A stretch of DNA of 34,367 nt, taken from positions 1 to 34,367 of the forward strand of contig JAZRBX010000120.1 of the NCBI GenBank assembly GCA_045635285.1. Reading direction: 5' to 3'. Under the pieces are notes generated by a model that was not told where the DNA came from, searched no databases, and saw only the letters and a list, made by a program, of their open reading frames with translations. Positions 1-34,367 of this stretch are shown here, piece by piece (positions within the stretch are counted from its first letter, which is position 1; every line of letters starts with the position of its first letter). Source of the DNA: Victivallaceae bacterium (GTDB lineage Bacteria; Verrucomicrobiota; Lentisphaeria; Victivallales; Victivallaceae). The position numbers and the translations under genes were made by a program.

Positions 1-188
1 TATGGCCCTTTCCAAATTCTCTGATGGTTGGATTTACAGCAGATCATGCCGGAGGCGAGATAAAAGTTGACGGCAGAGAGATAACCGATGCCGATTGGTT
101 CAGTGCCGATGCTCTCCCCGAAATCCCCCGCCACGGCAGTATCGCCCGCCGTCTGATCGACCATTGGCTTGAAACAGCAGGCAGATAA
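1..188 (+). CDS. nudC: NADH pyrophosphatase-like NUDIX hydrolase, C-terminal fragment (5' end outside window)
   Basis: Frame 3 is open from the window edge to TAA at 186-188. My translation is [61 protein letters not shown]. It matches the conserved NudC C-terminus pattern (PWPFP.SLM.GF ... WF ... LP..P...SIAR.LI). It is absent from the ORF track because there is no start codon in the window. Confidence 0.55.
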
Positions 189-222
189 AACAAAGCAATA
201 ACAACAATTTTTTACAGAGAAT

Positions 223-271
223 AAAAAAACTGCCGCAAAACTTTTTCAGTTTTGCGGCAGTTTTATTTTTT
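223..271. terminator. Bidirectional rho-independent terminator between convergent genes
   Basis: Perfect 12-bp inverted repeat ctgccgcaaaac (230-241) / gttttgcggcag (249-260) with a 7-nt loop. An A-run lies upstream and a T-run downstream, so it can serve both strands. Confidence 0.8.
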
Positions 272-289
272 CAGTATGATTTATTCAGA

Positions 290-1435
290 TCAGCGTTCAA
301 GATATTTCCATACAGGTTCGACATCAACGATTTTGCCTGTACGGGCTGATTCATCAAAACTCAATGCCAGAACTGCACTTTCAAGACCTTCGCTGCCGCT
401 GCATTTGACGGGAGCATTTTCTGTGATGGTTTCAAAAATTTCACGGGTCATGATCGGATCGCCTCCGGCATGGCCGTCGCCTGCAATATGAATACGGCGG
501 AAGCCTTTTTCGCCGATGATATTGTATTTTATTTCTCCCTCGTGAGCATCGACGATCACTGTACCTTCGGTGCAGTTGAAACGCATACGGCGTTCTGCAA
601 TGGCGTTGCTCATGACAGAGCAGAATGAAACCTGAACTCCGTTACGGTAAAGAGCAGTTCCCATATTGGTATCAAAAAGATCGTTGTCATCATTGAAGGG
701 GGTTGCAACATCATTTTGCATACGCCAGCCCATGAAATTTTCGACTCCGTATTTTTCCTGCATCCAGATATTTTCAGACTTGAAAATATTGCGTGAGGAG
801 AGAAAAAAGACCTTTGAGGGCAGAGAACCTGTAAACCAGTTGAGCAAATCGAGGTCATGGCAGCATTTTTCAAGGATATGCGGTCCTGCGAATTCAGTTT
901 TTCTGCGCCAGTTGGACATGATGTAGCCGCCGCATTCGGGGATGACATTTTCATTTGCTTCGATACTGACAATTTTGCCGAATTTGCCGGAGTCGATAAG
1001 TTTTTTCGCTTCTCGGTACAAAGGAGCATAACGAAGCACGAAGCCTGTAATGAAGGTCAGGTGCGGTTTAGCCTGATGAGCTTCATAAATAGCTTTGCAG
1101 TCTTCAATAGTTGTTGCCAAAGGCTTTTCACTGAAAACATGTTTATTGCGGCTGAAAGCATAGAGAATATGCTCTTTGTGGAATGCGTTTGGGGAACAGA
1201 CAAAAACCCAATCAACCCCTTCTGCGTCAATCGCCTGCTGATAAGAATCCGCAACGAGAAGTTTATTGAGGTCAACTTTCCAATCTTCAAAAGATTCATC
1301 CCGCAATCTTGCTGCCGGATCATAAGCGGAAATAAGTTCGATTTTGCCGTTTGCAAATTCAAGAAGTCTTCTAATAACACCTCTTGCTCTGCCGCCGCAA
1401 CCGATAACTGCAATGCCGATTTTTTTGTTTTCCAT
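290..1435 (-). CDS. Gfo/Idh/MocA family NAD(P)-dependent oxidoreductase, paralog A
   Basis: 381-aa ORF. It has the N-terminal Rossmann motif KIGIAVIGCGGRA, the FSEKPLA motif typical of the family, and a GDGHAGGD motif near the C-terminus. It lies 29 nt downstream of its paralog on the same strand. Confidence 0.85.
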   Translation of the reverse strand: MENKKIGIAVIGCGGRARGVIRRLLEFANGKIELISAYDPAARLRDESFEDWKVDLNKLLVADSYQQAIDAEGVDWVFVCSPNAFHKEHILYAFSRNKHVFSEKPLATTIEDCKAIYEAHQAKPHLTFITGFVLRYAPLYREAKKLIDSGKFGKIVSIEANENVIPECGGYIMSNWRRKTEFAGPHILEKCCHDLDLLNWFTGSLPSKVFFLSSRNIFKSENIWMQEKYGVENFMGWRMQNDVATPFNDDNDLFDTNMGTALYRNGVQVSFCSVMSNAIAERRMRFNCTEGTVIVDAHEGEIKYNIIGEKGFRRIHIAGDGHAGGDPIMTREIFETITENAPVKCSGSEGLESAVLALSFDESARTGKIVDVEPVWKYLER

Positions 1436-1464
1436 AAAATTTTCCCTTTCTAAAAAACAATATC

Positions 1465-2610
1465 TTAACGGTTAAGGTATTCCCATGTGGGTTCAAGATC
1501 AACGATTTTGCCTATTCTTGCTGATTCGTCAAAAGCCAATGCCCAGACTGCACTTTCCAAACCTTCGCTGCCGCTGCATTTGACGGGGGCATCTTCGAGA
1601 ATTGTTTCCACGATTTCTTTGCTCATGACAGTGTCGCCGCCGCCGTGGCCGTCGCCGGGGATGGCAATGCAGTGTACGGCTTCATCACCGATGACTTTGT
1701 AGCGGATCATTCCTTCATAATTATCCATGACCATGGTGCCTTCCGCACAGTTGAAACGCATACGGCGTTCGGGGATGGCATTGCACATGGTGGCACAGAA
1801 AGAAACCTGCACGCCGTTGCGGAAAACAGCAGTACCCATATTGGTATCGAACATGTCATTATCATCGTTAAACGGAGTTTCGACATCATTTTTCAGACGC
1901 CAGTTCATGAAAGTTTCAAAACCGTATTTTTCCTGCATCCAGATATTTTCTGCTGTAAAAACATTGTGAGATGACATGAAAGATACTTTGCTCGGCAGAG
2001 ATTTGGTGAACCAGTTGAGCAAATCGAGGTCATGGCAGCATTTTTCGAGGATGTGCGGACCTGAAAGGTTGCTGTTTCTGCGCCAGTTGGACATGATGTA
2101 GCCGCCGTGTTGGGGCAGGATATTTTCATTGGCTTCGATGCTGAGCAGTTTGCCGAGTTTGCCGGAATCGAGGATCTCTTTGGTTTTGCGGTAAATGGGG
2201 GCGTAACGCAGAACGAATCCGGTGATGAATTTCAGATGCGGTTTCTGCATGTGAGCATCGTAAATTGTTTTGCAGTCTTCGATGGTGGTGGCAAGCGGTT
2301 TTTCGCTGAAAACATTTTTGTTCCGTTCAAAAGCGTAAAGGATGTGTTCTTTGTGAAATCCGTTGGGGGAACAGACAAATACCCAGTCAACGCCGTCGGC
2401 ATCTATTGCCTGCTGATAAGAATCAGCCACGATTACTTTGTTCAAGTCGGCGTTCCATGTTTTGAGGGCTTCAGTACGCAGAACTTCACCGGGATCATAA
2501 ACAGAGATGATTTCGATTTTTTTGTCAGACTTGTTCAGGATTTGCTGAATGACACATCTTGCTCTGCCTCCGCAGCCGATGACGGAGATACCGATTTTTT
2601 TGTTTTCCAT
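1465..2610 (-). CDS. Gfo/Idh/MocA family NAD(P)-dependent oxidoreductase, paralog B
   Basis: 381-aa ORF with KIGISVIGCGGRA, FSEKPLA and GDGHGGGD motifs. An AGGAG RBS lies upstream of the ATG. It is collinear and the same length as 290-1435, with most positions identical. Confidence 0.85.
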   Translation of the reverse strand: MENKKIGISVIGCGGRARCVIQQILNKSDKKIEIISVYDPGEVLRTEALKTWNADLNKVIVADSYQQAIDADGVDWVFVCSPNGFHKEHILYAFERNKNVFSEKPLATTIEDCKTIYDAHMQKPHLKFITGFVLRYAPIYRKTKEILDSGKLGKLLSIEANENILPQHGGYIMSNWRRNSNLSGPHILEKCCHDLDLLNWFTKSLPSKVSFMSSHNVFTAENIWMQEKYGFETFMNWRLKNDVETPFNDDNDMFDTNMGTAVFRNGVQVSFCATMCNAIPERRMRFNCAEGTMVMDNYEGMIRYKVIGDEAVHCIAIPGDGHGGGDTVMSKEIVETILEDAPVKCSGSEGLESAVWALAFDESARIGKIVDLEPTWEYLNR

Positions 2611-2693
2611 AAAAAACTCCTGTTTTTATTGGTTGAAAATTTGACAAATAATTGTTTGTTGTGTATAATATATCAGCTTAAATTTTTTTTAAA

Positions 2694-3542
2694 ATGGATA
2701 AAAACATCATGGATAATGTAAAAAAAGATAAAATTGATGTCCATCACCGTTTCGGAGAGATGTCGGAATTGCAGCAGGCATACGGATTGCGTATTTTAGG
2801 CGGCAGTTCGTGGCGGACAAACAAAGACAGTTATTACAAGTGTCCCACAAGATATTTTGAATTTTATTCCATAAGTTTCATGTATGACGGAGATGGCAAG
2901 TTCTGGTCGGAGGAAACAGGCGAAATCGATATAAAACCTCCGTCTTTCGTGCTTGTTTCCCCCCATGTGGTAAACCGTTACGGCGGAGCACACGGCAAAA
3001 CATATGCCGAAGATTCAGTTATTTTTTATGGTGATATTGCCGACAGACTTCTGCGTTCAGGCGTTTTCAAAACCGGAGTTTATCCGACCTCCATACTCCG
3101 CAAAGTACCTGCGATAGTTGAAAAAAGCCGCAATCCATCCGTTCAATCACAGCTCAATGCCAATATGGATTTGCAGAATCTTATTTTTGAGATATACAAC
3201 GAAAGCAAATCAGTTTCAAGTAAACCCGATGTGATCCACCGTGTGCTGGCGGAAATAAATGCCAATGTCGGCAAATGGTATCAGGTAAGTGAACTTGCGG
3301 AACTTGCGGAGATGAGCATTGCCACATTCCGCCGCAAATTTCAGCAGGAAACAGGTATGCTGCCCAAACGCTACATCGAAGAATTGAAAATAAACAGTGC
3401 CGCTGATGATTTATTGAAACTGCCGTTGAAAATCAGCGAAATTGCTTTGCGTTACGGATATTTTGACTGTTATCATTTCAGCCGCCGCTTCAAAATCATC
3501 AAAGGCTGTTCTCCTGAACAGTACCGCAAAACTTACAGCTGA
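2694..3542 (+). CDS. AraC family transcriptional regulator
   Basis: 282-aa ORF. The C-terminal double HTH is typical of AraC/XylS (ELAELAEMSIATFRRKFQQETGMLPKRYIEELKINSAADDL ... ISEIALRYGYFDCYHFSRRFKIIKGCSPEQYR). The N-terminal half looks like a sugar-binding cupin. It is divergent from the oxidoreductase pair. Confidence 0.85.
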   Translation: MDKNIMDNVKKDKIDVHHRFGEMSELQQAYGLRILGGSSWRTNKDSYYKCPTRYFEFYSISFMYDGDGKFWSEETGEIDIKPPSFVLVSPHVVNRYGGAHGKTYAEDSVIFYGDIADRLLRSGVFKTGVYPTSILRKVPAIVEKSRNPSVQSQLNANMDLQNLIFEIYNESKSVSSKPDVIHRVLAEINANVGKWYQVSELAELAEMSIATFRRKFQQETGMLPKRYIEELKINSAADDLLKLPLKISEIALRYGYFDCYHFSRRFKIIKGCSPEQYRKTYS

Positions 3543-3543
3543 T

Positions 3544-4473
3544 TTATTGTTTTGTCCATATCCTTGTATTGAGGTCAAGTTCTTCAACGATGCTCAAAAC
3601 ATGCAGAAGTTCGCAAATGATGTTTTCGATGCTCTTTACATTTGCGAGTTTGCCGAAAAATGGCGGCTCCAGCCATCCTGAACTTTTCGGAAATGCAACG
3701 ATAACATGCTGCCCTTCAAAAAGAAGCCGCACATCGTTGCGCTGATTATTTCTTAATGCGATGAGAAGTTCCATCATTTTCGGAGTAAGCACATACCGAG
3801 CTTCGATTTGGTCGGTGCTGTAAACCGAAAAAAGTTTTTCAAAATCGGGATTTTCCAGGCGGACGGCTTCTCCGGCAAGGAAGTTCATTTTCTGCAGAAA
3901 ATTGCCGATAAGTTTACCGAAACAGCGTTCTGCAATATCAGGCAGGACGATGGTTCTGGCGGTGAGATTTTTATTGAAATCGGCGATAAATACAACACCT
4001 TTGAAAACCGTGGTATAATATGTACCGTTTTTGTTCCGGTGCTTTTTTTCGATATGGACCTCGGCGGCGGTAAAATCTGTTGCTCCTATCGTGCCGGCGA
4101 TCTGATCTTCTGAATTGTAACGGTCATAAGATGAGAACAAATTGAATGAACGGAATTTTCTTTCGGAGAGGCCTTTTCCGGGATTGTATTTCAAAGTCGG
4201 AAAAACATTTTTGATAACAAGCGGCAGGATGGTATCACGGAAAAACTCTTTACGCCCCGCTGCGGCTGATACCAAAACAACAATCCCAATGATGATTGAA
4301 GCAATAACTATTGCTTTATGCACAGGAAAAAAGAAAAGTATAATGCCTATGATTATGAAAAATGTTCCGATTAAACATTTTTTGCCTGATTTTCTGTCAT
4401 AATTTTCAAGCAGTTCGCCGACGCAGTTGTTATAAACGTATGCGGCTGACTTTTCGCAATCTGTATTGAGCAT
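3544..4473 (-). CDS. Membrane protein, DUF3137-like (LemA-associated)
   Basis: 309-aa ORF with two adjacent hydrophobic helices (CLIGTFFIIIGIILFFF, AIVIASIIIGIVVLVSAAA) followed by a soluble domain. It lies 10 nt downstream of a LemA gene, which is the usual context of DUF3137 proteins. The family assignment is from memory of that architecture, not from a search. Confidence 0.5.
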   Translation of the reverse strand: MLNTDCEKSAAYVYNNCVGELLENYDRKSGKKCLIGTFFIIIGIILFFFPVHKAIVIASIIIGIVVLVSAAAGRKEFFRDTILPLVIKNVFPTLKYNPGKGLSERKFRSFNLFSSYDRYNSEDQIAGTIGATDFTAAEVHIEKKHRNKNGTYYTTVFKGVVFIADFNKNLTARTIVLPDIAERCFGKLIGNFLQKMNFLAGEAVRLENPDFEKLFSVYSTDQIEARYVLTPKMMELLIALRNNQRNDVRLLFEGQHVIVAFPKSSGWLEPPFFGKLANVKSIENIICELLHVLSIVEELDLNTRIWTKQ

Positions 4474-4483
4474 GTTTTATCGT

Positions 4484-5029
4484 TCAGCGTTTGAAAAGTT
4501 CGTTGACATCGACATTCTGCCGTTCTTCGTCCGGGATTTCAAAAAGGTCGCGGGTGCTGAAGCGTTTGATACCGCTCAAAAGACAGCCGGGGAAAGTCTG
4601 AACTGAATTATTGAAATCAGTAACAGCACTGTTGTATGCACGGCGTGCGGCGGCGAGTTGAGCTTCGATTTCATTGAGAGAATTTTGCAGATTTTTGATA
4701 CTGTCGGAGGCTTTGAGGTCGGGGTATGCTTCGACCTGCAGCATATAGTTCCGCAAAGAGCTTGTAATTTTGTTGTCGAGAACGGATTTTTCTGCGACGG
4801 AAGAGGCGTTGGAACGCATTTCGGCAAGTTTGCTCAAAGTTTCGTTTTCATGTTCCATATATTTGGCGGTAGCTGCGACGAGGTTTGGGATCAGGTCGAA
4901 TCTTTTTTTGAGCTGTACGTCGATGACTGCCAATGCGTAATCTACCGCATTTTTCTTCATGGTCATGCTGTTGAAAAGATATATGAAAATGATTACTGCA
5001 AAAATAATGACGATTCCGATTATGTTCAT
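4484..5029 (-). CDS. lemA: LemA family protein
   Basis: Single N-terminal TM helix (NIIGIVIIFAVIIFIYLF) and a LemA-type core (QLKKRFDLIPNLVAATAKYMEHENETLSKLAEMRS ... AARRAYNSAVTDFN). The start is set at the ATG at 5029 because GGAGG lies 5 nt upstream. The ORF track extends to 5086. Confidence 0.8.
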   Translation of the reverse strand: MNIIGIVIIFAVIIFIYLFNSMTMKKNAVDYALAVIDVQLKKRFDLIPNLVAATAKYMEHENETLSKLAEMRSNASSVAEKSVLDNKITSSLRNYMLQVEAYPDLKASDSIKNLQNSLNEIEAQLAAARRAYNSAVTDFNNSVQTFPGCLLSGIKRFSTRDLFEIPDEERQNVDVNELFKR

Positions 5030-5136
5030 AAATACCTCCATGTTTTGTTGTTTCGTAAAAATACACTTGAAACAGAACAAAATCAAGTCGGATTTGCGAA
5101 AAAAGAACTTTTTTTACTTCTAACTGCTTTAAAGAA

Positions 5137-5165
5137 TTGGATTTTCATTTTTGTCATGCTATATT
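5137..5165 (+). promoter_or_regulatory. Sigma70-like promoter with extended -10
   Basis: TTGGAT (5137-5142), a 17-nt spacer ending in TGc, then TATATT (5160-5165). It lies 36 nt upstream of the ATG at 5201. Confidence 0.45.
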
Positions 5166-5200
5166 AAAAAACGAATACAGTATAAAAAGAAAGGTAAAAT

Positions 5201-7228
5201 ATGCAGAAAGATAAACTCCGTTTCCGTCAGGTTCATTTGGATTTTCATACCTCTCCGCACATTATGGGAATCGGGGAAAAATTTGATAAAAAGCAGTTTC
5301 AGGAGCAGCTTAAAGCCGCTCATGTGGATTCAATTACCTGTTTTTCCTGCTGCCATCATGGTTACAGTTATCATCCGACCGAAGTCGGAATGATGCACCC
5401 CGGCTTGAATTTCAACTTGCTCCGTGAACAGATCGATGCCTGCCATGAAATCGGAGTAAATGTTCCGATTTATCTTACCGCCGGTATCAATAATTATGCT
5501 GCCGACCTTCATCCCGGATGGCGTGAAATTCTGCCTGACGGTCAATATGCCGGCTGGGCGAAATCTCCGCTGGAAGCAGGCTTCAAAACTTTGTGCTTCA
5601 ATACGGAATATCTGGATTATCTCTGTTGTCTGATAGAGGAAGCCGTTGAAATGTTCCCTGATGCCGACGGTGTTTTCCTTGACATTATCACTCAGGCTCA
5701 ATGCTGTTGTCCGAAGTGTGTCAAAGACATGCGTGAGCAGGGCTTCGATCCTGAAAAAGAGGATGACCGCCGCCGTTTTGCCCGCAAAGTTCTGGAAAAA
5801 TATTTTGAACGCACCACAGCTTCATGCCGTAAGATCAGAAAAGATATGCCTGTTTTTCACAATTCAGGCGGTGCATTGCTTGCCCCCGGCAACCGTGATT
5901 TGCTGAAACATTACAGCCATTTGGAGCTTGAATCGCTGCCGACCGGCGGCTGGGGCTATGATCATTATCCTCTGCTTGCGGCGTACTGCCGTACTCTGGA
6001 TCGTGAATTTCTCGGCATGACCGGCAAATTTCATTTGGCCTGGGGGGAATTCGGCGGCTTCAAGAGTGAAAACGCACTCCGTTATGAATGTGCAGCCATG
6101 CTTGCACAGGGTGCAAAATGCAGTGTCGGTGATCAGATGCACCCATGCGGGGCGCTTGATGAAAGCACTTACCGTCTGATCGGCAGTGCTTATGCAGAAG
6201 TTGAGGCAAAAGAGCCGTGGTGCAGAGATGTTTCACCTGCGGCTGAAACTGCGATCATCTCCAATATCGGATTTCAAAAACCTCTGGTCATTAATGAAAA
6301 AGTTGAAATCGGCGTATCCCGTTTTCTGCTTGAAAGTCATATTCCCTTTGACCGTCTGGATGATGAGGGGGATTTTTCAAAGTACAAACTGCTCATCCTT
6401 GCCGATGACCTGCGTCCGGATGCTAAACTGCGTGCAAGACTTGAAAAATTCCTCGCTGACGGCGGCAAACTGATAGTATCCGGCTCTGCACTTTTGAAAG
6501 CGGAAGCGGATGAGATTGCATTTGATCTGCCTTGTAAATACGACGGCGTATGCAATGAGATCCCGAATTACATCAGATTTGCGGATGAATTTGCCGATAC
6601 GGTCAATACTCCGTTTGTGATGTACCGTCCGTCATTGAAGATAAAAAATAACGGCGGAACTTCGCTCGGTGAAATTTTTGAACCTTATTTCAAGCGTGAT
6701 TATACACATTTTTGTTCACATCAGCATACTCCGAACAAGGTTGAAAATTCAGGATACGATGCAGGTGTCCTGACGGATAATATTCTTTATTTTGCCCATC
6801 CTGTTTTCACTCTCTACGGAGTTTACGGCAATGTGGTAATGAAAAAGTTTATGCAGAAAGCAGTAAAAACTCTGCTTGGCAATGACATTCAGCTTGAAAC
6901 AAATCTTCCCTCGCAGGGCAGAGTTTCGCTTCTTGAACAGAAAGAGGAAAAACGCTATATTCTTCATGCACTTTTTGCCACACCGATCCTGCGCGGCATG
7001 GCGGGGGCGGCTTTTGAAGATAATATGCGTGCGACCGCTCCGCTGGAAGTCATTGAAGAGTTGAATCCTGTCTATGATGTTGAATTTGCCGTAAAACTTG
7101 ACAGAAAAATCAGCAAGGTTACACTCGAACCGCAGGGAATTGAAATTCCGTTCGTTCAGGAAAACGGCAAAGTAAAAGTCAAACTGGATAAAATCATCTG
7201 TCATCAAATGATAGTTATGCATTATTGA
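5201..7228 (+). CDS. GHL6-type putative glycoside hydrolase with beta-galactosidase-trimerisation-like C-terminal region, cytoplasmic
   Basis: 675-aa ORF. The N-terminus LRFRQVHLDFHTSPHI...FDKKQF...SCCHHGYSYHPT matches the conserved start of the hypothetical glycosyl hydrolase 6 family as I recall it. There is no signal peptide. Confidence 0.65.
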   Translation: MQKDKLRFRQVHLDFHTSPHIMGIGEKFDKKQFQEQLKAAHVDSITCFSCCHHGYSYHPTEVGMMHPGLNFNLLREQIDACHEIGVNVPIYLTAGINNYAADLHPGWREILPDGQYAGWAKSPLEAGFKTLCFNTEYLDYLCCLIEEAVEMFPDADGVFLDIITQAQCCCPKCVKDMREQGFDPEKEDDRRRFARKVLEKYFERTTASCRKIRKDMPVFHNSGGALLAPGNRDLLKHYSHLELESLPTGGWGYDHYPLLAAYCRTLDREFLGMTGKFHLAWGEFGGFKSENALRYECAAMLAQGAKCSVGDQMHPCGALDESTYRLIGSAYAEVEAKEPWCRDVSPAAETAIISNIGFQKPLVINEKVEIGVSRFLLESHIPFDRLDDEGDFSKYKLLILADDLRPDAKLRARLEKFLADGGKLIVSGSALLKAEADEIAFDLPCKYDGVCNEIPNYIRFADEFADTVNTPFVMYRPSLKIKNNGGTSLGEIFEPYFKRDYTHFCSHQHTPNKVENSGYDAGVLTDNILYFAHPVFTLYGVYGNVVMKKFMQKAVKTLLGNDIQLETNLPSQGRVSLLEQKEEKRYILHALFATPILRGMAGAAFEDNMRATAPLEVIEELNPVYDVEFAVKLDRKISKVTLEPQGIEIPFVQENGKVKVKLDKIICHQMIVMHY

Positions 7229-7241
7229 TAAAGGAGGAAAA

Positions 7242-8996
7242 ATGAAACAAATTTTGTTGGTGCTGGCGTTGACAGCAAGCGTTTTGACTGCGGCACAGGA
7301 TATTGAATGGAGGGCACTTTTTGATGCCGGGTTTACTGAAAAAGATGCAAAGGAATTTTCATCGGGCGATCTGATAATTGAGGACGGCAAAGTTCTTGAA
7401 TATGAATCTGATGCACAGAGTGAATTTATCAGCCTTGCCAAGTATGCAGGAAAATATCAGCCGCTGAAGGGCAGGGCGATCGTCTGTTCTGTAATAAATT
7501 CTGACAAAGATTGTGTTCTGCCGTTCAAAGTCGGTTCTTATTGGTACTGTGCGTTTTATGTCAACGGCAAAAAGATTTTTGACACCGTGCCGCCGGAGGG
7601 TGCGCTGCCGCCGAGCGGAGAGAGATATGATGTCGTTCAAATTCCCTTGAAAAAAGGTGAAAATTATATTGCCGTACTGGTCAATTCCGGTTATGGAACT
7701 TTCCGTTTCTGCTGTAAACAGCTGCCTGATAAAACTTTCTGGCCGTCGGAGAGAAAAAAACAGCTGGATACATTTGAACTGCTTTTCCGTGAAGATGTCA
7801 AACTTGTCCGTACTCCGTGGGTCATAAGTCCGGATGTTGACAGTGTACGGATCGGTGCTGAATTCAACAGCAAAGTTGTTTGCGGCATAAAATATTATCC
7901 GTCATCTTCTCCTGAAAAAGTGAAAACTTATTTCAGCCAAAGTATGGGACACCGCAAAAAAACAGAAATACATCTTTTTGAACTGCAGGGACTTGCCGCT
8001 GATTCACAGTATGATTTTGAAATCGTTTGTCTGGATGAAAAAAGCGGCAAAGAACTTTCATTTCACAAAGGCACCTTCAAAACCAATCCCGACAAAGGCA
8101 TCAAACAGACTTTTGTCGCTATCGGCGATACCCAGATAACTTTGAAAAACCGTATCAAACTGGTCAATAATCTTTTTAAAAATTGTTTTGCCGGTGAGGC
8201 TGATATGATTTTCGCGCTCGGAGATATTGCCGATGCTTATGATGATTTCGGTTATGCTTTCTTCGATACTTATTTTGATGCTTATGCGGCAAACAAAAAA
8301 GATGTCGCACATTACATGGTCAGAGGCAATCACGAATACCGAGGTGTTGAAGCCCCGAAATTCACTGAATATCTCGGCAGCAGTTATTATGCATTCCGCC
8401 GCGGCGATGTTTTTTATATCGTGCTGGATGTCGGAGAGGACAAACCTTTTACCGCCAGCGAACGCCATGCTTATACATGGTATATCGATACAGATGAATA
8501 TTTTGATGAACAAGCAGAATGGCTGGAAAAAGTCATCAACTCCGAAGAGTGCAAAAATGCAAAACGCCGCATAGTTCTGGCTCATTGTCCGCCGTTTGAG
8601 TTTGAGGAGAAATATTTTTATTCCAATAATTACCGTTTTTACAAATTCTTTTTCGGCGAAAAACCGCAGTGCAAAATTGACTTGTGGCTTTCGGGGCATA
8701 CTCATACTCCGTACCGTTTTGATCCGCAGACCAATGAACTTTTCGGAGCAGAGCCTGCCGAGGGCAGCAAGGAACGCAAACTTACCGTCAGAGATTTCAA
8801 AAATATCCGTTTCCCTGTTTATGTGATCGACGGTCCCGGGGGTGGCGGAGTTCAAACCAGTGTTACATTTGTTACTGTGGATGAAAAAGGTATTTCACTG
8901 CGGACAACAACCCCCGGCGGCAGAATCGTTGACGAAGTTACATTCCCTTATGATGCACCTGCTGTAACTCATAAAACGACTTATATAGAATATTAA
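7242..8996 (+). CDS. Secreted calcineurin-like metallophosphoesterase with N-terminal jelly-roll/FN3-like modules
   Basis: 584-aa ORF with an AAGGAGG RBS and a signal peptide (MKQILLVLALTASVLTAAQD). The metallophosphoesterase motifs appear in order: AIGDTQ, LGDIAD, RGNHEY, LAHCPP, GHTHTPY. Confidence 0.85.
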   Translation: MKQILLVLALTASVLTAAQDIEWRALFDAGFTEKDAKEFSSGDLIIEDGKVLEYESDAQSEFISLAKYAGKYQPLKGRAIVCSVINSDKDCVLPFKVGSYWYCAFYVNGKKIFDTVPPEGALPPSGERYDVVQIPLKKGENYIAVLVNSGYGTFRFCCKQLPDKTFWPSERKKQLDTFELLFREDVKLVRTPWVISPDVDSVRIGAEFNSKVVCGIKYYPSSSPEKVKTYFSQSMGHRKKTEIHLFELQGLAADSQYDFEIVCLDEKSGKELSFHKGTFKTNPDKGIKQTFVAIGDTQITLKNRIKLVNNLFKNCFAGEADMIFALGDIADAYDDFGYAFFDTYFDAYAANKKDVAHYMVRGNHEYRGVEAPKFTEYLGSSYYAFRRGDVFYIVLDVGEDKPFTASERHAYTWYIDTDEYFDEQAEWLEKVINSEECKNAKRRIVLAHCPPFEFEEKYFYSNNYRFYKFFFGEKPQCKIDLWLSGHTHTPYRFDPQTNELFGAEPAEGSKERKLTVRDFKNIRFPVYVIDGPGGGGVQTSVTFVTVDEKGISLRTTTPGGRIVDEVTFPYDAPAVTHKTTYIEY

Positions 8997-9045
8997 GCAA
9001 TTTAAAGAGCGGTATTTGTATTGCCGCATATACAAAAAAATCATG

Positions 9046-9089
9046 GAGTTCAGACAAAACTGTTCAGTTTTTCTGAACTCATTTTTTTT
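9046..9089 (+). terminator. Rho-independent terminator
   Basis: Stem gagttcaga (9046-9054) / tctgaactc (9072-9080) followed by aTTTTTTTT. Confidence 0.7.
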
Positions 9090-9108
9090 GAATATCGTGT
9101 AAAAAAAG

Positions 9109-9136
9109 TTGATAACTTTGTAAGAAATTATATAAT
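9109..9136 (+). promoter_or_regulatory. Sigma70-like promoter candidate (alternative 1) for DUF1559 gene 1
   Basis: TTGATA (9109-9114), 16-nt spacer, TATAAT (9131-9136). Confidence 0.4.
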
Positions 9137-9160
9137 TTTTGAAAAAAATATAAAAAATGC

Positions 9161-9189
9161 TTGCTTTTTTTAAAAAGATGTGCTATCTA
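9161..9189 (+). promoter_or_regulatory. Sigma70-like promoter candidate (alternative 2, extended -10) for DUF1559 gene 1
   Basis: TTGCTT (9161-9166), a 17-nt spacer ending in TGc, then TATCTA (9184-9189). This is the same TGn layout as the other promoters in the window. It would place palindrome A1 about 10-40 nt into the transcript. Confidence 0.4.
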
Positions 9190-9206
9190 TATAGCAAGAC
9201 ATCGCA

Positions 9207-9236
9207 AACTTCTGATAATATTGATTATCGGAAGTT
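9207..9236. repeat. Palindromic element copy A1 (13-4-13, core ATTG)
   Basis: Sequence aacttctgataat-attg-attatcggaagtt. It has 13-bp arms with one T/C (G-U compatible) mismatch. It differs at one position from copy C1 at 27921-27950. Confidence 0.9.
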
Positions 9237-9368
9237 GAAAAAATAAGGAGATTAAGGAATTTAAGGAATTCAGAGAGGCTTGTTTTGAGCTGAAAACCTG
9301 AATTATCTGAACTCCCTGAAATCCATGAAAATGAATAAGAACTCACACCTTAACCAAAGGAGAAAATT
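9237..9368 (+). promoter_or_regulatory. Conserved leader upstream of DUF1559 gene 1 (homologous to 28011-28110)
   Basis: Three phased TAAGGA repeats start at 9244, 9253 and 9262. They are followed by gttttgagctgaaaac and then CT-rich tracts (ctgaactccctgaaatcc). The region aligns by eye with the leader of DUF1559 gene 3. Confidence 0.6.
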
Positions 9369-10172
9369 ATGAAAAACACCCTAAAACAACATCCGGTAAT
9401 CAATATTATCGGAAGCAAGTTCACCCTTATTGAACTGCTTGTTGTGATTGCAATTATCGCAATCCTCGCCGGCATGCTGCTCCCCGCTCTCGGTAAAGCC
9501 CGTGAACGCGCCAGAAGCGCCAGCTGTCTTTCCAATCTGAAACAGCATGGCCTTGTTGATCAGATGTATGCGCAGGATTATGACCAGTGGGTCGTTCAGC
9601 GTCTCGGTGGCATGTGGGACGGCACCAGTGATTGGGCAGGTGCATACAGCCGTTTGGGGTATTATGACGCAGGTACATCGCTTAATGCGTTCAGGTGTCC
9701 TGCTTTGGCAAATGATGTTGCTAATAATGATACCCGGCCTACCGCATATCAATATACCTATGGTGTTGAAACAAGTGCCAATAATATGAAGTTTGTTCCC
9801 AAAGCATATTTTCAAATTAATAATAACGGAACTGAAGGTAACCATAACCGTTTAATTACTTTGAAGCGTGTAGGCAGACCCGCAAACGCTTTCCATCATA
9901 TTGATTCTCTTTCCTCCTCATTGACCTATCAGACTTCCGGTATTGAAATCAATAATGGCGGCTCCAGCCGTCCTCATGCCCGTCACGGCGGCAGAATCAA
10001 CGCTGACTATCTTGACGGTCATGCTGAGAGCAAAACTCCTCAACAGTGGGCTGATGCTACTATCAACAGTTGCTTGTATATGAATCAGACTACCGGTACG
10101 GATTGGACCGTTGCATGTTTTGATGAAAACAAAACAAAGAAGACTTACGTTGGCAAATGGGAAGGCAATTGA
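9369..10172 (+). CDS. Prepilin-like N-terminal helix protein, DUF1559 / H-X9-DG family (copy 1)
   Basis: 267-aa ORF with an AAAGGAG RBS. It has the [37 protein letters not shown]-terminus and the C-terminal motif [12 protein letters not shown] (H, nine residues, DG). A terminator follows. Confidence 0.9.
9388..9417. repeat. Palindromic element copy A2 (core CAAT), embedded in codons 7-17 of DUF1559 gene 1
   Basis: Sequence aacatccggtaat-caat-attatcggaagca. It matches the reverse complement of C1 at 26 of 30 positions. It encodes (Q)HPVINIIGS. Confidence 0.85.
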
Positions 10173-10199
10173 TAATTACTGTTCTAATTTGAAAATACA

Positions 10200-10227
10200 G
10201 GAGGCTGTTTTTCAGCCTCCTTTTTTT
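10200..10227 (+). terminator. Rho-independent terminator
   Basis: Stem ggaggctg (10200-10207) / cagcctcc (10213-10220), loop ttttt, then TTTTTTT. Confidence 0.85.
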
Positions 10228-10386
10228 ATGTTCTGTTTTTGAATGCGGGGATTGCGTTTCGATTGTGCTTTTTTAAAGAGGTTTCGGTGTTGAATATTGC
10301 TCTATTTTTCTGAATCAGTGATATATAAAAAGATGAAAAAATCTGTTGAAAAATGGAAAAATCTTCTCTTTTTAAACAAAAAAGAC

Positions 10387-10415
10387 TTGTTTTTTGAGAG
10401 TTTATACGCTATAAT
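10387..10415 (+). promoter_or_regulatory. Sigma70-like promoter for the DUF1559 gene 2 operon
   Basis: TTGTTT (10387-10392), 17-nt spacer, TATAAT (10410-10415). Confidence 0.5.
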
Positions 10416-10491
10416 TTAATCGAAACTCGACAGATTATTGCAGGAAAATGTAAATCTGTCAAAATATAAACTCTCAACTAAAGGAGAAAAA

Positions 10492-11256
10492 ATGAAGAAA
10501 AAATCACAATTCACTCTTATTGAACTCTTGGTCGTGATCGCCATCATCGCAATTCTCGCAGGTATGCTGCTCCCCGCCCTCGGCAAAGCCCGTGAACGCG
10601 CCAGAAGCGCCAGTTGTGTTTCCAATTTGAAACAGCACGCTCTTGTCGATATGATGTATGCCCAGGACAATGACGATTGGGTTCACAACTGGGGCGGCGG
10701 TATCGGTTGGGTAAATCCCAACGGTATGGCTTACTGGGCAGGTGTTTATGTCCGCAACGGCTACTACAATGAAAACAAGAGCGGCGACAATATTTTCAAA
10801 TGTCCTGCTTTTGCCAATACCGCAGTTGAAGATGCTCCCGAATGGCCGACCATGACTTACGGTGTCGTTACCAATGCAAATGACGGCAACTGGGAACCCC
10901 GTGCATTGCTGTTCTTCAATGATGATACCTGGCGTCTTATTTCTCTCAAACGCATTCAGAAACCCTCAAATACTTTCCATCACATCGACTCCATTGACGG
11001 AACTTGTGAAAATCAGACCGGTATGATGGGACTCGGTGAAAGTGCAGGTTCTTATACTCATGCCCGTCACAGCGGCAGAATCAATGCCGACTATCTTGAC
11101 GGTCATGCCGAAAGCAAGTCTCCGCAGCAGTGGGCTGATGCTTGTGCCAACAGCTTCTGCTATCAGAATACTTCCACCGGCGCAGACTTCACCGTCTGGT
11201 ATCGTGATGAAGCCAAAGAAAAGAAATCTGCTACCGGTAAATGGGAAGGCATGTAA
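10492..11256 (+). CDS. Prepilin-like N-terminal helix protein, DUF1559 / H-X9-DG family (copy 2)
   Basis: The start is set at the ATG at 10492 ([15 protein letters not shown]...), which follows an AAAGGAG RBS. The ORF track extends to 10438. The C-terminal motif is [12 protein letters not shown]. The C-terminal third is very similar to copy 1. Confidence 0.9.
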
Positions 11257-11278
11257 TATATTTTGCAAGGAGAAAAAA

Positions 11279-12928
11279 ATGAAGAAAATTTCAACAGTAT
11301 TACTTTTGATTTTCAGTTTTGTTTGCGCTTTCGCAAACATGCTGCCCACCGATTGGAATCAATGGACCAAAGACGGCGCAGGTGATTTCAATATCAACGG
11401 AAATACCGCTTCCGTCAAATATCACGGCGGTCAGAAAGTTGCGGCTTACAAATTCAATGCCAATGTTACAGGTGATAACTATTACATTTTTTCAGGCGAA
11501 TACAAACGCTTGTCCGAAAAAAGCGTCCCCAAAGTCCTCTACGTTTCCCGTACTCAGAAAAACGGCTGGATAGATCAGTATTGCGCTCCGCAGAGCAGTT
11601 CCGCCAAGGTCGGCGAATGGACAAAGTTTGAAGTTCGTGCCTATCTGCCGGATAATGCCGTTTTCGCTGACTTTACCGTCGGTTCAAAAGGTGATGCCGT
11701 CGAATTCAGAAATATGAAATTCGTCAAAGCCAACTTCAATGACCGCTCCGCCGATGCTCCCGAACTTGAATACTGGATCAATATGGACTGGAACGACAAT
11801 GTCCGTTATGCCAACCACATCGGTCATAAGTCTTACGGTGAAGAAGAAATCGTAAACTTTTTCAAATTGTGCAAACAAGCAGGAGTTACCGGCGTTTTCT
11901 GGCGCGTATCCGTAACCGGACAGATGGCTTATTGGAGCAAAGGCGCAGCAACCGTTTTCCCCGGTCATGTCAAATATGAACTGCTTGATAAAGATTTGCA
12001 GAGCACCGTCGATGTCCTCCGTCAGATCGACCCCCTTGCTGTCGCTGTCCGTGAAGCAAAGAAAAACGGTATCAAAATTTATGTCTGGATGACCCTCTCC
12101 GATGAAGGTTACAAAAAGGAAAACGACAAGGGCGAAATAATTATCCCCGATTACAGCTTCCCGAAATTCCTGATAGACAATCCCGACTGCCACCTGCTCG
12201 ACCGTCAGGGCAAACCGCTTTACGGCACTATCGCTTACAGCGAACCCAAATCCCGTGAATACCGTGTCAATATCGTCAAGGAATTGCTCGAATACAACGC
12301 AGACGGTCTTTATCTCTGCACCAGAACTCACAGCACCATCAACGGTATCGACAAATCAGGCAATGATTACGGCTTCAACAAAACTGTCGTCGAAGAATAC
12401 AAAAAACGCTACGGCGTCGATATTCTGACACAGGATTTTGATGTTAAAAAATTCCAGGACATCAAAGCCGAAGGTTTTGACAAACTCATTGAAGAAATCG
12501 GCACTCTTGTTCATGCCAAAGGGCAGAAAGTAATTCTCGGCGTTTCTTTCAACGGACTTTCTTCCGGTATACTTGGTTCAAACTGGGGCAAAATGCCTGT
12601 TCATTGGCAGAAATTCCTGCAGAATGAATGGATCGACGGCATCGTCAGCGGTCAGTACAATGTCGAACCGTTTTTCGCCACACGCGAAACTATGGCTTTC
12701 CGTGAAGTTGCCAAACCGCATCAGAAACTTTATTACTGGGCGCAGATGGTCAAATACGGAGTCGGTACTTACTCTCCCGCCAAACTGCTGAAACAGGCCG
12801 AATTCTTCGCCTTTCTGCAGGGCAACGGCGCCATGTATCACGAAGCGATGAACCTTGAAGGAAAAAAAGGTCAGAACGAGAAATATCTCTTTCCGATCGG
12901 CAAATTCTACAATCAGTTCAATAAATAA
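11279..12928 (+). CDS. Secreted two-module protein: N-terminal CBM-like beta-sandwich plus C-terminal glycoside-hydrolase-like TIM barrel (GHL10/DUF187-like layout), paralog P1
   Basis: The start is set at the ATG at 11279 (MKKISTVLLLIFSFVCAFA signal peptide, AAGGAG RBS). The ORF track's upstream extension overlaps the preceding gene. Motifs shared with P2-P4: YWINMDW, GVTGV.WR.S, DPLAVAVREAKKNGI.(I/L)Y.W.TLSDEG, EYR.N..KELLEY.ADGLY.CTR.HS, EYKKRYGVDILTQDFD. The GH-like assignment is inference from motif layout only. Confidence 0.8.
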   Translation: MKKISTVLLLIFSFVCAFANMLPTDWNQWTKDGAGDFNINGNTASVKYHGGQKVAAYKFNANVTGDNYYIFSGEYKRLSEKSVPKVLYVSRTQKNGWIDQYCAPQSSSAKVGEWTKFEVRAYLPDNAVFADFTVGSKGDAVEFRNMKFVKANFNDRSADAPELEYWINMDWNDNVRYANHIGHKSYGEEEIVNFFKLCKQAGVTGVFWRVSVTGQMAYWSKGAATVFPGHVKYELLDKDLQSTVDVLRQIDPLAVAVREAKKNGIKIYVWMTLSDEGYKKENDKGEIIIPDYSFPKFLIDNPDCHLLDRQGKPLYGTIAYSEPKSREYRVNIVKELLEYNADGLYLCTRTHSTINGIDKSGNDYGFNKTVVEEYKKRYGVDILTQDFDVKKFQDIKAEGFDKLIEEIGTLVHAKGQKVILGVSFNGLSSGILGSNWGKMPVHWQKFLQNEWIDGIVSGQYNVEPFFATRETMAFREVAKPHQKLYYWAQMVKYGVGTYSPAKLLKQAEFFAFLQGNGAMYHEAMNLEGKKGQNEKYLFPIGKFYNQFNK

Positions 12929-12949
12929 AATATACTGAATCTGTAAAGT

Positions 12950-12988
12950 AACTGCTGCAATCTTTTTACAGTTTGCAGCAGTTTTTTT
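12950..12988 (+). terminator. Rho-independent terminator
   Basis: Stem aactgctgcaa (12950-12960) / ttgcagcagtt (12973-12983), followed by a T-run to 12988. Confidence 0.8.
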
Positions 12989-13047
12989 ATACAGTGCAGA
13001 GATTTTCGTGAAAAAGAGGATAAATAGCAAAAAAAATTGCTTGCAAC

Positions 13048-13076
13048 TTGACAAAGCAGTTAAGCTGTGTTATAAT
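13048..13076 (+). promoter_or_regulatory. Consensus sigma70 promoter (extended -10) for the P2-P3 operon
   Basis: TTGACA (13048-13053), a 17-nt spacer ending in TGt, then TATAAT (13071-13076). Both hexamers are perfect. Confidence 0.7.
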
Positions 13077-13125
13077 ACCTTATCCTTGTATTTTTAACCA
13101 TGAAATATTAAAGAAAGTAAGAAAA

Positions 13126-14745
13126 ATGAAAAAATTACTGTTGCTGATGTCTGTTGCTTTTGCAGCTGTGCTTTCTGCTCTTGAACCTGTGCCTGCTTTT
13201 ACGGCATGGAAAAAAGACGGCGCAGGTGAATTCAAGGTTACAGAAAAAAGTGCCGTTGTTACATTTGTGAAAGGCAATCGCCCCGCTGCTCTCAAATATA
13301 AACTCGCAGTCGATCCCGACGGCTATTATGTTTTTACAGGTAAATTCAAACGCAACAGCGTTGACAGTGTGCCGCAGATCGATTTTGTCAGCCGCAATGC
13401 AAAAAATCAGTGGCTCGGTCAGTATTTCGCCCCCAAAGTCAAGGAAGCTCCTGTCGGTGAATGGCAGAATTTTGAAATTCGTGCTTATTTGAACAGCAGT
13501 ACCGCTTTCGCTGATATTACAGTAGGTTCTTTCGGCGGTTCTGTTGAAATCAAAGATCTCGCCTTTACCAAAAAAACTATCCACGACCGCCCCGCAAACG
13601 CTCCCGCTCCCGAATATTGGGTGAATATGGACTGGTGGGACAATGTTTATTATTGCAAAAATATGGGACTTAAAGATTACCGTGAGGCGGAAATCATCAA
13701 CTACTTCAAAGATTGCAAAGCCAAAGGCGTTACCGGCGTGCAGTGGCGTATCTCCGCTACCGGAACTGTGCTTTATCATACCAAAGGCGCAGCAACTCTC
13801 TATCCAGGAAAAGATATTGATTTGAATTTGCTGAATGAAAATCAGCGCCGTGTCGCTGAATCAATAAAGGCTTTTGACCCGCTCGCAGTCGCAGTTCGTG
13901 AAGCAAAGAAAAACGGTATCGAACTCTATATCTGGCTGACTCTCTCTGACGAAGGTTCAAAACATGATAAAATCAAACATTTGTCTTTCCCGGATTTCCT
14001 TATCAAAAATCCCGACTGCCATCTGCTCGACCGTCAGGGCAAACCGCTCTACGGCACTATTTGTTACAGCGATCCCCGCGCCCGTGAATACCGCTTGAAT
14101 ATGATCAAAGAATTGCTCGAATACGGTGCAGACGGGCTTTATATCTGTACTCGCAGTCACAGTTTCTTCTTCGGCAATGACAAAGGCGATGATTACGGCT
14201 TCAACAAATGTATCGTTGATGAATACAAAAAACGCTACGGCGTCGATATCTTGACCCAGGATTTTGATATCAAAAAATGGCGCGACCTCAAAGGTGAAGG
14301 TTTTGATATTCTCATTGAAGAAATCGGCAAACTTGCCCATGCAAAAAATCAGAAGGTCCGCCTCGGTCTTGCTTATATGACTCTTTCAAACAAATATCTC
14401 AGTTCAAACTGGGGTAAAATGACTGTCGATGTTGAAAAATATCTCCGCAACGGCTGGATCGATTCTGTCGTTACAGGTCAGTATCGTGTCAGTGCCGACT
14501 TCGGCAGCAAAGAGGTCAACCGCTTCAGAGAATATGCCCGTCCCGATCAGAAAATTTATTATTGGGCGCAGCTCTATTTCTACGGTCAGCGTATGGCGAC
14601 TGCTCTTGAAATCCTCAATCAGGCGGCATCTTTCAACTTCCTCGGTGCAAACGGCGCGATCATGCACGAATCTCTTAATCTTGAAGAACGCCCCGAAGAA
14701 TTCTTTGACTTTTTCGGTATCTGGTTTAATTCTTTTGCAAAATGA
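13126..14745 (+). CDS. Secreted CBM-like plus GH-like TIM-barrel protein, paralog P2
   Basis: The start is set at the ATG at 13126 (MKKLLLLMSVAFAAVLSA signal peptide). The ORF track's start at 13048 coincides with the promoter -35 box. It shares the family motifs listed for P1. Confidence 0.8.
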   Translation: MKKLLLLMSVAFAAVLSALEPVPAFTAWKKDGAGEFKVTEKSAVVTFVKGNRPAALKYKLAVDPDGYYVFTGKFKRNSVDSVPQIDFVSRNAKNQWLGQYFAPKVKEAPVGEWQNFEIRAYLNSSTAFADITVGSFGGSVEIKDLAFTKKTIHDRPANAPAPEYWVNMDWWDNVYYCKNMGLKDYREAEIINYFKDCKAKGVTGVQWRISATGTVLYHTKGAATLYPGKDIDLNLLNENQRRVAESIKAFDPLAVAVREAKKNGIELYIWLTLSDEGSKHDKIKHLSFPDFLIKNPDCHLLDRQGKPLYGTICYSDPRAREYRLNMIKELLEYGADGLYICTRSHSFFFGNDKGDDYGFNKCIVDEYKKRYGVDILTQDFDIKKWRDLKGEGFDILIEEIGKLAHAKNQKVRLGLAYMTLSNKYLSSNWGKMTVDVEKYLRNGWIDSVVTGQYRVSADFGSKEVNRFREYARPDQKIYYWAQLYFYGQRMATALEILNQAASFNFLGANGAIMHESLNLEERPEEFFDFFGIWFNSFAK

Positions 14746-14755
14746 TATTTGAAAA

Positions 14756-16375
14756 ATGAAAAAAATAGTATTAATCTTTCTGCTTTTGTCCGCCGCTGTA
14801 TGCATGTTCGCAGAGAATATGCTTCCCGCTTTCAATTTATGGAAAAAAATCGGTAACGGAGATATCAGTTTTTCTGAAAATGCTTTTGCCGTAACTCATA
14901 AAGGCGGAAAAAATGCCGCCGGTTTGACTTTCAGAGCCAAAGTAGAACCAAGTTCATGGTATTCCGTCAAAGGTAAAATCAAAAAATCCGCCGGTGCAAA
15001 TCCCGTCGTTTACTGTATCGTCCGTACCGCTAAAAACGGCTGGCTTTATCAATACAACGGCGCCGGCGTCAGACAGGCAAAAGCAGGTGAATGGTGCGAT
15101 TTTGAAATCCGTGTATGTCTGCCCGAAAGTGCAGCTGTTGCTGATTTGACTTGCGGCACCTCCAAAGGTTCTGTCGAATTCAAGGATGTCGTTTTTGAAA
15201 AATCTTCATGGCAGGACCGTTCCGATAAAGCAGGCAAATTGGAATACTGGATCAATATGGATTATTGCGATGAGATCGTTTATGCTCACAATATCGGTGT
15301 CGTCGGTGATGATCTTTATGATGAAAATGATATTGTCAAATTCTTTGAAGACTGCAAAAAGAACGGCGTTACCGGCGTGCAGTGGCGTGTTTCCCTCTTC
15401 GGCCACATGCTCTATCACAGCAAAGGTGCGGCGACAGTTTATCCCGGTTCAATGGATGTCAGCAAGCTCAATGAAAGCGGTATCAAGGTCGCAAAAGTTA
15501 TTCAGAAAATCGATCCTCTGGCTATCGCCGTCCGTGAAGCCAGAAAACACGGCATTGAAATTTATATCTGGATGACTCTTTCAGATGAGGGTTATAAACG
15601 GCTTGTTCCTGATTACTGCACCCCTGAATTCCTTATCAAAAATCCGCAGTACCACATGCTTGACCGTAACGGCAAACCGTGGAAAGGAACTATCTGTTAC
15701 AGCGAACCCGAAGCCCGCGAATACCGTTTGAACATTGTCAAAGAATTGCTTGAATACGGCGCAGACGGTCTTTATCTCTGCACCCGCTCTCACTGCAGCG
15801 TTTTTGATCATGATCCCAAAGCACTTTACGGTTTCAATAAAACTGTTGTTGAAGAATACAAAAAACGCTACGGCGTCGATATTCTGACCCAGGATTTTGA
15901 TGTTAAAAAGTTTCAGGCTCTCAAAGCGGAGGGCATTGACATGCTTATCGAAGAAATTGCCAAACTCGCTCATGCCAAAAATCAGAAAGTACGCCTCGGC
16001 GTTTCAATCGTTTCTCTGGCCAACAACAGCTGGAAAAATAACTGGGGAGAAGTCCCCTGTCATTGGCAGATGTATCTGGAAAAGGGCTGGATCGATTCCA
16101 TCGTCAGCGGTCAGTACAATGTCAGCGATTATTTTGCCTCCCGTGAATACAACCGTTTCGCTGAATTTGCAAAAGAGGGAAATAAATTTTATTCATGGGC
16201 ACAGATGGTCAAATACGGCGCAGGTGTTTATACCTATGAACAGTTGAGAGATCAGGCAAAAATTTTCAATTTCCTCGGTGCCAACGGCGGGATCTATCAT
16301 GAAGCGATAAATATGGAGGAACGACCTGATAAAATTTTTGCTCCTCTCGGTAAATTTTACAGCAATCCTCAATAA
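14756..16375 (+). CDS. Secreted CBM-like plus GH-like TIM-barrel protein, paralog P3
   Basis: 539-aa ORF lying 10 nt after P2. It has a signal peptide (MKKIVLIFLLLSAAVCMFA) and shares the family motifs. Confidence 0.8.
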   Translation: MKKIVLIFLLLSAAVCMFAENMLPAFNLWKKIGNGDISFSENAFAVTHKGGKNAAGLTFRAKVEPSSWYSVKGKIKKSAGANPVVYCIVRTAKNGWLYQYNGAGVRQAKAGEWCDFEIRVCLPESAAVADLTCGTSKGSVEFKDVVFEKSSWQDRSDKAGKLEYWINMDYCDEIVYAHNIGVVGDDLYDENDIVKFFEDCKKNGVTGVQWRVSLFGHMLYHSKGAATVYPGSMDVSKLNESGIKVAKVIQKIDPLAIAVREARKHGIEIYIWMTLSDEGYKRLVPDYCTPEFLIKNPQYHMLDRNGKPWKGTICYSEPEAREYRLNIVKELLEYGADGLYLCTRSHCSVFDHDPKALYGFNKTVVEEYKKRYGVDILTQDFDVKKFQALKAEGIDMLIEEIAKLAHAKNQKVRLGVSIVSLANNSWKNNWGEVPCHWQMYLEKGWIDSIVSGQYNVSDYFASREYNRFAEFAKEGNKFYSWAQMVKYGAGVYTYEQLRDQAKIFNFLGANGGIYHEAINMEERPDKIFAPLGKFYSNPQ

Positions 16376-16390
16376 AAATCCATTTGCAAG

Positions 16391-16419
16391 TCCCTGCTTT
16401 TACGGCAGGGATTTTTTTT
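16391..16419 (+). terminator. Rho-independent terminator
   Basis: Stem tccctgc (16391-16397) / gcaggga (16405-16411), followed by TTTTTTTT. Confidence 0.7.
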
Positions 16420-16481
16420 ATATCAGGTTTTAAAAAATTGTATAAAAACATATAAAATTGTAACTAAAATAAAAATCTTTG

Positions 16482-16510
16482 TTGCAAATTATTTAAATCG
16501 TGCATATAGT
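16482..16510 (+). promoter_or_regulatory. Sigma70-like promoter for the P4-GH20 operon
   Basis: TTGCAA (16482-16487), 17-nt spacer, TATAGT (16505-16510), with TG two nucleotides upstream of the -10 box. Confidence 0.45.
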
Positions 16511-16571
16511 AACTTTCAGTGTCAGAATTTATAAAATCGCAAACTCTTAAAAAATTATAAAAGGAGGAAAA

Positions 16572-18188
16572 ATGAAAAAAATAATCTTTTTGGCATCGAT
16601 TCTGTTAACTGCTGCTGTATATGCAGAAAATCTGCTGCCGTCTTTTGATCAATGGCGTCATACCGGTCCCGGTGTCTTCAAATGGAACGGCGGACAGCTT
16701 GCTGCCGAACATAAAGGAGGAAGCAGTAATGAAGCCGCTCTGGTAAGAAATATTTCTATTGACGGTGAAGGTTATTATGTAATGAAGGGCAAAGTCAAAA
16801 GAGTTGATGAAAAATCCGTTCCTGCCATTTATTTTATCAGCCGTACCGAGAAAAAAGGCTGGATTTTTCAGTATAACGCATACGACGCTTTGAATGCAAA
16901 GGTCGGAGAATGGACAGATTTTGCAATTCGTGCTTATATGCCCAATATCGCAAAAATTCTTGAAGTCGGTGTCGGATGTAAGAACGGTAAAGTTGAAGTA
17001 AAAGACCTTGTTCTTGAAAAAACTGATGCAAAAAATCGTGCTGACAATGCTCCCTCTGCTGAATACTGGATCAATATGGACTTCGGAGATGAAGTTGTTT
17101 ACAGTAAAAATATCGGTATTGATTTGTACGGCGAAAAGGCTATCGAACAGTTTTTCAAAAAATGCAAAGCCGCCAAAGTTACCGGTGTTTTGTGGCGTGT
17201 TTCCGAGTTCGGTCAGATGCTTTATTACAGCAAAGGTGCCGCAACCGTTTATCCCGGCAAGATGCCTTATGATAAACTTCCTGAACATCTGAAAAAAATG
17301 GCTGTCATCATGCAGTTTATCGACCCGCTTGCCGTCGCTGTTCGTGAAGCAAAAAAGAACGGCATCAAACTCTTTATTTGGATGACTCTCTCCGATGAGG
17401 GGTACAAGCGTGAAATCCCCAATTACGCTTTCCCCGAATTTCTGCTCAAAAACCCCGATTGCCACATGCTTGACAAAGAGGGAAAACCCTGGTACGGCAC
17501 TATCTGTTACAGCGAACCAAAATCCAGAGAATACAGACTTAATATTGTTAAAGAATTGGTCGAATACGGAGCAGACGGGCTTTATCTCTGCACCCGTTCA
17601 CACTGTTTCACTTTCGGTAATGACAAAGATGAACGCTACGGCTACAACAAAGCCATCGTTGATGAATATCAGAAACGCTACGGCGTAAACATCCTCAAAG
17701 AAGATTTTGACAAGAAAAAATGGTACGAACTCCGTGCCGAAGGTATTGATATTCTCATCGAAGAAATCAGCAAAATCGTCAAAGCCAAAAATCAGGAGAT
17801 CATGCTCGGCGTTTCCAGTACTTCCATCTCCAACGGCCGCTGGGAAAATAACTGGGGCGACAAAGTTCCGCTGCATTGGCAGAAATATTTGCAGAACGGC
17901 TGGATCGACCACATCCTTGCCGGTCAGTACAAAGTCGGTAATTATTGGATCGGCAGAGAAACCAACCGTTTCAAATCTGCCGCACTGCCGCACAATAAAT
18001 TGTATTTCTGGGCGCAGATGATTGAATACGGTAAAGGTGTCTACACCCTTGATCAGTTGAAAAATCAGGCAGAAGCTATCGTTTTTCACGGAGCAAACGG
18101 CGGTATGTATCATGAGGCAATCAATATGGAAGAGCAGGTCGAAAGCGTCATGAAACCGCTCGGAGAATGGTACAGCAAACAAAAGTAA
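16572..18188 (+). CDS. Secreted CBM-like plus GH-like TIM-barrel protein, paralog P4
   Basis: 538-aa ORF with an AAGGAGG RBS and a signal peptide (MKKIIFLASILLTAAVYA). It shares the family motifs (YWINMDF, DPLAVAVREAKKNGIKLFIWMTLSDEGY, EYGADGLYLCTRSHC, EYQKRYGVN). Confidence 0.8.
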   Translation: MKKIIFLASILLTAAVYAENLLPSFDQWRHTGPGVFKWNGGQLAAEHKGGSSNEAALVRNISIDGEGYYVMKGKVKRVDEKSVPAIYFISRTEKKGWIFQYNAYDALNAKVGEWTDFAIRAYMPNIAKILEVGVGCKNGKVEVKDLVLEKTDAKNRADNAPSAEYWINMDFGDEVVYSKNIGIDLYGEKAIEQFFKKCKAAKVTGVLWRVSEFGQMLYYSKGAATVYPGKMPYDKLPEHLKKMAVIMQFIDPLAVAVREAKKNGIKLFIWMTLSDEGYKREIPNYAFPEFLLKNPDCHMLDKEGKPWYGTICYSEPKSREYRLNIVKELVEYGADGLYLCTRSHCFTFGNDKDERYGYNKAIVDEYQKRYGVNILKEDFDKKKWYELRAEGIDILIEEISKIVKAKNQEIMLGVSSTSISNGRWENNWGDKVPLHWQKYLQNGWIDHILAGQYKVGNYWIGRETNRFKSAALPHNKLYFWAQMIEYGKGVYTLDQLKNQAEAIVFHGANGGMYHEAINMEEQVESVMKPLGEWYSKQK

Positions 18189-18226
18189 TTCCAAGTATTA
18201 TATAAATTTTGAAAGAAAGAGCATTT

Positions 18227-19993
18227 ATGTCAGAAAAACCGATTCTTCTGCCGATTCCGACCTGTATGATTTGCGGGGAGGGATATGTAAGCAATGAAAT
18301 TTTGAACAGCAATCCCGAAGTTTCATTTGATGATTCATTGAATGAACAGGGCTATAAGCTCAATATTTCAGCGAACGGAATAAAAGTCATTGCTGCCGAC
18401 AAAGCAGGGGCATTTTATGCGGAGCAAACTTTGAAACAGCTTCGCTTCCAGTACAAAAACAATGACTGCCCCGAACTTGATATTGATGATTATCCGCTGC
18501 TTAAAAACCGTATTTGCAGTCTTGATTTCAGCCGTGATAAAAATATGGCATTTGAAGATTTGCTCAAATTCGTCGATCTTATTGCAAGCTGGAAATTTAA
18601 TTATTTCACACTCTATTTTGAACATACTTTCGCTTTCAAAGGTCACGAAAAAGTCTGGGGCGATGCTTCCCCTTTGACCGCTGAACAGGTGCGTGAACTT
18701 GATAAATACTGCCGTGAACGCTTCGTTGAACTCATCCCCAAGCAGAATACTCTCGGCCACATGGAACGCTGGCTCATGCATGAACCTTACCGTCAGATGG
18801 CTGAATGTCCGGAGGGGGTGCGTTCATCATGGCAGCTTGAACCGGACGGACCGTTTTCATTCTGCCCGACTGATCCCAAAGCTGCAGAATTTATCAAAGG
18901 TCTGCTGGATGAACTTCTCCCCAATTACACATCCGAATTTGTTTGTGCCGGCGGCGATGAAACTTACGACATCGGTCTTGGAAGAAGCAAAGAAGCCTGT
19001 GAAAAATACGGTAAGGAAAAAATTTACGGCGACTGGTTTAAAATGATTTCCTCTGTTGTAAAAAAATACGGACGCTCACTTTTCATTGCCAGCGATATGG
19101 TCAAAAATAATCCCGATGCGGTTGCTATGATCCCCGAAGATACGCTTCTCGGTGAATGGGGTTACGGCAGAGAATATCCTTTTGAAGAAAATGTAAAAAC
19201 ATACGCACATTTGGGCAGACGCTTCGGCATTTCTGCTTCAAACAGCAATTACAGCTGTATCTGCGGCAGAACCTACCGCTGGAGAGGCAATATTCTGAAT
19301 GCTGCAAAAGCAGCGGTCAAAACCAAGGCGTATTTTGTCGGATGCAGTGAATTCGGTGATTTCGGTTACTGGACGCAGTTCTCATTTTCAAAAATTGCTT
19401 TCGCCTATGCGGCGGCAGTTTACTGGAATGTCGAAACAAATGAAAATACCGACATTGCCGAGGCTGCAGATATGTTCATTTATATGGCGGAGGGGGCAGG
19501 GGACTTTATCCTTGATCTTGGCAAACTTTACATTCATACAGCCACTGAAGATGACCACGATGCTCTCTGCTGGATGTTCTACTACCGTTACCGCCGCAAG
19601 GGCGAAGCCCCGACCGAAAATGTTACGCTTGACGGTCTGGCAAAAACTGAAGAGGATGTCATTTCACTGCGTTACCGCCTCAACCGCATGAAAAATTTCC
19701 CTGTTGATTTGAAAGAGGAAGTTGAAGCAGCCCTTAAATTTCAGGAGTTTGCCATCCATGTCTGCCGTGAATGGTTCATGGACGACAGAGCGCAGTATCT
19801 TTTTGAAATGCTGCCGTCAACACAGCACAAACTTGCTCCTGAATTTGAGGATGTCATCCGCACATTGCTCAAAGTCCGTGATGCGCGTTATCCGTCAGGC
19901 GGCAGAAAAATTGCTCTGCACTGGATGAAGCGTTACTGGATGACGGTCTGTTCTGTTGTGCCGTTCCCTGAATTTCCTTATCCGCAACAATAA
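18227..19993 (+). CDS. GH20 family beta-N-acetylhexosaminidase-like enzyme, no signal peptide
   Basis: The start is set at the ATG at 18227 (the ORF track begins at a TTG at 18209). There is a GH20b-like N-domain (GYKLNISANGIKVIAADKAGAFYAEQTLKQL), then IDDYPLLKNR..LDFSR, and a catalytic-type motif FVCAGGDETYD (compare H-x-G-G-D-E of GH20). Confidence 0.75.
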   Translation: MSEKPILLPIPTCMICGEGYVSNEILNSNPEVSFDDSLNEQGYKLNISANGIKVIAADKAGAFYAEQTLKQLRFQYKNNDCPELDIDDYPLLKNRICSLDFSRDKNMAFEDLLKFVDLIASWKFNYFTLYFEHTFAFKGHEKVWGDASPLTAEQVRELDKYCRERFVELIPKQNTLGHMERWLMHEPYRQMAECPEGVRSSWQLEPDGPFSFCPTDPKAAEFIKGLLDELLPNYTSEFVCAGGDETYDIGLGRSKEACEKYGKEKIYGDWFKMISSVVKKYGRSLFIASDMVKNNPDAVAMIPEDTLLGEWGYGREYPFEENVKTYAHLGRRFGISASNSNYSCICGRTYRWRGNILNAAKAAVKTKAYFVGCSEFGDFGYWTQFSFSKIAFAYAAAVYWNVETNENTDIAEAADMFIYMAEGAGDFILDLGKLYIHTATEDDHDALCWMFYYRYRRKGEAPTENVTLDGLAKTEEDVISLRYRLNRMKNFPVDLKEEVEAALKFQEFAIHVCREWFMDDRAQYLFEMLPSTQHKLAPEFEDVIRTLLKVRDARYPSGGRKIALHWMKRYWMTVCSVVPFPEFPYPQQ

Positions 19994-20059
19994 ATATCGA
20001 AACAAAATCACCGTATTTTGTGCTGTAAAAAGACGATATTTATAAAATTCAAAACAAAA

Positions 20060-20105
20060 ACACTATTTTTTGAAGAGTTTTTTGAAAAAAATAGTGTTTT
20101 TTTTG
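20060..20105 (+). terminator. Rho-independent terminator
   Basis: Stem acactatttttt (20060-20071) / aaaaaatagtgt (20086-20097), followed by TTTTTTTT. Confidence 0.7.
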
Positions 20106-20125
20106 TTATAAGTGCCGTAAAAAGT

Positions 20126-20154
20126 TTGAATTATAGTGTTTGAGGTGTTATTAT
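20126..20154 (+). promoter_or_regulatory. Sigma70-like promoter (extended -10) for the symporter operon
   Basis: TTGAAT (20126-20131), a 17-nt spacer ending in TGt, then TATTAT (20149-20154). It implies a leader of about 175 nt. Confidence 0.45.
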
Positions 20155-20332
20155 ACAGAAATGTATATTGCATAAAATGTGTTTTTTATGTATCGTTTTG
20201 ATACTCAAAAACTTATAAATGCAATAGTTGTTTTTGCGTTTTGATGTGCGTTTAAAAGTATCACAAAACGGTAATTAATTTGAGTTTATTAACGGTTAGG
20301 TCATAACACTAAACAAGAAAGGAAACAATGTA

Positions 20333-22306
20333 ATGACTTTGACAAAAGAAATGGCAGATTGGATCAATTACGGTGTTATCGCACTGTATACATTGGTCGT
20401 AATCGGTATCGGTATCTATTTCTCCCGTGAGAAAAAAGATTCTGAAACTTATCTCCTCGGCGGACGCACAATGCCCTCATGGGCAATCGGTCTCGCCTGT
20501 ATGATGTCGCTTTTCAGCTCCATCTCAATCGTTATGGTTCCGGGCGAAATCTTCAACAACAGTATGACTTTGTTCTTCATCAGCGGATTTTTCGGACCGC
20601 TGCTGGTCATTCCCTGTTATTTGCTTTTTGCTCGCTTCTATTTCCAGCTGGGCAGCTTTACTCCCTATGAGTATCTGGAATACCGTTATGACAGCAATGT
20701 CCGTGCAGTTGTTGCGATTTCCTCTTTCTTTACCCGTGTTATTTATATCGGTATGGTGCTTTATACATCTGCCAAGATTTTTGAAGGCGGTTATGGCTGG
20801 GCTCCGTGGTTTTCAATTCTGCTGGTCGCAGTTGTCGGTGTTGCATGTTGTTTCATCGGCGGCAGCAAAGCAGTTGTCTGGACTGATGTTTTTCAGGCTC
20901 TCATCACTTTCGGTGGTTTGCTTGCAGTTGTGCTTATGCTCTGCTGGAAGATCGGAGTCAGCGTTTCCGCAGAGGACACCAATGCTTTCGTTAAATTCAT
21001 TGAAGGTATCGGTTCCGCAGTAAGCGTTGCTCATCAGGACGGTCATCTTATTCCTGACTTTGCCAACAAAGAATTTTATACCTTTACTCCTTATTATCGC
21101 TTGCTCTTTATCCTGCTGCTCTGGGGAACTATTTCAACACATATTACCAATGCATCCAGCGATCAGGTTACTGTTCAGCGTATTTTGAGTACCAAAGACT
21201 GGAAAGCCGGTTTGAAGGCTCAGGTTATGTCTACTGCTTCCGGTTTGATTTTCATGATCTTTTTGTACTTCATCGGTCTTGCTCTCTATACTTATTACAA
21301 ATTCAATCCTGACAGTGAAATCTTCGTCGGCAGCGGCAAAGGTGATATGGCATTCTTCCACTTTGTTTCAACTTTCATGCCGGTCGGTCTTGCAGGTTTG
21401 TTTATGGCAGCTATGCTTGCCGCTATCATGAGTACCGTCAGCGGTGTTACCAACTCCATGGCGGCCGTCTGGCTGAAAGAATTCCATGCCAAGTTCGTTA
21501 ACAAAAATATGAATGACCAGCAGGAATTCAAAATCCTTCGTTGGGCAACTCTGATCATCGGTGCTTTCGGTATCGCAGTTGCTCTCGGTATGGAATTTGC
21601 CGGTAAATGGCTGCAGCAGTCAGTTTCCGAAGTTTCCACTATTTTTTGGGTTCTCGGTGCCGCTGTTCTTCCTGCGTTTTTGTTTGCAGTTTTCTCCAAA
21701 CGTGCCAACTCAAAAATCATTTGGGCGTACACTTTCCTCGCATTCGGTGAAACTGTTGCCTACAACTGCTGGTACGCCATGTCCAAAGATTCTCTTCTGG
21801 CATGGGAAGGCGCAGCTAAAGAAAAAGGTATTGAACTTGCAAAAGCCGCCGGTCAGGTCATCGGTGATAAACTTTCTCCTGAACAGACAGCTGATCTGAT
21901 CAATGCCGGTGCTTCTTATGCAACTGAAACTGTCGGTTTCGGCTGGGCAGGCAAACTTGACATTTATTATGTCTGGATCTGGCTCGTTCCCGCAATCGTT
22001 CTGTTGATTCCTTACCTCATCAAAGCATGGCGCAACAAATGGCAGGCTAAATTGTCCGCTTTGATCGCCTTTATCTTCTTCGGCGTTCTTGAAGTTATGA
22101 TCACCTGGTGGGCATACAGCAACTACTGCATTGAGGACAGACCTCTTGCCCGCAGCTTCCAGTTCTCCATTCCCGCAGGTTTGATCATTGCTGCTATCGC
22201 TTTGAGATTCTTCCCTGTTCAGGCCAAGAAAAAATGGCAGGGACTTACAATTTTCACCGTCAATGAATCCGTTATCAAAGACGATGAAGAAGCTAAAGAG
22301 GTTTGA
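20333..22306 (+). CDS. Sodium:solute symporter (SSS) family transporter with extended C-terminus
   Basis: 657-aa polytopic ORF. It has the SSS-type N-terminal motif YLLGGRTMPSWAIGLACMMSLFSSISIVMVPGE. There are many TM helices, plus a soluble insert of about 60 aa and extra helices near the C-terminus. Confidence 0.85.
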   Translation: MTLTKEMADWINYGVIALYTLVVIGIGIYFSREKKDSETYLLGGRTMPSWAIGLACMMSLFSSISIVMVPGEIFNNSMTLFFISGFFGPLLVIPCYLLFARFYFQLGSFTPYEYLEYRYDSNVRAVVAISSFFTRVIYIGMVLYTSAKIFEGGYGWAPWFSILLVAVVGVACCFIGGSKAVVWTDVFQALITFGGLLAVVLMLCWKIGVSVSAEDTNAFVKFIEGIGSAVSVAHQDGHLIPDFANKEFYTFTPYYRLLFILLLWGTISTHITNASSDQVTVQRILSTKDWKAGLKAQVMSTASGLIFMIFLYFIGLALYTYYKFNPDSEIFVGSGKGDMAFFHFVSTFMPVGLAGLFMAAMLAAIMSTVSGVTNSMAAVWLKEFHAKFVNKNMNDQQEFKILRWATLIIGAFGIAVALGMEFAGKWLQQSVSEVSTIFWVLGAAVLPAFLFAVFSKRANSKIIWAYTFLAFGETVAYNCWYAMSKDSLLAWEGAAKEKGIELAKAAGQVIGDKLSPEQTADLINAGASYATETVGFGWAGKLDIYYVWIWLVPAIVLLIPYLIKAWRNKWQAKLSALIAFIFFGVLEVMITWWAYSNYCIEDRPLARSFQFSIPAGLIIAAIALRFFPVQAKKKWQGLTIFTVNESVIKDDEEAKEV

Positions 22307-22314
22307 TAAACAAA

Positions 22315-24600
22315 ATGAAAAATAATTACGGCGAATTGAGCGTCGACGGCAGAATTCTGACCGTCAACTGTCAGGCAACTCCTTTCAACTGGGATAACTA
22401 TCTTTACAACCGCAAGGGTGATTTTTATTCCATTATCGGTCAGAATGGTGCCGGCGGTCTTTATTACAATCTTGAACGCAACATCGTTGCCAGAGGCAGA
22501 AACTTTCTGATTAAGTCAGCCAATGGCGACATCTGGTCAATCAACGGGGGCAACGCTCCCGTTGAAGCCGCAAAATCCTGTGTGAAACAGGAGCCCGGAT
22601 GCTCCACTTTTGAAGCAGAAAACAACAATATCAAAACTTCACTTGCCATCGCAGTTGATCCTGATGAATATGTGGAGGCAAATCTGCTCACTCTGGAAAA
22701 TACCGGTAAGGAAACTGAAAGTTTCGCCCTTACTGTATGCAGTTTCATCCGTTTGGAAGGACATGACAATTCACAGCAGCTTGACCAGACTTTTTACGAT
22801 GATGCAACAGGGGTGTTCACTCTTCGCCGTTATCACAGTGAAAGTGCCAAAAACCGTTACAGTGCATTTTTCGCACCTTCAATGAAAGCTGATTCATGGT
22901 GCGGTTCCGAAGAGGATTTCTACGGAGCAGATGTTCCGTTCCACCGTGCAAAGGCACTTTCCTCTGACAAATTGCCCGCAGTTCATGCTTATGCTTCTGT
23001 GCCGATTTTCGCATTGCGCTACAATCTGACCATCAAAGCCGGTGAAAAAATCACCATGCAGTTTATCCTCGGTATCACCGATACTGTCGAAGAGGCAAAA
23101 GCAGAGGGTATTGAATATCAGAAGAAAAACAATGCCGCCGAAATCATTCAGCGTGCCAGAACTTTCCATGCAGAACGTTTGGACTGCGGTTCAATTTCAA
23201 CTCCCAATGAAACTTTGAATGTCGCCTACAATGTCTGGACCAAACTTCAGCTCCTGAATCAGAATCAGAGCAAACGTTTGGGTACAATTCATAACTGGCG
23301 AAACAATATGCAGGACGGCAGCGGTGCATTGGTATTCGATCCCGCTTTCTCCCGCGAAAATCTCATCGAACTTGCCAAACTCACTTTAAAAGACGGATTT
23401 GTTCCGCGTTCAACTCCTAAAAATGCAGGTTCTTTCTCCGCACTTGCGGCAGAAAGCATGAAACAGCGGCACAATGATATTGGTACATGGTATGCTTTAA
23501 GTACCGCTGAATATATCCTTGAAACCGGCGATATTGCCATTCTGGATGAAAAAGTTTTTAATGCTGCACGCAATCGTGAAATCACTGTCTGCGATGCAGT
23601 TTGCGGCGGTTTGATCTGGACATTGACCCAGAGAGGTATGCACGGACTGGTCCGTTTTATGGACGGCGACTGGAGCGATCCTCTGGAAAAAGCAGGACGC
23701 AGAGGTATCGGAGAATCCGTTTGGACCTCCTTTGCGGTTATCAATGCAGTCCGCAAATTCACCCCCGTTCTCCGTGCTTACGGCGATTGCAAAATGGCTG
23801 ACCGTTTGACAGAAGCTGCCGATGAAGTTGCTGAATCTTTGATGAAAAACGCATGGGACGGCGATTGGTTCGTCCGCGGCATTACCGATGACGGTGTCAA
23901 ATTCTGTACTAAAAACGACAAAGATGCCAATATCAGTATGCTCGTTCAGTGCTTCGCCATCCTCTCTCATGTCGCAGAGGGAGATCTTGCCGCAAAACTT
24001 GTTAATGAACTTAAAACACGTAATCAGAGCCAGTACGGTCCGATGCTTTATTCTCCGCCGTTCCTTACTGAACGCGACGGTATCGGCCGCGAATCAGCCA
24101 AACAGCCCGGCTGCGGCGAAAACGGTTCATGCTATACCCATGGCTCAATGATGTACACTGCCGCCATGCTTGAAGCAGGCGATGTCGATGAAGCATTGAA
24201 AACTATGCTGCAAATGGTGCCGAGTGCGGAAGAGGAAGTTTGCGATGTTCGCTGGACTTCTCCGCTTTGGTGGTGCAATTATTATCAAAGCCCCTACGCC
24301 GGACATCCCGGCAGAGGCAGCAACATCATTTCCAGCGGTGCTCCCGCATGGTTCACTATGAATCTTGCCAACCGTTTCTTCGGTTTGAAGGCTCAACTTG
24401 ACGGTTTGAAAGTCGAACCGCAGTTCCCGTCTGCTTGGAATGAAGGTTCAATCGAACGTTTGTGGCGCGGTTCAAAATATATCGTCAATGTCAAACGCAC
24501 CGGCAGAAAATCTGTTAAAATGGACGGAGTTGAACTTGTTGACGGTATTATTCCGATCCCGACTGAAAACGGAATCCATAAAATCGATGTTGAAATTTGA
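22315..24600 (+). CDS. GH94-like glycoside phosphorylase (cellobiose/chitobiose phosphorylase fold), cytoplasmic
   Basis: The start is set at the ATG at 22315 (the ORF track begins at a TTG at 22303, overlapping the upstream stop). The N-terminus TPFNWDNYLYN...GAGGLYYN parallels TP.PW.NYLG...GGYSFY of GH94. GDWSDPLE...GESVWTSFA parallels the catalytic GDWND..N...GESVW. GENGSCYTHGSMMY parallels the phosphate-site ENGG.Y.HA..W. Confidence 0.75.
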   Translation: MKNNYGELSVDGRILTVNCQATPFNWDNYLYNRKGDFYSIIGQNGAGGLYYNLERNIVARGRNFLIKSANGDIWSINGGNAPVEAAKSCVKQEPGCSTFEAENNNIKTSLAIAVDPDEYVEANLLTLENTGKETESFALTVCSFIRLEGHDNSQQLDQTFYDDATGVFTLRRYHSESAKNRYSAFFAPSMKADSWCGSEEDFYGADVPFHRAKALSSDKLPAVHAYASVPIFALRYNLTIKAGEKITMQFILGITDTVEEAKAEGIEYQKKNNAAEIIQRARTFHAERLDCGSISTPNETLNVAYNVWTKLQLLNQNQSKRLGTIHNWRNNMQDGSGALVFDPAFSRENLIELAKLTLKDGFVPRSTPKNAGSFSALAAESMKQRHNDIGTWYALSTAEYILETGDIAILDEKVFNAARNREITVCDAVCGGLIWTLTQRGMHGLVRFMDGDWSDPLEKAGRRGIGESVWTSFAVINAVRKFTPVLRAYGDCKMADRLTEAADEVAESLMKNAWDGDWFVRGITDDGVKFCTKNDKDANISMLVQCFAILSHVAEGDLAAKLVNELKTRNQSQYGPMLYSPPFLTERDGIGRESAKQPGCGENGSCYTHGSMMYTAAMLEAGDVDEALKTMLQMVPSAEEEVCDVRWTSPLWWCNYYQSPYAGHPGRGSNIISSGAPAWFTMNLANRFFGLKAQLDGLKVEPQFPSAWNEGSIERLWRGSKYIVNVKRTGRKSVKMDGVELVDGIIPIPTENGIHKIDVEI

Positions 24601-24608
24601 GGTTTTAA

Positions 24609-25424
24609 ATGGGACGAAGATTTTTGGTTATTGTTGCGCATCCCGATGATGCGGAGTTTGAATTCGGCGGTACAGCTTTAAAACTTGCCGCCAAAGGTGA
24701 TCAGGTCAAATTTATTTCAGTCTGCAACGGCGATCATGGTCATCATGCAATGGAGCGTAAGGAACTTGCCGCCCGCCGTTATCTGGAAACTCAGGCTTCG
24801 GCAAAAATTTCCGGTGTTGTCGAGTATGAAGTTTTTGATATTTCCGATTGTAATCTTGAAGTTACATTGGAAAATCGTGAGCGTATCATGCGGGCGATCC
24901 GTAAATTTCAGCCTGATGTTGTCATAAGTCATCGTACTTGTGATTATCATGCAGATCATCGCAATGTGGCACAGCTGGTGCAGGATTGTGCATATCTGGT
25001 TATGGTGCCGCTCTATTGTCCTGATGTTCCTGTTCCTCCGCAGAATCCGGTTTTTGCATTTTGCTGGGACAAATTTATCGATCCCCGTCCGTTCCGATTT
25101 GATGTGGCAGTGCCGATCGACGATGTGCTGGAAAAGAAATATCAGCTGATGAACTGTCATGCATCGCAGGTTTATGAATGGCTGCCTCATATCAATAAAT
25201 TTACCGATTTTGAAATCGGCAAAGAGTATACATGGGAAGAAAAACGGGCTTATCTTTCCCGCCACTGGGGCGCGCGTTACGAACTGTGCGCAGAGCAGGG
25301 CAGAGAAATGCTGATAAAACTTTTCGGTGAAAAAGGTAAAAAATTTACCCAGGCTGAAGGTTTTGAAATTTCTCCCTATGGCAGACAGGTATCTGTTGAG
25401 GAGTTCCAATCCTATTTTCTCTGA
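24609..25424 (+). CDS. PIG-L / LmbE family N-acetylglucosaminyl deacetylase
   Basis: 271-aa ORF with the motifs VIVAHPDDAEFEFGGT and DYHADH. It lies 8 nt after the phosphorylase gene and has a GAGG RBS. Confidence 0.85.
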   Translation: MGRRFLVIVAHPDDAEFEFGGTALKLAAKGDQVKFISVCNGDHGHHAMERKELAARRYLETQASAKISGVVEYEVFDISDCNLEVTLENRERIMRAIRKFQPDVVISHRTCDYHADHRNVAQLVQDCAYLVMVPLYCPDVPVPPQNPVFAFCWDKFIDPRPFRFDVAVPIDDVLEKKYQLMNCHASQVYEWLPHINKFTDFEIGKEYTWEEKRAYLSRHWGARYELCAEQGREMLIKLFGEKGKKFTQAEGFEISPYGRQVSVEEFQSYFL

Positions 25425-25449
25425 AATATCAATCATTAAAAAAATACAG

Positions 25450-25490
25450 GAATTGCTTTTGTTGCAGAAATGAGAGCAATTCTTTTTTTT
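25450..25490 (+). terminator. Rho-independent terminator
   Basis: Stem gaattgct (25450-25457) / agcaattc (25475-25482), 17-nt loop, then TTTTTTTT. Confidence 0.5.
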
Positions 25491-25552
25491 GCCGTTTCAG
25501 AAATGTATTTTCGGGATATTGAGAGAAAATGCATACTATTTTTCAAAAAAGT

Positions 25553-25580
25553 TTGCTTTTTACCTGAAGAGTGATATATT
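25553..25580 (+). promoter_or_regulatory. Sigma70-like promoter (extended -10) for the GntR gene
   Basis: TTGCTT (25553-25558), a 16-nt spacer ending in TGa, then TATATT (25575-25580). Confidence 0.4.
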
Positions 25581-25632
25581 AGATGAAAAATAAAGCTAAA
25601 AATACAGCAAAAAAAGGAAAAAAGTTCATAAA

Positions 25633-26340
25633 ATGAAAAAGGAATATACCAAAAAGAATGCCGACAGTAAACCTGCCAGTATGATCGTACTTGATATTTT
25701 CGCTCAAAAAATAATTAACGGAGAATACCGCTCCGGGGACCGTTTGAAAGAAACTCTGCTTGCCGTGGAATTCGGAGTCAGCCGCAATGCTGTCCGCGAA
25801 GCACTCAATCAGCTGGTCGGTTATCATGTGGTTGAATATCTGCCGTATTGCGGTTACCGAATGAAAGTTTTTACCAACCGTGATATTCTGGAATGGTTTG
25901 AATTCAGAGAGGCAATTGAACCGATCGCCGCCCGCCGTCTGGCGATCATTCGTCCTGCTGAAGCTATTGAAAAACTTGGAGAATATATTGAAAAAATGCA
26001 GTTGGCAAGAAAAAACGGGGACGAAGAGACGGTCAATAATCTGGATATGCTTTTTCATTTGTCTTTGATTGAATATTGTGATAATACTGTTTTCAATAAG
26101 GTCTTGAGCAAGGTTTATTTTACTTCTGTTTTTTCAAATTACGATAAACTGCCTCTTCAGAAATCGGAATTGTCCGTGGATGAAAATTTTTTCCAGACCA
26201 ATCGGATACACAGCGAAATTTTGCGTTGTATCATAGAGGGCAATGCGGATGATGCCGAAACGATTACGCGGAAACATGTGCATTGGCAGGTCAGAGGTAT
26301 GATGCATTATATTGCACTTGTTAAAAATTCTGATAATTAA
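25633..26340 (+). CDS. GntR family transcriptional regulator (FadR/FCD-type C-terminal domain)
   Basis: 235-aa ORF. The winged-HTH is RLKETLLAVEFGVSRNAVREALNQLVGYHVVE, and the C-terminal domain is all-helical. Confidence 0.85.
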   Translation: MKKEYTKKNADSKPASMIVLDIFAQKIINGEYRSGDRLKETLLAVEFGVSRNAVREALNQLVGYHVVEYLPYCGYRMKVFTNRDILEWFEFREAIEPIAARRLAIIRPAEAIEKLGEYIEKMQLARKNGDEETVNNLDMLFHLSLIEYCDNTVFNKVLSKVYFTSVFSNYDKLPLQKSELSVDENFFQTNRIHSEILRCIIEGNADDAETITRKHVHWQVRGMMHYIALVKNSDN

Positions 26341-26374
26341 TTGAAAAAAAGTGCAAAATATTTTAATTAGATAG

Positions 26375-26403
26375 TTGACTTTTGTTTTAAAGTGTGCTAT
26401 TTT
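26375..26403 (+). promoter_or_regulatory. Sigma70-like promoter (extended -10)
   Basis: TTGACT (26375-26380), a 17-nt spacer ending in TGc, then TATTTT (26398-26403). It lies 50 nt upstream of the ATG at 26454. Confidence 0.5.
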
Positions 26404-26453
26404 TTCTCAAATACATAAAATTTTTAACTTTTTATTCTAAATAAGGAGAAGTT

Positions 26454-27908
26454 ATGTACAGAGAAAAAATTTTAGGTGGGTTGCTCGGCAAAGCTGTCGG
26501 TGGAACTCTCGGTCAGATTTATGAAGGCGTGAGAGGTCCTCTCAATTTAACTTATTACGATCCTGTTCCCACAGAAATGATCCCCAATGATGACTTGGAT
26601 CTTCAGGTCATGTGGATGGACAAAATCGCCCGCGAATGGAACGGCGTTCTCAAATCCGAAAAATTCGGTAAGGCATGGGTCGATTCCATGCATTTTTGCT
26701 GTGATGAATACGCCATCGCCACCAGAAATTTGCAGATCGGTATTATGCCGCCTGCATCCGGCCGTTATGATAATTCTTTCAAAAACGGTCTTGGTGCCGC
26801 CATTCGCAGTGAACTCTGGGCTTTTCTTGCTCCCAACAACCCTGATCTTGCCGCCAAATATGCGGTTTATGATGCACAGGTCGATCATACCGGCGACGGT
26901 GTTTATGCGGAAGTTTTCTGGGCTGCTCTTGAAAGTATGGCCTTTGAAGAATCCGACATCCGTGTGCTTATCAATAAAGCTCTCAACTACATCCCCGACG
27001 GCAGTGAACTCAAACAGGCAATCAAAGATACTATCGTATGGAGTGATGAAATCGGTGATATGATGAAGGTCCGCCGTCAGATCCTCTTGAAATACGGCAG
27101 TGCCAATTTCACTGATATTATTATGAATGTTCCGTTCATGATCGCCGCTCTGCTCCTCGGCAAAGGCAATTTCAGCGACACTATCTGCATGGCTGTCAAC
27201 TGCGGCAGAGATGCTGACTGCACCACTGCTACTGTCGGTGCTGTTCTCGGTATTATCAATCCTGACGGCATTGAAGAAAAATGGCTCAAACCGATCGGCA
27301 GAGCTTTGGTCATCAATAAAGAAATTACCGGAGTTCAGCATCCTGATACTTTGGACGGTTTCGTTGACCTTATTATGGAATGGCAGGGCAAAATCACCTG
27401 CGTTGATATAAAAGAACCTGAACTTGATTGGAGCAAATATCAAATCCATGCCAAGTGCGGTATTTCTTTGGAAAATTCCTGCGGCGACTTCGCCCGTCGT
27501 AAATTTTCCGTTGACGGTGAACTGAAAGATGTTCTGTTGCCCGGCAACAGAATTGATGTTGATTTCAGCGATCTGCCTCCCGACTGCTTCAAAATTTATG
27601 AGATGACCATGCATGTTCCCTGCGACGGTCAGTATGCTGTTATTTCCGCCTCTACAGGCAAATGCTGCACATGGCTTAACGGCGAGCTGCTTTTTGCCCA
27701 GGTCTGCGGTAATTTCGTTCCCGGCAGTCATCGTTTCCACACTAATCAGGGCAAGATCATGAATCTTACCAAAGGAGATTACACTCTGCGTATCGCTTTG
27801 GCTCCGGTTGATGAGGAGCAGATGTCGACACCTCTGCATTTTATGCTCGTAGACGATCATTTCATGTATGTGAATGACGCTTTTGATCGTGATTGTTTCA
27901 AGAAGTAA
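26454..27908 (+). CDS. ADP-ribosylglycohydrolase-fold protein with C-terminal jelly-roll (sugar-binding-like) domain, cytoplasmic
   Basis: 484-aa ORF with an AAGGAG RBS. It carries ARH-family motifs: the N-terminal Gly-rich GGLLGKAVGGTLG, IPNDDLDLQ, and NCGRDADCTTATVGAVLG (compare GGDTDT.AA..GA..G). About 150 aa of beta-rich sequence follow at the C-terminus. Confidence 0.75.
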   Translation: MYREKILGGLLGKAVGGTLGQIYEGVRGPLNLTYYDPVPTEMIPNDDLDLQVMWMDKIAREWNGVLKSEKFGKAWVDSMHFCCDEYAIATRNLQIGIMPPASGRYDNSFKNGLGAAIRSELWAFLAPNNPDLAAKYAVYDAQVDHTGDGVYAEVFWAALESMAFEESDIRVLINKALNYIPDGSELKQAIKDTIVWSDEIGDMMKVRRQILLKYGSANFTDIIMNVPFMIAALLLGKGNFSDTICMAVNCGRDADCTTATVGAVLGIINPDGIEEKWLKPIGRALVINKEITGVQHPDTLDGFVDLIMEWQGKITCVDIKEPELDWSKYQIHAKCGISLENSCGDFARRKFSVDGELKDVLLPGNRIDVDFSDLPPDCFKIYEMTMHVPCDGQYAVISASTGKCCTWLNGELLFAQVCGNFVPGSHRFHTNQGKIMNLTKGDYTLRIALAPVDEEQMSTPLHFMLVDDHFMYVNDAFDRDCFKK

Positions 27909-27920
27909 TTCTGTTTGCGC

Positions 27921-27950
27921 AACTTCCGATAATATTGATTATCGGAAGTT
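27921..27950. repeat. Palindromic element copy C1 (perfect 13-4-13, core ATTG)
   Basis: Sequence aacttccgataat-attg-attatcggaagtt. It starts 13 nt after the TAA at 27906-27908 and is followed by a T-rich tract. Confidence 0.9.
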
Positions 27951-28110
27951 GTTTGAGGTTGTTTTTAAACTTTTTTATTTTTGTTTAATGTTGTGTTTAT
28001 TTTATTATCAGAAAATTAAGGAGGTTAAAGGAGTTTAAAGAATTTAGTGTTTCAAGCTCAAAAATAAGACTCCCAAAATTCCTGAAACTCTCAAAACTCC
28101 TTATTCCTGC
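27951..28110 (+). promoter_or_regulatory. Leader bracketed by C1/C2: T-rich tract plus a block homologous to 9237-9350
   Basis: TAAGGAGG, TAAAGGAG and TAAAGAAT repeats start at 28017, 28026 and 28036. They are followed by gtttcaagctcaaaaa and then CT-rich tracts (gactcccaaaattcctgaaactc...ctcctta). TAAGGAG (28017-28023) is perfectly complementary to CTCCTTA (28097-28103). Confidence 0.6.
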
Positions 28111-28140
28111 AACTTCCGATAATCAATATTACAGGAAGTA
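28111..28140. repeat. Palindromic element copy C2 (core CAAT, degenerate right arm)
   Basis: Sequence aacttccgataat-caat-attacaggaagta. It matches the reverse complement of C1 at 27 of 30 positions and ends 23 nt upstream of the ATG at 28164. Confidence 0.85.
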
Positions 28141-28163
28141 AATTAAAAAAGAAAGGGCTTATT

Positions 28164-28913
28164 ATGAAAAAGCAACAAAATTTCACTCTGATTGAACTTC
28201 TGGTCGTGATCGCAATTATCGCAATTCTTGCAGGTATGCTGCTCCCCGCACTCGGAAAAGCTCGTGAACGCGCCCGCGCTGCAAACTGTATCAGCAATCT
28301 CAAAAATTGTATTCAGGCTTCAATTTTTTATGCTGATGATCATGAAGGATGGAATTACCTCTCCATTGATACTTCCGCAAATAAACTCGGTTCACGCCTG
28401 ATCGGCTGGTCAGAATGGCTTATTTGCTATGGCTACATGAAAGAAGACACCAAAGCTTTCGGCTGCCCTTCAATGGAAGGTCCCAAAGATGAAGCTTCTG
28501 CAAGTTATTACGGCAATACCATGACTTTCGGAGTTCCTGCTTGCCCCGCTCATGTGCTGCCGGCTGAAATTTGTTCCACAACCAACGACGGTGCAAACCA
28601 TTATCTCAACGCCAAGAGAATTGACAATCCCTCCTACTTCACCTATTTCGCAGATACTGTAAATGCCGCAGGGCAGCAGGTCAACAGCTGGTATATCACC
28701 AACAGCTGGAACGCTTATATGCACGCACGCCATAACAACGCTGTCAATATGGCATTTATGGACGGTCATGTCGGAACTCACAAGCCGATGGAGATTTGGG
28801 ATATAAATCTCGGAAGCAAGCACTCCTTTTCAACTTGCTATTCAACCGCAAGAAGCGGCTGCAACTGGTACAATAAAGATATTGTTATCAAGAAATTCAA
28901 TGTAAATCAATAA
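28164..28913 (+). CDS. Prepilin-like N-terminal helix protein, DUF1559 / H-X9-DG family (copy 3)
   Basis: 249-aa ORF with the N-terminus [42 protein letters not shown] and the C-terminal motif [12 protein letters not shown] (H, nine residues, DG). Confidence 0.9.
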
Positions 28914-28921
28914 GGCTTGAA

Positions 28922-30406
28922 ATGAAAAAATTATTATTGCTCATCGGAGTTTCTACGATGTTATTAAACCTTAATGCAGAACCTGCCAAAAAGTATAAAT
29001 ATACTCTTTTTGTTCCCGATCCCGGGGAGGTCGCTACTGCAGAAGCTCAACGCAATTCTCCTAAACCTCTGGCAATCAATTTTAATATTGATCTTAAAAA
29101 AGATATGCCCAAACTCCGCCCCCTGCACGGTGTGGCAAATTATGTGCCGATCTCTTACAATGCCATTGCTTACAAGCATGGCATCAGAGAGGGACTCAAA
29201 GAATTAAAACTGCCGTACACCTATCTGCATGATGATCCCATTACCAATTTGGGCAGAAACGTCGTTGATGTCAGTCGTATTTTTCCGCTTTTCCATGCGG
29301 ATGAAAACGATCCTGCCAACTATCTTTTCGCCGAAACTGACGCTTATATCAAAATGATGATCGAAGACGGAGTCAAAGTTATTTTCCGCCTCGGCGAAAC
29401 TATTGAAAACGACGCTTTGCACTTCCGCACTGTTCCGCCCAAAGATTATGCCAAATGGACCCGCATCTGTTTGAATATCGTCCGCCACTACAACGAGGGC
29501 TGGGCAAACGGTCATCATTGGAACATTCAGGACTGGGCTGTTTGGGAAGAGCCTAATAATCCTAATTTGTGGCATGGCTCTTTTGAGCAGTATATGCAGC
29601 TTTACAAAGCATTTGCTCCTGAATTCAAAAAGGCGTTCCCGAATCTTCGCGTCGGCGGTCCGCAGACAACGACTCTCGGTTATCCCTTCCTTGAAAAATT
29701 CCTGCAATTTGTGCAGAAAGAAAAACTGCCGCTGGATTTTGTCGCCTATACCGCATACTATCTGACCCCTGCTGATATGCTGGCAGAAAGTGTCAAACGC
29801 AGAGAAATGCTCGACAAGTACGGCTTTGAAAATGTGCCGCTCTGGACCAATGAATGGCATTGCAGCCCCTATTGGTATGAGTACAACGATCCCGTCAGCT
29901 ACGGCAGAGAGGAAAATCGTTTCGGCGGTACAGAGGGCGGCGTTTTCGCGGCCACGGTTCTTTGCGGTTTGCAGGACAGTCCGCTTGAAAGAGCATGTTT
30001 TTATTCTGCATGTCTGATCAACGGCTGGGGAATGTTTGACTGCGACGGCAGACCTGCACCGGTTTATTATGTTTTCAAGAAATTCTCTCCGCTGTATCAG
30101 AATTCCGTCAAACGCATTGCAGTTGATGTCAAAGGTACATCCGCCAATACACAGGCGATCGCTTCTTTGAACAAAGACGGAAATATTGAATTTTTCTGCG
30201 GTATTTTCAGCACAAATGAGGGAGATTTGACGGTCAATGTTCCCGAAGGTTACAAACTTGACCTTATTCAGAGTCTTGACGATCTGACAACTCCTTATTA
30301 TGTCGAAGTTCCGTCTCACCTTTACAGCACCGACGGCAAAACTTTGGAACTGCACAAACTTAAATGTGCTTCTTCCTACTATATAGTTTTCAAACCTGTA
30401 AAATAA
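28922..30406 (+). CDS. Secreted clan GH-A glycoside hydrolase, GH39-like
   Basis: 494-aa ORF with a signal peptide (MKKLLLLIGVSTMLLNLNA). The acid/base-type motif is WAVWEEPNNPNLW followed by ...LRVGGP (compare FEIWNEPN...VGGP of GH39). The candidate nucleophile context is PLWTNEWH. Confidence 0.65.
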   Translation: MKKLLLLIGVSTMLLNLNAEPAKKYKYTLFVPDPGEVATAEAQRNSPKPLAINFNIDLKKDMPKLRPLHGVANYVPISYNAIAYKHGIREGLKELKLPYTYLHDDPITNLGRNVVDVSRIFPLFHADENDPANYLFAETDAYIKMMIEDGVKVIFRLGETIENDALHFRTVPPKDYAKWTRICLNIVRHYNEGWANGHHWNIQDWAVWEEPNNPNLWHGSFEQYMQLYKAFAPEFKKAFPNLRVGGPQTTTLGYPFLEKFLQFVQKEKLPLDFVAYTAYYLTPADMLAESVKRREMLDKYGFENVPLWTNEWHCSPYWYEYNDPVSYGREENRFGGTEGGVFAATVLCGLQDSPLERACFYSACLINGWGMFDCDGRPAPVYYVFKKFSPLYQNSVKRIAVDVKGTSANTQAIASLNKDGNIEFFCGIFSTNEGDLTVNVPEGYKLDLIQSLDDLTTPYYVEVPSHLYSTDGKTLELHKLKCASSYYIVFKPVK

Positions 30407-30416
30407 AGGATAATTT

Positions 30417-32243
30417 ATGAAAAAAATCTCTTTACTGCTGCTTTTCAGCTTTGTTCTGACAGCTGCGTACAGCAAGGATGTAAAAAGGTTCACCACTATT
30501 GACATTCTTGACAATTATTGGAAAACTTATTGTGCAACTTACGGACCAGACGGCCCCGCTGAGAAACCTTTAAGTGCAGGTACTTACACCGTTGAAAATA
30601 TGCGTCAGATGATTGATGATATGGCAGAACTCGGTTTTGAGCGTGTTTACTGGATTACCAATTACGGCGATATGTTGTACGGTCAGGTCGCAGCACTGGA
30701 TAACGGAAAAAAAGTTCACGGTACTGAACTTCTGAAAATCCTTGTCGATCAGGCTCACAAACGTAATATGGAACTGTACGTCATTTATAAACCCTTTGAA
30801 ACCGGTGGCGGCACTCATCCTGATGAACTTCCCCGCCCGAAAGAACTTTTTTATGTCAAAAATACTGACGGATGGCAGGGCGCACTGGAATTTACAGTCA
30901 AAAATCCGCATACCCGTCTGCGCCGCAGAATGCCTCCGCGTCCTGCCAATGACAAAGTTCATACCATTACTCTCGTAAGCCGTGCAGGTATTCCGATCAC
31001 TTTGCAGAGAGAGGATTTTCAACTTTTTGCAAGTTCTGAAAACGGCAGATACCGTGAGATCACCGATTTTACTGTCGAAGCCGGAGTTACTGAAAAATAT
31101 CCCAAACTGCAGAAAATCACTTTCACTCCCGCAAACTTGAACGACAATGATAAATTCTTCATCATCAAATGTTCGAAGAAAAACAATCCCGTTCAGATCG
31201 TTCATGATACTTTCTCTATTGTCGAACTTCGCAATTCAGACGGTGTTATTCTGCCTGAAAGTATCGCCACCGGCAGGATCACTCTTAAAGGTTTGAATGA
31301 TTCATGGCCTCATCAGCTTTTCAAAGTATCAAATAAAGATACCCGCACTCCCGAAGAATGGATACTTAAAGGAGATTTCGGTTCAACTTTGGAAAAAGGT
31401 GCTTTCACCTATGACTGCACCTCATCAACATCCAGCCATTATGTCGATAGTGACGGTTACATCGCATTCAGCGCATGCCCGATCGAATACCTCGGAAGTC
31501 TGCATCCGGCATATCCCGAAGTCATGGAACTTTGGAAAGAGATGGTACGCAGAATTTCCGCCAGCGGTTGTGACGGTATTGACATCCGTTTCGGCGACCA
31601 TGCCAGCTGGACGATTTACGGAGAAGAATACGGTTTCAATGCTCCTGTCGTTGCAGAATACAAAAAACGCTACGGCGTTGATCCCGAAAAAGAACCCTAT
31701 GACCGTGCTTTGTGGCGTCAGCTCAATGGCGAATACCTTACTGAATTCATGAAATGGTGTTCCAAAACTCTGCATCCCAAAGGTCAGAAACTTCATGCTC
31801 ATATTTCAATTACTATGGCTGATCGTGATTTCTGGCGCCGCAATGATGCTCCCGCCAACTTCAAATATGAGTGGAAAAAATGGATGCAGGAAAAAATTAT
31901 TGACGGCGTCAATATGAAATATCTGCCTTTCCCGTGGGACGGCAGAGACTCCAGCGGCTTGCAGTATGCTTATGCCATTATCAAGTTTGCTCAAAAATAC
32001 CAAATTGAAACAAACATCGAAGCCCGTACGATTTGGTGGGTGGAACCGACAGACTCAACTTCGCCTCCGTTTACTGATGCCCAGTACAATCGTTTTCTCA
32101 AAAATTTTCGTATTTTGCATGCGAGCGGTGTCGATGCGTTGAATTACTATGAAGTAAGCGACTTTTTCAAGATCGACGGATTCGGCAATCCGAAATATGC
32201 AGATAAATTCCTGAAACTTATGAACGATGTTGAGGCTGAATAA
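30417..32243 (+). CDS. Secreted GH-like TIM-barrel protein, divergent fifth member (P5) of the P1-P4 family with a large internal insertion
   Basis: 608-aa ORF with a signal peptide (MKKISLLLLFSFVLTAAYS). It shares these blocks with P1-P4: YWITNYGD, AHKRNMELYVIYKPFETGG, AYPEVMELWKEMVRRISASGCDGIDIRFGDHAS, YGFNAPVVAEYKKRYGVDP, WKKWMQEKIIDGV. It has no N-terminal CBM-like module. Confidence 0.7.
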   Translation: MKKISLLLLFSFVLTAAYSKDVKRFTTIDILDNYWKTYCATYGPDGPAEKPLSAGTYTVENMRQMIDDMAELGFERVYWITNYGDMLYGQVAALDNGKKVHGTELLKILVDQAHKRNMELYVIYKPFETGGGTHPDELPRPKELFYVKNTDGWQGALEFTVKNPHTRLRRRMPPRPANDKVHTITLVSRAGIPITLQREDFQLFASSENGRYREITDFTVEAGVTEKYPKLQKITFTPANLNDNDKFFIIKCSKKNNPVQIVHDTFSIVELRNSDGVILPESIATGRITLKGLNDSWPHQLFKVSNKDTRTPEEWILKGDFGSTLEKGAFTYDCTSSTSSHYVDSDGYIAFSACPIEYLGSLHPAYPEVMELWKEMVRRISASGCDGIDIRFGDHASWTIYGEEYGFNAPVVAEYKKRYGVDPEKEPYDRALWRQLNGEYLTEFMKWCSKTLHPKGQKLHAHISITMADRDFWRRNDAPANFKYEWKKWMQEKIIDGVNMKYLPFPWDGRDSSGLQYAYAIIKFAQKYQIETNIEARTIWWVEPTDSTSPPFTDAQYNRFLKNFRILHASGVDALNYYEVSDFFKIDGFGNPKYADKFLKLMNDVEAE

Positions 32244-32245
32244 TT

Positions 32246-33262
32246 ATGAAAAAACTTTTTCTTTTCGTCGTTGCCGCTTTTTGTGCAATTTCTGCCGCGG
32301 CATCAGAATTCCGTCCGCTTTACCGTATGAATACCAACGGTAATGAAATCTTAAAAAATTTCAGTATTTACAGCCATCCCGGATATGGTGCCAAGTTGAG
32401 CAGGACTGTCGTTGATGGTGTTCCTGCTGTCAAATTGAGCGTTACCGATGCTAAAAATCCTCTGGAATGGTACACCAAAATCCAGCTCCGTCTGACTGTA
32501 AATTCAAAAATTGAAGCATGCAGTGAGTACCGCATCCGTTTCCGCTGCCGTACCGACAGAGTTGCAAATTTCCGTTTCTGCTGTCAGGAAGCAGTTACTC
32601 CGTGGGGATTGCTGACTGAACACCGTCACGGTCATGTGCTGGCAACTCCTGATTGGCAGGATGTGGAATACACTTTCACCGCCACCAAAGATTCAAATGT
32701 TTCCGCATGGCTGCCCAATTTTGAATGCGGTATGCTTGGCAAAGATAATTCACTTTATATAACTGATCTGGTCGTGGAAGCTCTCGACGCAGAAAAGACC
32801 ATAGTTATTGCCAAGCCCGATCCGCAGGGTATGCAGGTTTATTGTCAACCCGGATTCAAGGTGCAGAAAAAGAACAGCACTTTCAACGGTTCCAAAGTCT
32901 GCGGTATTTATCTGGAAAATGCTCCTGCAAATATTACCAATGCTTCACAGGTGCAGTATCGTTTCCCGGTGACGGTAACTATTGTCAAGGGCGCATCCTA
33001 TCGTCTGTCATTCTATCACAAAGCTGACAAAGCTGCCGCATGTTTGGTACAGGTCCAGCGTGGAGTTCATCCGTGGAGTATGCCTTCTCCGCTGGCTTTG
33101 AGAAACTTCAAAACCAATACCGAATGGGATTATTTTGAAATGAATTTTACCTCCGGTGAAAATTACAATAAACTCATGTTTCTGCCCAATATCAGTATCG
33201 GTCTTGTTGGCAAAGGCAATACTTTTTATCTTCGTGATGTCAAATTTGAAAGAGTTGACTGA
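32246..33262 (+). CDS. Secreted protein made of two tandem CBM-like beta-sandwich modules
   Basis: 338-aa ORF lying 2 nt after P5, with a signal peptide (MKKLFLFVVAAFCAISAAAS). The two halves have the same pattern, for example SEYRIRFRCR...WQDVEYTFTA...GKDNSLYITDLVVE and ASYRLSFYHK...WDYFEMNFTS...GKGNTFYLRDVKFE. Confidence 0.7.
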   Translation: MKKLFLFVVAAFCAISAAASEFRPLYRMNTNGNEILKNFSIYSHPGYGAKLSRTVVDGVPAVKLSVTDAKNPLEWYTKIQLRLTVNSKIEACSEYRIRFRCRTDRVANFRFCCQEAVTPWGLLTEHRHGHVLATPDWQDVEYTFTATKDSNVSAWLPNFECGMLGKDNSLYITDLVVEALDAEKTIVIAKPDPQGMQVYCQPGFKVQKKNSTFNGSKVCGIYLENAPANITNASQVQYRFPVTVTIVKGASYRLSFYHKADKAAACLVQVQRGVHPWSMPSPLALRNFKTNTEWDYFEMNFTSGENYNKLMFLPNISIGLVGKGNTFYLRDVKFERVD

Positions 33263-33281
33263 TATACGGAAAATTTTTATG

Positions 33282-33311
33282 AACGGCAGGAAAAATCCTG
33301 CCGTTTTTTTT
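33282..33311 (+). terminator. Rho-independent terminator
   Basis: Stem aacggcagga (33282-33291) / tcctgccgtt (33296-33305), loop aaaa, with a T-run to 33311. Confidence 0.85.
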
Positions 33312-33319
33312 ATTTGCGG

Positions 33320-33347
33320 TTGTATTTTTTCCATGTTGTTTTATAGT
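33320..33347 (+). promoter_or_regulatory. Weak sigma70-like promoter candidate
   Basis: TTGTAT (33320-33325), 16-nt spacer, TATAGT (33342-33347). It lies 25 nt upstream of the ATG at 33372. Confidence 0.3.
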
Positions 33348-33371
33348 AAATGGGAAAAAAAGGAGCATGTT

Positions 33372-34367
33372 ATGGAACTTGAAAAATTTTGTGATATATT
33401 GGGATTTGGCAGGGATTATGCGGAGAAACTTGCGCCGTATTATTGTGATTTGTATGACAAGAGCAGTGATGAACTGCCGTTTTTCATGAAGCGGGAGTTT
33501 TTTACTGAATATTATCCTCTCTGCAGAAGAAATGACAATAATGAGATTTTTGCACGCATGGCGGAAGTTTGTGCGGAGGCTGAAAAAAATCCCGTTGTCT
33601 GCCGTTATGCCTTAATGATTTATTATGCGCTTTTTGTATCTGAAAAGCCGTTATTGTCGTTTCCATGGCTTGCTCCTGAAAAGATTTTCGGTGAGAATGA
33701 GGGGATTTTTCCGCTGCTTATTGCACTTGGAGCATTGCCGCTTATCCGTCAAAAACATGCGGAAATCGGACTTGATGAAAGTTATATGCACGGTATTGCT
33801 GATTGGATCGGTGTAACTTTGGATATTTATGCTGCGGCGCACAATGGGATCAAAGGGCATCCTTTCCGCATGACTTACTGGCTGCGTTACAGCATTGACT
33901 GTGAACTTTTCCGCATCGGCAGACTTGAATTTTTTGACAGTAAATATTATGCTGACATGCCGTTTATTTACCGCAACAGAAATAACGGAAAACTGGCGGT
34001 GCTGTGCCGCAATAACTGGACTTTTGACAAAGATGGTTTCCGTGTCAAATCGGACAGCAATGAGGTTGATTTTACCGCTGAACTTTGTGAAGAGAATGGG
34101 GTTGTAAGCGGAATTTGGATAGATCCCTGCGGTTTCCCTGTGAAAGATAAAAAAATCACGCTTGACCTTGCACAATGGGAACTTGTCTGTGCAGAGGATG
34201 AAATTTGTTCAACTCTGCATATTCCCGGCGGCGGCGGTATGACATTGGAGCGTATCAGAGAATCGCTTGTTATGGCGAAAAAGTTTTATCGGGAAGTTTT
34301 CAAGCGTGAGGTCAAATTTTTCTGCTGTCATTCATGGCTATTCAACCGTGCATGGGAAACGGAACTG
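33372..34367 (+). CDS. Acyltransferase-like protein (NAT_N / GNAT_C, DUF5596-type), 3' end outside window
   Basis: This is my own translation: the frame is open from the ATG at 33372 (AAGGAG 6 nt upstream) to the window end, 332 codons. It is not in the ORF track because there is no stop. The motifs MTYWLRYSIDCELFRIGRLEF, LHIPGGGGMTLERIRESLVMAKKFY and FFCCHSWLFN match this family as I recall it. Confidence 0.6.
   Translation, partial: MELEKFCDILGFGRDYAEKLAPYYCDLYDKSSDELPFFMKREFFTEYYPLCRRNDNNEIFARMAEVCAEAEKNPVVCRYALMIYYALFVSEKPLLSFPWLAPEKIFGENEGIFPLLIALGALPLIRQKHAEIGLDESYMHGIADWIGVTLDIYAAAHNGIKGHPFRMTYWLRYSIDCELFRIGRLEFFDSKYYADMPFIYRNRNNGKLAVLCRNNWTFDKDGFRVKSDSNEVDFTAELCEENGVVSGIWIDPCGFPVKDKKITLDLAQWELVCAEDEICSTLHIPGGGGMTLERIRESLVMAKKFYREVFKREVKFFCCHSWLFNRAWETEL

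Follow-up and report, generated by a model that had tools for sequence, protein, structure and literature searches.

A probable site-specific inversion switch that carries the translation start of a pilin-like gene in a Victivallaceae bacterium

The E. coli fimS element, acted on by FimB and FimE, and the invertible promoters of Bacteroides are short segments that switch a surface fibre or surface locus ON or OFF by means of tyrosine recombinases, and some of the Bacteroides recombinases act in trans. Whereas these segments carry the promoter, the segment described here (locus 1) carries the translation start, and its best promoter candidates lie outside it. In Mycoplasma, the vsa locus of M. 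pulmonis is a surface-lipoprotein switch comparable to the Vpma locus of M. agalactiae. At the latter, the Xer1 recombinase switches surface lipoproteins (PMC2268961). As would be the case at locus 1, the Mycoplasma switches use an Xer-like tyrosine recombinase, have a recombination site at the 5' end of a surface-protein gene, and have a moving element that provides the start or signal peptide. However, the Mycoplasma systems have a single expression site that is exchanged among a large set of silent genes, and an adjacent recombinase gene, whereas in the window (the whole 34,367-nucleotide contig JAZRBX010000120.1 analyzed here) each gene has a private cassette that would flip in place, and a recombinase gene was not found.

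Partial intergenic invertons (Milman et al. 2023; Chanin et al.; as described in PMC10028968) resemble locus 1 in having one repeat inside the gene and the other outside, so that inversion alters the 5' end of the coding sequence. As outlined in that source, they are often longer and shufflon-type, swapping homologous domains; in contrast, locus 1 has a 151-bp cassette with a ribosome-binding site, an ATG, and six codons only, and its promoter is fixed. The "epigenetic invertons" in hsdS genes of Type I restriction-modification systems, two of which have been reported in Lentisphaerae, depend on PsrA/CreX-type tyrosine invertases (PMC7672463). A site pair of the kind found in the window lies, at the locus L076, 150 bp upstream of a gene for a 267-aa recombinase, whose relatives of 75% identity are encoded between hsdS genes and flip hsdS segments at similar sites. 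The breakpoints of hsdS inversion read AACTTCTCATAAT-GAGA-ATTAT..., with a left arm that equals the left arm of site A1 (see below) at 12 of 13 positions. The hsdS invertons differ in that their targets are specificity subunits and their repeats ∼100 bp, whereas the targets in the window are pilin-like genes. Finally, the dif site of XerCD chromosome dimer resolution (PMC3025954), with which the Xer-exploiting pdif modules of Acinetobacter (PMC9947245) are grouped, shares with the window sites a core region of 28-30 bp and the motif ATAAT-N4-ATTAT. However, dif is a single copy at the terminus that is resolved as a direct repeat under FtsK, whereas here there are many inverted pairs at gene starts. 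The literature searched contained no paper tying invertons to DUF1559 or to pilin-like genes of Lentisphaeria, and a literature search for the site sequence returned primer matches only; the switch family is not described in the literature searched.

Searching the window for AACTTCCGATAAT-N4-ATTATCGGAAGTT returned four copies compared with zero expected by chance. Likewise, the pattern TTCCGATAAT-N4-ATTATCGGAA, searched with up to three mismatches as advised in a preliminary description of this DNA, occurs in the 34 kb at 9210, 9391, 27924, and 28114 and nowhere else, and none of 100 shuffles of the window contained a match. The four sites form exactly two inverted pairs, with cores that are reverse-complemented inside each pair and start-to-start spacings of 181 bp (A1/A2) and 190 bp (B1/B2). 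The left site of locus 1, A1 (9207-9236, unstranded; aacttctgataatATTGattatcggaagtt), has a 13-4-13 structure with the core ATTG and is dif-like, with two XerC-type arms; the right site, A2 (9388-9417, unstranded; aacatccggtaatCAATattatcggaagca), has the core CAAT and encodes, in frame, the (Q)HPVINIIGS(K) stretch of the leader peptide. At locus 2, B1 (27921-27950, unstranded) has the core ATTG and perfectly palindromic arms and begins 12 nt past the stop codon of an ADP-ribosylglycohydrolase gene, and B2 (28111-28140, unstranded) has the core CAAT and lies in a frame still open into gene 2. Complementarity is 90% over 29 nt between A1 and A2 and 93% over 30 nt between B1 and B2. Compared with the reverse complement of A2, A1 is identical at 14 contiguous central bases and differs at 5 of 30 positions; this contiguous identity is shorter than the 20 bases shared by the L135/L137 pair, for which inversion is documented below. 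The cores of all four window sites match (ATTG/CAAT). A1/A2 and B1/B2 are therefore inverted repeats flanking a short segment, which is the arrangement that defines an inverton, and the reverse-complemented palindromes 181 bp apart that the preliminary description had reported at locus 1 are confirmed.

The segment between A1 and A2 (9237-9387, + strand; 151 bp) lies in the orientation that joins a start codon to pilin-like gene 1 (9369-10172, + strand), the gene predicted to be under control of the switch. As also described previously, the Shine-Dalgarno sequence AAAGGAG (9356-9362) and the ATG (9369-9371; together 9356-9371, + strand) are both inside the segment, so that the cassette supplies the 5' UTR, Shine-Dalgarno sequence, ATG, and first six codons, and A2 is translated directly before FTLIELL. 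The resulting leader, MKNTLKQ, resembles the MKNNLKQ leaders present in 42 of 110 homolog clusters. Gene 1 has an N-terminal methylation motif and scores 21.2 bits with PF07963, equal to the cut-off, and 23.2 bits with PF07596 (DUF1559), 0.1 bit below the cut-off of 23.3; the FTLIELL motif together with this near-threshold match places its product among prepilin-type/DUF1559 proteins, and its homologs carry DUF1559 or type II secretion annotations. A sigma-70-like promoter, TTGATA-N16-TATAAT (9109-9136, + strand; 11 of 12 consensus matches), lies upstream of and outside the segment, and the terminator-like hairpin of the preceding gene is at 9062-9078. A second fixed promoter candidate, TTGCTT-N17-TATCTA (9161-9189, + strand), with a putative function, lies 17 nt upstream of A1 and is kept in position in L232 (TTGCTT-N17-TATAAT) and L021 (TTGCAT-N17-TATAAT). 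Candidate promoters inside the segment (TTGAGC-N17/18-TAAACT and TTAACC-N18-TAAAAT) are weak and inconsistent in placement. The distal end of the segment carries a tandem 9-bp array, TAAGGAGAT-TAAGGAATT-TAAGGAATT (9244-9270, + strand), which is shared by L232, L021, and the long segments of L133, L135, and L137. Flipping locus 1 in silico removed every start codon upstream of the FTLIELL body (no ATG was left), consistent with the OFF state that the preliminary description had predicted. Since the segment contains the Shine-Dalgarno sequence, ATG, and six codons and no start codon remains after the flip, it qualifies as an orientation-dependent expression element; with the promoter outside, what it would switch is the translation start and not the promoter. 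An intrinsic terminator acting in the flipped state was dropped as the main mechanism because the site and its T-rich tract fail terminator criteria. No Rfam family matched the window or the long segments of L120 and L123.

The arrangement of locus 1 had been said to recur at 27921-28140. The site pair does recur there, but the rest of the arrangement does not: the paralogous segment (27951-28110, - strand) has the opposite orientation to locus 1, its start codon has decayed from ATG to TTT, and pilin-like gene 2 (28164-28913, + strand; PF07963) has its own ATG at 28164, beyond the bracket and 24 nt past B2. Aligned with the reverse complement of 9237-9387, the segment gave 112/147 identities and a score of 53.5 (shuffle null, 6.9 ± 2.5) compared with a score of only 30.5 for the forward alignment. 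Because the interior of locus 2 is the reverse complement of that of locus 1, the two loci represent paralogous switches in opposite orientations, and their interiors are 76% conserved compared with 69% for the adjoining coding DNA. The loss of the cassette ATG and the separate start of gene 2 indicate that the switch at locus 2 has decayed or is now transcription-only; locus 2 is thus a decayed or derived copy.

Exact look-ups of the window proteins in public assemblies returned no match, the window contig being the sole one of its species in the collections searched, and the next homolog is 59% identical and has neighbour genes that are not syntenic. Related Lentisphaeria have the same sites, and the gene-proximal site is translated as the end of a prepilin-like leader (..PIINIIGS-FTLIELL), in frame as in A2, in L032, L034, L074, L078, L120, L123, L135, L137, and L232. 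One such locus is represented in both orientations by contigs from four samples, with L137 and L138 (samples ERZ27256852 and ERZ28653803) in one orientation, L135 and L136 (ERZ27256853 and ERZ28653969) in the other, and flanks that are collinear and 99.6-99.96% identical. Positions 224-819 of L137 equal positions 3083-2488 of L135 reversed (99.8% identity over 596 bp, sites included), L138 matches the same L135 stretch reversed up to the start of the L138 contig (451 bp), and the breakpoints of the L135/L137 inversion are inside the 30-bp sites. Further, flipping L135 in silico produced the leader MKNNLKQHDKIQTIGSC, which is exactly that of protein P0298, found on other contigs. Overall, the results show that site-specific inversion occurs in this Lentisphaeria site family, and the inversion reading put forward in the preliminary description was correct in kind.

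Consistent with this, members of single 90%-identity protein clusters differ solely upstream of the residues encoded by the core, giving hybrid leaders (e.g. HDK-IQTIGSC versus LPI-IQTIGSC and HDR-INIIGS versus LPI-INIIGS), and opposite states were also seen at non-orthologous loci (L133 versus L123, L032 versus L120, and L034 versus L112). L232, from another organism, has the layout of locus 1, with an outside promoter, the core ATTG, an interior of ∼150 bp, AAAGGAG, an ATG, and an in-frame core CAAT. In 16 of the 17 pairs examined, one core is the reverse complement of the other, yet the cores vary between loci (ATTG, ATAC, AATA, CAGA, ATAT, GTGT, and TTGT); the exception is L074, whose unmatched cores (ATAC versus GTGT) suggest that some copies are probably locked. 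Where relatives have long segments, an in-frame ATG (MLCLQ...) is likewise present in the other orientation, and the switch there may thus swap leaders or promoters and not be strictly ON/OFF. In copies from termite Bacteroidales, the conserved unit reaches beyond both sites. Viral contigs scanned for sites had unpaired sites only, and L016 and L096, which have sites at both contig ends, contain housekeeping genes only. Pattern matches in Bacteroidota were excluded as family members or dif sites because the two examined (L045 and L052) sit in murF-like ORFs, where a chance palindrome encodes PVIGITGS; the other Bacteroidota singletons share the TTCCGGTAAT-NGGN-ATTAC(C/A)GGAAG form of these two matches.

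The window sites share with dif not only ATAAT-N4-ATTAT but also XerC-type arms, and they have the makeup of an Xer/dif-type core site, with arms of ∼11-13 bp around an asymmetric spacer of 4-8 bp. The left arm of A1 agrees with the XerC-side arm of predicted dif sites at 9-11 of 12 positions (sequences from PMC3025954), and ACTTC(C/T)GATAAT agrees with the predicted XerC-side arms of C. abortus, Akkermansia, and B. subtilis at 11, 10, and 10 of 12 positions, respectively. The window sites do not have distinct XerC and XerD arms but are palindromic, with two arms of the XerC type; an XerD-like arm is present in relatives at one site of the two, as in the left site of L135 (ACTTCCGATAGT-TTGT-ATTTTGTCATGT), and the cassette-side arm resembles the XerD arm, with 10 of 12 positions in common with that of F. 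alni. Rather than a single dimer-resolution site at the terminus, the window has four copies in 19 kb at gene starts. The element would work like an Xer site, yet is not dif. The 13-8-13 structure of sites for Cre-family recombinases is also not seen, the variable spacer being 4 nt between conserved TAAT and ATTA. To our knowledge, loxP has no sequence similarity to the window sites, and the likeness is architectural only.

As the preliminary description had stated, the window contains no recombinase gene, as judged by Pfam on 20 large ORFs and by phmmer with XerD, Hin, and two integrases on ORFs of at least 80 aa. Beside the switches, too, no recombinase was found when 8-kb blocks from Lentisphaeria and Bacteroidales were searched by regex and phmmer. 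In many genomes, perfect copies of the site adjoin tyrosine recombinase genes. A homolog search with the L076 recombinase returned Firmicutes-type relatives only and no Lentisphaeria candidate, and this family is linked to the window sites by association only. From the dif-like sites and the tyrosine recombinase neighbours elsewhere, we infer that the recombinase is most likely an Xer-like tyrosine recombinase encoded outside the window and acting in trans.

Several observations are compatible with a fossil switch, i.e. with active inverton ancestry at locus 1 and present locking in the ON state through site decay or recombinase loss: the five differences between A1 and A2, the clear decay of locus 2, the mismatched cores of L074, and a window without a recombinase. 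We consider this possible but unlikely because the core and its flanks (GATAAT-ATTG-ATTA) are identical in A1 and A2, none of the window cores is mismatched, L232 retains the same layout and cores in a different organism, and the paralog interiors are better conserved than the adjoining coding DNA. That the segment is inverted by Hin/Gin-type serine invertase chemistry at hix-like sites, one of the labels used in the preliminary description, is improbable: although the sites are near-palindromic and of similar length, and two singleton sites (L161 and L164) have Hin-like genes no more than a few kb away, the sequences match dif and not hix, the recombinase genes directly beside such sites encode tyrosine recombinases at >20 loci, and no serine recombinase was found beside any paired site. 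The B2 half-site TTCCTGTAAT also bears what we take to be a resemblance to the gix half-site TTCCTGTAAA. However, serine invertases of this type, whose genes usually adjoin the sites, use 12-2-12 sites with a non-palindromic central dinucleotide, whereas the present site family includes pairs with central TA or AT; the palindromic central dinucleotides of several pairs (ATAC/GTAT, AATA/TATT, and ATAT) would leave such an enzyme without polarity and make for a poor fit.

When 9197-9425 was folded as RNA, A1 and A2 formed a 24-bp helix around the ribosome-binding site (-60.4 kcal/mol, z = -6.75), as expected if A1:A2 pairing or self-folding in the mRNA controlled translation or stability with no DNA rearrangement. 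Yet any inverted repeat gives such a fold automatically, Rfam offers no match, B1 lies outside any obvious 5' UTR, and DNA inversion is directly seen in homologs, so that an RNA-level element is very unlikely; the helix could nonetheless have a secondary, modulating effect on expression while the switch is ON. The preliminary description had alternatively read the sites as an operator pair at which a dimeric repressor, for which the GntR or AraC regulator of the window would be a candidate, loops ∼180 bp of DNA. The 13-4-13 palindromes, the position of A1 just downstream of promoter candidates, and the regulator genes in the window are in keeping with this. However, looping leaves unexplained the reverse-complemented paralog interiors, the spacer that is reverse-complemented within pairs but free to vary between loci, the inversions at one locus whose breakpoints fall in the sites, and the hybrid leader peptides; as the main function, an operator is already contradicted, and we give this reading very little credence. 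Nor is it at all plausible that the unit is a MITE/REPIN-like element, with terminal inverted repeats and a short non-coding body, that inserted either way round. Such an element would account for a multi-copy unit with inverted 30-bp ends around 150-190 bp, found in both orientations and often at contig breaks, but target-site duplications are absent at the window loci, the gene-proximal end sits invariably in frame at one position, 0-3 codons ahead of FTLIELL, the conserved unit of the termite Bacteroidales copies is not confined to the stretch between the sites, and a single locus differs in orientation between identical flanks, which indicates inversion and not excision and reinsertion.

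Thus, with flipped segments of this kind documented at one locus in related bacteria of the gut, locus 1 is very probably a heritable on/off switch, namely a site-specific DNA inversion switch of the partial intergenic inverton type. In the mechanism we propose, the fixed promoter upstream of A1 would drive transcription into the 151-bp invertible cassette, which would bring the 5' UTR, the Shine-Dalgarno sequence, the ATG, and the MKNTLKQ codons to a pilin-like DUF1559-type protein. A2 would encode the final ten residues of the leader, which is presumably cut off by prepilin-type processing. Strand exchange by the recombinase would take place in the asymmetric 4-nt core region of each 30-bp dif-like site. 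With the segment oriented as in the window, gene 1 would be translatable (ON), whereas, once inverted, the frame upstream of FTLIELL would be left with no start codon or ribosome-binding site (OFF); locus 2 would be a paralog caught in the other orientation. More speculatively, Lentisphaeria might have made dif-like, Xer-bound sites into a genome-wide phase-variation device, in which the housekeeping XerC/XerD or one trans-acting Xer paralog flips dozens of private start-codon cassettes, individually switching many DUF1559 pilin-like proteins that head glycan-utilisation operons, with the crossover site translated in the presumably cleaved leader. We regard this broader scheme as tentative and on balance doubtful. 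Under it, the pairing of a C-D site with a C-C site in relatives could give each switch a built-in directional bias, and a chromosomal dif near ACTTCCGATAAT-N4-ATTnTGTCAnGT, if present, would favour Xer hijacking.

The switch is a compact addition to the inverton repertoire, with a fixed promoter, a flippable translation start, and a crossover site in a presumably removed leader. Its dif-like site class is common to invertons of Lentisphaeria, termite-gut Bacteroidales, and Clostridia, and it accounts for the frequent position of these genes at contig ends in metagenome assemblies. Few protein families of the Planctomycetes-Verrucomicrobia-Chlamydiae group are as expanded, or as little understood, as the DUF1559/prepilin-like proteins. 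The leader is encoded by an invertible cassette and recombination site in 42 of the 110 nearest homolog clusters, which suggests that many such proteins are individually phase-variable. Individual phase variation, in turn, argues for surface exposure and for fluctuating selection by phage, host, or substrate, and mutants locked ON or OFF would provide a handle for functional work on these proteins.

The four 30-bp sites lie exactly where the preliminary description had placed them: A1 (9207–9236) and A2 (9388–9417) at locus 1, around 9237–9387 at the start of pilin-like gene 1 (9369..10172, forward strand), and B1 (27921–27950) and B2 (28111–28140) at locus 2. When the whole 34 kb was scanned with TTCCGATAAT-N4-ATTATCGGAA, allowing up to 3 mismatches, these were the only four matches, and none of 100 shuffled windows contained a match. 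As described, both pairs are 13-4-13 palindromes whose core is reverse-complemented within the pair (ATTG/CAAT), and A1 and A2 bracket the ribosome-binding site AAAGGAG (9356–9362), the ATG (9369), and six codons. The reading frame of gene 1 runs through A2, and the gene product carries the prepilin N-terminal methylation motif (Pfam) and matches DUF1559 0.1 bit below the Pfam threshold.

Direct evidence of inversion came from one locus represented by four contigs of other genomes, L137 (ERZ27256852), L138 (ERZ28653803), L135 (ERZ27256853), and L136 (ERZ28653969), at which the segment is inverted between L137/L138 and L135. In a three-segment alignment, L137 1–248 matched L135 2268–2514 forward (99.6%), 224–819 matched 3083–2488 reversed (99.8%), and 793–3742 matched 3059–6009 forward (99.7%). 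Similarly, L138 1–451, from the contig start, matched L135 2938–2488 reversed (99.8%), and 425–3207 matched 3059–5842 forward (99.96%). The inversion junctions in L135, L137, and L138 fall within the two 30-bp sites; L136 has the orientation of L135, as judged by inspection of its upstream sequence without alignment. An assembly artefact is unlikely to explain the L135/L137 inversion because the sites are far below the assembly k-mer size (k141 in the contig labels) and each of the two states is represented by two samples. Opposite states were also found at three more, non-orthologous pairs (L133 versus L123, L032 versus L120, and L034 versus L112).

The leader peptides carry a corresponding signature. 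Flipping L135 in silico gives ATG AAA AAC AAC CTC AAA CAA CAT GAC AAA ATA CAA ACT ATC GGA AGT TGC, the translation of which is the leader of P0298, a database homolog of gene 1 encoded by L137 and L138. In 42/110 clusters of gene 1 homologs, the leader consists of MKNNLKQ followed by 9–10 site-encoded residues, and members of single 90%-identity clusters diverge only upstream of the core-encoded residues (MKNNLKQHDK/IQTIGSC versus ..MLCLQLPI/IQTIGSC in one cluster; MKNNLKQHDR/INIIGS versus MLCLQLPI/INIIGS in one cluster). Such divergence is what strand exchange in the core would predict: the gene-side half-site would be retained, and the other half would be swapped for its counterpart at the opposite end of the segment. 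In Lentisphaeria, moreover, the gene-proximal site always abuts FTLIELL, the prepilin-like motif after the leader, in frame (..LPIINIIGS-FTLIELL, ..LPIMYIIGS-FTLIELL). A contig end lies within 100–260 bp of many Lentisphaeria sites.

These three observations, namely the same-locus inversions, the recombinant leaders, and the fixed in-frame place of the gene-proximal site, count against reading the sites as an operator pair, the alternative offered in the preliminary description, as a MITE, or as an RNA helix instead of a DNA rearrangement, and all three readings fail. The fold z score of −6.75 speaks for an RNA helix but would be expected of any inverted repeat. The only serious rival to an active inversion switch is that the copy in the window is a locked relic; locus 2 could plausibly be one, locus 1 less plausibly. 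The preliminary description had the arrangement of locus 1 recurring at 27921–28140; the sites are indeed present there, but the interior (27951–28110) aligns to the reverse complement of that of locus 1 (112/147 identities, score 53.5, compared with 30.5 for the forward alignment and 6.9 ± 2.5 for the shuffle null). Because the interiors align as reverse complements, the two loci are paralogous segments in opposite orientations. At locus 2 the counterpart of the cassette ATG is now TTT, gene 2 (28164..28913, forward strand) starts at its own ATG at 28164, 24 nt past B2, and the frame from B2 into gene 2 remains open.

Two candidate promoters of locus 1, TTGCTT-N17-TATCTA (9161–9189) and the stronger TTGATA-N16-TATAAT (9109–9136), lie outside the segment; because of this, the promoter would be fixed and the translation start supplied by the invertible segment. 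L232, from one of the L135–L138 samples, has the same layout: TTGCTT-N17-TATAAT, a left site with core ATTG, an interior of ∼150 bp, AAAGGAG, the ATG of MKNNLKQ, and an in-frame right site whose core is CAAT. Flipping locus 1 in silico leaves the frame upstream of FTLIELL open for 41 codons with neither ATG nor Shine-Dalgarno sequence, and this orientation would be the OFF state anticipated earlier. In relatives with ∼560-bp segments, the other orientation has an in-frame ATG (MLCLQ) that lacks a Shine-Dalgarno sequence, and it also points a TTGACT promoter at the gene; instead of simply turning ON and OFF, these switches may swap one leader or promoter for another. Invertible segments share a conserved set of 9-bp tandem repeats at their distal end (TAAGGAATT / TAGGGAATT, three or four copies; window 9244–9270; L133 60–100; L135 ∼2660–2700 and ∼2960–3000); the repeats lie just upstream of a TTGACT-N17/18 promoter in long segments and could be a binding array for an activator or accessory protein. 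Long segments of different genes also share a GC-rich ∼200-nt block (gcgcggttagcgccgcgaggtctgaagcggttacgagcgaagcgaagtaagcgatggcaag...; L120 2680–2900, L123 240–470, L124, and L125) in a low-GC genome; the block has no match in Rfam. In the ON-state mRNA (9207–9417), A1 and A2 can pair into a 24-bp helix around the ribosome-binding site, which might serve as a substrate of RNase III or dampen translation.

The switch sites share ATAAT-N4-ATTAT with dif. Compared with published or predicted dif sites (PMC3025954), their arms match the XerC side at 11/12 positions in C. abortus and 10/12 in both Akkermansia and B. subtilis, and the cassette-side arm of relatives, ATTnTGTCATGT, matches the XerD arm of F. 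alni at 10/12. In relatives, each pair looks like a combination of a canonical C-D site with a C-C site. At L074 (4546–4700), one site is a palindrome with two XerD-like arms (aacatgacataatATACattctgtcatgtt) and its partner a palindrome with two XerC-like arms; the cores do not match (ATAC versus GTGT), and the switch is probably locked with its ATG cassette separated from the gene. In a Lachnospiraceae contig (L076), a site pair lies 150 bp upstream of a gene for a 267-aa Xer-like recombinase, relatives of which (75% identity) are encoded between hsdS genes, where the inversion breakpoints contain AACTTCTCATAAT-GAGA-ATTAT.... In hsdS shufflons from the human gut (Hadza), a recombinase-containing segment is inverted between samples (sites at L222 1377 and 3349, and L223 1377 and 3400), and the ∼100-bp inverted repeats end in dif-like TAGAAGGGATAAT-TCTC-ATTATGAGAAGTT and its complement. 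Perfect palindromic sites directly adjoin tyrosine recombinase genes in Asaia, Thalassomonas-type loci, and others. Perfect CTTCCGATAAT-N4-ATTATCGGAAG palindromes 20–90 bp from tyrosine integrase genes (L069 2957–4160, L012 3880–5075, L100 1906–3310, and ∼20 further loci) probably serve integrative elements as attachment sites; that of Asaia follows hisF and a HIT-family gene beside a restriction-modification methylase, and some Oceanospirillales/Alteromonadales-type loci have two or three tandem recombinase genes. A Hin-type serine invertase is disfavoured by palindromic central dinucleotides in several paired cores. No recombinase gene was found within the window, as the preliminary description had stated, and we infer that a Xer-like tyrosine recombinase acts in trans.

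In one scan of representative genomes, clustered matches occurred in Victivallaceae/Lentisphaeria MAGs, two termite-gut MAGs labelled Prevotellaceae, and three Clostridia genomes or MAGs. Paired matches were frequent, 146–191 bp apart, with cores that vary by genome and are reverse complements within the pair (ATAC/GTAT, AATA/TATT, CAGA/TCTG, ATAT/ATAT). Invertons built on the same arms number at least 10 in one termite-gut MAG and at least 4 in the other (L098 6251–6471, L064 4320–4540, L006 3826–4040, L010, L103, L049, L056, and L104), several directly upstream of a secreted-protein family (MKKI..LFLCL.P.FGQS...LGADYAATPPTVTFEV). In a mouse-gut 'Eubacteriales' MAG, an AATA/TATT pair with a 116-bp interior (L019 1533–1708) precedes a flagellin gene by ∼700 bp; there, sites of this class may form a flagellar phase switch. 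Because a perfect site at a contig start (L009 32–61) immediately precedes the ATG for a secreted protein other than a pilin, the switch family may not be restricted to pilin-like genes. Singleton matches in Bacteroidota were rejected as recombination sites: those at L045 4045 and L052 1471, the two whose context was examined, fall inside murF-like ORFs, where TTCCGGTAAT-NGGN-ATTAC(C/A)GGAAG encodes the P-loop PVIGITGS, a chance coding palindrome that mimics both the recombination site and its peptide PIINIIGS; the remaining singletons have the same sequence form. A pattern match alone thus does not make a recombination site.

Within the window, a third pilin-like gene (10438–11256; upstream region 10360–10437) lacks sites. 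In another Victivallaceae contig (L021 1–420), a left site and cassette body are fused directly to a homolog of this upstream region, as if the gene 1 counterpart and right site had been deleted. Four tandem paralogous genes (11036–18188; ∼540–630 aa, 60–80% DNA identity; repeat families D1–D4, D8, D9, D11, D12, and D14) lie downstream of the two pilin-like genes, and a Pfam scan of one member gave no match. Because the paralogs precede GH20, SSF transporter, GH94, and PIG-L genes, the region looks like a glycan-utilisation operon.

Inversion switches in general are known, including partial intergenic invertons (PMC10028968), Xer1-driven Vpma switching (PMC2268961), and hsdS invertons (PMC7672463). 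In the literature searched, the site sequence appears in no paper, and no paper ties invertons to DUF1559 or to pilin-like genes of Lentisphaeria. Overall, the target family and the phylum are new, as would be a flippable start-codon cassette with a fixed promoter, a crossover site translated inside the leader, and a dif-like site class spanning three phyla.

What the first reader, a model, noticed from the sequence alone, without database searches (positions are those of the whole stretch)
10387..12988. DUF1559 pseudopilin-like genes are the promoter-proximal genes of secreted-CAZyme operons
Seen directly:
- Promoter 10387-10415, then DUF1559 copy 2, a 22-nt gap, the secreted P1 protein, and a terminator at 12950.
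- DUF1559 copy 3 (28164) is followed at gaps of 8, 10 and 2 nt by a secreted GH39-like enzyme, P5 and a tandem-CBM protein, then a terminator at 33282.

Established: DUF1559/H-X9-DG proteins carry a type IV pilin/T2SS pseudopilin-like N-terminal helix. They are hugely expanded in PVC bacteria and have no demonstrated function.

Inference: here they may be substrate-specific surface or periplasmic modules for glycan capture or enzyme display. Each would be paired with its own hydrolases, analogous in logic to SusD-like proteins in Bacteroidota PULs. As far as I know, this would be an undescribed type of polysaccharide-utilisation module.
Basis: partly seen in the sequence, partly recalled or inferred. 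Interest (0 to 1): 0.65.

Follow-up and report, generated by a model that had tools for sequence, protein, structure and literature searches.

The report
Switchable pilin-like genes heading glycan operons
In a gut Lentisphaerae genome, pilin-like genes of unknown function sit at the front of gene sets for exported sugar-degrading enzymes, and two of the three carry what look like DNA flip-switches, so they are probably switchable cell-envelope helpers for sugar harvesting, though their role is untested.

Summary
Copy 2 (10492-11256) is followed after 22 nt by the signal-peptide protein P1 and a hairpin terminator. Copy 3 (28164-28913) is followed at 8, 10 and 2 nt by GH39, a GHL10-like protein and a CBM protein, then a terminator. 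The contig is from a Victivallaceae MAG of herbivore guts.

In related gut Lentisphaeria the same arrangement recurs. DUF1559 genes lead or sit inside glycan operons next to AraC or GntR regulators. One DUF1559-plus-LamG module has duplicated as a unit. The copy 1/2 subtype again heads a P1-homologue/GH20 operon in another genome. Across the wider family the neighbours are heterogeneous, though enriched for signal-peptide-like proteins.

The SusD-like glycan-capture idea is untested. The head domain matches no solved fold, and Gly(-1) of the pilin signal is mostly absent.

Each cassette is bounded by 13-4-13 dyad sites. A related genome has three DUF1559 genes whose 5' ends are inverted (OFF) and one intact (ON). 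This looks like phase variation. Inversion within one population was not shown.

The parts
9109..9136 (+). Promoter-like site upstream of the copy 1 cassette (TTGATA-16-TATAAT)
   Evidence: Scan, 11 of 12 matches. A promoter sits just upstream of the left repeat in L001 and L094 as well.
9207..9237 (.). Left dyad site of cassette 1 (arms CTTCTGATAAT / ATTATCGGAAG, core ATTG)
   Evidence: 4 matches in the window, 0 expected by chance.
9238..9386 (+). Interior of cassette 1. It carries the RBS, ATG 9369 and the first 6 codons of copy 1.
   Evidence: 78-80% identical to the reverse complement of the interior of cassette 2.
9387..9415 (.). Right dyad site of cassette 1 (core CAAT). It lies inside the leader-peptide codons [10 protein letters not shown].
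   Evidence: The same leader is conserved in many divergent paralogues.
9369..10172 (+). DUF1559 / H-X9-DG pilin-like protein, copy 1 (monocistronic)
   Evidence: Terminator at 10199-10221. Some strains seem to lack this gene.
10199..10221 (+). Intrinsic terminator after copy 1
   Evidence: Stem of 9 pairs followed by T7.
10387..10415 (+). Promoter-like site of the copy 2-P1 operon (TTGTTT-17-TATAAT)
   Evidence: Read directly from the sequence. Identical in strain L001.
10492..11256 (+). DUF1559 / H-X9-DG pilin-like protein, copy 2
   Evidence: N_methyl 30.4 bits. Model pLDDT 85. dN/dS 0.17 against L001.
11279..12928 (+). P1: protein with a signal-peptide-like N-terminus, an N-terminal beta-sandwich-like region and a GHL10-like (UPF0748/YddW family) TIM-barrel region
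12950..12988 (+). Hairpin plus T-run terminator after P1
   Evidence: Read directly from the sequence.
27921..27951 (.). Left dyad site of cassette 2 (perfect 13-4-13, core ATTG). As RNA it forms a hairpin of -21.8 kcal/mol followed by a U-rich tract.
27952..28109 (.). Interior of cassette 2, inverted relative to cassette 1. It holds TTGTTT-16-TATTAT facing copy 3.
28110..28139 (.). Right dyad site of cassette 2 (core CAAT), 24 nt upstream of ATG 28164
28164..28913 (+). DUF1559 / H-X9-DG pilin-like protein, copy 3
   Evidence: N_methyl 32.4 bits. TIGR04294 19.4 bits against a cut-off of 19.
28922..30406 (+). GH39-like protein with a signal-peptide-like N-terminus
   Evidence: PF01229, 1.3e-17.
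30417..32243 (+). P5: GHL10-like protein with a signal-peptide-like N-terminus
   Evidence: PF02638, 2.5e-10.
32246..33262 (+). CBM_4_9 protein with a signal-peptide-like N-terminus
   Evidence: PF02018, 1.3e-8.
33281..33306 (+). Intrinsic terminator of the copy 3 operon
   Evidence: Stem of 11 pairs followed by T8.

Best explanation
The three genes encode pilin-like envelope proteins. Each has a class-III-type N-terminal helix (FTLIELL...) and a variable H-X9-DG head. In gut Lentisphaeria these genes are built into regulator-controlled glycan-utilisation operons, usually as the first gene.

Shown:
- the operon anatomy;
- recurrence of the pairing, and its co-duplication, in relatives;
- purifying selection on copy 2;
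- inverted-repeat cassettes at the 5' ends of copies 1 and 3 in opposite orientations;
- inverted 5' gene ends in a related genome.

Inferred:
- The protein is an operon-specific accessory of the cell envelope or surface. It would be membrane-anchored or assembled into a short fibre. It would serve the exported enzymes encoded behind it, by holding the substrate or by tethering or escorting the enzymes.
- Its production is toggled by site-specific DNA inversion, i.e. phase variation.
- For copy 1, the invertible piece supplies the RBS, the ATG and the leader codons.
- For copy 3, it flips a promoter-like or terminator-like leader lying between the upstream gene and the operon.
For: **Anatomy**

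**Recurrence in gut Lentisphaeria**
- DUF1559 is followed by BNR_2 in L006, by GH130 and DUF4838 in L087, and by a 1031-aa signal-peptide protein, SSF, FG-GAP and GH130 in L090.
- It is followed by GH106 in L092, and by LamG_3 (twice) and by GH35, a P1 homologue and GH20 in L094.
- It sits mid-operon in L091 and L004.
- The immediate downstream gene is glycan-related in 6 of 11 cases, against 13 of 84 other genes in the same loci (Fisher p = 0.007). The sample is small and biased.

**Co-inheritance**
- The two DUF1559 heads that precede LamG genes are 52% identical, and their LamG partners are 71% identical.
- The head of the L094 P1-homologue operon is closest to window copies 1 and 2 (40-43% over about 185 aa).

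**Wider family**
- The downstream ORF looks signal-peptide-bearing in 20 of 30 cases, against 58 of 190 controls (p = 3e-4).

**Selection**
- dN/dS is 0.17 for copy 2 and 0.15 for P1.

**Switch**
- Four dyad sites are found where none is expected by chance.
- The two cassette interiors match only in reverse complement.
- The leader that holds the site is conserved across divergent paralogues.
- The site is about 8-10 times deeper than its flanks in four metagenomes.
- In L094, three genes have the RBS, the ATG and [15 protein letters not shown] on the opposite strand behind a consensus promoter. A fourth gene has the same piece forward, at about 90% identity.

**Literature**
- An alginate-induced cluster holds a pulG-like pseudopilin with 67 paralogues, and a further pseudopilin is over-expressed on alginate (PMC13274419).
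Against: - No expression, localisation or binding data exist, and no RNA runs hold this organism.
- The head has no recognisable lectin, CBM or SBP fold.
- Some immediate neighbours lack a signal peptide by a crude heuristic (GH130, GH106, GH35).
- Some DUF1559 genes are solitary (window copy 1, L003, the first gene of L004).
- Across the wider family, only a few of 30 downstream genes are CAZyme-like.
- Gly(-1) is present in only 23 of 237 close homologues, so cleavage and fibre assembly are uncertain.
- Both orientations were never seen at one locus within one population. All four samples show OFF at one L094 locus, and the window's runs are low-coverage contigs.
- No recombinase gene was seen among the window's major ORFs.
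Confidence: 0.4

Rival explanations
1. The DUF1559 proteins are cargo-specific type II secretion pseudopilins. Each operon brings its own PulG-like subunit, which primes a shared secretion machine to push that operon's enzymes across the outer membrane. They do not bind glycans themselves.
For: - Their N-termini match GspG, GspH and pilin models.
- NCBI names relatives 'type II secretion system protein'.
- Downstream genes are enriched for signal-peptide-like proteins.
- The authors of PMC13274419 read their alginate-cluster pseudopilin this way.
Against: - Several immediate partners have no signal peptide.
- Gly(-1), which canonical prepilin peptidases need, is mostly absent.
- Phase variation is typical of surface-exposed structures and would be unexpected for a periplasmic pseudopilus (general knowledge).
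- Matches to GspG and GspH cover only the N-terminal helix and fall far below the family cut-offs.
Confidence: 0.2
2. There is no specific functional link. DUF1559 genes and CAZyme genes are both very abundant in these genomes, and adjacency reflects chance plus shared ancestry of a few operons. The DUF1559 proteins would have a general envelope role such as adhesion or acting as a phage receptor or decoy.
For: - The family is huge: 120,618 representative clusters at E<=1e-3.
- Read depth over the helix codons is 100-200 times that of the flanks.
- Neighbours in the wider family are heterogeneous.
- Solitary copies exist.
- P1-family genes occur without DUF1559.
- The loci examined were chosen by homology, so they are not independent.
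Against: - The position at the head of the operon, with short gaps, recurs.
- Modules have co-duplicated, and one subtype keeps its synteny with the P1/GH20 cluster across genomes.
- Glycan-related and signal-peptide-like neighbours are enriched relative to genes in the same loci.
Confidence: 0.2
3. This rival concerns only the switch. The cassettes in the window are not active invertons. They would be fossil inversions, MITE-like insertions in two orientations, or paired operator sites for a dimeric regulator.
For: - No population-level orientation mix was observed.
- The cassette interiors are only 78-80% alike.
- Relic half-sites occur in L092, L093 and L087.
- No recombinase gene was seen among the window's major ORFs.
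- Copy 3 keeps its own RBS and ATG outside the cassette.
Against: - The sites are conserved at 90% or more, while the interiors and the genes have diverged (27% identity between the heads of copies 1 and 3).
- Each site is a 13-4-13 dyad with an asymmetric core, and the cores are opposed at the two ends, which is the architecture of a recombinase site.
- No target-site duplication was seen.
- L094 shows true inversion of gene 5' ends. There the promoter-plus-switch regions are far more alike across three paralogues than the gene heads, which are only 32-52% identical.
Confidence: 0.25

Closest known systems
Type IV pilins and T2SS major pseudopilins (PulG/GspG)
   Same: Both have a short basic leader, then F(+1), E(+5) and a hydrophobic helix of about 20 residues. 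The N_methyl family is hit. The model shows a long N-terminal helix packed on a beta head. The H-X9-DG motif near the C-terminus may correspond to the Gly/Asp-rich loop of GspG; this last point is from memory and was not tested.
   Different: Gly(-1) is mostly missing. The head finds no solved pilin or pseudopilin fold. There are dozens to hundreds of paralogues scattered through catabolic operons rather than one gene inside a secretion or pilus gene cluster.
SusD-like proteins of Bacteroidota PULs
   Same: In logic only: there is one accessory gene per glycan operon, it is co-encoded with hydrolases and a regulator, and some SusC/D-like loci are also under inverton control (general knowledge).
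   Different: There is no homology. The protein has no TPR-like all-alpha fold, no lipoprotein signal and no SusC or TonB-dependent partner. The transporters here are SSF-type.
Sulfolobus bindosome (sugar-binding proteins with class III signal peptides, assembled by the Bas system)
   Same: Pilin-type N-termini are put on proteins that serve sugar acquisition at the cell surface (PMC4471445).
   Different: Bindosome subunits are true ABC-type solute-binding proteins. The DUF1559 head shows no solute-binding-protein fold despite its Pfam name SBP_bac_10, and there is no adjacent ABC transporter.
Cellulose-binding type IV pilin of Ruminococcus albus (PilA1/CbpC)
   Same: It is a pilin that itself binds a polysaccharide, in a gut fibre degrader (PMC4471445).
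   Different: It is a single major pilin of a Gram-positive type IV pilus. It is not an operon-embedded multigene family.
Invertons (fimS, Bacteroides invertible promoters), intragenic inversions and the R64 PilV shufflon
   Same: Short segments bounded by inverted repeats at the 5' end of surface-structure genes, found in opposite orientations at paralogous loci. In L094 the crossover lies inside coding sequence, as in intragenic inversions (title of PMC10028968; the paper was not read) and in shufflons.
   Different: The sites are new to me: 13-4-13 dyads within the leader codons, or the IELLVV codons of the pilin helix. The shufflon swaps 3' ends, whereas here 5' ends flip. Recombinase unknown.
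pulG-like pseudopilin in the alginate-induced cluster of Verruconatronum alginivorum (PMC13274419)
   Same: A pilin-like gene with 67 paralogues sits inside a polysaccharide-utilisation cluster of a PVC bacterium. A further pseudopilin is over-expressed on alginate.
   Different: It is in a different phylum. I could not check whether it carries H-X9-DG. No switch was reported, and the authors invoke T2SS export.

Membership tests
Type IV pilin / pseudopilin superfamily (class III signal peptide) | The N-terminal methylation/cleavage motif scores above the family threshold (PF07963 / TIGR02532) | tested here: met
   PF07963 scores 30.4 bits (copy 2), 32.4 bits (copy 3) and 21.2 bits (copy 1, exactly at the cut-off of 21.2). 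TIGR02532 scores 21.6-21.8 bits against a cut-off of 16.3.
Type IV pilin / pseudopilin superfamily (class III signal peptide) | Glu at +5 and a hydrophobic helix of about 20 residues after the cleavage site | tested here: met
   [24 protein letters not shown] is invariant across 82 homologues. The model has a helix at residues 9-59.
Type IV pilin / pseudopilin superfamily (class III signal peptide) | Gly at -1, which is the prepilin peptidase recognition residue | tested here: not met
   The -1 residue is K in copy 1, Q in copy 2 and N in copy 3. Gly is found at -1 in only 23 of 237 close homologues.
Type IV pilin / pseudopilin superfamily (class III signal peptide) | Prepilin peptidase and an assembly ATPase and platform encoded in the genome | not testable with these tools
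   Only a 34-kb contig is available, and none of these genes was seen among its major ORFs. A T2SSE gene lies 9 kb from a relative's DUF1559 gene in L087.
Type IV pilin / pseudopilin superfamily (class III signal peptide) | Alpha-beta roll head similar to solved pilins or pseudopilins | tested here: inconclusive
   Foldseek matches only the N-terminal helix (1ay2, 8tj2). The head-only model (pLDDT 82) has no match better than E = 0.37.
DUF1559 (PF07596, SBP_bac_10) / H-X9-DG (TIGR04294) | PF07596 scores above its gathering threshold | tested here: inconclusive
   Copy 1 scores 23.2 bits against 23.3. Copies 2 and 3 give no hit at E<=0.01. Many homologues at 33-41% identity carry precomputed PF07596 hits.
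DUF1559 (PF07596, SBP_bac_10) / H-X9-DG (TIGR04294) | C-terminal H-X9-DG motif | tested here: met
   The motif reads [12 protein letters not shown] in copy 1, [12 protein letters not shown] in copy 2 and [12 protein letters not shown] in copy 3. TIGR04294 scores 19.4 bits against a cut-off of 19 for copy 3. H193, D203 and G204 are nearly invariant.
SusD-like proteins | SusD fold, lipoprotein signal and an adjacent SusC-type TonB-dependent transporter | tested here: not met
   No SusD or RagB Pfam hit. The fold is a helix plus beta head. No TonB-dependent transporter was found among the window's genes.
Periplasmic solute-binding proteins (the Pfam name SBP_bac_10 implies this) | Two-lobed alpha/beta solute-binding-protein fold | tested here: not met
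   There is no solute-binding-protein match among the Foldseek hits for either model. The PDB sequence search returns pilins only.
Inverton (invertible DNA switch) | Inverted repeats bounding a short segment at the 5' end of a gene | tested here: met
   Sites 9207-9237 / 9387-9415 and 27921-27951 / 28110-28139 are 90-93% complementary, with 0 expected by chance.
Inverton (invertible DNA switch) | The segment is found in both orientations | tested here: inconclusive
   Both orientations are seen between paralogous loci: cassette 1 against cassette 2, and three OFF loci against one ON locus in L094. They were never seen at one locus within one sample.
Inverton (invertible DNA switch) | A site-specific recombinase acts on the repeats | not testable with these tools
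   No recombinase was seen among the window's major ORFs. The rest of the genome is not available.

The most novel reading that the evidence does not exclude
Gut Lentisphaeria run a pilin-based counterpart of the Bacteroidota Sus paradigm. Each PUL-like operon carries its own H-X9-DG pilin-like adaptor whose variable head captures that operon's glycan, or docks its enzymes, at the cell surface. The cell turns individual adaptors on and off by flipping their 5' ends, in some cases with the crossover inside the codons of the conserved pilin helix. This would give a phase-variable repertoire of glycan-harvesting fibres.
Probability: 0.2. Interest if true: 0.85.

Novelty: new variant of a known kind. 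Interest (0 to 1): 0.62.

Why it matters
DUF1559 / H-X9-DG proteins are among the largest paralogous families with no known function in PVC bacteria. The head-only profile finds 120,618 clusters. P. limnophila has 68 copies, two of them essential (PMC10632474).

A reproducible genomic context gives the family its first testable functional frame: the head of regulator-controlled glycan operons, co-duplicated with the partner genes. The apparent flip-switches are a second lead, because phase variation usually marks surface-exposed structures.

If confirmed, this would show how a non-Bacteroidota gut phylum organises polysaccharide harvesting. It would also add a new class of inverton targets and sites.

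Tried and rejected
- **RNA evidence for co-transcription.** No RNA run holds the locus.
- **Genome-wide neighbourhood count.** I therefore used 80 metagenome loci and 12 context look-ups instead.
- **Read-level proof of inversion.**
  - Only low-coverage Logan contigs were available.
  - They show paralogous cassettes and one opposite-strand joint at 80% likeness. None of this can be assigned to the same locus.
  - In run X13, a contig 95% identical to copy 3 has a different, leader-end-like sequence before the right site. It matches the flipped interior at only 18 of 30 positions, so it is suggestive at most.
- **SBP, lectin or CBM fold for the head.** Rejected by two Foldseek searches.
- **Known RNA element in the leaders.** Rfam finds nothing. 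The internal hairpins are not clearly better than shuffled sequence.
- **Inverted repeats as a general feature upstream of DUF1559 genes.** Only 6 of 106 upstream regions have them, against 4 of 403 controls. One of the six is a short repeat inside the copy 2 leader of L001. The three hits outside this lineage look like GC-rich REP-type palindromes.
- **Strong diversifying selection on copy 2.** Rejected, since dN/dS is 0.17.
- **Obligatory pairing of P1-family genes with DUF1559.** Rejected.
Full report
**1. Source and layout**

The window is a whole 34,367-bp contig. Its copy 2 protein is 95% identical to one from a Victivallaceae MAG. Its DNA words occur in bovine, goat and other gut metagenomes. 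The contig is dense in carbohydrate genes:
- two GFO/IDH/MocA oxidoreductases, an AraC regulator, GHL6 and a metallophosphatase with a signal-peptide-like N-terminus;
- pilin-like copy 1 (9369-10172);
- copy 2 (10492-11256) followed by P1 (11279-12928);
- three further P1 paralogues (53-54% identical) and GH20;
- an SSF transporter, GH94 and a PIG-L deacetylase;
- a GntR/FCD regulator and an ADP-ribosylglycohydrolase-like protein;
- copy 3 (28164-28913), followed by GH39, the GHL10-like P5 and a CBM_4_9 protein.

**2.

- The gaps of 22, 8, 10 and 2 nt are correct, as are both terminators and the TTGTTT-17-TATAAT site at 10387-10415.
- That promoter has a weak -35 hexamer. The ~160 nt upstream of the gene are almost identical in the sister strain.
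- The terminator after P1 was missed by the scan only because its loop is 12 nt long.
- The downstream proteins have Sec-type N-termini, judged by eye.
- P1 has no Pfam hit of its own. It belongs by paralogy to the GHL10 / UPF0748 (YddW) family, so 'CAZyme' is putative for P1.
- There is a perfect sigma-70 consensus at 13048-13076, so P2 starts a new transcription unit.

**3. What the pilin-like proteins are**

- All three hit the N-terminal methylation motif and carry H-X9-DG. PF07596 is marginal in the window's copies but common in their homologues.
- The AlphaFold model of copy 2 (pLDDT 85, pTM 0.84) is a 50-residue N-terminal helix on a beta-rich head.
- Against the PDB, only the helix matches pilins.
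- A head-only model (pLDDT 82) finds nothing better than E = 0.37. The Pfam name 'SBP_bac_10' and the literature's 'solute-binding protein' label (PMC2754498, PMC4807772) are therefore not backed by the fold, and there is no lectin or CBM likeness either.
- The family is very large: 120,618 clusters at 50% identity match the head profile.
- The canonical Gly(-1) of class III signal peptides is present in only 23 of 237 close homologues and in none of the window's copies. Cleavage and fibre assembly cannot be assumed.
- Copy 2 is under purifying selection (dN/dS 0.17), much like its neighbour P1 (0.15).

**4. Is the pairing with glycan genes more than chance?**

*Wide sample.* I took 80 metagenome loci and located the family's genes with an HMM.
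- Of 53 DUF1559 genes outside the window's own lineage with enough downstream DNA, 35 have a co-directional ORF close behind, and 30 of those ORFs are not pilins.
- The Pfam families of those 30 are heterogeneous: IclR, an FGGY kinase, TPR, OMP decarboxylase, ZnuA, AP_endonuc_2, GFO/IDH/MocA, BNR_2, LamG_3 and others.
- There is therefore no general CAZyme rule for the family.
- The ORFs do look signal-peptide-bearing more often than matched controls from the same loci: 20 of 30 against 58 of 190, Fisher p = 3e-4. The heuristic is crude, and the control set includes some spurious ORFs.

*Gut Lentisphaeria.* Annotated contexts show a clearer pattern.
- DUF1559 is followed by BNR_2 (L006), by GH130 and DUF4838 (L087) and by GH106 (L092).
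- In L090 it is followed by a 1031-aa signal-peptide protein, SSF, FG-GAP and GH130.
- In L094 it is followed by LamG_3 (twice) and by GH35, a P1 homologue and GH20.
- It sits mid-operon within GH127/GH106 and GH39/GH130 operons (L091, L004).
- Three copies are solitary.
- AraC or GntR regulators flank most of these loci.
- The immediate downstream gene is glycan-related in 6 of 11 cases, against 13 of 84 other genes in the same loci (p = 0.007). The loci were chosen by homology and are few, so this is suggestive only.

*Co-inheritance.*
- In L094, the two modules of DUF1559 followed by LamG are paralogous as units: the heads are 52% identical and the LamG partners 71%.
- The DUF1559 gene that heads the P1-homologue/GH20 operon there is closest to window copies 1 and 2.

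*Limits.* P1-family genes also occur without DUF1559.

**5.

*In the window.*
- Four copies of a 26-bp dyad, CTTCCGATAAT-N4-ATTATCGGAAG, occur in the window where none is expected by chance.
- They form two pairs, at 9207-9237 / 9387-9415 and at 27921-27951 / 28110-28139. Each pair lies immediately 5' of copy 1 or copy 3.
- The left sites have core ATTG and the right sites have core CAAT.
- The ~150-nt interiors of the two cassettes match each other only in reverse complement, at 78-80%. The two cassettes therefore sit in opposite orientations relative to their genes.
- At copy 1, the interior supplies the RBS, ATG 9369 and six codons, and the right site is translated as part of the leader ([10 protein letters not shown]).
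- That leader, MKNxLKQHxxxNxIGS, recurs on many otherwise divergent paralogues in gut metagenomes. Some of these have only relic half-sites.
- In four metagenomes the site is about 8-10 times deeper than its unique flanks.
- At copy 3, the gene keeps its own RBS and ATG. In the present orientation the left site forms a hairpin of -21.8 kcal/mol followed by a U-rich tract, and a TTGTTT-16-TATTAT motif faces the gene. Whether this state is ON or OFF cannot be decided from sequence alone.

*In a related Lentisphaeria contig (L094).*
- Three of four DUF1559 genes lack an in-frame 5' end.
- Their RBS, ATG and [15 protein letters not shown] codons lie on the opposite strand just upstream, between imperfect inverted repeats and behind a consensus TTGACA-17-TATAAT promoter.
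- The fourth gene has the same piece forward, at about 90% identity, and is intact.
- The promoter-plus-switch regions are far more alike among these paralogues than the heads are (32-52%). This argues for a maintained mechanism rather than decay.
- The OFF state at one locus is identical in four independent assemblies.

*Caveat.* I could not show both orientations at one locus within one population, and I saw no recombinase gene in the window.

*Strain variation.* The sister strain lacks copy 1 and has a promoter plus half a cassette in its place. One metagenome contig joins 9161 to 10346.

**6. Mechanism**

My best reading, at confidence 0.4, is as follows. These are operon-specific, probably phase-variable accessory proteins of the envelope or surface that serve the exported enzymes encoded behind them.

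I cannot separate the possible sub-mechanisms:
I put it at about 0.2 as a specific claim.
- Tethering of the enzymes is a second possibility.
- Escorting the enzymes across the outer membrane is the T2SS reading used in PMC13274419.

Phase variation, if real, favours surface exposure over a periplasmic pseudopilus.

Known analogues in logic are the Sulfolobus bindosome and the cellulose-binding pilin of Ruminococcus albus (PMC4471445), and SusD (general knowledge). The proteins are not members of any of these families; see the membership rows.

**7. Verdict**

- The feature is a new variant of known kinds, namely pilin-like accessory proteins, PUL-like operons and invertons.
- The switches are the most promising new lead.

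Noticed in passing
window 9207-9415 and 27921-28139: There are two homologous ~210-bp cassettes bounded by 13-4-13 dyad sites, lying in opposite orientations 5' of DUF1559 copies 1 and 3. This looks like an inverton. The right site of the first cassette is translated as part of the leader peptide.
   Followed up: yes
L094 1016-1200, 4800-4990, 11480-11680 (OFF); 3885-4060 (ON): In a related Lentisphaeria contig, three DUF1559 genes have their RBS, ATG and first 15 codons inverted behind a consensus promoter. A fourth gene is intact. The crossover lies in the codons of the conserved pilin helix.
   Followed up: yes
window 9161-10346; L001 1-300: Copy 1 seems to be missing in some strains. One metagenome contig joins 9161 to 10346. 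The sister strain has a promoter, a left site and half a cassette directly upstream of the copy 2 promoter.
   Followed up: partly
window copies 1-3 and 237 homologues: The residue before F(+1) is rarely Gly (23 of 237 homologues; K, Q and N in the window's copies), although the rest of the pilin N-terminus is invariant. Processing may differ from that of canonical prepilins.
   Followed up: partly
window 11279-18188 and 30417-32243: There are four tandem paralogues (P1-P4, 53-54% identical) plus the more distant P5, all of a rare GHL10/UPF0748-like family. Only 36 homologues were found at E<=1e-10, mostly from Lentisphaeria. Each has an N-terminal beta-sandwich-like region.
   Followed up: partly
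window 28174-28257: Read depth over the codons of the pilin helix is 100-200 times that of the flanks in four gut metagenomes, at 80% likeness or better. This gives a measure of how many such genes these communities carry.
   Followed up: no
L098 1776-16168: In a distant genome, a P1-family gene sits in a LamG / FG-GAP / BNR_2 cluster that is headed by a classical ABC solute-binding protein, and no pilin-like gene lies within 8 kb. This may be a case of a different protein filling the same position.
   Followed up: no
window 20333-25424: SSF transporter, GH94 phosphorylase and PIG-L deacetylase lie in a tight row, with overlaps or gaps of 8 nt or less. Together with the nearby GH20, this suggests a substrate containing chitobiose or GlcNAc.
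   Followed up: no
window 290-2610 (- strand): Two tandem 381-aa ORFs are paralogues (direct DNA repeat, 73% identical over 300 nt). The one tested hits GFO/IDH/MocA oxidoreductase families.
   Followed up: no
L093 3290-3449: The end of this contig is the reverse complement of the preceding ~60 nt. This is an assembler hairpin artefact, not biology.
   Followed up: no
window 3544-5086 (- strand): A 200-aa ORF looks LemA-like from memory, and a 309-aa membrane protein lies next to it. Neither was tested.
   Followed up: no

Follow-up and report, generated by a model that had tools for sequence, protein, structure and literature searches.

A family of candidate start-codon inversion cassettes in Lentisphaeria and a derived, translation-decoupled member upstream of a DUF1559 operon

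Results

Two pairs of palindromic sites in a Victivallaceae contig

The DNA analysed here, referred to below as the window, is a 34,367-nucleotide contig of a Victivallaceae bacterium (JAZRBX010000120.1, assembly GCA_045635285.1). It carries two pairs of related palindromic sites (Table 1), one at the start of gene 1 (9369-10172; locus 1), the other between an ADP-ribosylglycohydrolase-family gene and gene 3 (locus 2). Gene 3, which encodes a DUF1559-type pseudopilin-like protein, is the first gene of an operon (28164-33262) that also includes GH39-like, GHL10-like and CBM4_9 genes. Exact-protein look-ups of gene 3 and of two NCBI-only homologues (P0003 and P0016) returned no match. An Rfam search of the whole window was likewise without a match and, therefore, points to no known riboswitch or leader RNA.

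The left site of locus 2, C1, had been described in an initial annotation as a 13-4-13 palindrome with core ATTG. This inner form (27921-27950; AACTTCCGATAAT ATTG ATTATCGGAAGTT) is perfect and is in fact part of a longer, 14-4-14 palindrome, the additional pair being C...G; the asymmetric core occupies positions 27934-27937. C1 was said to start 13 nt past the upstream stop codon; this codon lies at 27906-27908, leaving 12 nt between it and position 27921. The right site, C2 (inner form AACTTCCGATAAT CAAT ATTACAGGAAGTA, 28111-28140), is the reverse-complement form of C1 with core CAAT and, as claimed, three mismatches, all of which fall in the outer arm, the inner arm being perfect. It ends 23 nt ahead of the ATG at 28164, and its reading frame is open and in frame with this ATG. 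The initial annotation was also accurate in the spacing of the sites (start-to-start, 190 bp at locus 2 and 181 bp at locus 1, 9207/9388), in assigning core ATTG to the left and CAAT to the right site at both loci, and in noting a T-rich tract after C1 (GTTTGAGGTTGTTTTT, 27951-27966, followed by AAACTTTTTTATTTTTG). The 13-mer of the arm occurs four times exactly and once with one mismatch, always inside the four window sites, against a chance expectation of about 0.001 exact matches in 2 x 34 kb. With their shared arms and ATTG/CAAT cores, the two sites of locus 2 stand in inverted relative orientation, as do the sites of an inverton.

Table 1. Positions of the sites, cassettes and neighbouring features at the two loci.
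Feature	Positions	Strand	Description
Sigma-70-like promoter, locus 1	9109-9136	+	TTGATA-16-TATAAT, 11/12; outside and upstream of the left site
Left site, locus 1	9207-9236	.	AACTTCTGATAAT ATTG ATTATCGGAAGTT
Cassette, locus 1, ON orientation	9237-9387	+	Shine-Dalgarno AAAGGAG, ATG at 9369, codons MKNTLKQ
Right site, locus 1	9388-9417	+	AACATCCGGTAAT CAAT ATTATCGGAAGCA; within coding sequence
Promoter-like site	26375-26403	+	TTGACT-17-TATTTT with TG; before the ADP-ribosylglycohydrolase gene
ADP-ribosylglycohydrolase-family gene, upstream	26454-27908	+	PF03747, 5.9e-35
C1, left crossover site, locus 2	27920-27951	.	CAACTTCCGATAAT ATTG ATTATCGGAAGTTG; perfect 14-4-14 palindrome
Putative invertible cassette interior, locus 2	27951-28110	- (sense)	OFF orientation; homology to locus 1 interior 9237-9387 as reverse complement
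Antisense of cassette leader codons	27951-27969	-	GTTTGAGGTTGTTTTT = reverse complement of AAAAACAACCTCAAAC (K-N-N-L-K-Q)
Shine-Dalgarno-like repeat module of cassette	28085-28109	-	Sense strand CAGGAATAAGGAGTTTTGAGAGTTT; counterpart ATAAGGAGATTAAGGAATTTAAGGAATT at locus 1
C2, right crossover site, locus 2	28110-28141	.	CAACTTCCGATAAT CAAT ATTACAGGAAGTAA; core CAAT at 28124-28127
Gene 3, DUF1559-type pseudopilin-like	28164-28913	+	N_methyl PF07963, 5.8e-08

Locus 1 is a probable start-codon switch in the ON state

At locus 1 the cassette provides gene 1 with its Shine-Dalgarno sequence, ATG and first codons, and the right site is translated, directly preceding the FTLIELL motif of the protein. 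Flipping the cassette in silico leaves no in-frame ATG, GTG or TTG ahead of FTLIELL. Locus 1 (9207-9417) is most likely a start-codon switch in the ON state.

A repeat search revealed that the interiors of the two loci are homologous only as reverse complements, with 78-80% complementarity. In global alignments, the score was 50 for the reverse complement (111/163 columns identical) and 23 for the direct comparison, shuffled interiors scoring 3.8 +/- 2.3 with a maximum of 15. The homologous cassettes of loci 1 and 2 thus lie in opposite orientation relative to their downstream genes, a feature absent from the initial annotation.

The locus 2 cassette has lost its translation function

In the cassette of locus 2, the leader codons are found as their antisense immediately after C1, and the triplet AAA (27967-27969; TTT on the sense strand) sits where the cassette ATG belongs. 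The 16-mer following C1 is identical to the one following the left site of an OFF contig from a relative (L050, see below). Alignment identified the Shine-Dalgarno-like repeat module as conserved in locus 1 of the window and in the related loci L001, L013b and L014b. No in-frame start codon is present in the locus 2 cassette in either orientation; hence, locus 2 lacks the arrangement found at locus 1, namely a Shine-Dalgarno sequence and an ATG reading through the site into the gene. The cassette of locus 2 is a derived copy with mutated ATG and Shine-Dalgarno sequence, whose translation function is lost.

Gene 3 relies on start signals outside the switch, namely a Shine-Dalgarno sequence and ATG (28164) of its own. 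This position of the gene start, together with the mutated cassette ATG, implies that the locus 2 switch, unless it is a relic, has an effect on read-through transcription only. The sole evident source of transcription into the switch is read-through from the promoter-like site ahead of the ADP-ribosylglycohydrolase gene. The initial annotation had seen no convincing promoter inside the segment, and our scan agrees: the only match that it yielded, 9/12, lies on the minus strand. A TTGAGC-N18-TAAACT sequence (8/12) in a conserved block of the cassette was considered and set aside as too weak to be called a promoter.

Related loci occur naturally in ON and OFF forms

Contigs L050 and L051 carry the same gene (97.8% identical), and the 164 nt upstream of it match in reverse only. 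An in silico flip of the L050 segment delimited by the core midpoints yields the L051 arrangement, with 244/262 identical positions as against 108 nt alignable without the flip, and brings back MKNNLKQHDKINIIGSC. Similarly, L053 (ON) and L002 (OFF) share 94% identity beginning at the core, and the sequences ahead of the core are unrelated. Protein clusters defined at 90% identity hold both forms (P0081, MKNNLKQHDRINIIGS, vs P0130; P0087 vs P0160/P0161) and also contain N-terminally truncated gene calls. Both orientations are therefore on record for L050/L051, for L002/L053 and within the protein clusters, the window itself offering the comparison of its two paralogous loci. The invertible element implied by the initial annotation is borne out to the extent that sites of the C1/C2 type are real inversion breakpoints in these relatives. 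By analogy with these relatives, locus 2 itself may still invert.

Sequence comparisons indicate that the cassettes form a large family in Lentisphaeria (Victivallales). The two cores are reverse-complementary to each other in 10 of 12 family pairs, while differing from locus to locus: ATTG/CAAT at both window loci, L043 and L050; GTGT/ACAC at L010; ATTA/TAAT at L013a and L016; TAAT/ATTA at L047; ATCT/AGAT at L013b and, at the orthologous locus of other strains (L014b/L015b), ATTT/AAAT, a compensatory change at both sites. The two mismatched pairs are L014a/L015a (ATTG vs TAAT) and L044 (GTGC vs CAAT). L010 is peculiar in that the arms and about 15 nt of flank are direct repeats and the core alone is inverted; L016 presents a re-assorted combination of arms, as expected following one inversion.

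On the protein side, the right site occupies a fixed, in-frame position immediately ahead of FTLIELL in dozens of genes, and the leader that it encodes (MKNNLKQ-x-x-x-I-N-I-I-G-S) is recognizable in 41 of the 120 closest homologues. A sulfatase gene has it as well, indicating that the leader is the footprint of the DNA site and not a feature of pilins. Simple leaders devoid of the site are found within 90%-identity clusters (P0154, MKKT-FTLIELL; P0131), from which it follows that loss of the switch is common; a 95%-identical relative, L001, has a solo site only. Scanning a genome collection for the site returned two Lentisphaeria MAG contigs, with the sites near the contig ends, and one chance archaeal match. 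A metagenome scan gave six matches, all unrelated to the switch and none in a Lentisphaeria locus; two of them are Firmicute-type dif sites adjoining deoB and a XerD-like ORF, and were the origin of the dif comparison described below. In a viral scan with the 19-mer encoding the leader, only chance matches were obtained.

Features of the sites favour a Xer-like tyrosine recombinase

Pfam searches of all major ORFs in the window revealed no recombinase domain, and phmmer detected no Hin- or XerD-like ORF near the related Lentisphaeria loci examined (up to about 10 kb on each side where the contig allowed). A cognate recombinase, as an inverton requires, is thus missing from the window and from the flanks of these loci; the enzyme would act in trans and be encoded outside the window.

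The architecture of the sites and the covariation of their cores favour a Xer-like tyrosine recombinase as the candidate enzyme. All four core positions, beyond the central two, covary between partner sites. Written as 11-6-11 (ACTTCCGATAA TATTGA TTATCGGAAGT), the 28-bp site has the layout of XerCD/dif sites and the pattern ATAA-T....A-TTAT in common with dif of B. subtilis (PMC3025954); three dif sequences were compared, and the inner ATAA/TTAT and a partner-matched central region were present. Unlike dif, the Lentisphaeria sites are arranged as inverted pairs, are numerous in each genome and have locus-specific central regions. The left arm ACTTCCGATAA is identical to the XerC-side arm of B. 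subtilis dif (ACTTCCTAGAA) at 9/11 bases. Overall identity to dif amounts to 20/28, a value equalled by 1/20 shuffles of the window and, hence, only marginally above chance; for this reason the similarity was rejected as proof and the Xer assignment is a lead only. The XerD arm TTATGTNAANT is absent, the right arm TTATCGGAAGT being an inverted copy of the left. As both arms are of the same type, the element is not a dif site and would be, at most, a site for a single Xer-like enzyme. A Firmicute-type dif in L004/L005 (ACTTCCGATAATCAATATTATGTAAACC) has an arm and a central region in common with the switch sites.

A small serine invertase of the Hin/Gin/Mpi type, crossing over at two base-pairs, appears rather unlikely as the responsible enzyme. 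It would account for the central dinucleotide being non-palindromic in every core (TT, TG, GA, AA), this polarity being a requirement of serine invertases, and for the L014a/L015a pair, whose cores differ solely at an outer position and match at the central TT/AA. The cassette sizes (about 180-210 bp) are similar to those of Bacteroides Mpi switches, and the half-site TTCCTGTAA may resemble gix. Such an enzyme would, however, need no matching of the outer core positions, which vary among loci and yet match within pairs (position 1 in 10/10, position 4 in 9/10). Moreover, the length of the sites and their ATAA-N6-TTAT layout resemble dif; the arrangement is 13-4-13 (14-2-14 when counted from the centre), in place of the 26-bp, 12-2-12 sites of Hin and Gin, whose segments also hold an enhancer; and some pairs are merely 87-88 bp apart (L016, L047).

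The same half-site (ATTATCGGAAG) was found in inverted pairs in phage tail-fibre genes, where Pfam and PHROGs searches of the neighbouring genes revealed no invertase gene within roughly 3-8 kb. In L026, a phage integrase gene lies 4.5 kb from a similar site. One can imagine a genome-wide network of dif-like sites, with the 4-nt cores as "addresses", served by one trans-acting recombinase of the Xer family, possibly a housekeeping one; we consider this broader scheme speculative and would not bet on it. In that case, dozens to hundreds of glycan-utilisation operons headed by pseudopilin genes, plus other genes such as that of the sulfatase, would each have their ribosome binding site and start codon toggled independently. 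In such a network, loci with a common core, like the two ATTG loci of the window, could recombine with each other, shuffling cassettes or inverting large segments, and phages bearing the half-site might borrow the same host enzyme.

Discussion

Proposed mechanism

Taken as a whole, the data make it likely that C1 and C2 delimit, as its recombination sites, an invertible start-codon cassette of the Lentisphaeria type, that the locus 2 copy is in the OFF orientation and decoupled from translation, and that the recombinase is supplied in trans. Each site would represent a full recombinase site, composed of two binding arms of about 13 bp and an asymmetric 4-nt core, which could also be read as a 6-bp overlap, T-NNNN-A. 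Since the C1 and C2 cores are mutually reversed, strand exchange would invert the approximately 190-bp segment and regenerate both sites. In typical members, a fixed promoter would lie upstream, and the Shine-Dalgarno sequence, ATG and some 7 codons would be located at one end of the cassette, with translation running through the gene-proximal site to give part of the N-terminal leader. Because the start signals reside inside the cassette, the ON orientation would fuse the start codon to the gene and the OFF orientation would remove it. This main mode of the family, with the usually translated right-hand site, had been overlooked in the initial annotation.

At locus 2, inversion could alter only what is encountered by the transcript arriving from the ADP-ribosylglycohydrolase gene: a U-rich tract after the C1 hairpin in the present orientation, purine-rich sequence after a hairpin in the opposite one. 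The orientation of the cassette may in this way affect the 28164-33262 operon. Alternatively, the mismatches in the outer arm of C2, the lost start codon and the autonomy of gene 3 suggest that the locus 2 switch may be a fossil.

Alternative explanations

These two outcomes deserve to be weighed against each other. On one side, locus 2 could work like the cwpV switch, the C1 hairpin and U-rich tract terminating or attenuating read-through and the flipped form admitting transcription into the operon; we view this as possible rather than probable. The C1 RNA hairpin has 15 pairs, with a free energy of -23.2 kcal/mol (z = -6.1), and is followed by UUUGAGGUUGUUUUU in the native orientation and by CAGGAAUAAGGAG in the flipped one. 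The promoter scan detected no canonical promoter in the interval from the upstream stop codon to the gene 3 ATG, and the cassette, with neither a start codon nor a convincing promoter, matches the published description of cwpV (PMC2784873). However, the hairpin is present in both orientations, and the U-rich tail, found in the native one only, has just 4 U in its first 8 nt (UUUGAGGU) and fails the U-tract criterion of the terminator scan. The T-tract is also explained by descent, being the antisense of the K-N-N-L-K-Q codons and having the same 16-mer as OFF contig L050. Nor is a hairpin at the left site conserved across the family: that of locus 1, when flipped, gives -8.8 kcal/mol (z = 0.2), and the left-site arms of L050 are not complementary. 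Finally, C1 can pair with C2 in full-length transcripts, and as it does so in either orientation, folds of the full-length RNA are uninformative. The initial annotation had proposed a possible terminator or attenuator role for C1, with expression of the operon perhaps depending on it; the strong hairpin and the T-rich tract stand, while the U-tract falls short. The idea is plausible but unproven. On the other side, locus 2 could be a decaying relic, locked or flipping without consequence, and functionally neutral owing to the autonomous translation start acquired by gene 3. This, too, we entertain only tentatively. It fits with the change of the cassette ATG to TTT, the loss of the Shine-Dalgarno sequence, the degenerate outer arm of C2 and the loss of the switch elsewhere (the P0154 and P0131 leaders, the solo site of L001). 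Yet three of the four arms match the consensus perfectly, both cores are intact and matched, and the internal modules of the cassette are conserved; furthermore, an arm of L050 is far more degenerate (AGAAAGATATAAT), and the homologous locus is nonetheless found in the opposite orientation in the L051 sample.

Explanations that dispense with a switch fare much worse. A MITE bounded by 30-bp terminal inverted repeats and integrated in opposite directions at the two loci would agree with C1 and C2 being mutually inverted, with homologous interiors lying in both orientations at different loci and with the recurrence of cassettes at many loci. This proposal is largely refuted and most improbable: neither window copy is flanked by a target-site duplication, the right site is fixed and in frame ahead of FTLIELL in dozens of genes, the arms in L010 are direct repeats with the core alone inverted, and one and the same gene is found with the cassette in both orientations, the breakpoints falling in the cores. 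Equally disfavoured, and very hard to credit, is the notion that C1 and C2 are operators at which a dimeric transcription factor forms a repression loop, although the palindromic sites are separated by about 18 helical turns and genes for GntR (25633-26340) and AraC (2694-3542) regulators lie nearby. Operators do not need an asymmetric, partner-reversed and covarying core; flipped interiors and ON/OFF forms would be left unexplained; and the same sites precede many unrelated operons and occur inside coding sequences.

Relationship to known inversion systems

If the start-codon cassette is indeed what the sites delimit, it differs from the classical promoter invertons. The fimS element of E. 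coli and the Mpi-controlled promoters of Bacteroides fragilis are invertible segments of about 200-300 bp located upstream of surface or glycan loci, and switches of this type can be numerous in a genome and have their recombinase encoded elsewhere. The cassettes described here leave the promoter outside, flip the ribosome binding site and start codon, and have sites of another structure. In the surface-lipoprotein inversion systems of Mycoplasma (vpma/Xer1 and vsa/HvsR; e.g., PMC2268961), a Xer-like tyrosine recombinase acts on sites located in the 5′ leaders of the members of a gene family, and expression depends on joining a gene to a single promoter and start region. Several clustered genes are shuffled there onto one expression site; each Lentisphaeria gene has its own two-site ON/OFF cassette, at dispersed loci and with no adjacent recombinase gene.

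A further parallel is the cwpV switch of Clostridioides difficile, inverted by the tyrosine recombinase RecV (Emerson et al. 2009, PMC2784873). There, a segment of about 195 bp inverts between a fixed upstream promoter and the gene; like window locus 2, it contains no promoter or ORF. Control of cwpV is exerted after transcription initiation, through a terminator proposed to form in the OFF transcript, and RecV, encoded elsewhere, acts on several switches. In contrast, the Lentisphaeria members, which belong to another phylum, carry the Shine-Dalgarno sequence, ATG and first codons in the cassette and have a translated gene-proximal site; their sites are full 13-4-13 palindromes and not simple inverted repeats, a terminator is not conserved in the family, and the recombinase is a putative one. 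Gene-altering or "partial intergenic" invertons (Milman et al. 2023, PMC9881135; Chanin et al., bioRxiv 10.1101/2023.03.11.532203) resemble the present family in that one site lies in coding sequence and the other is intergenic, inversion altering the product or its start. The surveys mostly describe long, shufflon-type domain exchanges, whereas here a 60-200-bp cassette affects the translation-initiation region only. Neither article mentions Lentisphaerae or DUF1559. Our literature searches found no published link of DUF1559 or Victivallis with an invertible switch: those on invertons in Lentisphaerae returned only a paper on a Type I R-M inverton, those on DUF1559 and inversion only an unrelated genomics paper. 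The family of start-codon switches is apparently undescribed.

Implications

The copy at locus 2, being derived and possibly inert, is by itself less important than the family to which it belongs. Lentisphaeria (Victivallales) are common gut and rumen bacteria that have hardly been studied and that possess hundreds of DUF1559 pseudopilin-like genes heading glycoside-hydrolase operons. Among the closest homologues of the window's gene, one in three bears the footprint of the switch within its first 17 codons; glycan foraging or surface display in this group may, therefore, be regulated in large part by phase variation through start-codon inversion. For genome annotation, the switch would account for a puzzling conserved "leader" in such genes and for N-terminal truncations mis-called when the cassette is OFF. 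The locus-specific 4-nt cores with their compensatory changes offer a clean set of natural variants for studying the overlap-homology rule of the recombinase, and the site motif provides a simple means to find and count switches and to seek the enzyme by co-occurrence. Metagenome contigs tend to break at the switch sites; these breaks are frequent, and repeats could also cause them.

Paired sites flank oppositely oriented interiors

The initial annotation described, between the ADP-ribosylglycohydrolase-family gene and DUF1559 gene 3 (locus 2), two palindromes whose coordinates and sequences proved correct: C1, AACTTCCGATAAT-ATTG-ATTATCGGAAGTT, and C2, AACTTCCGATAAT-CAAT-ATTACAGGAAGTA, with the core reversed and three mismatches in the outer arm. 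Including the flanking C and G, C1 becomes a perfect 14-4-14 palindrome (27920-27951). Also as described, the same pair occurs at a first locus (locus 1), with a spacing of 181 bp against 190 bp at locus 2 and the same core polarity (ATTG left, CAAT right). The 13-nt arm occurs in the window as four exact copies and one with a single mismatch, all in these sites; with about 0.001 exact matches expected by chance, this is not a chance recurrence. Rfam gave no match in the whole window.

The two interiors are homologous only as mutual reverse complements. A repeat search of the window identified inter-locus inverted matches of 79 nt and 69 nt (78-80%), and global alignment of the interiors scored 50 in reverse versus 23 in direct orientation (shuffles, 3.8 +/- 2.3, maximum 15), with 111/163 columns identical in reverse. 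The genes downstream of both loci lie on the plus strand. Flipped interiors combined with constant core polarity are the pattern expected from inversion by exchange within the cores of inverted sites, which would flip the interior and inner arms while regenerating the site sequences.

Pfam scans indicate that the window is a sugar-utilisation region (Table). The four GHL10-like genes are about 1.8 kb each (64-81% nucleotide identity); the GFO/IDH/MocA oxidoreductase paralogues, a tandem pair, are 73% identical. The nearest relatives are Lentisphaeria/Victivallaceae MAGs; one related contig, L001, matches window 10330-12421 at 95% identity. This relative lacks gene 1: in L001 1-247, set against window 9100-10330, a promoter, a solo left site and a cassette fragment are joined directly to position 10330, upstream of gene 2. 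The outer arm of this solo site, TGCTTCCTGTAAT, is similar to the diverged outer arm of C2.

Table. Positions of features in the window and in related contigs (L numbers)
Feature	Position	Remark
Terminator closing preceding gene	9062-9078	
Sigma-70-type promoter	9109-9136	TTGATA-16-TATAAT; good match, 3' of terminator
Locus 1 left site	9207-9236	core ATTG
Locus 1 right site	9388-9417	core CAAT
C1	27921-27950	core ATTG
C2	28111-28140	core CAAT
Shine-Dalgarno-like repeats and their complement	9237-9290, 9300-9330; 28016-28048, 28085-28109	
DUF1559/N_methyl pseudopilin-like genes (n=3)	9369-10172; gene 2, real ATG 10493; 28164-28913	Pfam
GHL10-like paralogues, tandem (n=4)	11036-18188	Pfam
GH20, GH94, GH39, CBM4_9 genes		Pfam
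Sodium:solute symporter; AraC and GntR regulators	in window	Pfam
GFO/IDH/MocA oxidoreductase paralogues (n=2)	290-2610	
ADP-ribosylglycohydrolase-family gene	26454-27908	Pfam
Core ATTG/CAAT	window twice, L043, L050	
Core GTGT/ACAC	L010	
Core ATTA/TAAT	L013a, L016	
Core TAAT/ATTA	L047	
Core ATCT/AGAT	L013b	
Core ATTT/AAAT	L014b/L015b	
DUF3413/sulfatase switch	L013 7852-8077; L014 7287-7512	L013, minus strand
GC-rich segment	L010 ~3620-3800; L014 ~9370-9620; L043 ~9590-9760; L044 ~2400-2560	
Contig starts in cassette or at site	L011 1-20, L012, L045, L046, L017, L049, L051, L053	
Contig end in cassette or at site	L002	
Phage inverted pairs	L040 6644-8457; L021 562-1463; L028 5519-6454	L040 sites 7221-7242, 8135-8156

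The locus 1 cassette carries the translation start

Downstream from the predicted promoter, which is fixed and lies outside the cassette, locus 1 comprises the left site, a 151-bp interior ending in AAAGGAGAAAATT-ATG (ATG at 9369) and the right site. The gene 1 reading frame begins with MKNTLKQ, continues with 10 residues from the right site and then enters the protein's conserved N-terminus, FTLIELLVV. Flipping the cassette in silico leaves the frame upstream of FTLIELL without ATG, GTG or TTG; the cassette therefore holds the ribosome-binding site and start codon. Cassettes also contain three to four phased Shine-Dalgarno-like repeats (TTAAGGAA, ATAAGGAG), with the complement AACTCCTTAAATTCC about 40 nt away. 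Together these make up an inverted repeat within the cassette, centred on its midpoint, which could act as a bend, as a 5'-UTR hairpin or as a site for an accessory protein.

Both orientations exist in related genomes

Comparison of related loci, proposed in the initial annotation as a check, revealed opposite forms: ON, with the cassette start codon fused to the gene, and OFF, with it removed. Contigs L051 and L050, which come from two samples in one study, share 97.8% identity starting at the right-site core, and the 164 nt before this core match only in reverse. L050 inverted in silico between core midpoints corresponds to L051 over all 260 nt (244/262 identical), versus 108 nt alignable when unflipped, and the flip brings back MKNNLKQHDKINIIGSCFTLIELL. 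L053 (ON) and L002 (OFF) share 94% identity starting at the core, with no relation in the sequence preceding it. Both forms occur within protein clusters at 90% identity: where homologue P0081 reads ...KQHDRINIIGS, the counterpart stretch of P0130 shows exactly the predicted inner-arm swap, and the N-termini of P0160 and P0161 are antisense of the cassette's other end. Truncated N-termini were called for several cluster members. Many metagenome contigs start or stop within a cassette or at a site (L011 begins within a left-site core), which fits mixed orientations or repeats disrupting assemblies.

Locus 2 is OFF-oriented and its inversion cannot switch gene 3 translation

The stretch after C1 (27951-27966, GTTTGAGGTTGTTTTT) is the antisense of AAAAACAACCTCAAAC (K-N-N-L-K-Q) and identical to that after the left site of OFF contig L050, which places the locus 2 cassette in the OFF orientation. 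On the sense strand, TTT (AAA at 27967-27969) stands where the cassette ATG would be, the cassette has lost its Shine-Dalgarno sequence, and in-silico flipping gave no in-frame start in either orientation. Gene 3 has its own Shine-Dalgarno sequence and an ATG 23 nt past C2, a start similar to those of site-less family genes (window gene 2, P0154, P0131). Inversion at locus 2 cannot switch gene 3 translation. Of its four arms three are perfect, and the cores match; L050, whose counterpart L051 has the opposite cassette orientation, has one arm that is far more degenerate. Locus 2 may thus still invert. It is a derived copy in the OFF orientation, possibly inert.

As to output, the initial annotation had suggested that C1 might terminate or attenuate read-through, and part of the case stood: as RNA, C1 folds into a strong 15-pair hairpin (-23.2 kcal/mol, z = -6.1), followed in the present orientation by the T-rich UUUGAGGUUGUUUUU (after a flip, by CAGGAAUAAGGAG). 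Also in its favour are the short distance from the upstream stop codon to C1, insufficient for a promoter, and the comparable cwpV switch of C. difficile, whose inversion region lacks a promoter and ORF and for whose OFF transcript an intrinsic terminator has been proposed (PMC2784873). Locus 2 resembles cwpV in having a segment without start codon or convincing promoter; its hairpin forms in both orientations, and the U-rich tail is there only in the native one. Against this, the U-tract is imperfect, is uncalled by the terminator scan and owes its existence to descent, being antisense to the leader codons; at locus 1 the left site, once flipped, would fold poorly (-8.8 kcal/mol, z = 0.2), the left site of L050 forms no hairpin, and in whole-transcript folds C1 pairs with C2 in either orientation. 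Termination at C1 is doubtful, and we give similarly little credence to locus 2 being a neutral relic. The promoter scan agreed with the initial annotation in finding no convincing promoter inside the segment; with no room for one before C1, the operon is probably transcribed by read-through from 26375. The main worth of locus 2 is the family that it exposed.

A large, dispersed family of switches in Lentisphaeria

A 16-17-residue leader ending in [IT]-x-G-[SR] right before FTLIELL is present in 41 of the 120 closest gene 1 homologues, 25 of the 120 starting with MKNNLKQ. Its codons CTT CCG ATA ATC AAT ATT ATC GGA AGT (LPIINIIGS) are the site itself, and contigs fetched for several leader-bearing proteins carry the upstream partner site. 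The fixed-promoter layout recurs in L013b, L016, L043 and L047; the last has the smallest cassette (58 bp between sites), with little beyond Shine-Dalgarno sequence, ATG and leader. A DUF3413/sulfatase gene is preceded by the same type of switch (leader MQNEQEKHDIIDIIGSN), which identifies the leader as the footprint of a DNA site, not a prepilin signal.

The kind is already known from invertons, cwpV-type post-initiation switches, "partial intergenic" gene-altering inversions and the Mycoplasma Xer1/HvsR systems. What appears to be new is the variant: a dispersed Lentisphaeria family with full palindromic dif-like sites, a translated gene-proximal site, a cassette that is a portable translation-initiation region, and locus-specific cores. 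A full-text literature search returned no paper tying DUF1559, Victivallis or Lentisphaerae to such inversions, and two systematic inverton surveys (PMC9881135; bioRxiv 10.1101/2023.03.11.532203) mention neither DUF1559 nor Lentisphaerae.

A GC-rich segment of about 300-400 bp (..gagcgaagcgaagtaagcgatggcaagaaattgccgagcagcgaggttaaccgaagcgagcc..) recurs inside cassettes of unrelated loci, and the L013a orthologue of one such cassette lacks it; a small repeat or mobile element that lands inside switches is the probable explanation. In L052 (1-290), a mirror-symmetric intergenic region of about 190 bp separates two divergent DUF1559 genes, both equipped with a Shine-Dalgarno sequence, ATG, leader and site of their own; the cores (AAAC and CAAT, plus strand) are mutually incompatible.

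Covariation of the cores and the nature of the recombinase

The 4-nt cores vary among loci, yet are reverse-complementary within a pair. The orthologous DUF3413/sulfatase loci of different strains, L013b and L014b/L015b, differ in core, so that the change has been compensated at both sites. Exceptions are L014a/L015a, with one outer core position mismatched and a cassette also carrying a 300-bp insertion, and L044. One gene with its cassette is shared by two assemblies, L043 (9262-10049) and L044 (2010-2865), which differ in the genes upstream and in the left site (core ATTG versus GTGC); this points to a rearrangement or an exchange at the switch's left end. L010 has an inverted core between arms that, with some 15 nt of flanking sequence, are direct repeats; in L016, one site has both arms of one type and the other both of the other, as expected if a pair like that of L010 had inverted once. 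Neither transposon terminal inverted repeats nor plain duplication can yield these arm patterns.

Pfam scans revealed no recombinase gene in the window, nor was one found in the fetched flanks of related loci, which argues that the enzyme acts in trans. We think it somewhat probable that this is a Xer-like tyrosine recombinase. Read as 11-6-11 (ACTTCCGATAA-TATTGA-TTATCGGAAGT), the site shares the frame ATAA-T....A-TTAT with dif, and its left arm matches B. subtilis dif at 9/11 bases (dif sequences from PMC3025954). Unlike dif, it has no XerD-type arm, and the overall match of 20/28 was equalled by 1/20 shuffles, making the likeness a lead, not proof. Covariation is the stronger evidence: outer core positions vary among loci but match within pairs (position 1, 10/10; position 4, 9/10), as an overlap of no fewer than 4 bp, probably 6, would require. 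A serine invertase, with its 2-bp crossover, would leave this outer matching unrequired, and we consider it unlikely.

In a metagenome scan, AACTTCCGATAATCAATATTATGTAAACC (L004 10-30; L005 1076-1096) was similar to Firmicute-type chromosomal dif, with left arm and central region common to the window sites. The short contig L004 combines this site with deoB and a XerD-like ORF.

Look-alike sites in phages

CGATAAT-NNNN-ATTATCGGAAG is present in 25 IMG/VR phage contigs, mostly as ..CGATAAT GGGT ATTATCGGAAGTTTTGAGGGGTGGGT.. within a tail-fibre-like ORF that follows the tape-measure gene. No recombinase was found by these sites in the fetched flanks. In three contigs the motif occurs as two inverted copies, 880-914 bp apart, an arrangement resembling a tail-fibre inversion system built on the same half-site. 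Translated in the frame of the Lentisphaeria leader, the phage site reads P-I-M-G-I-I-G-S-F.
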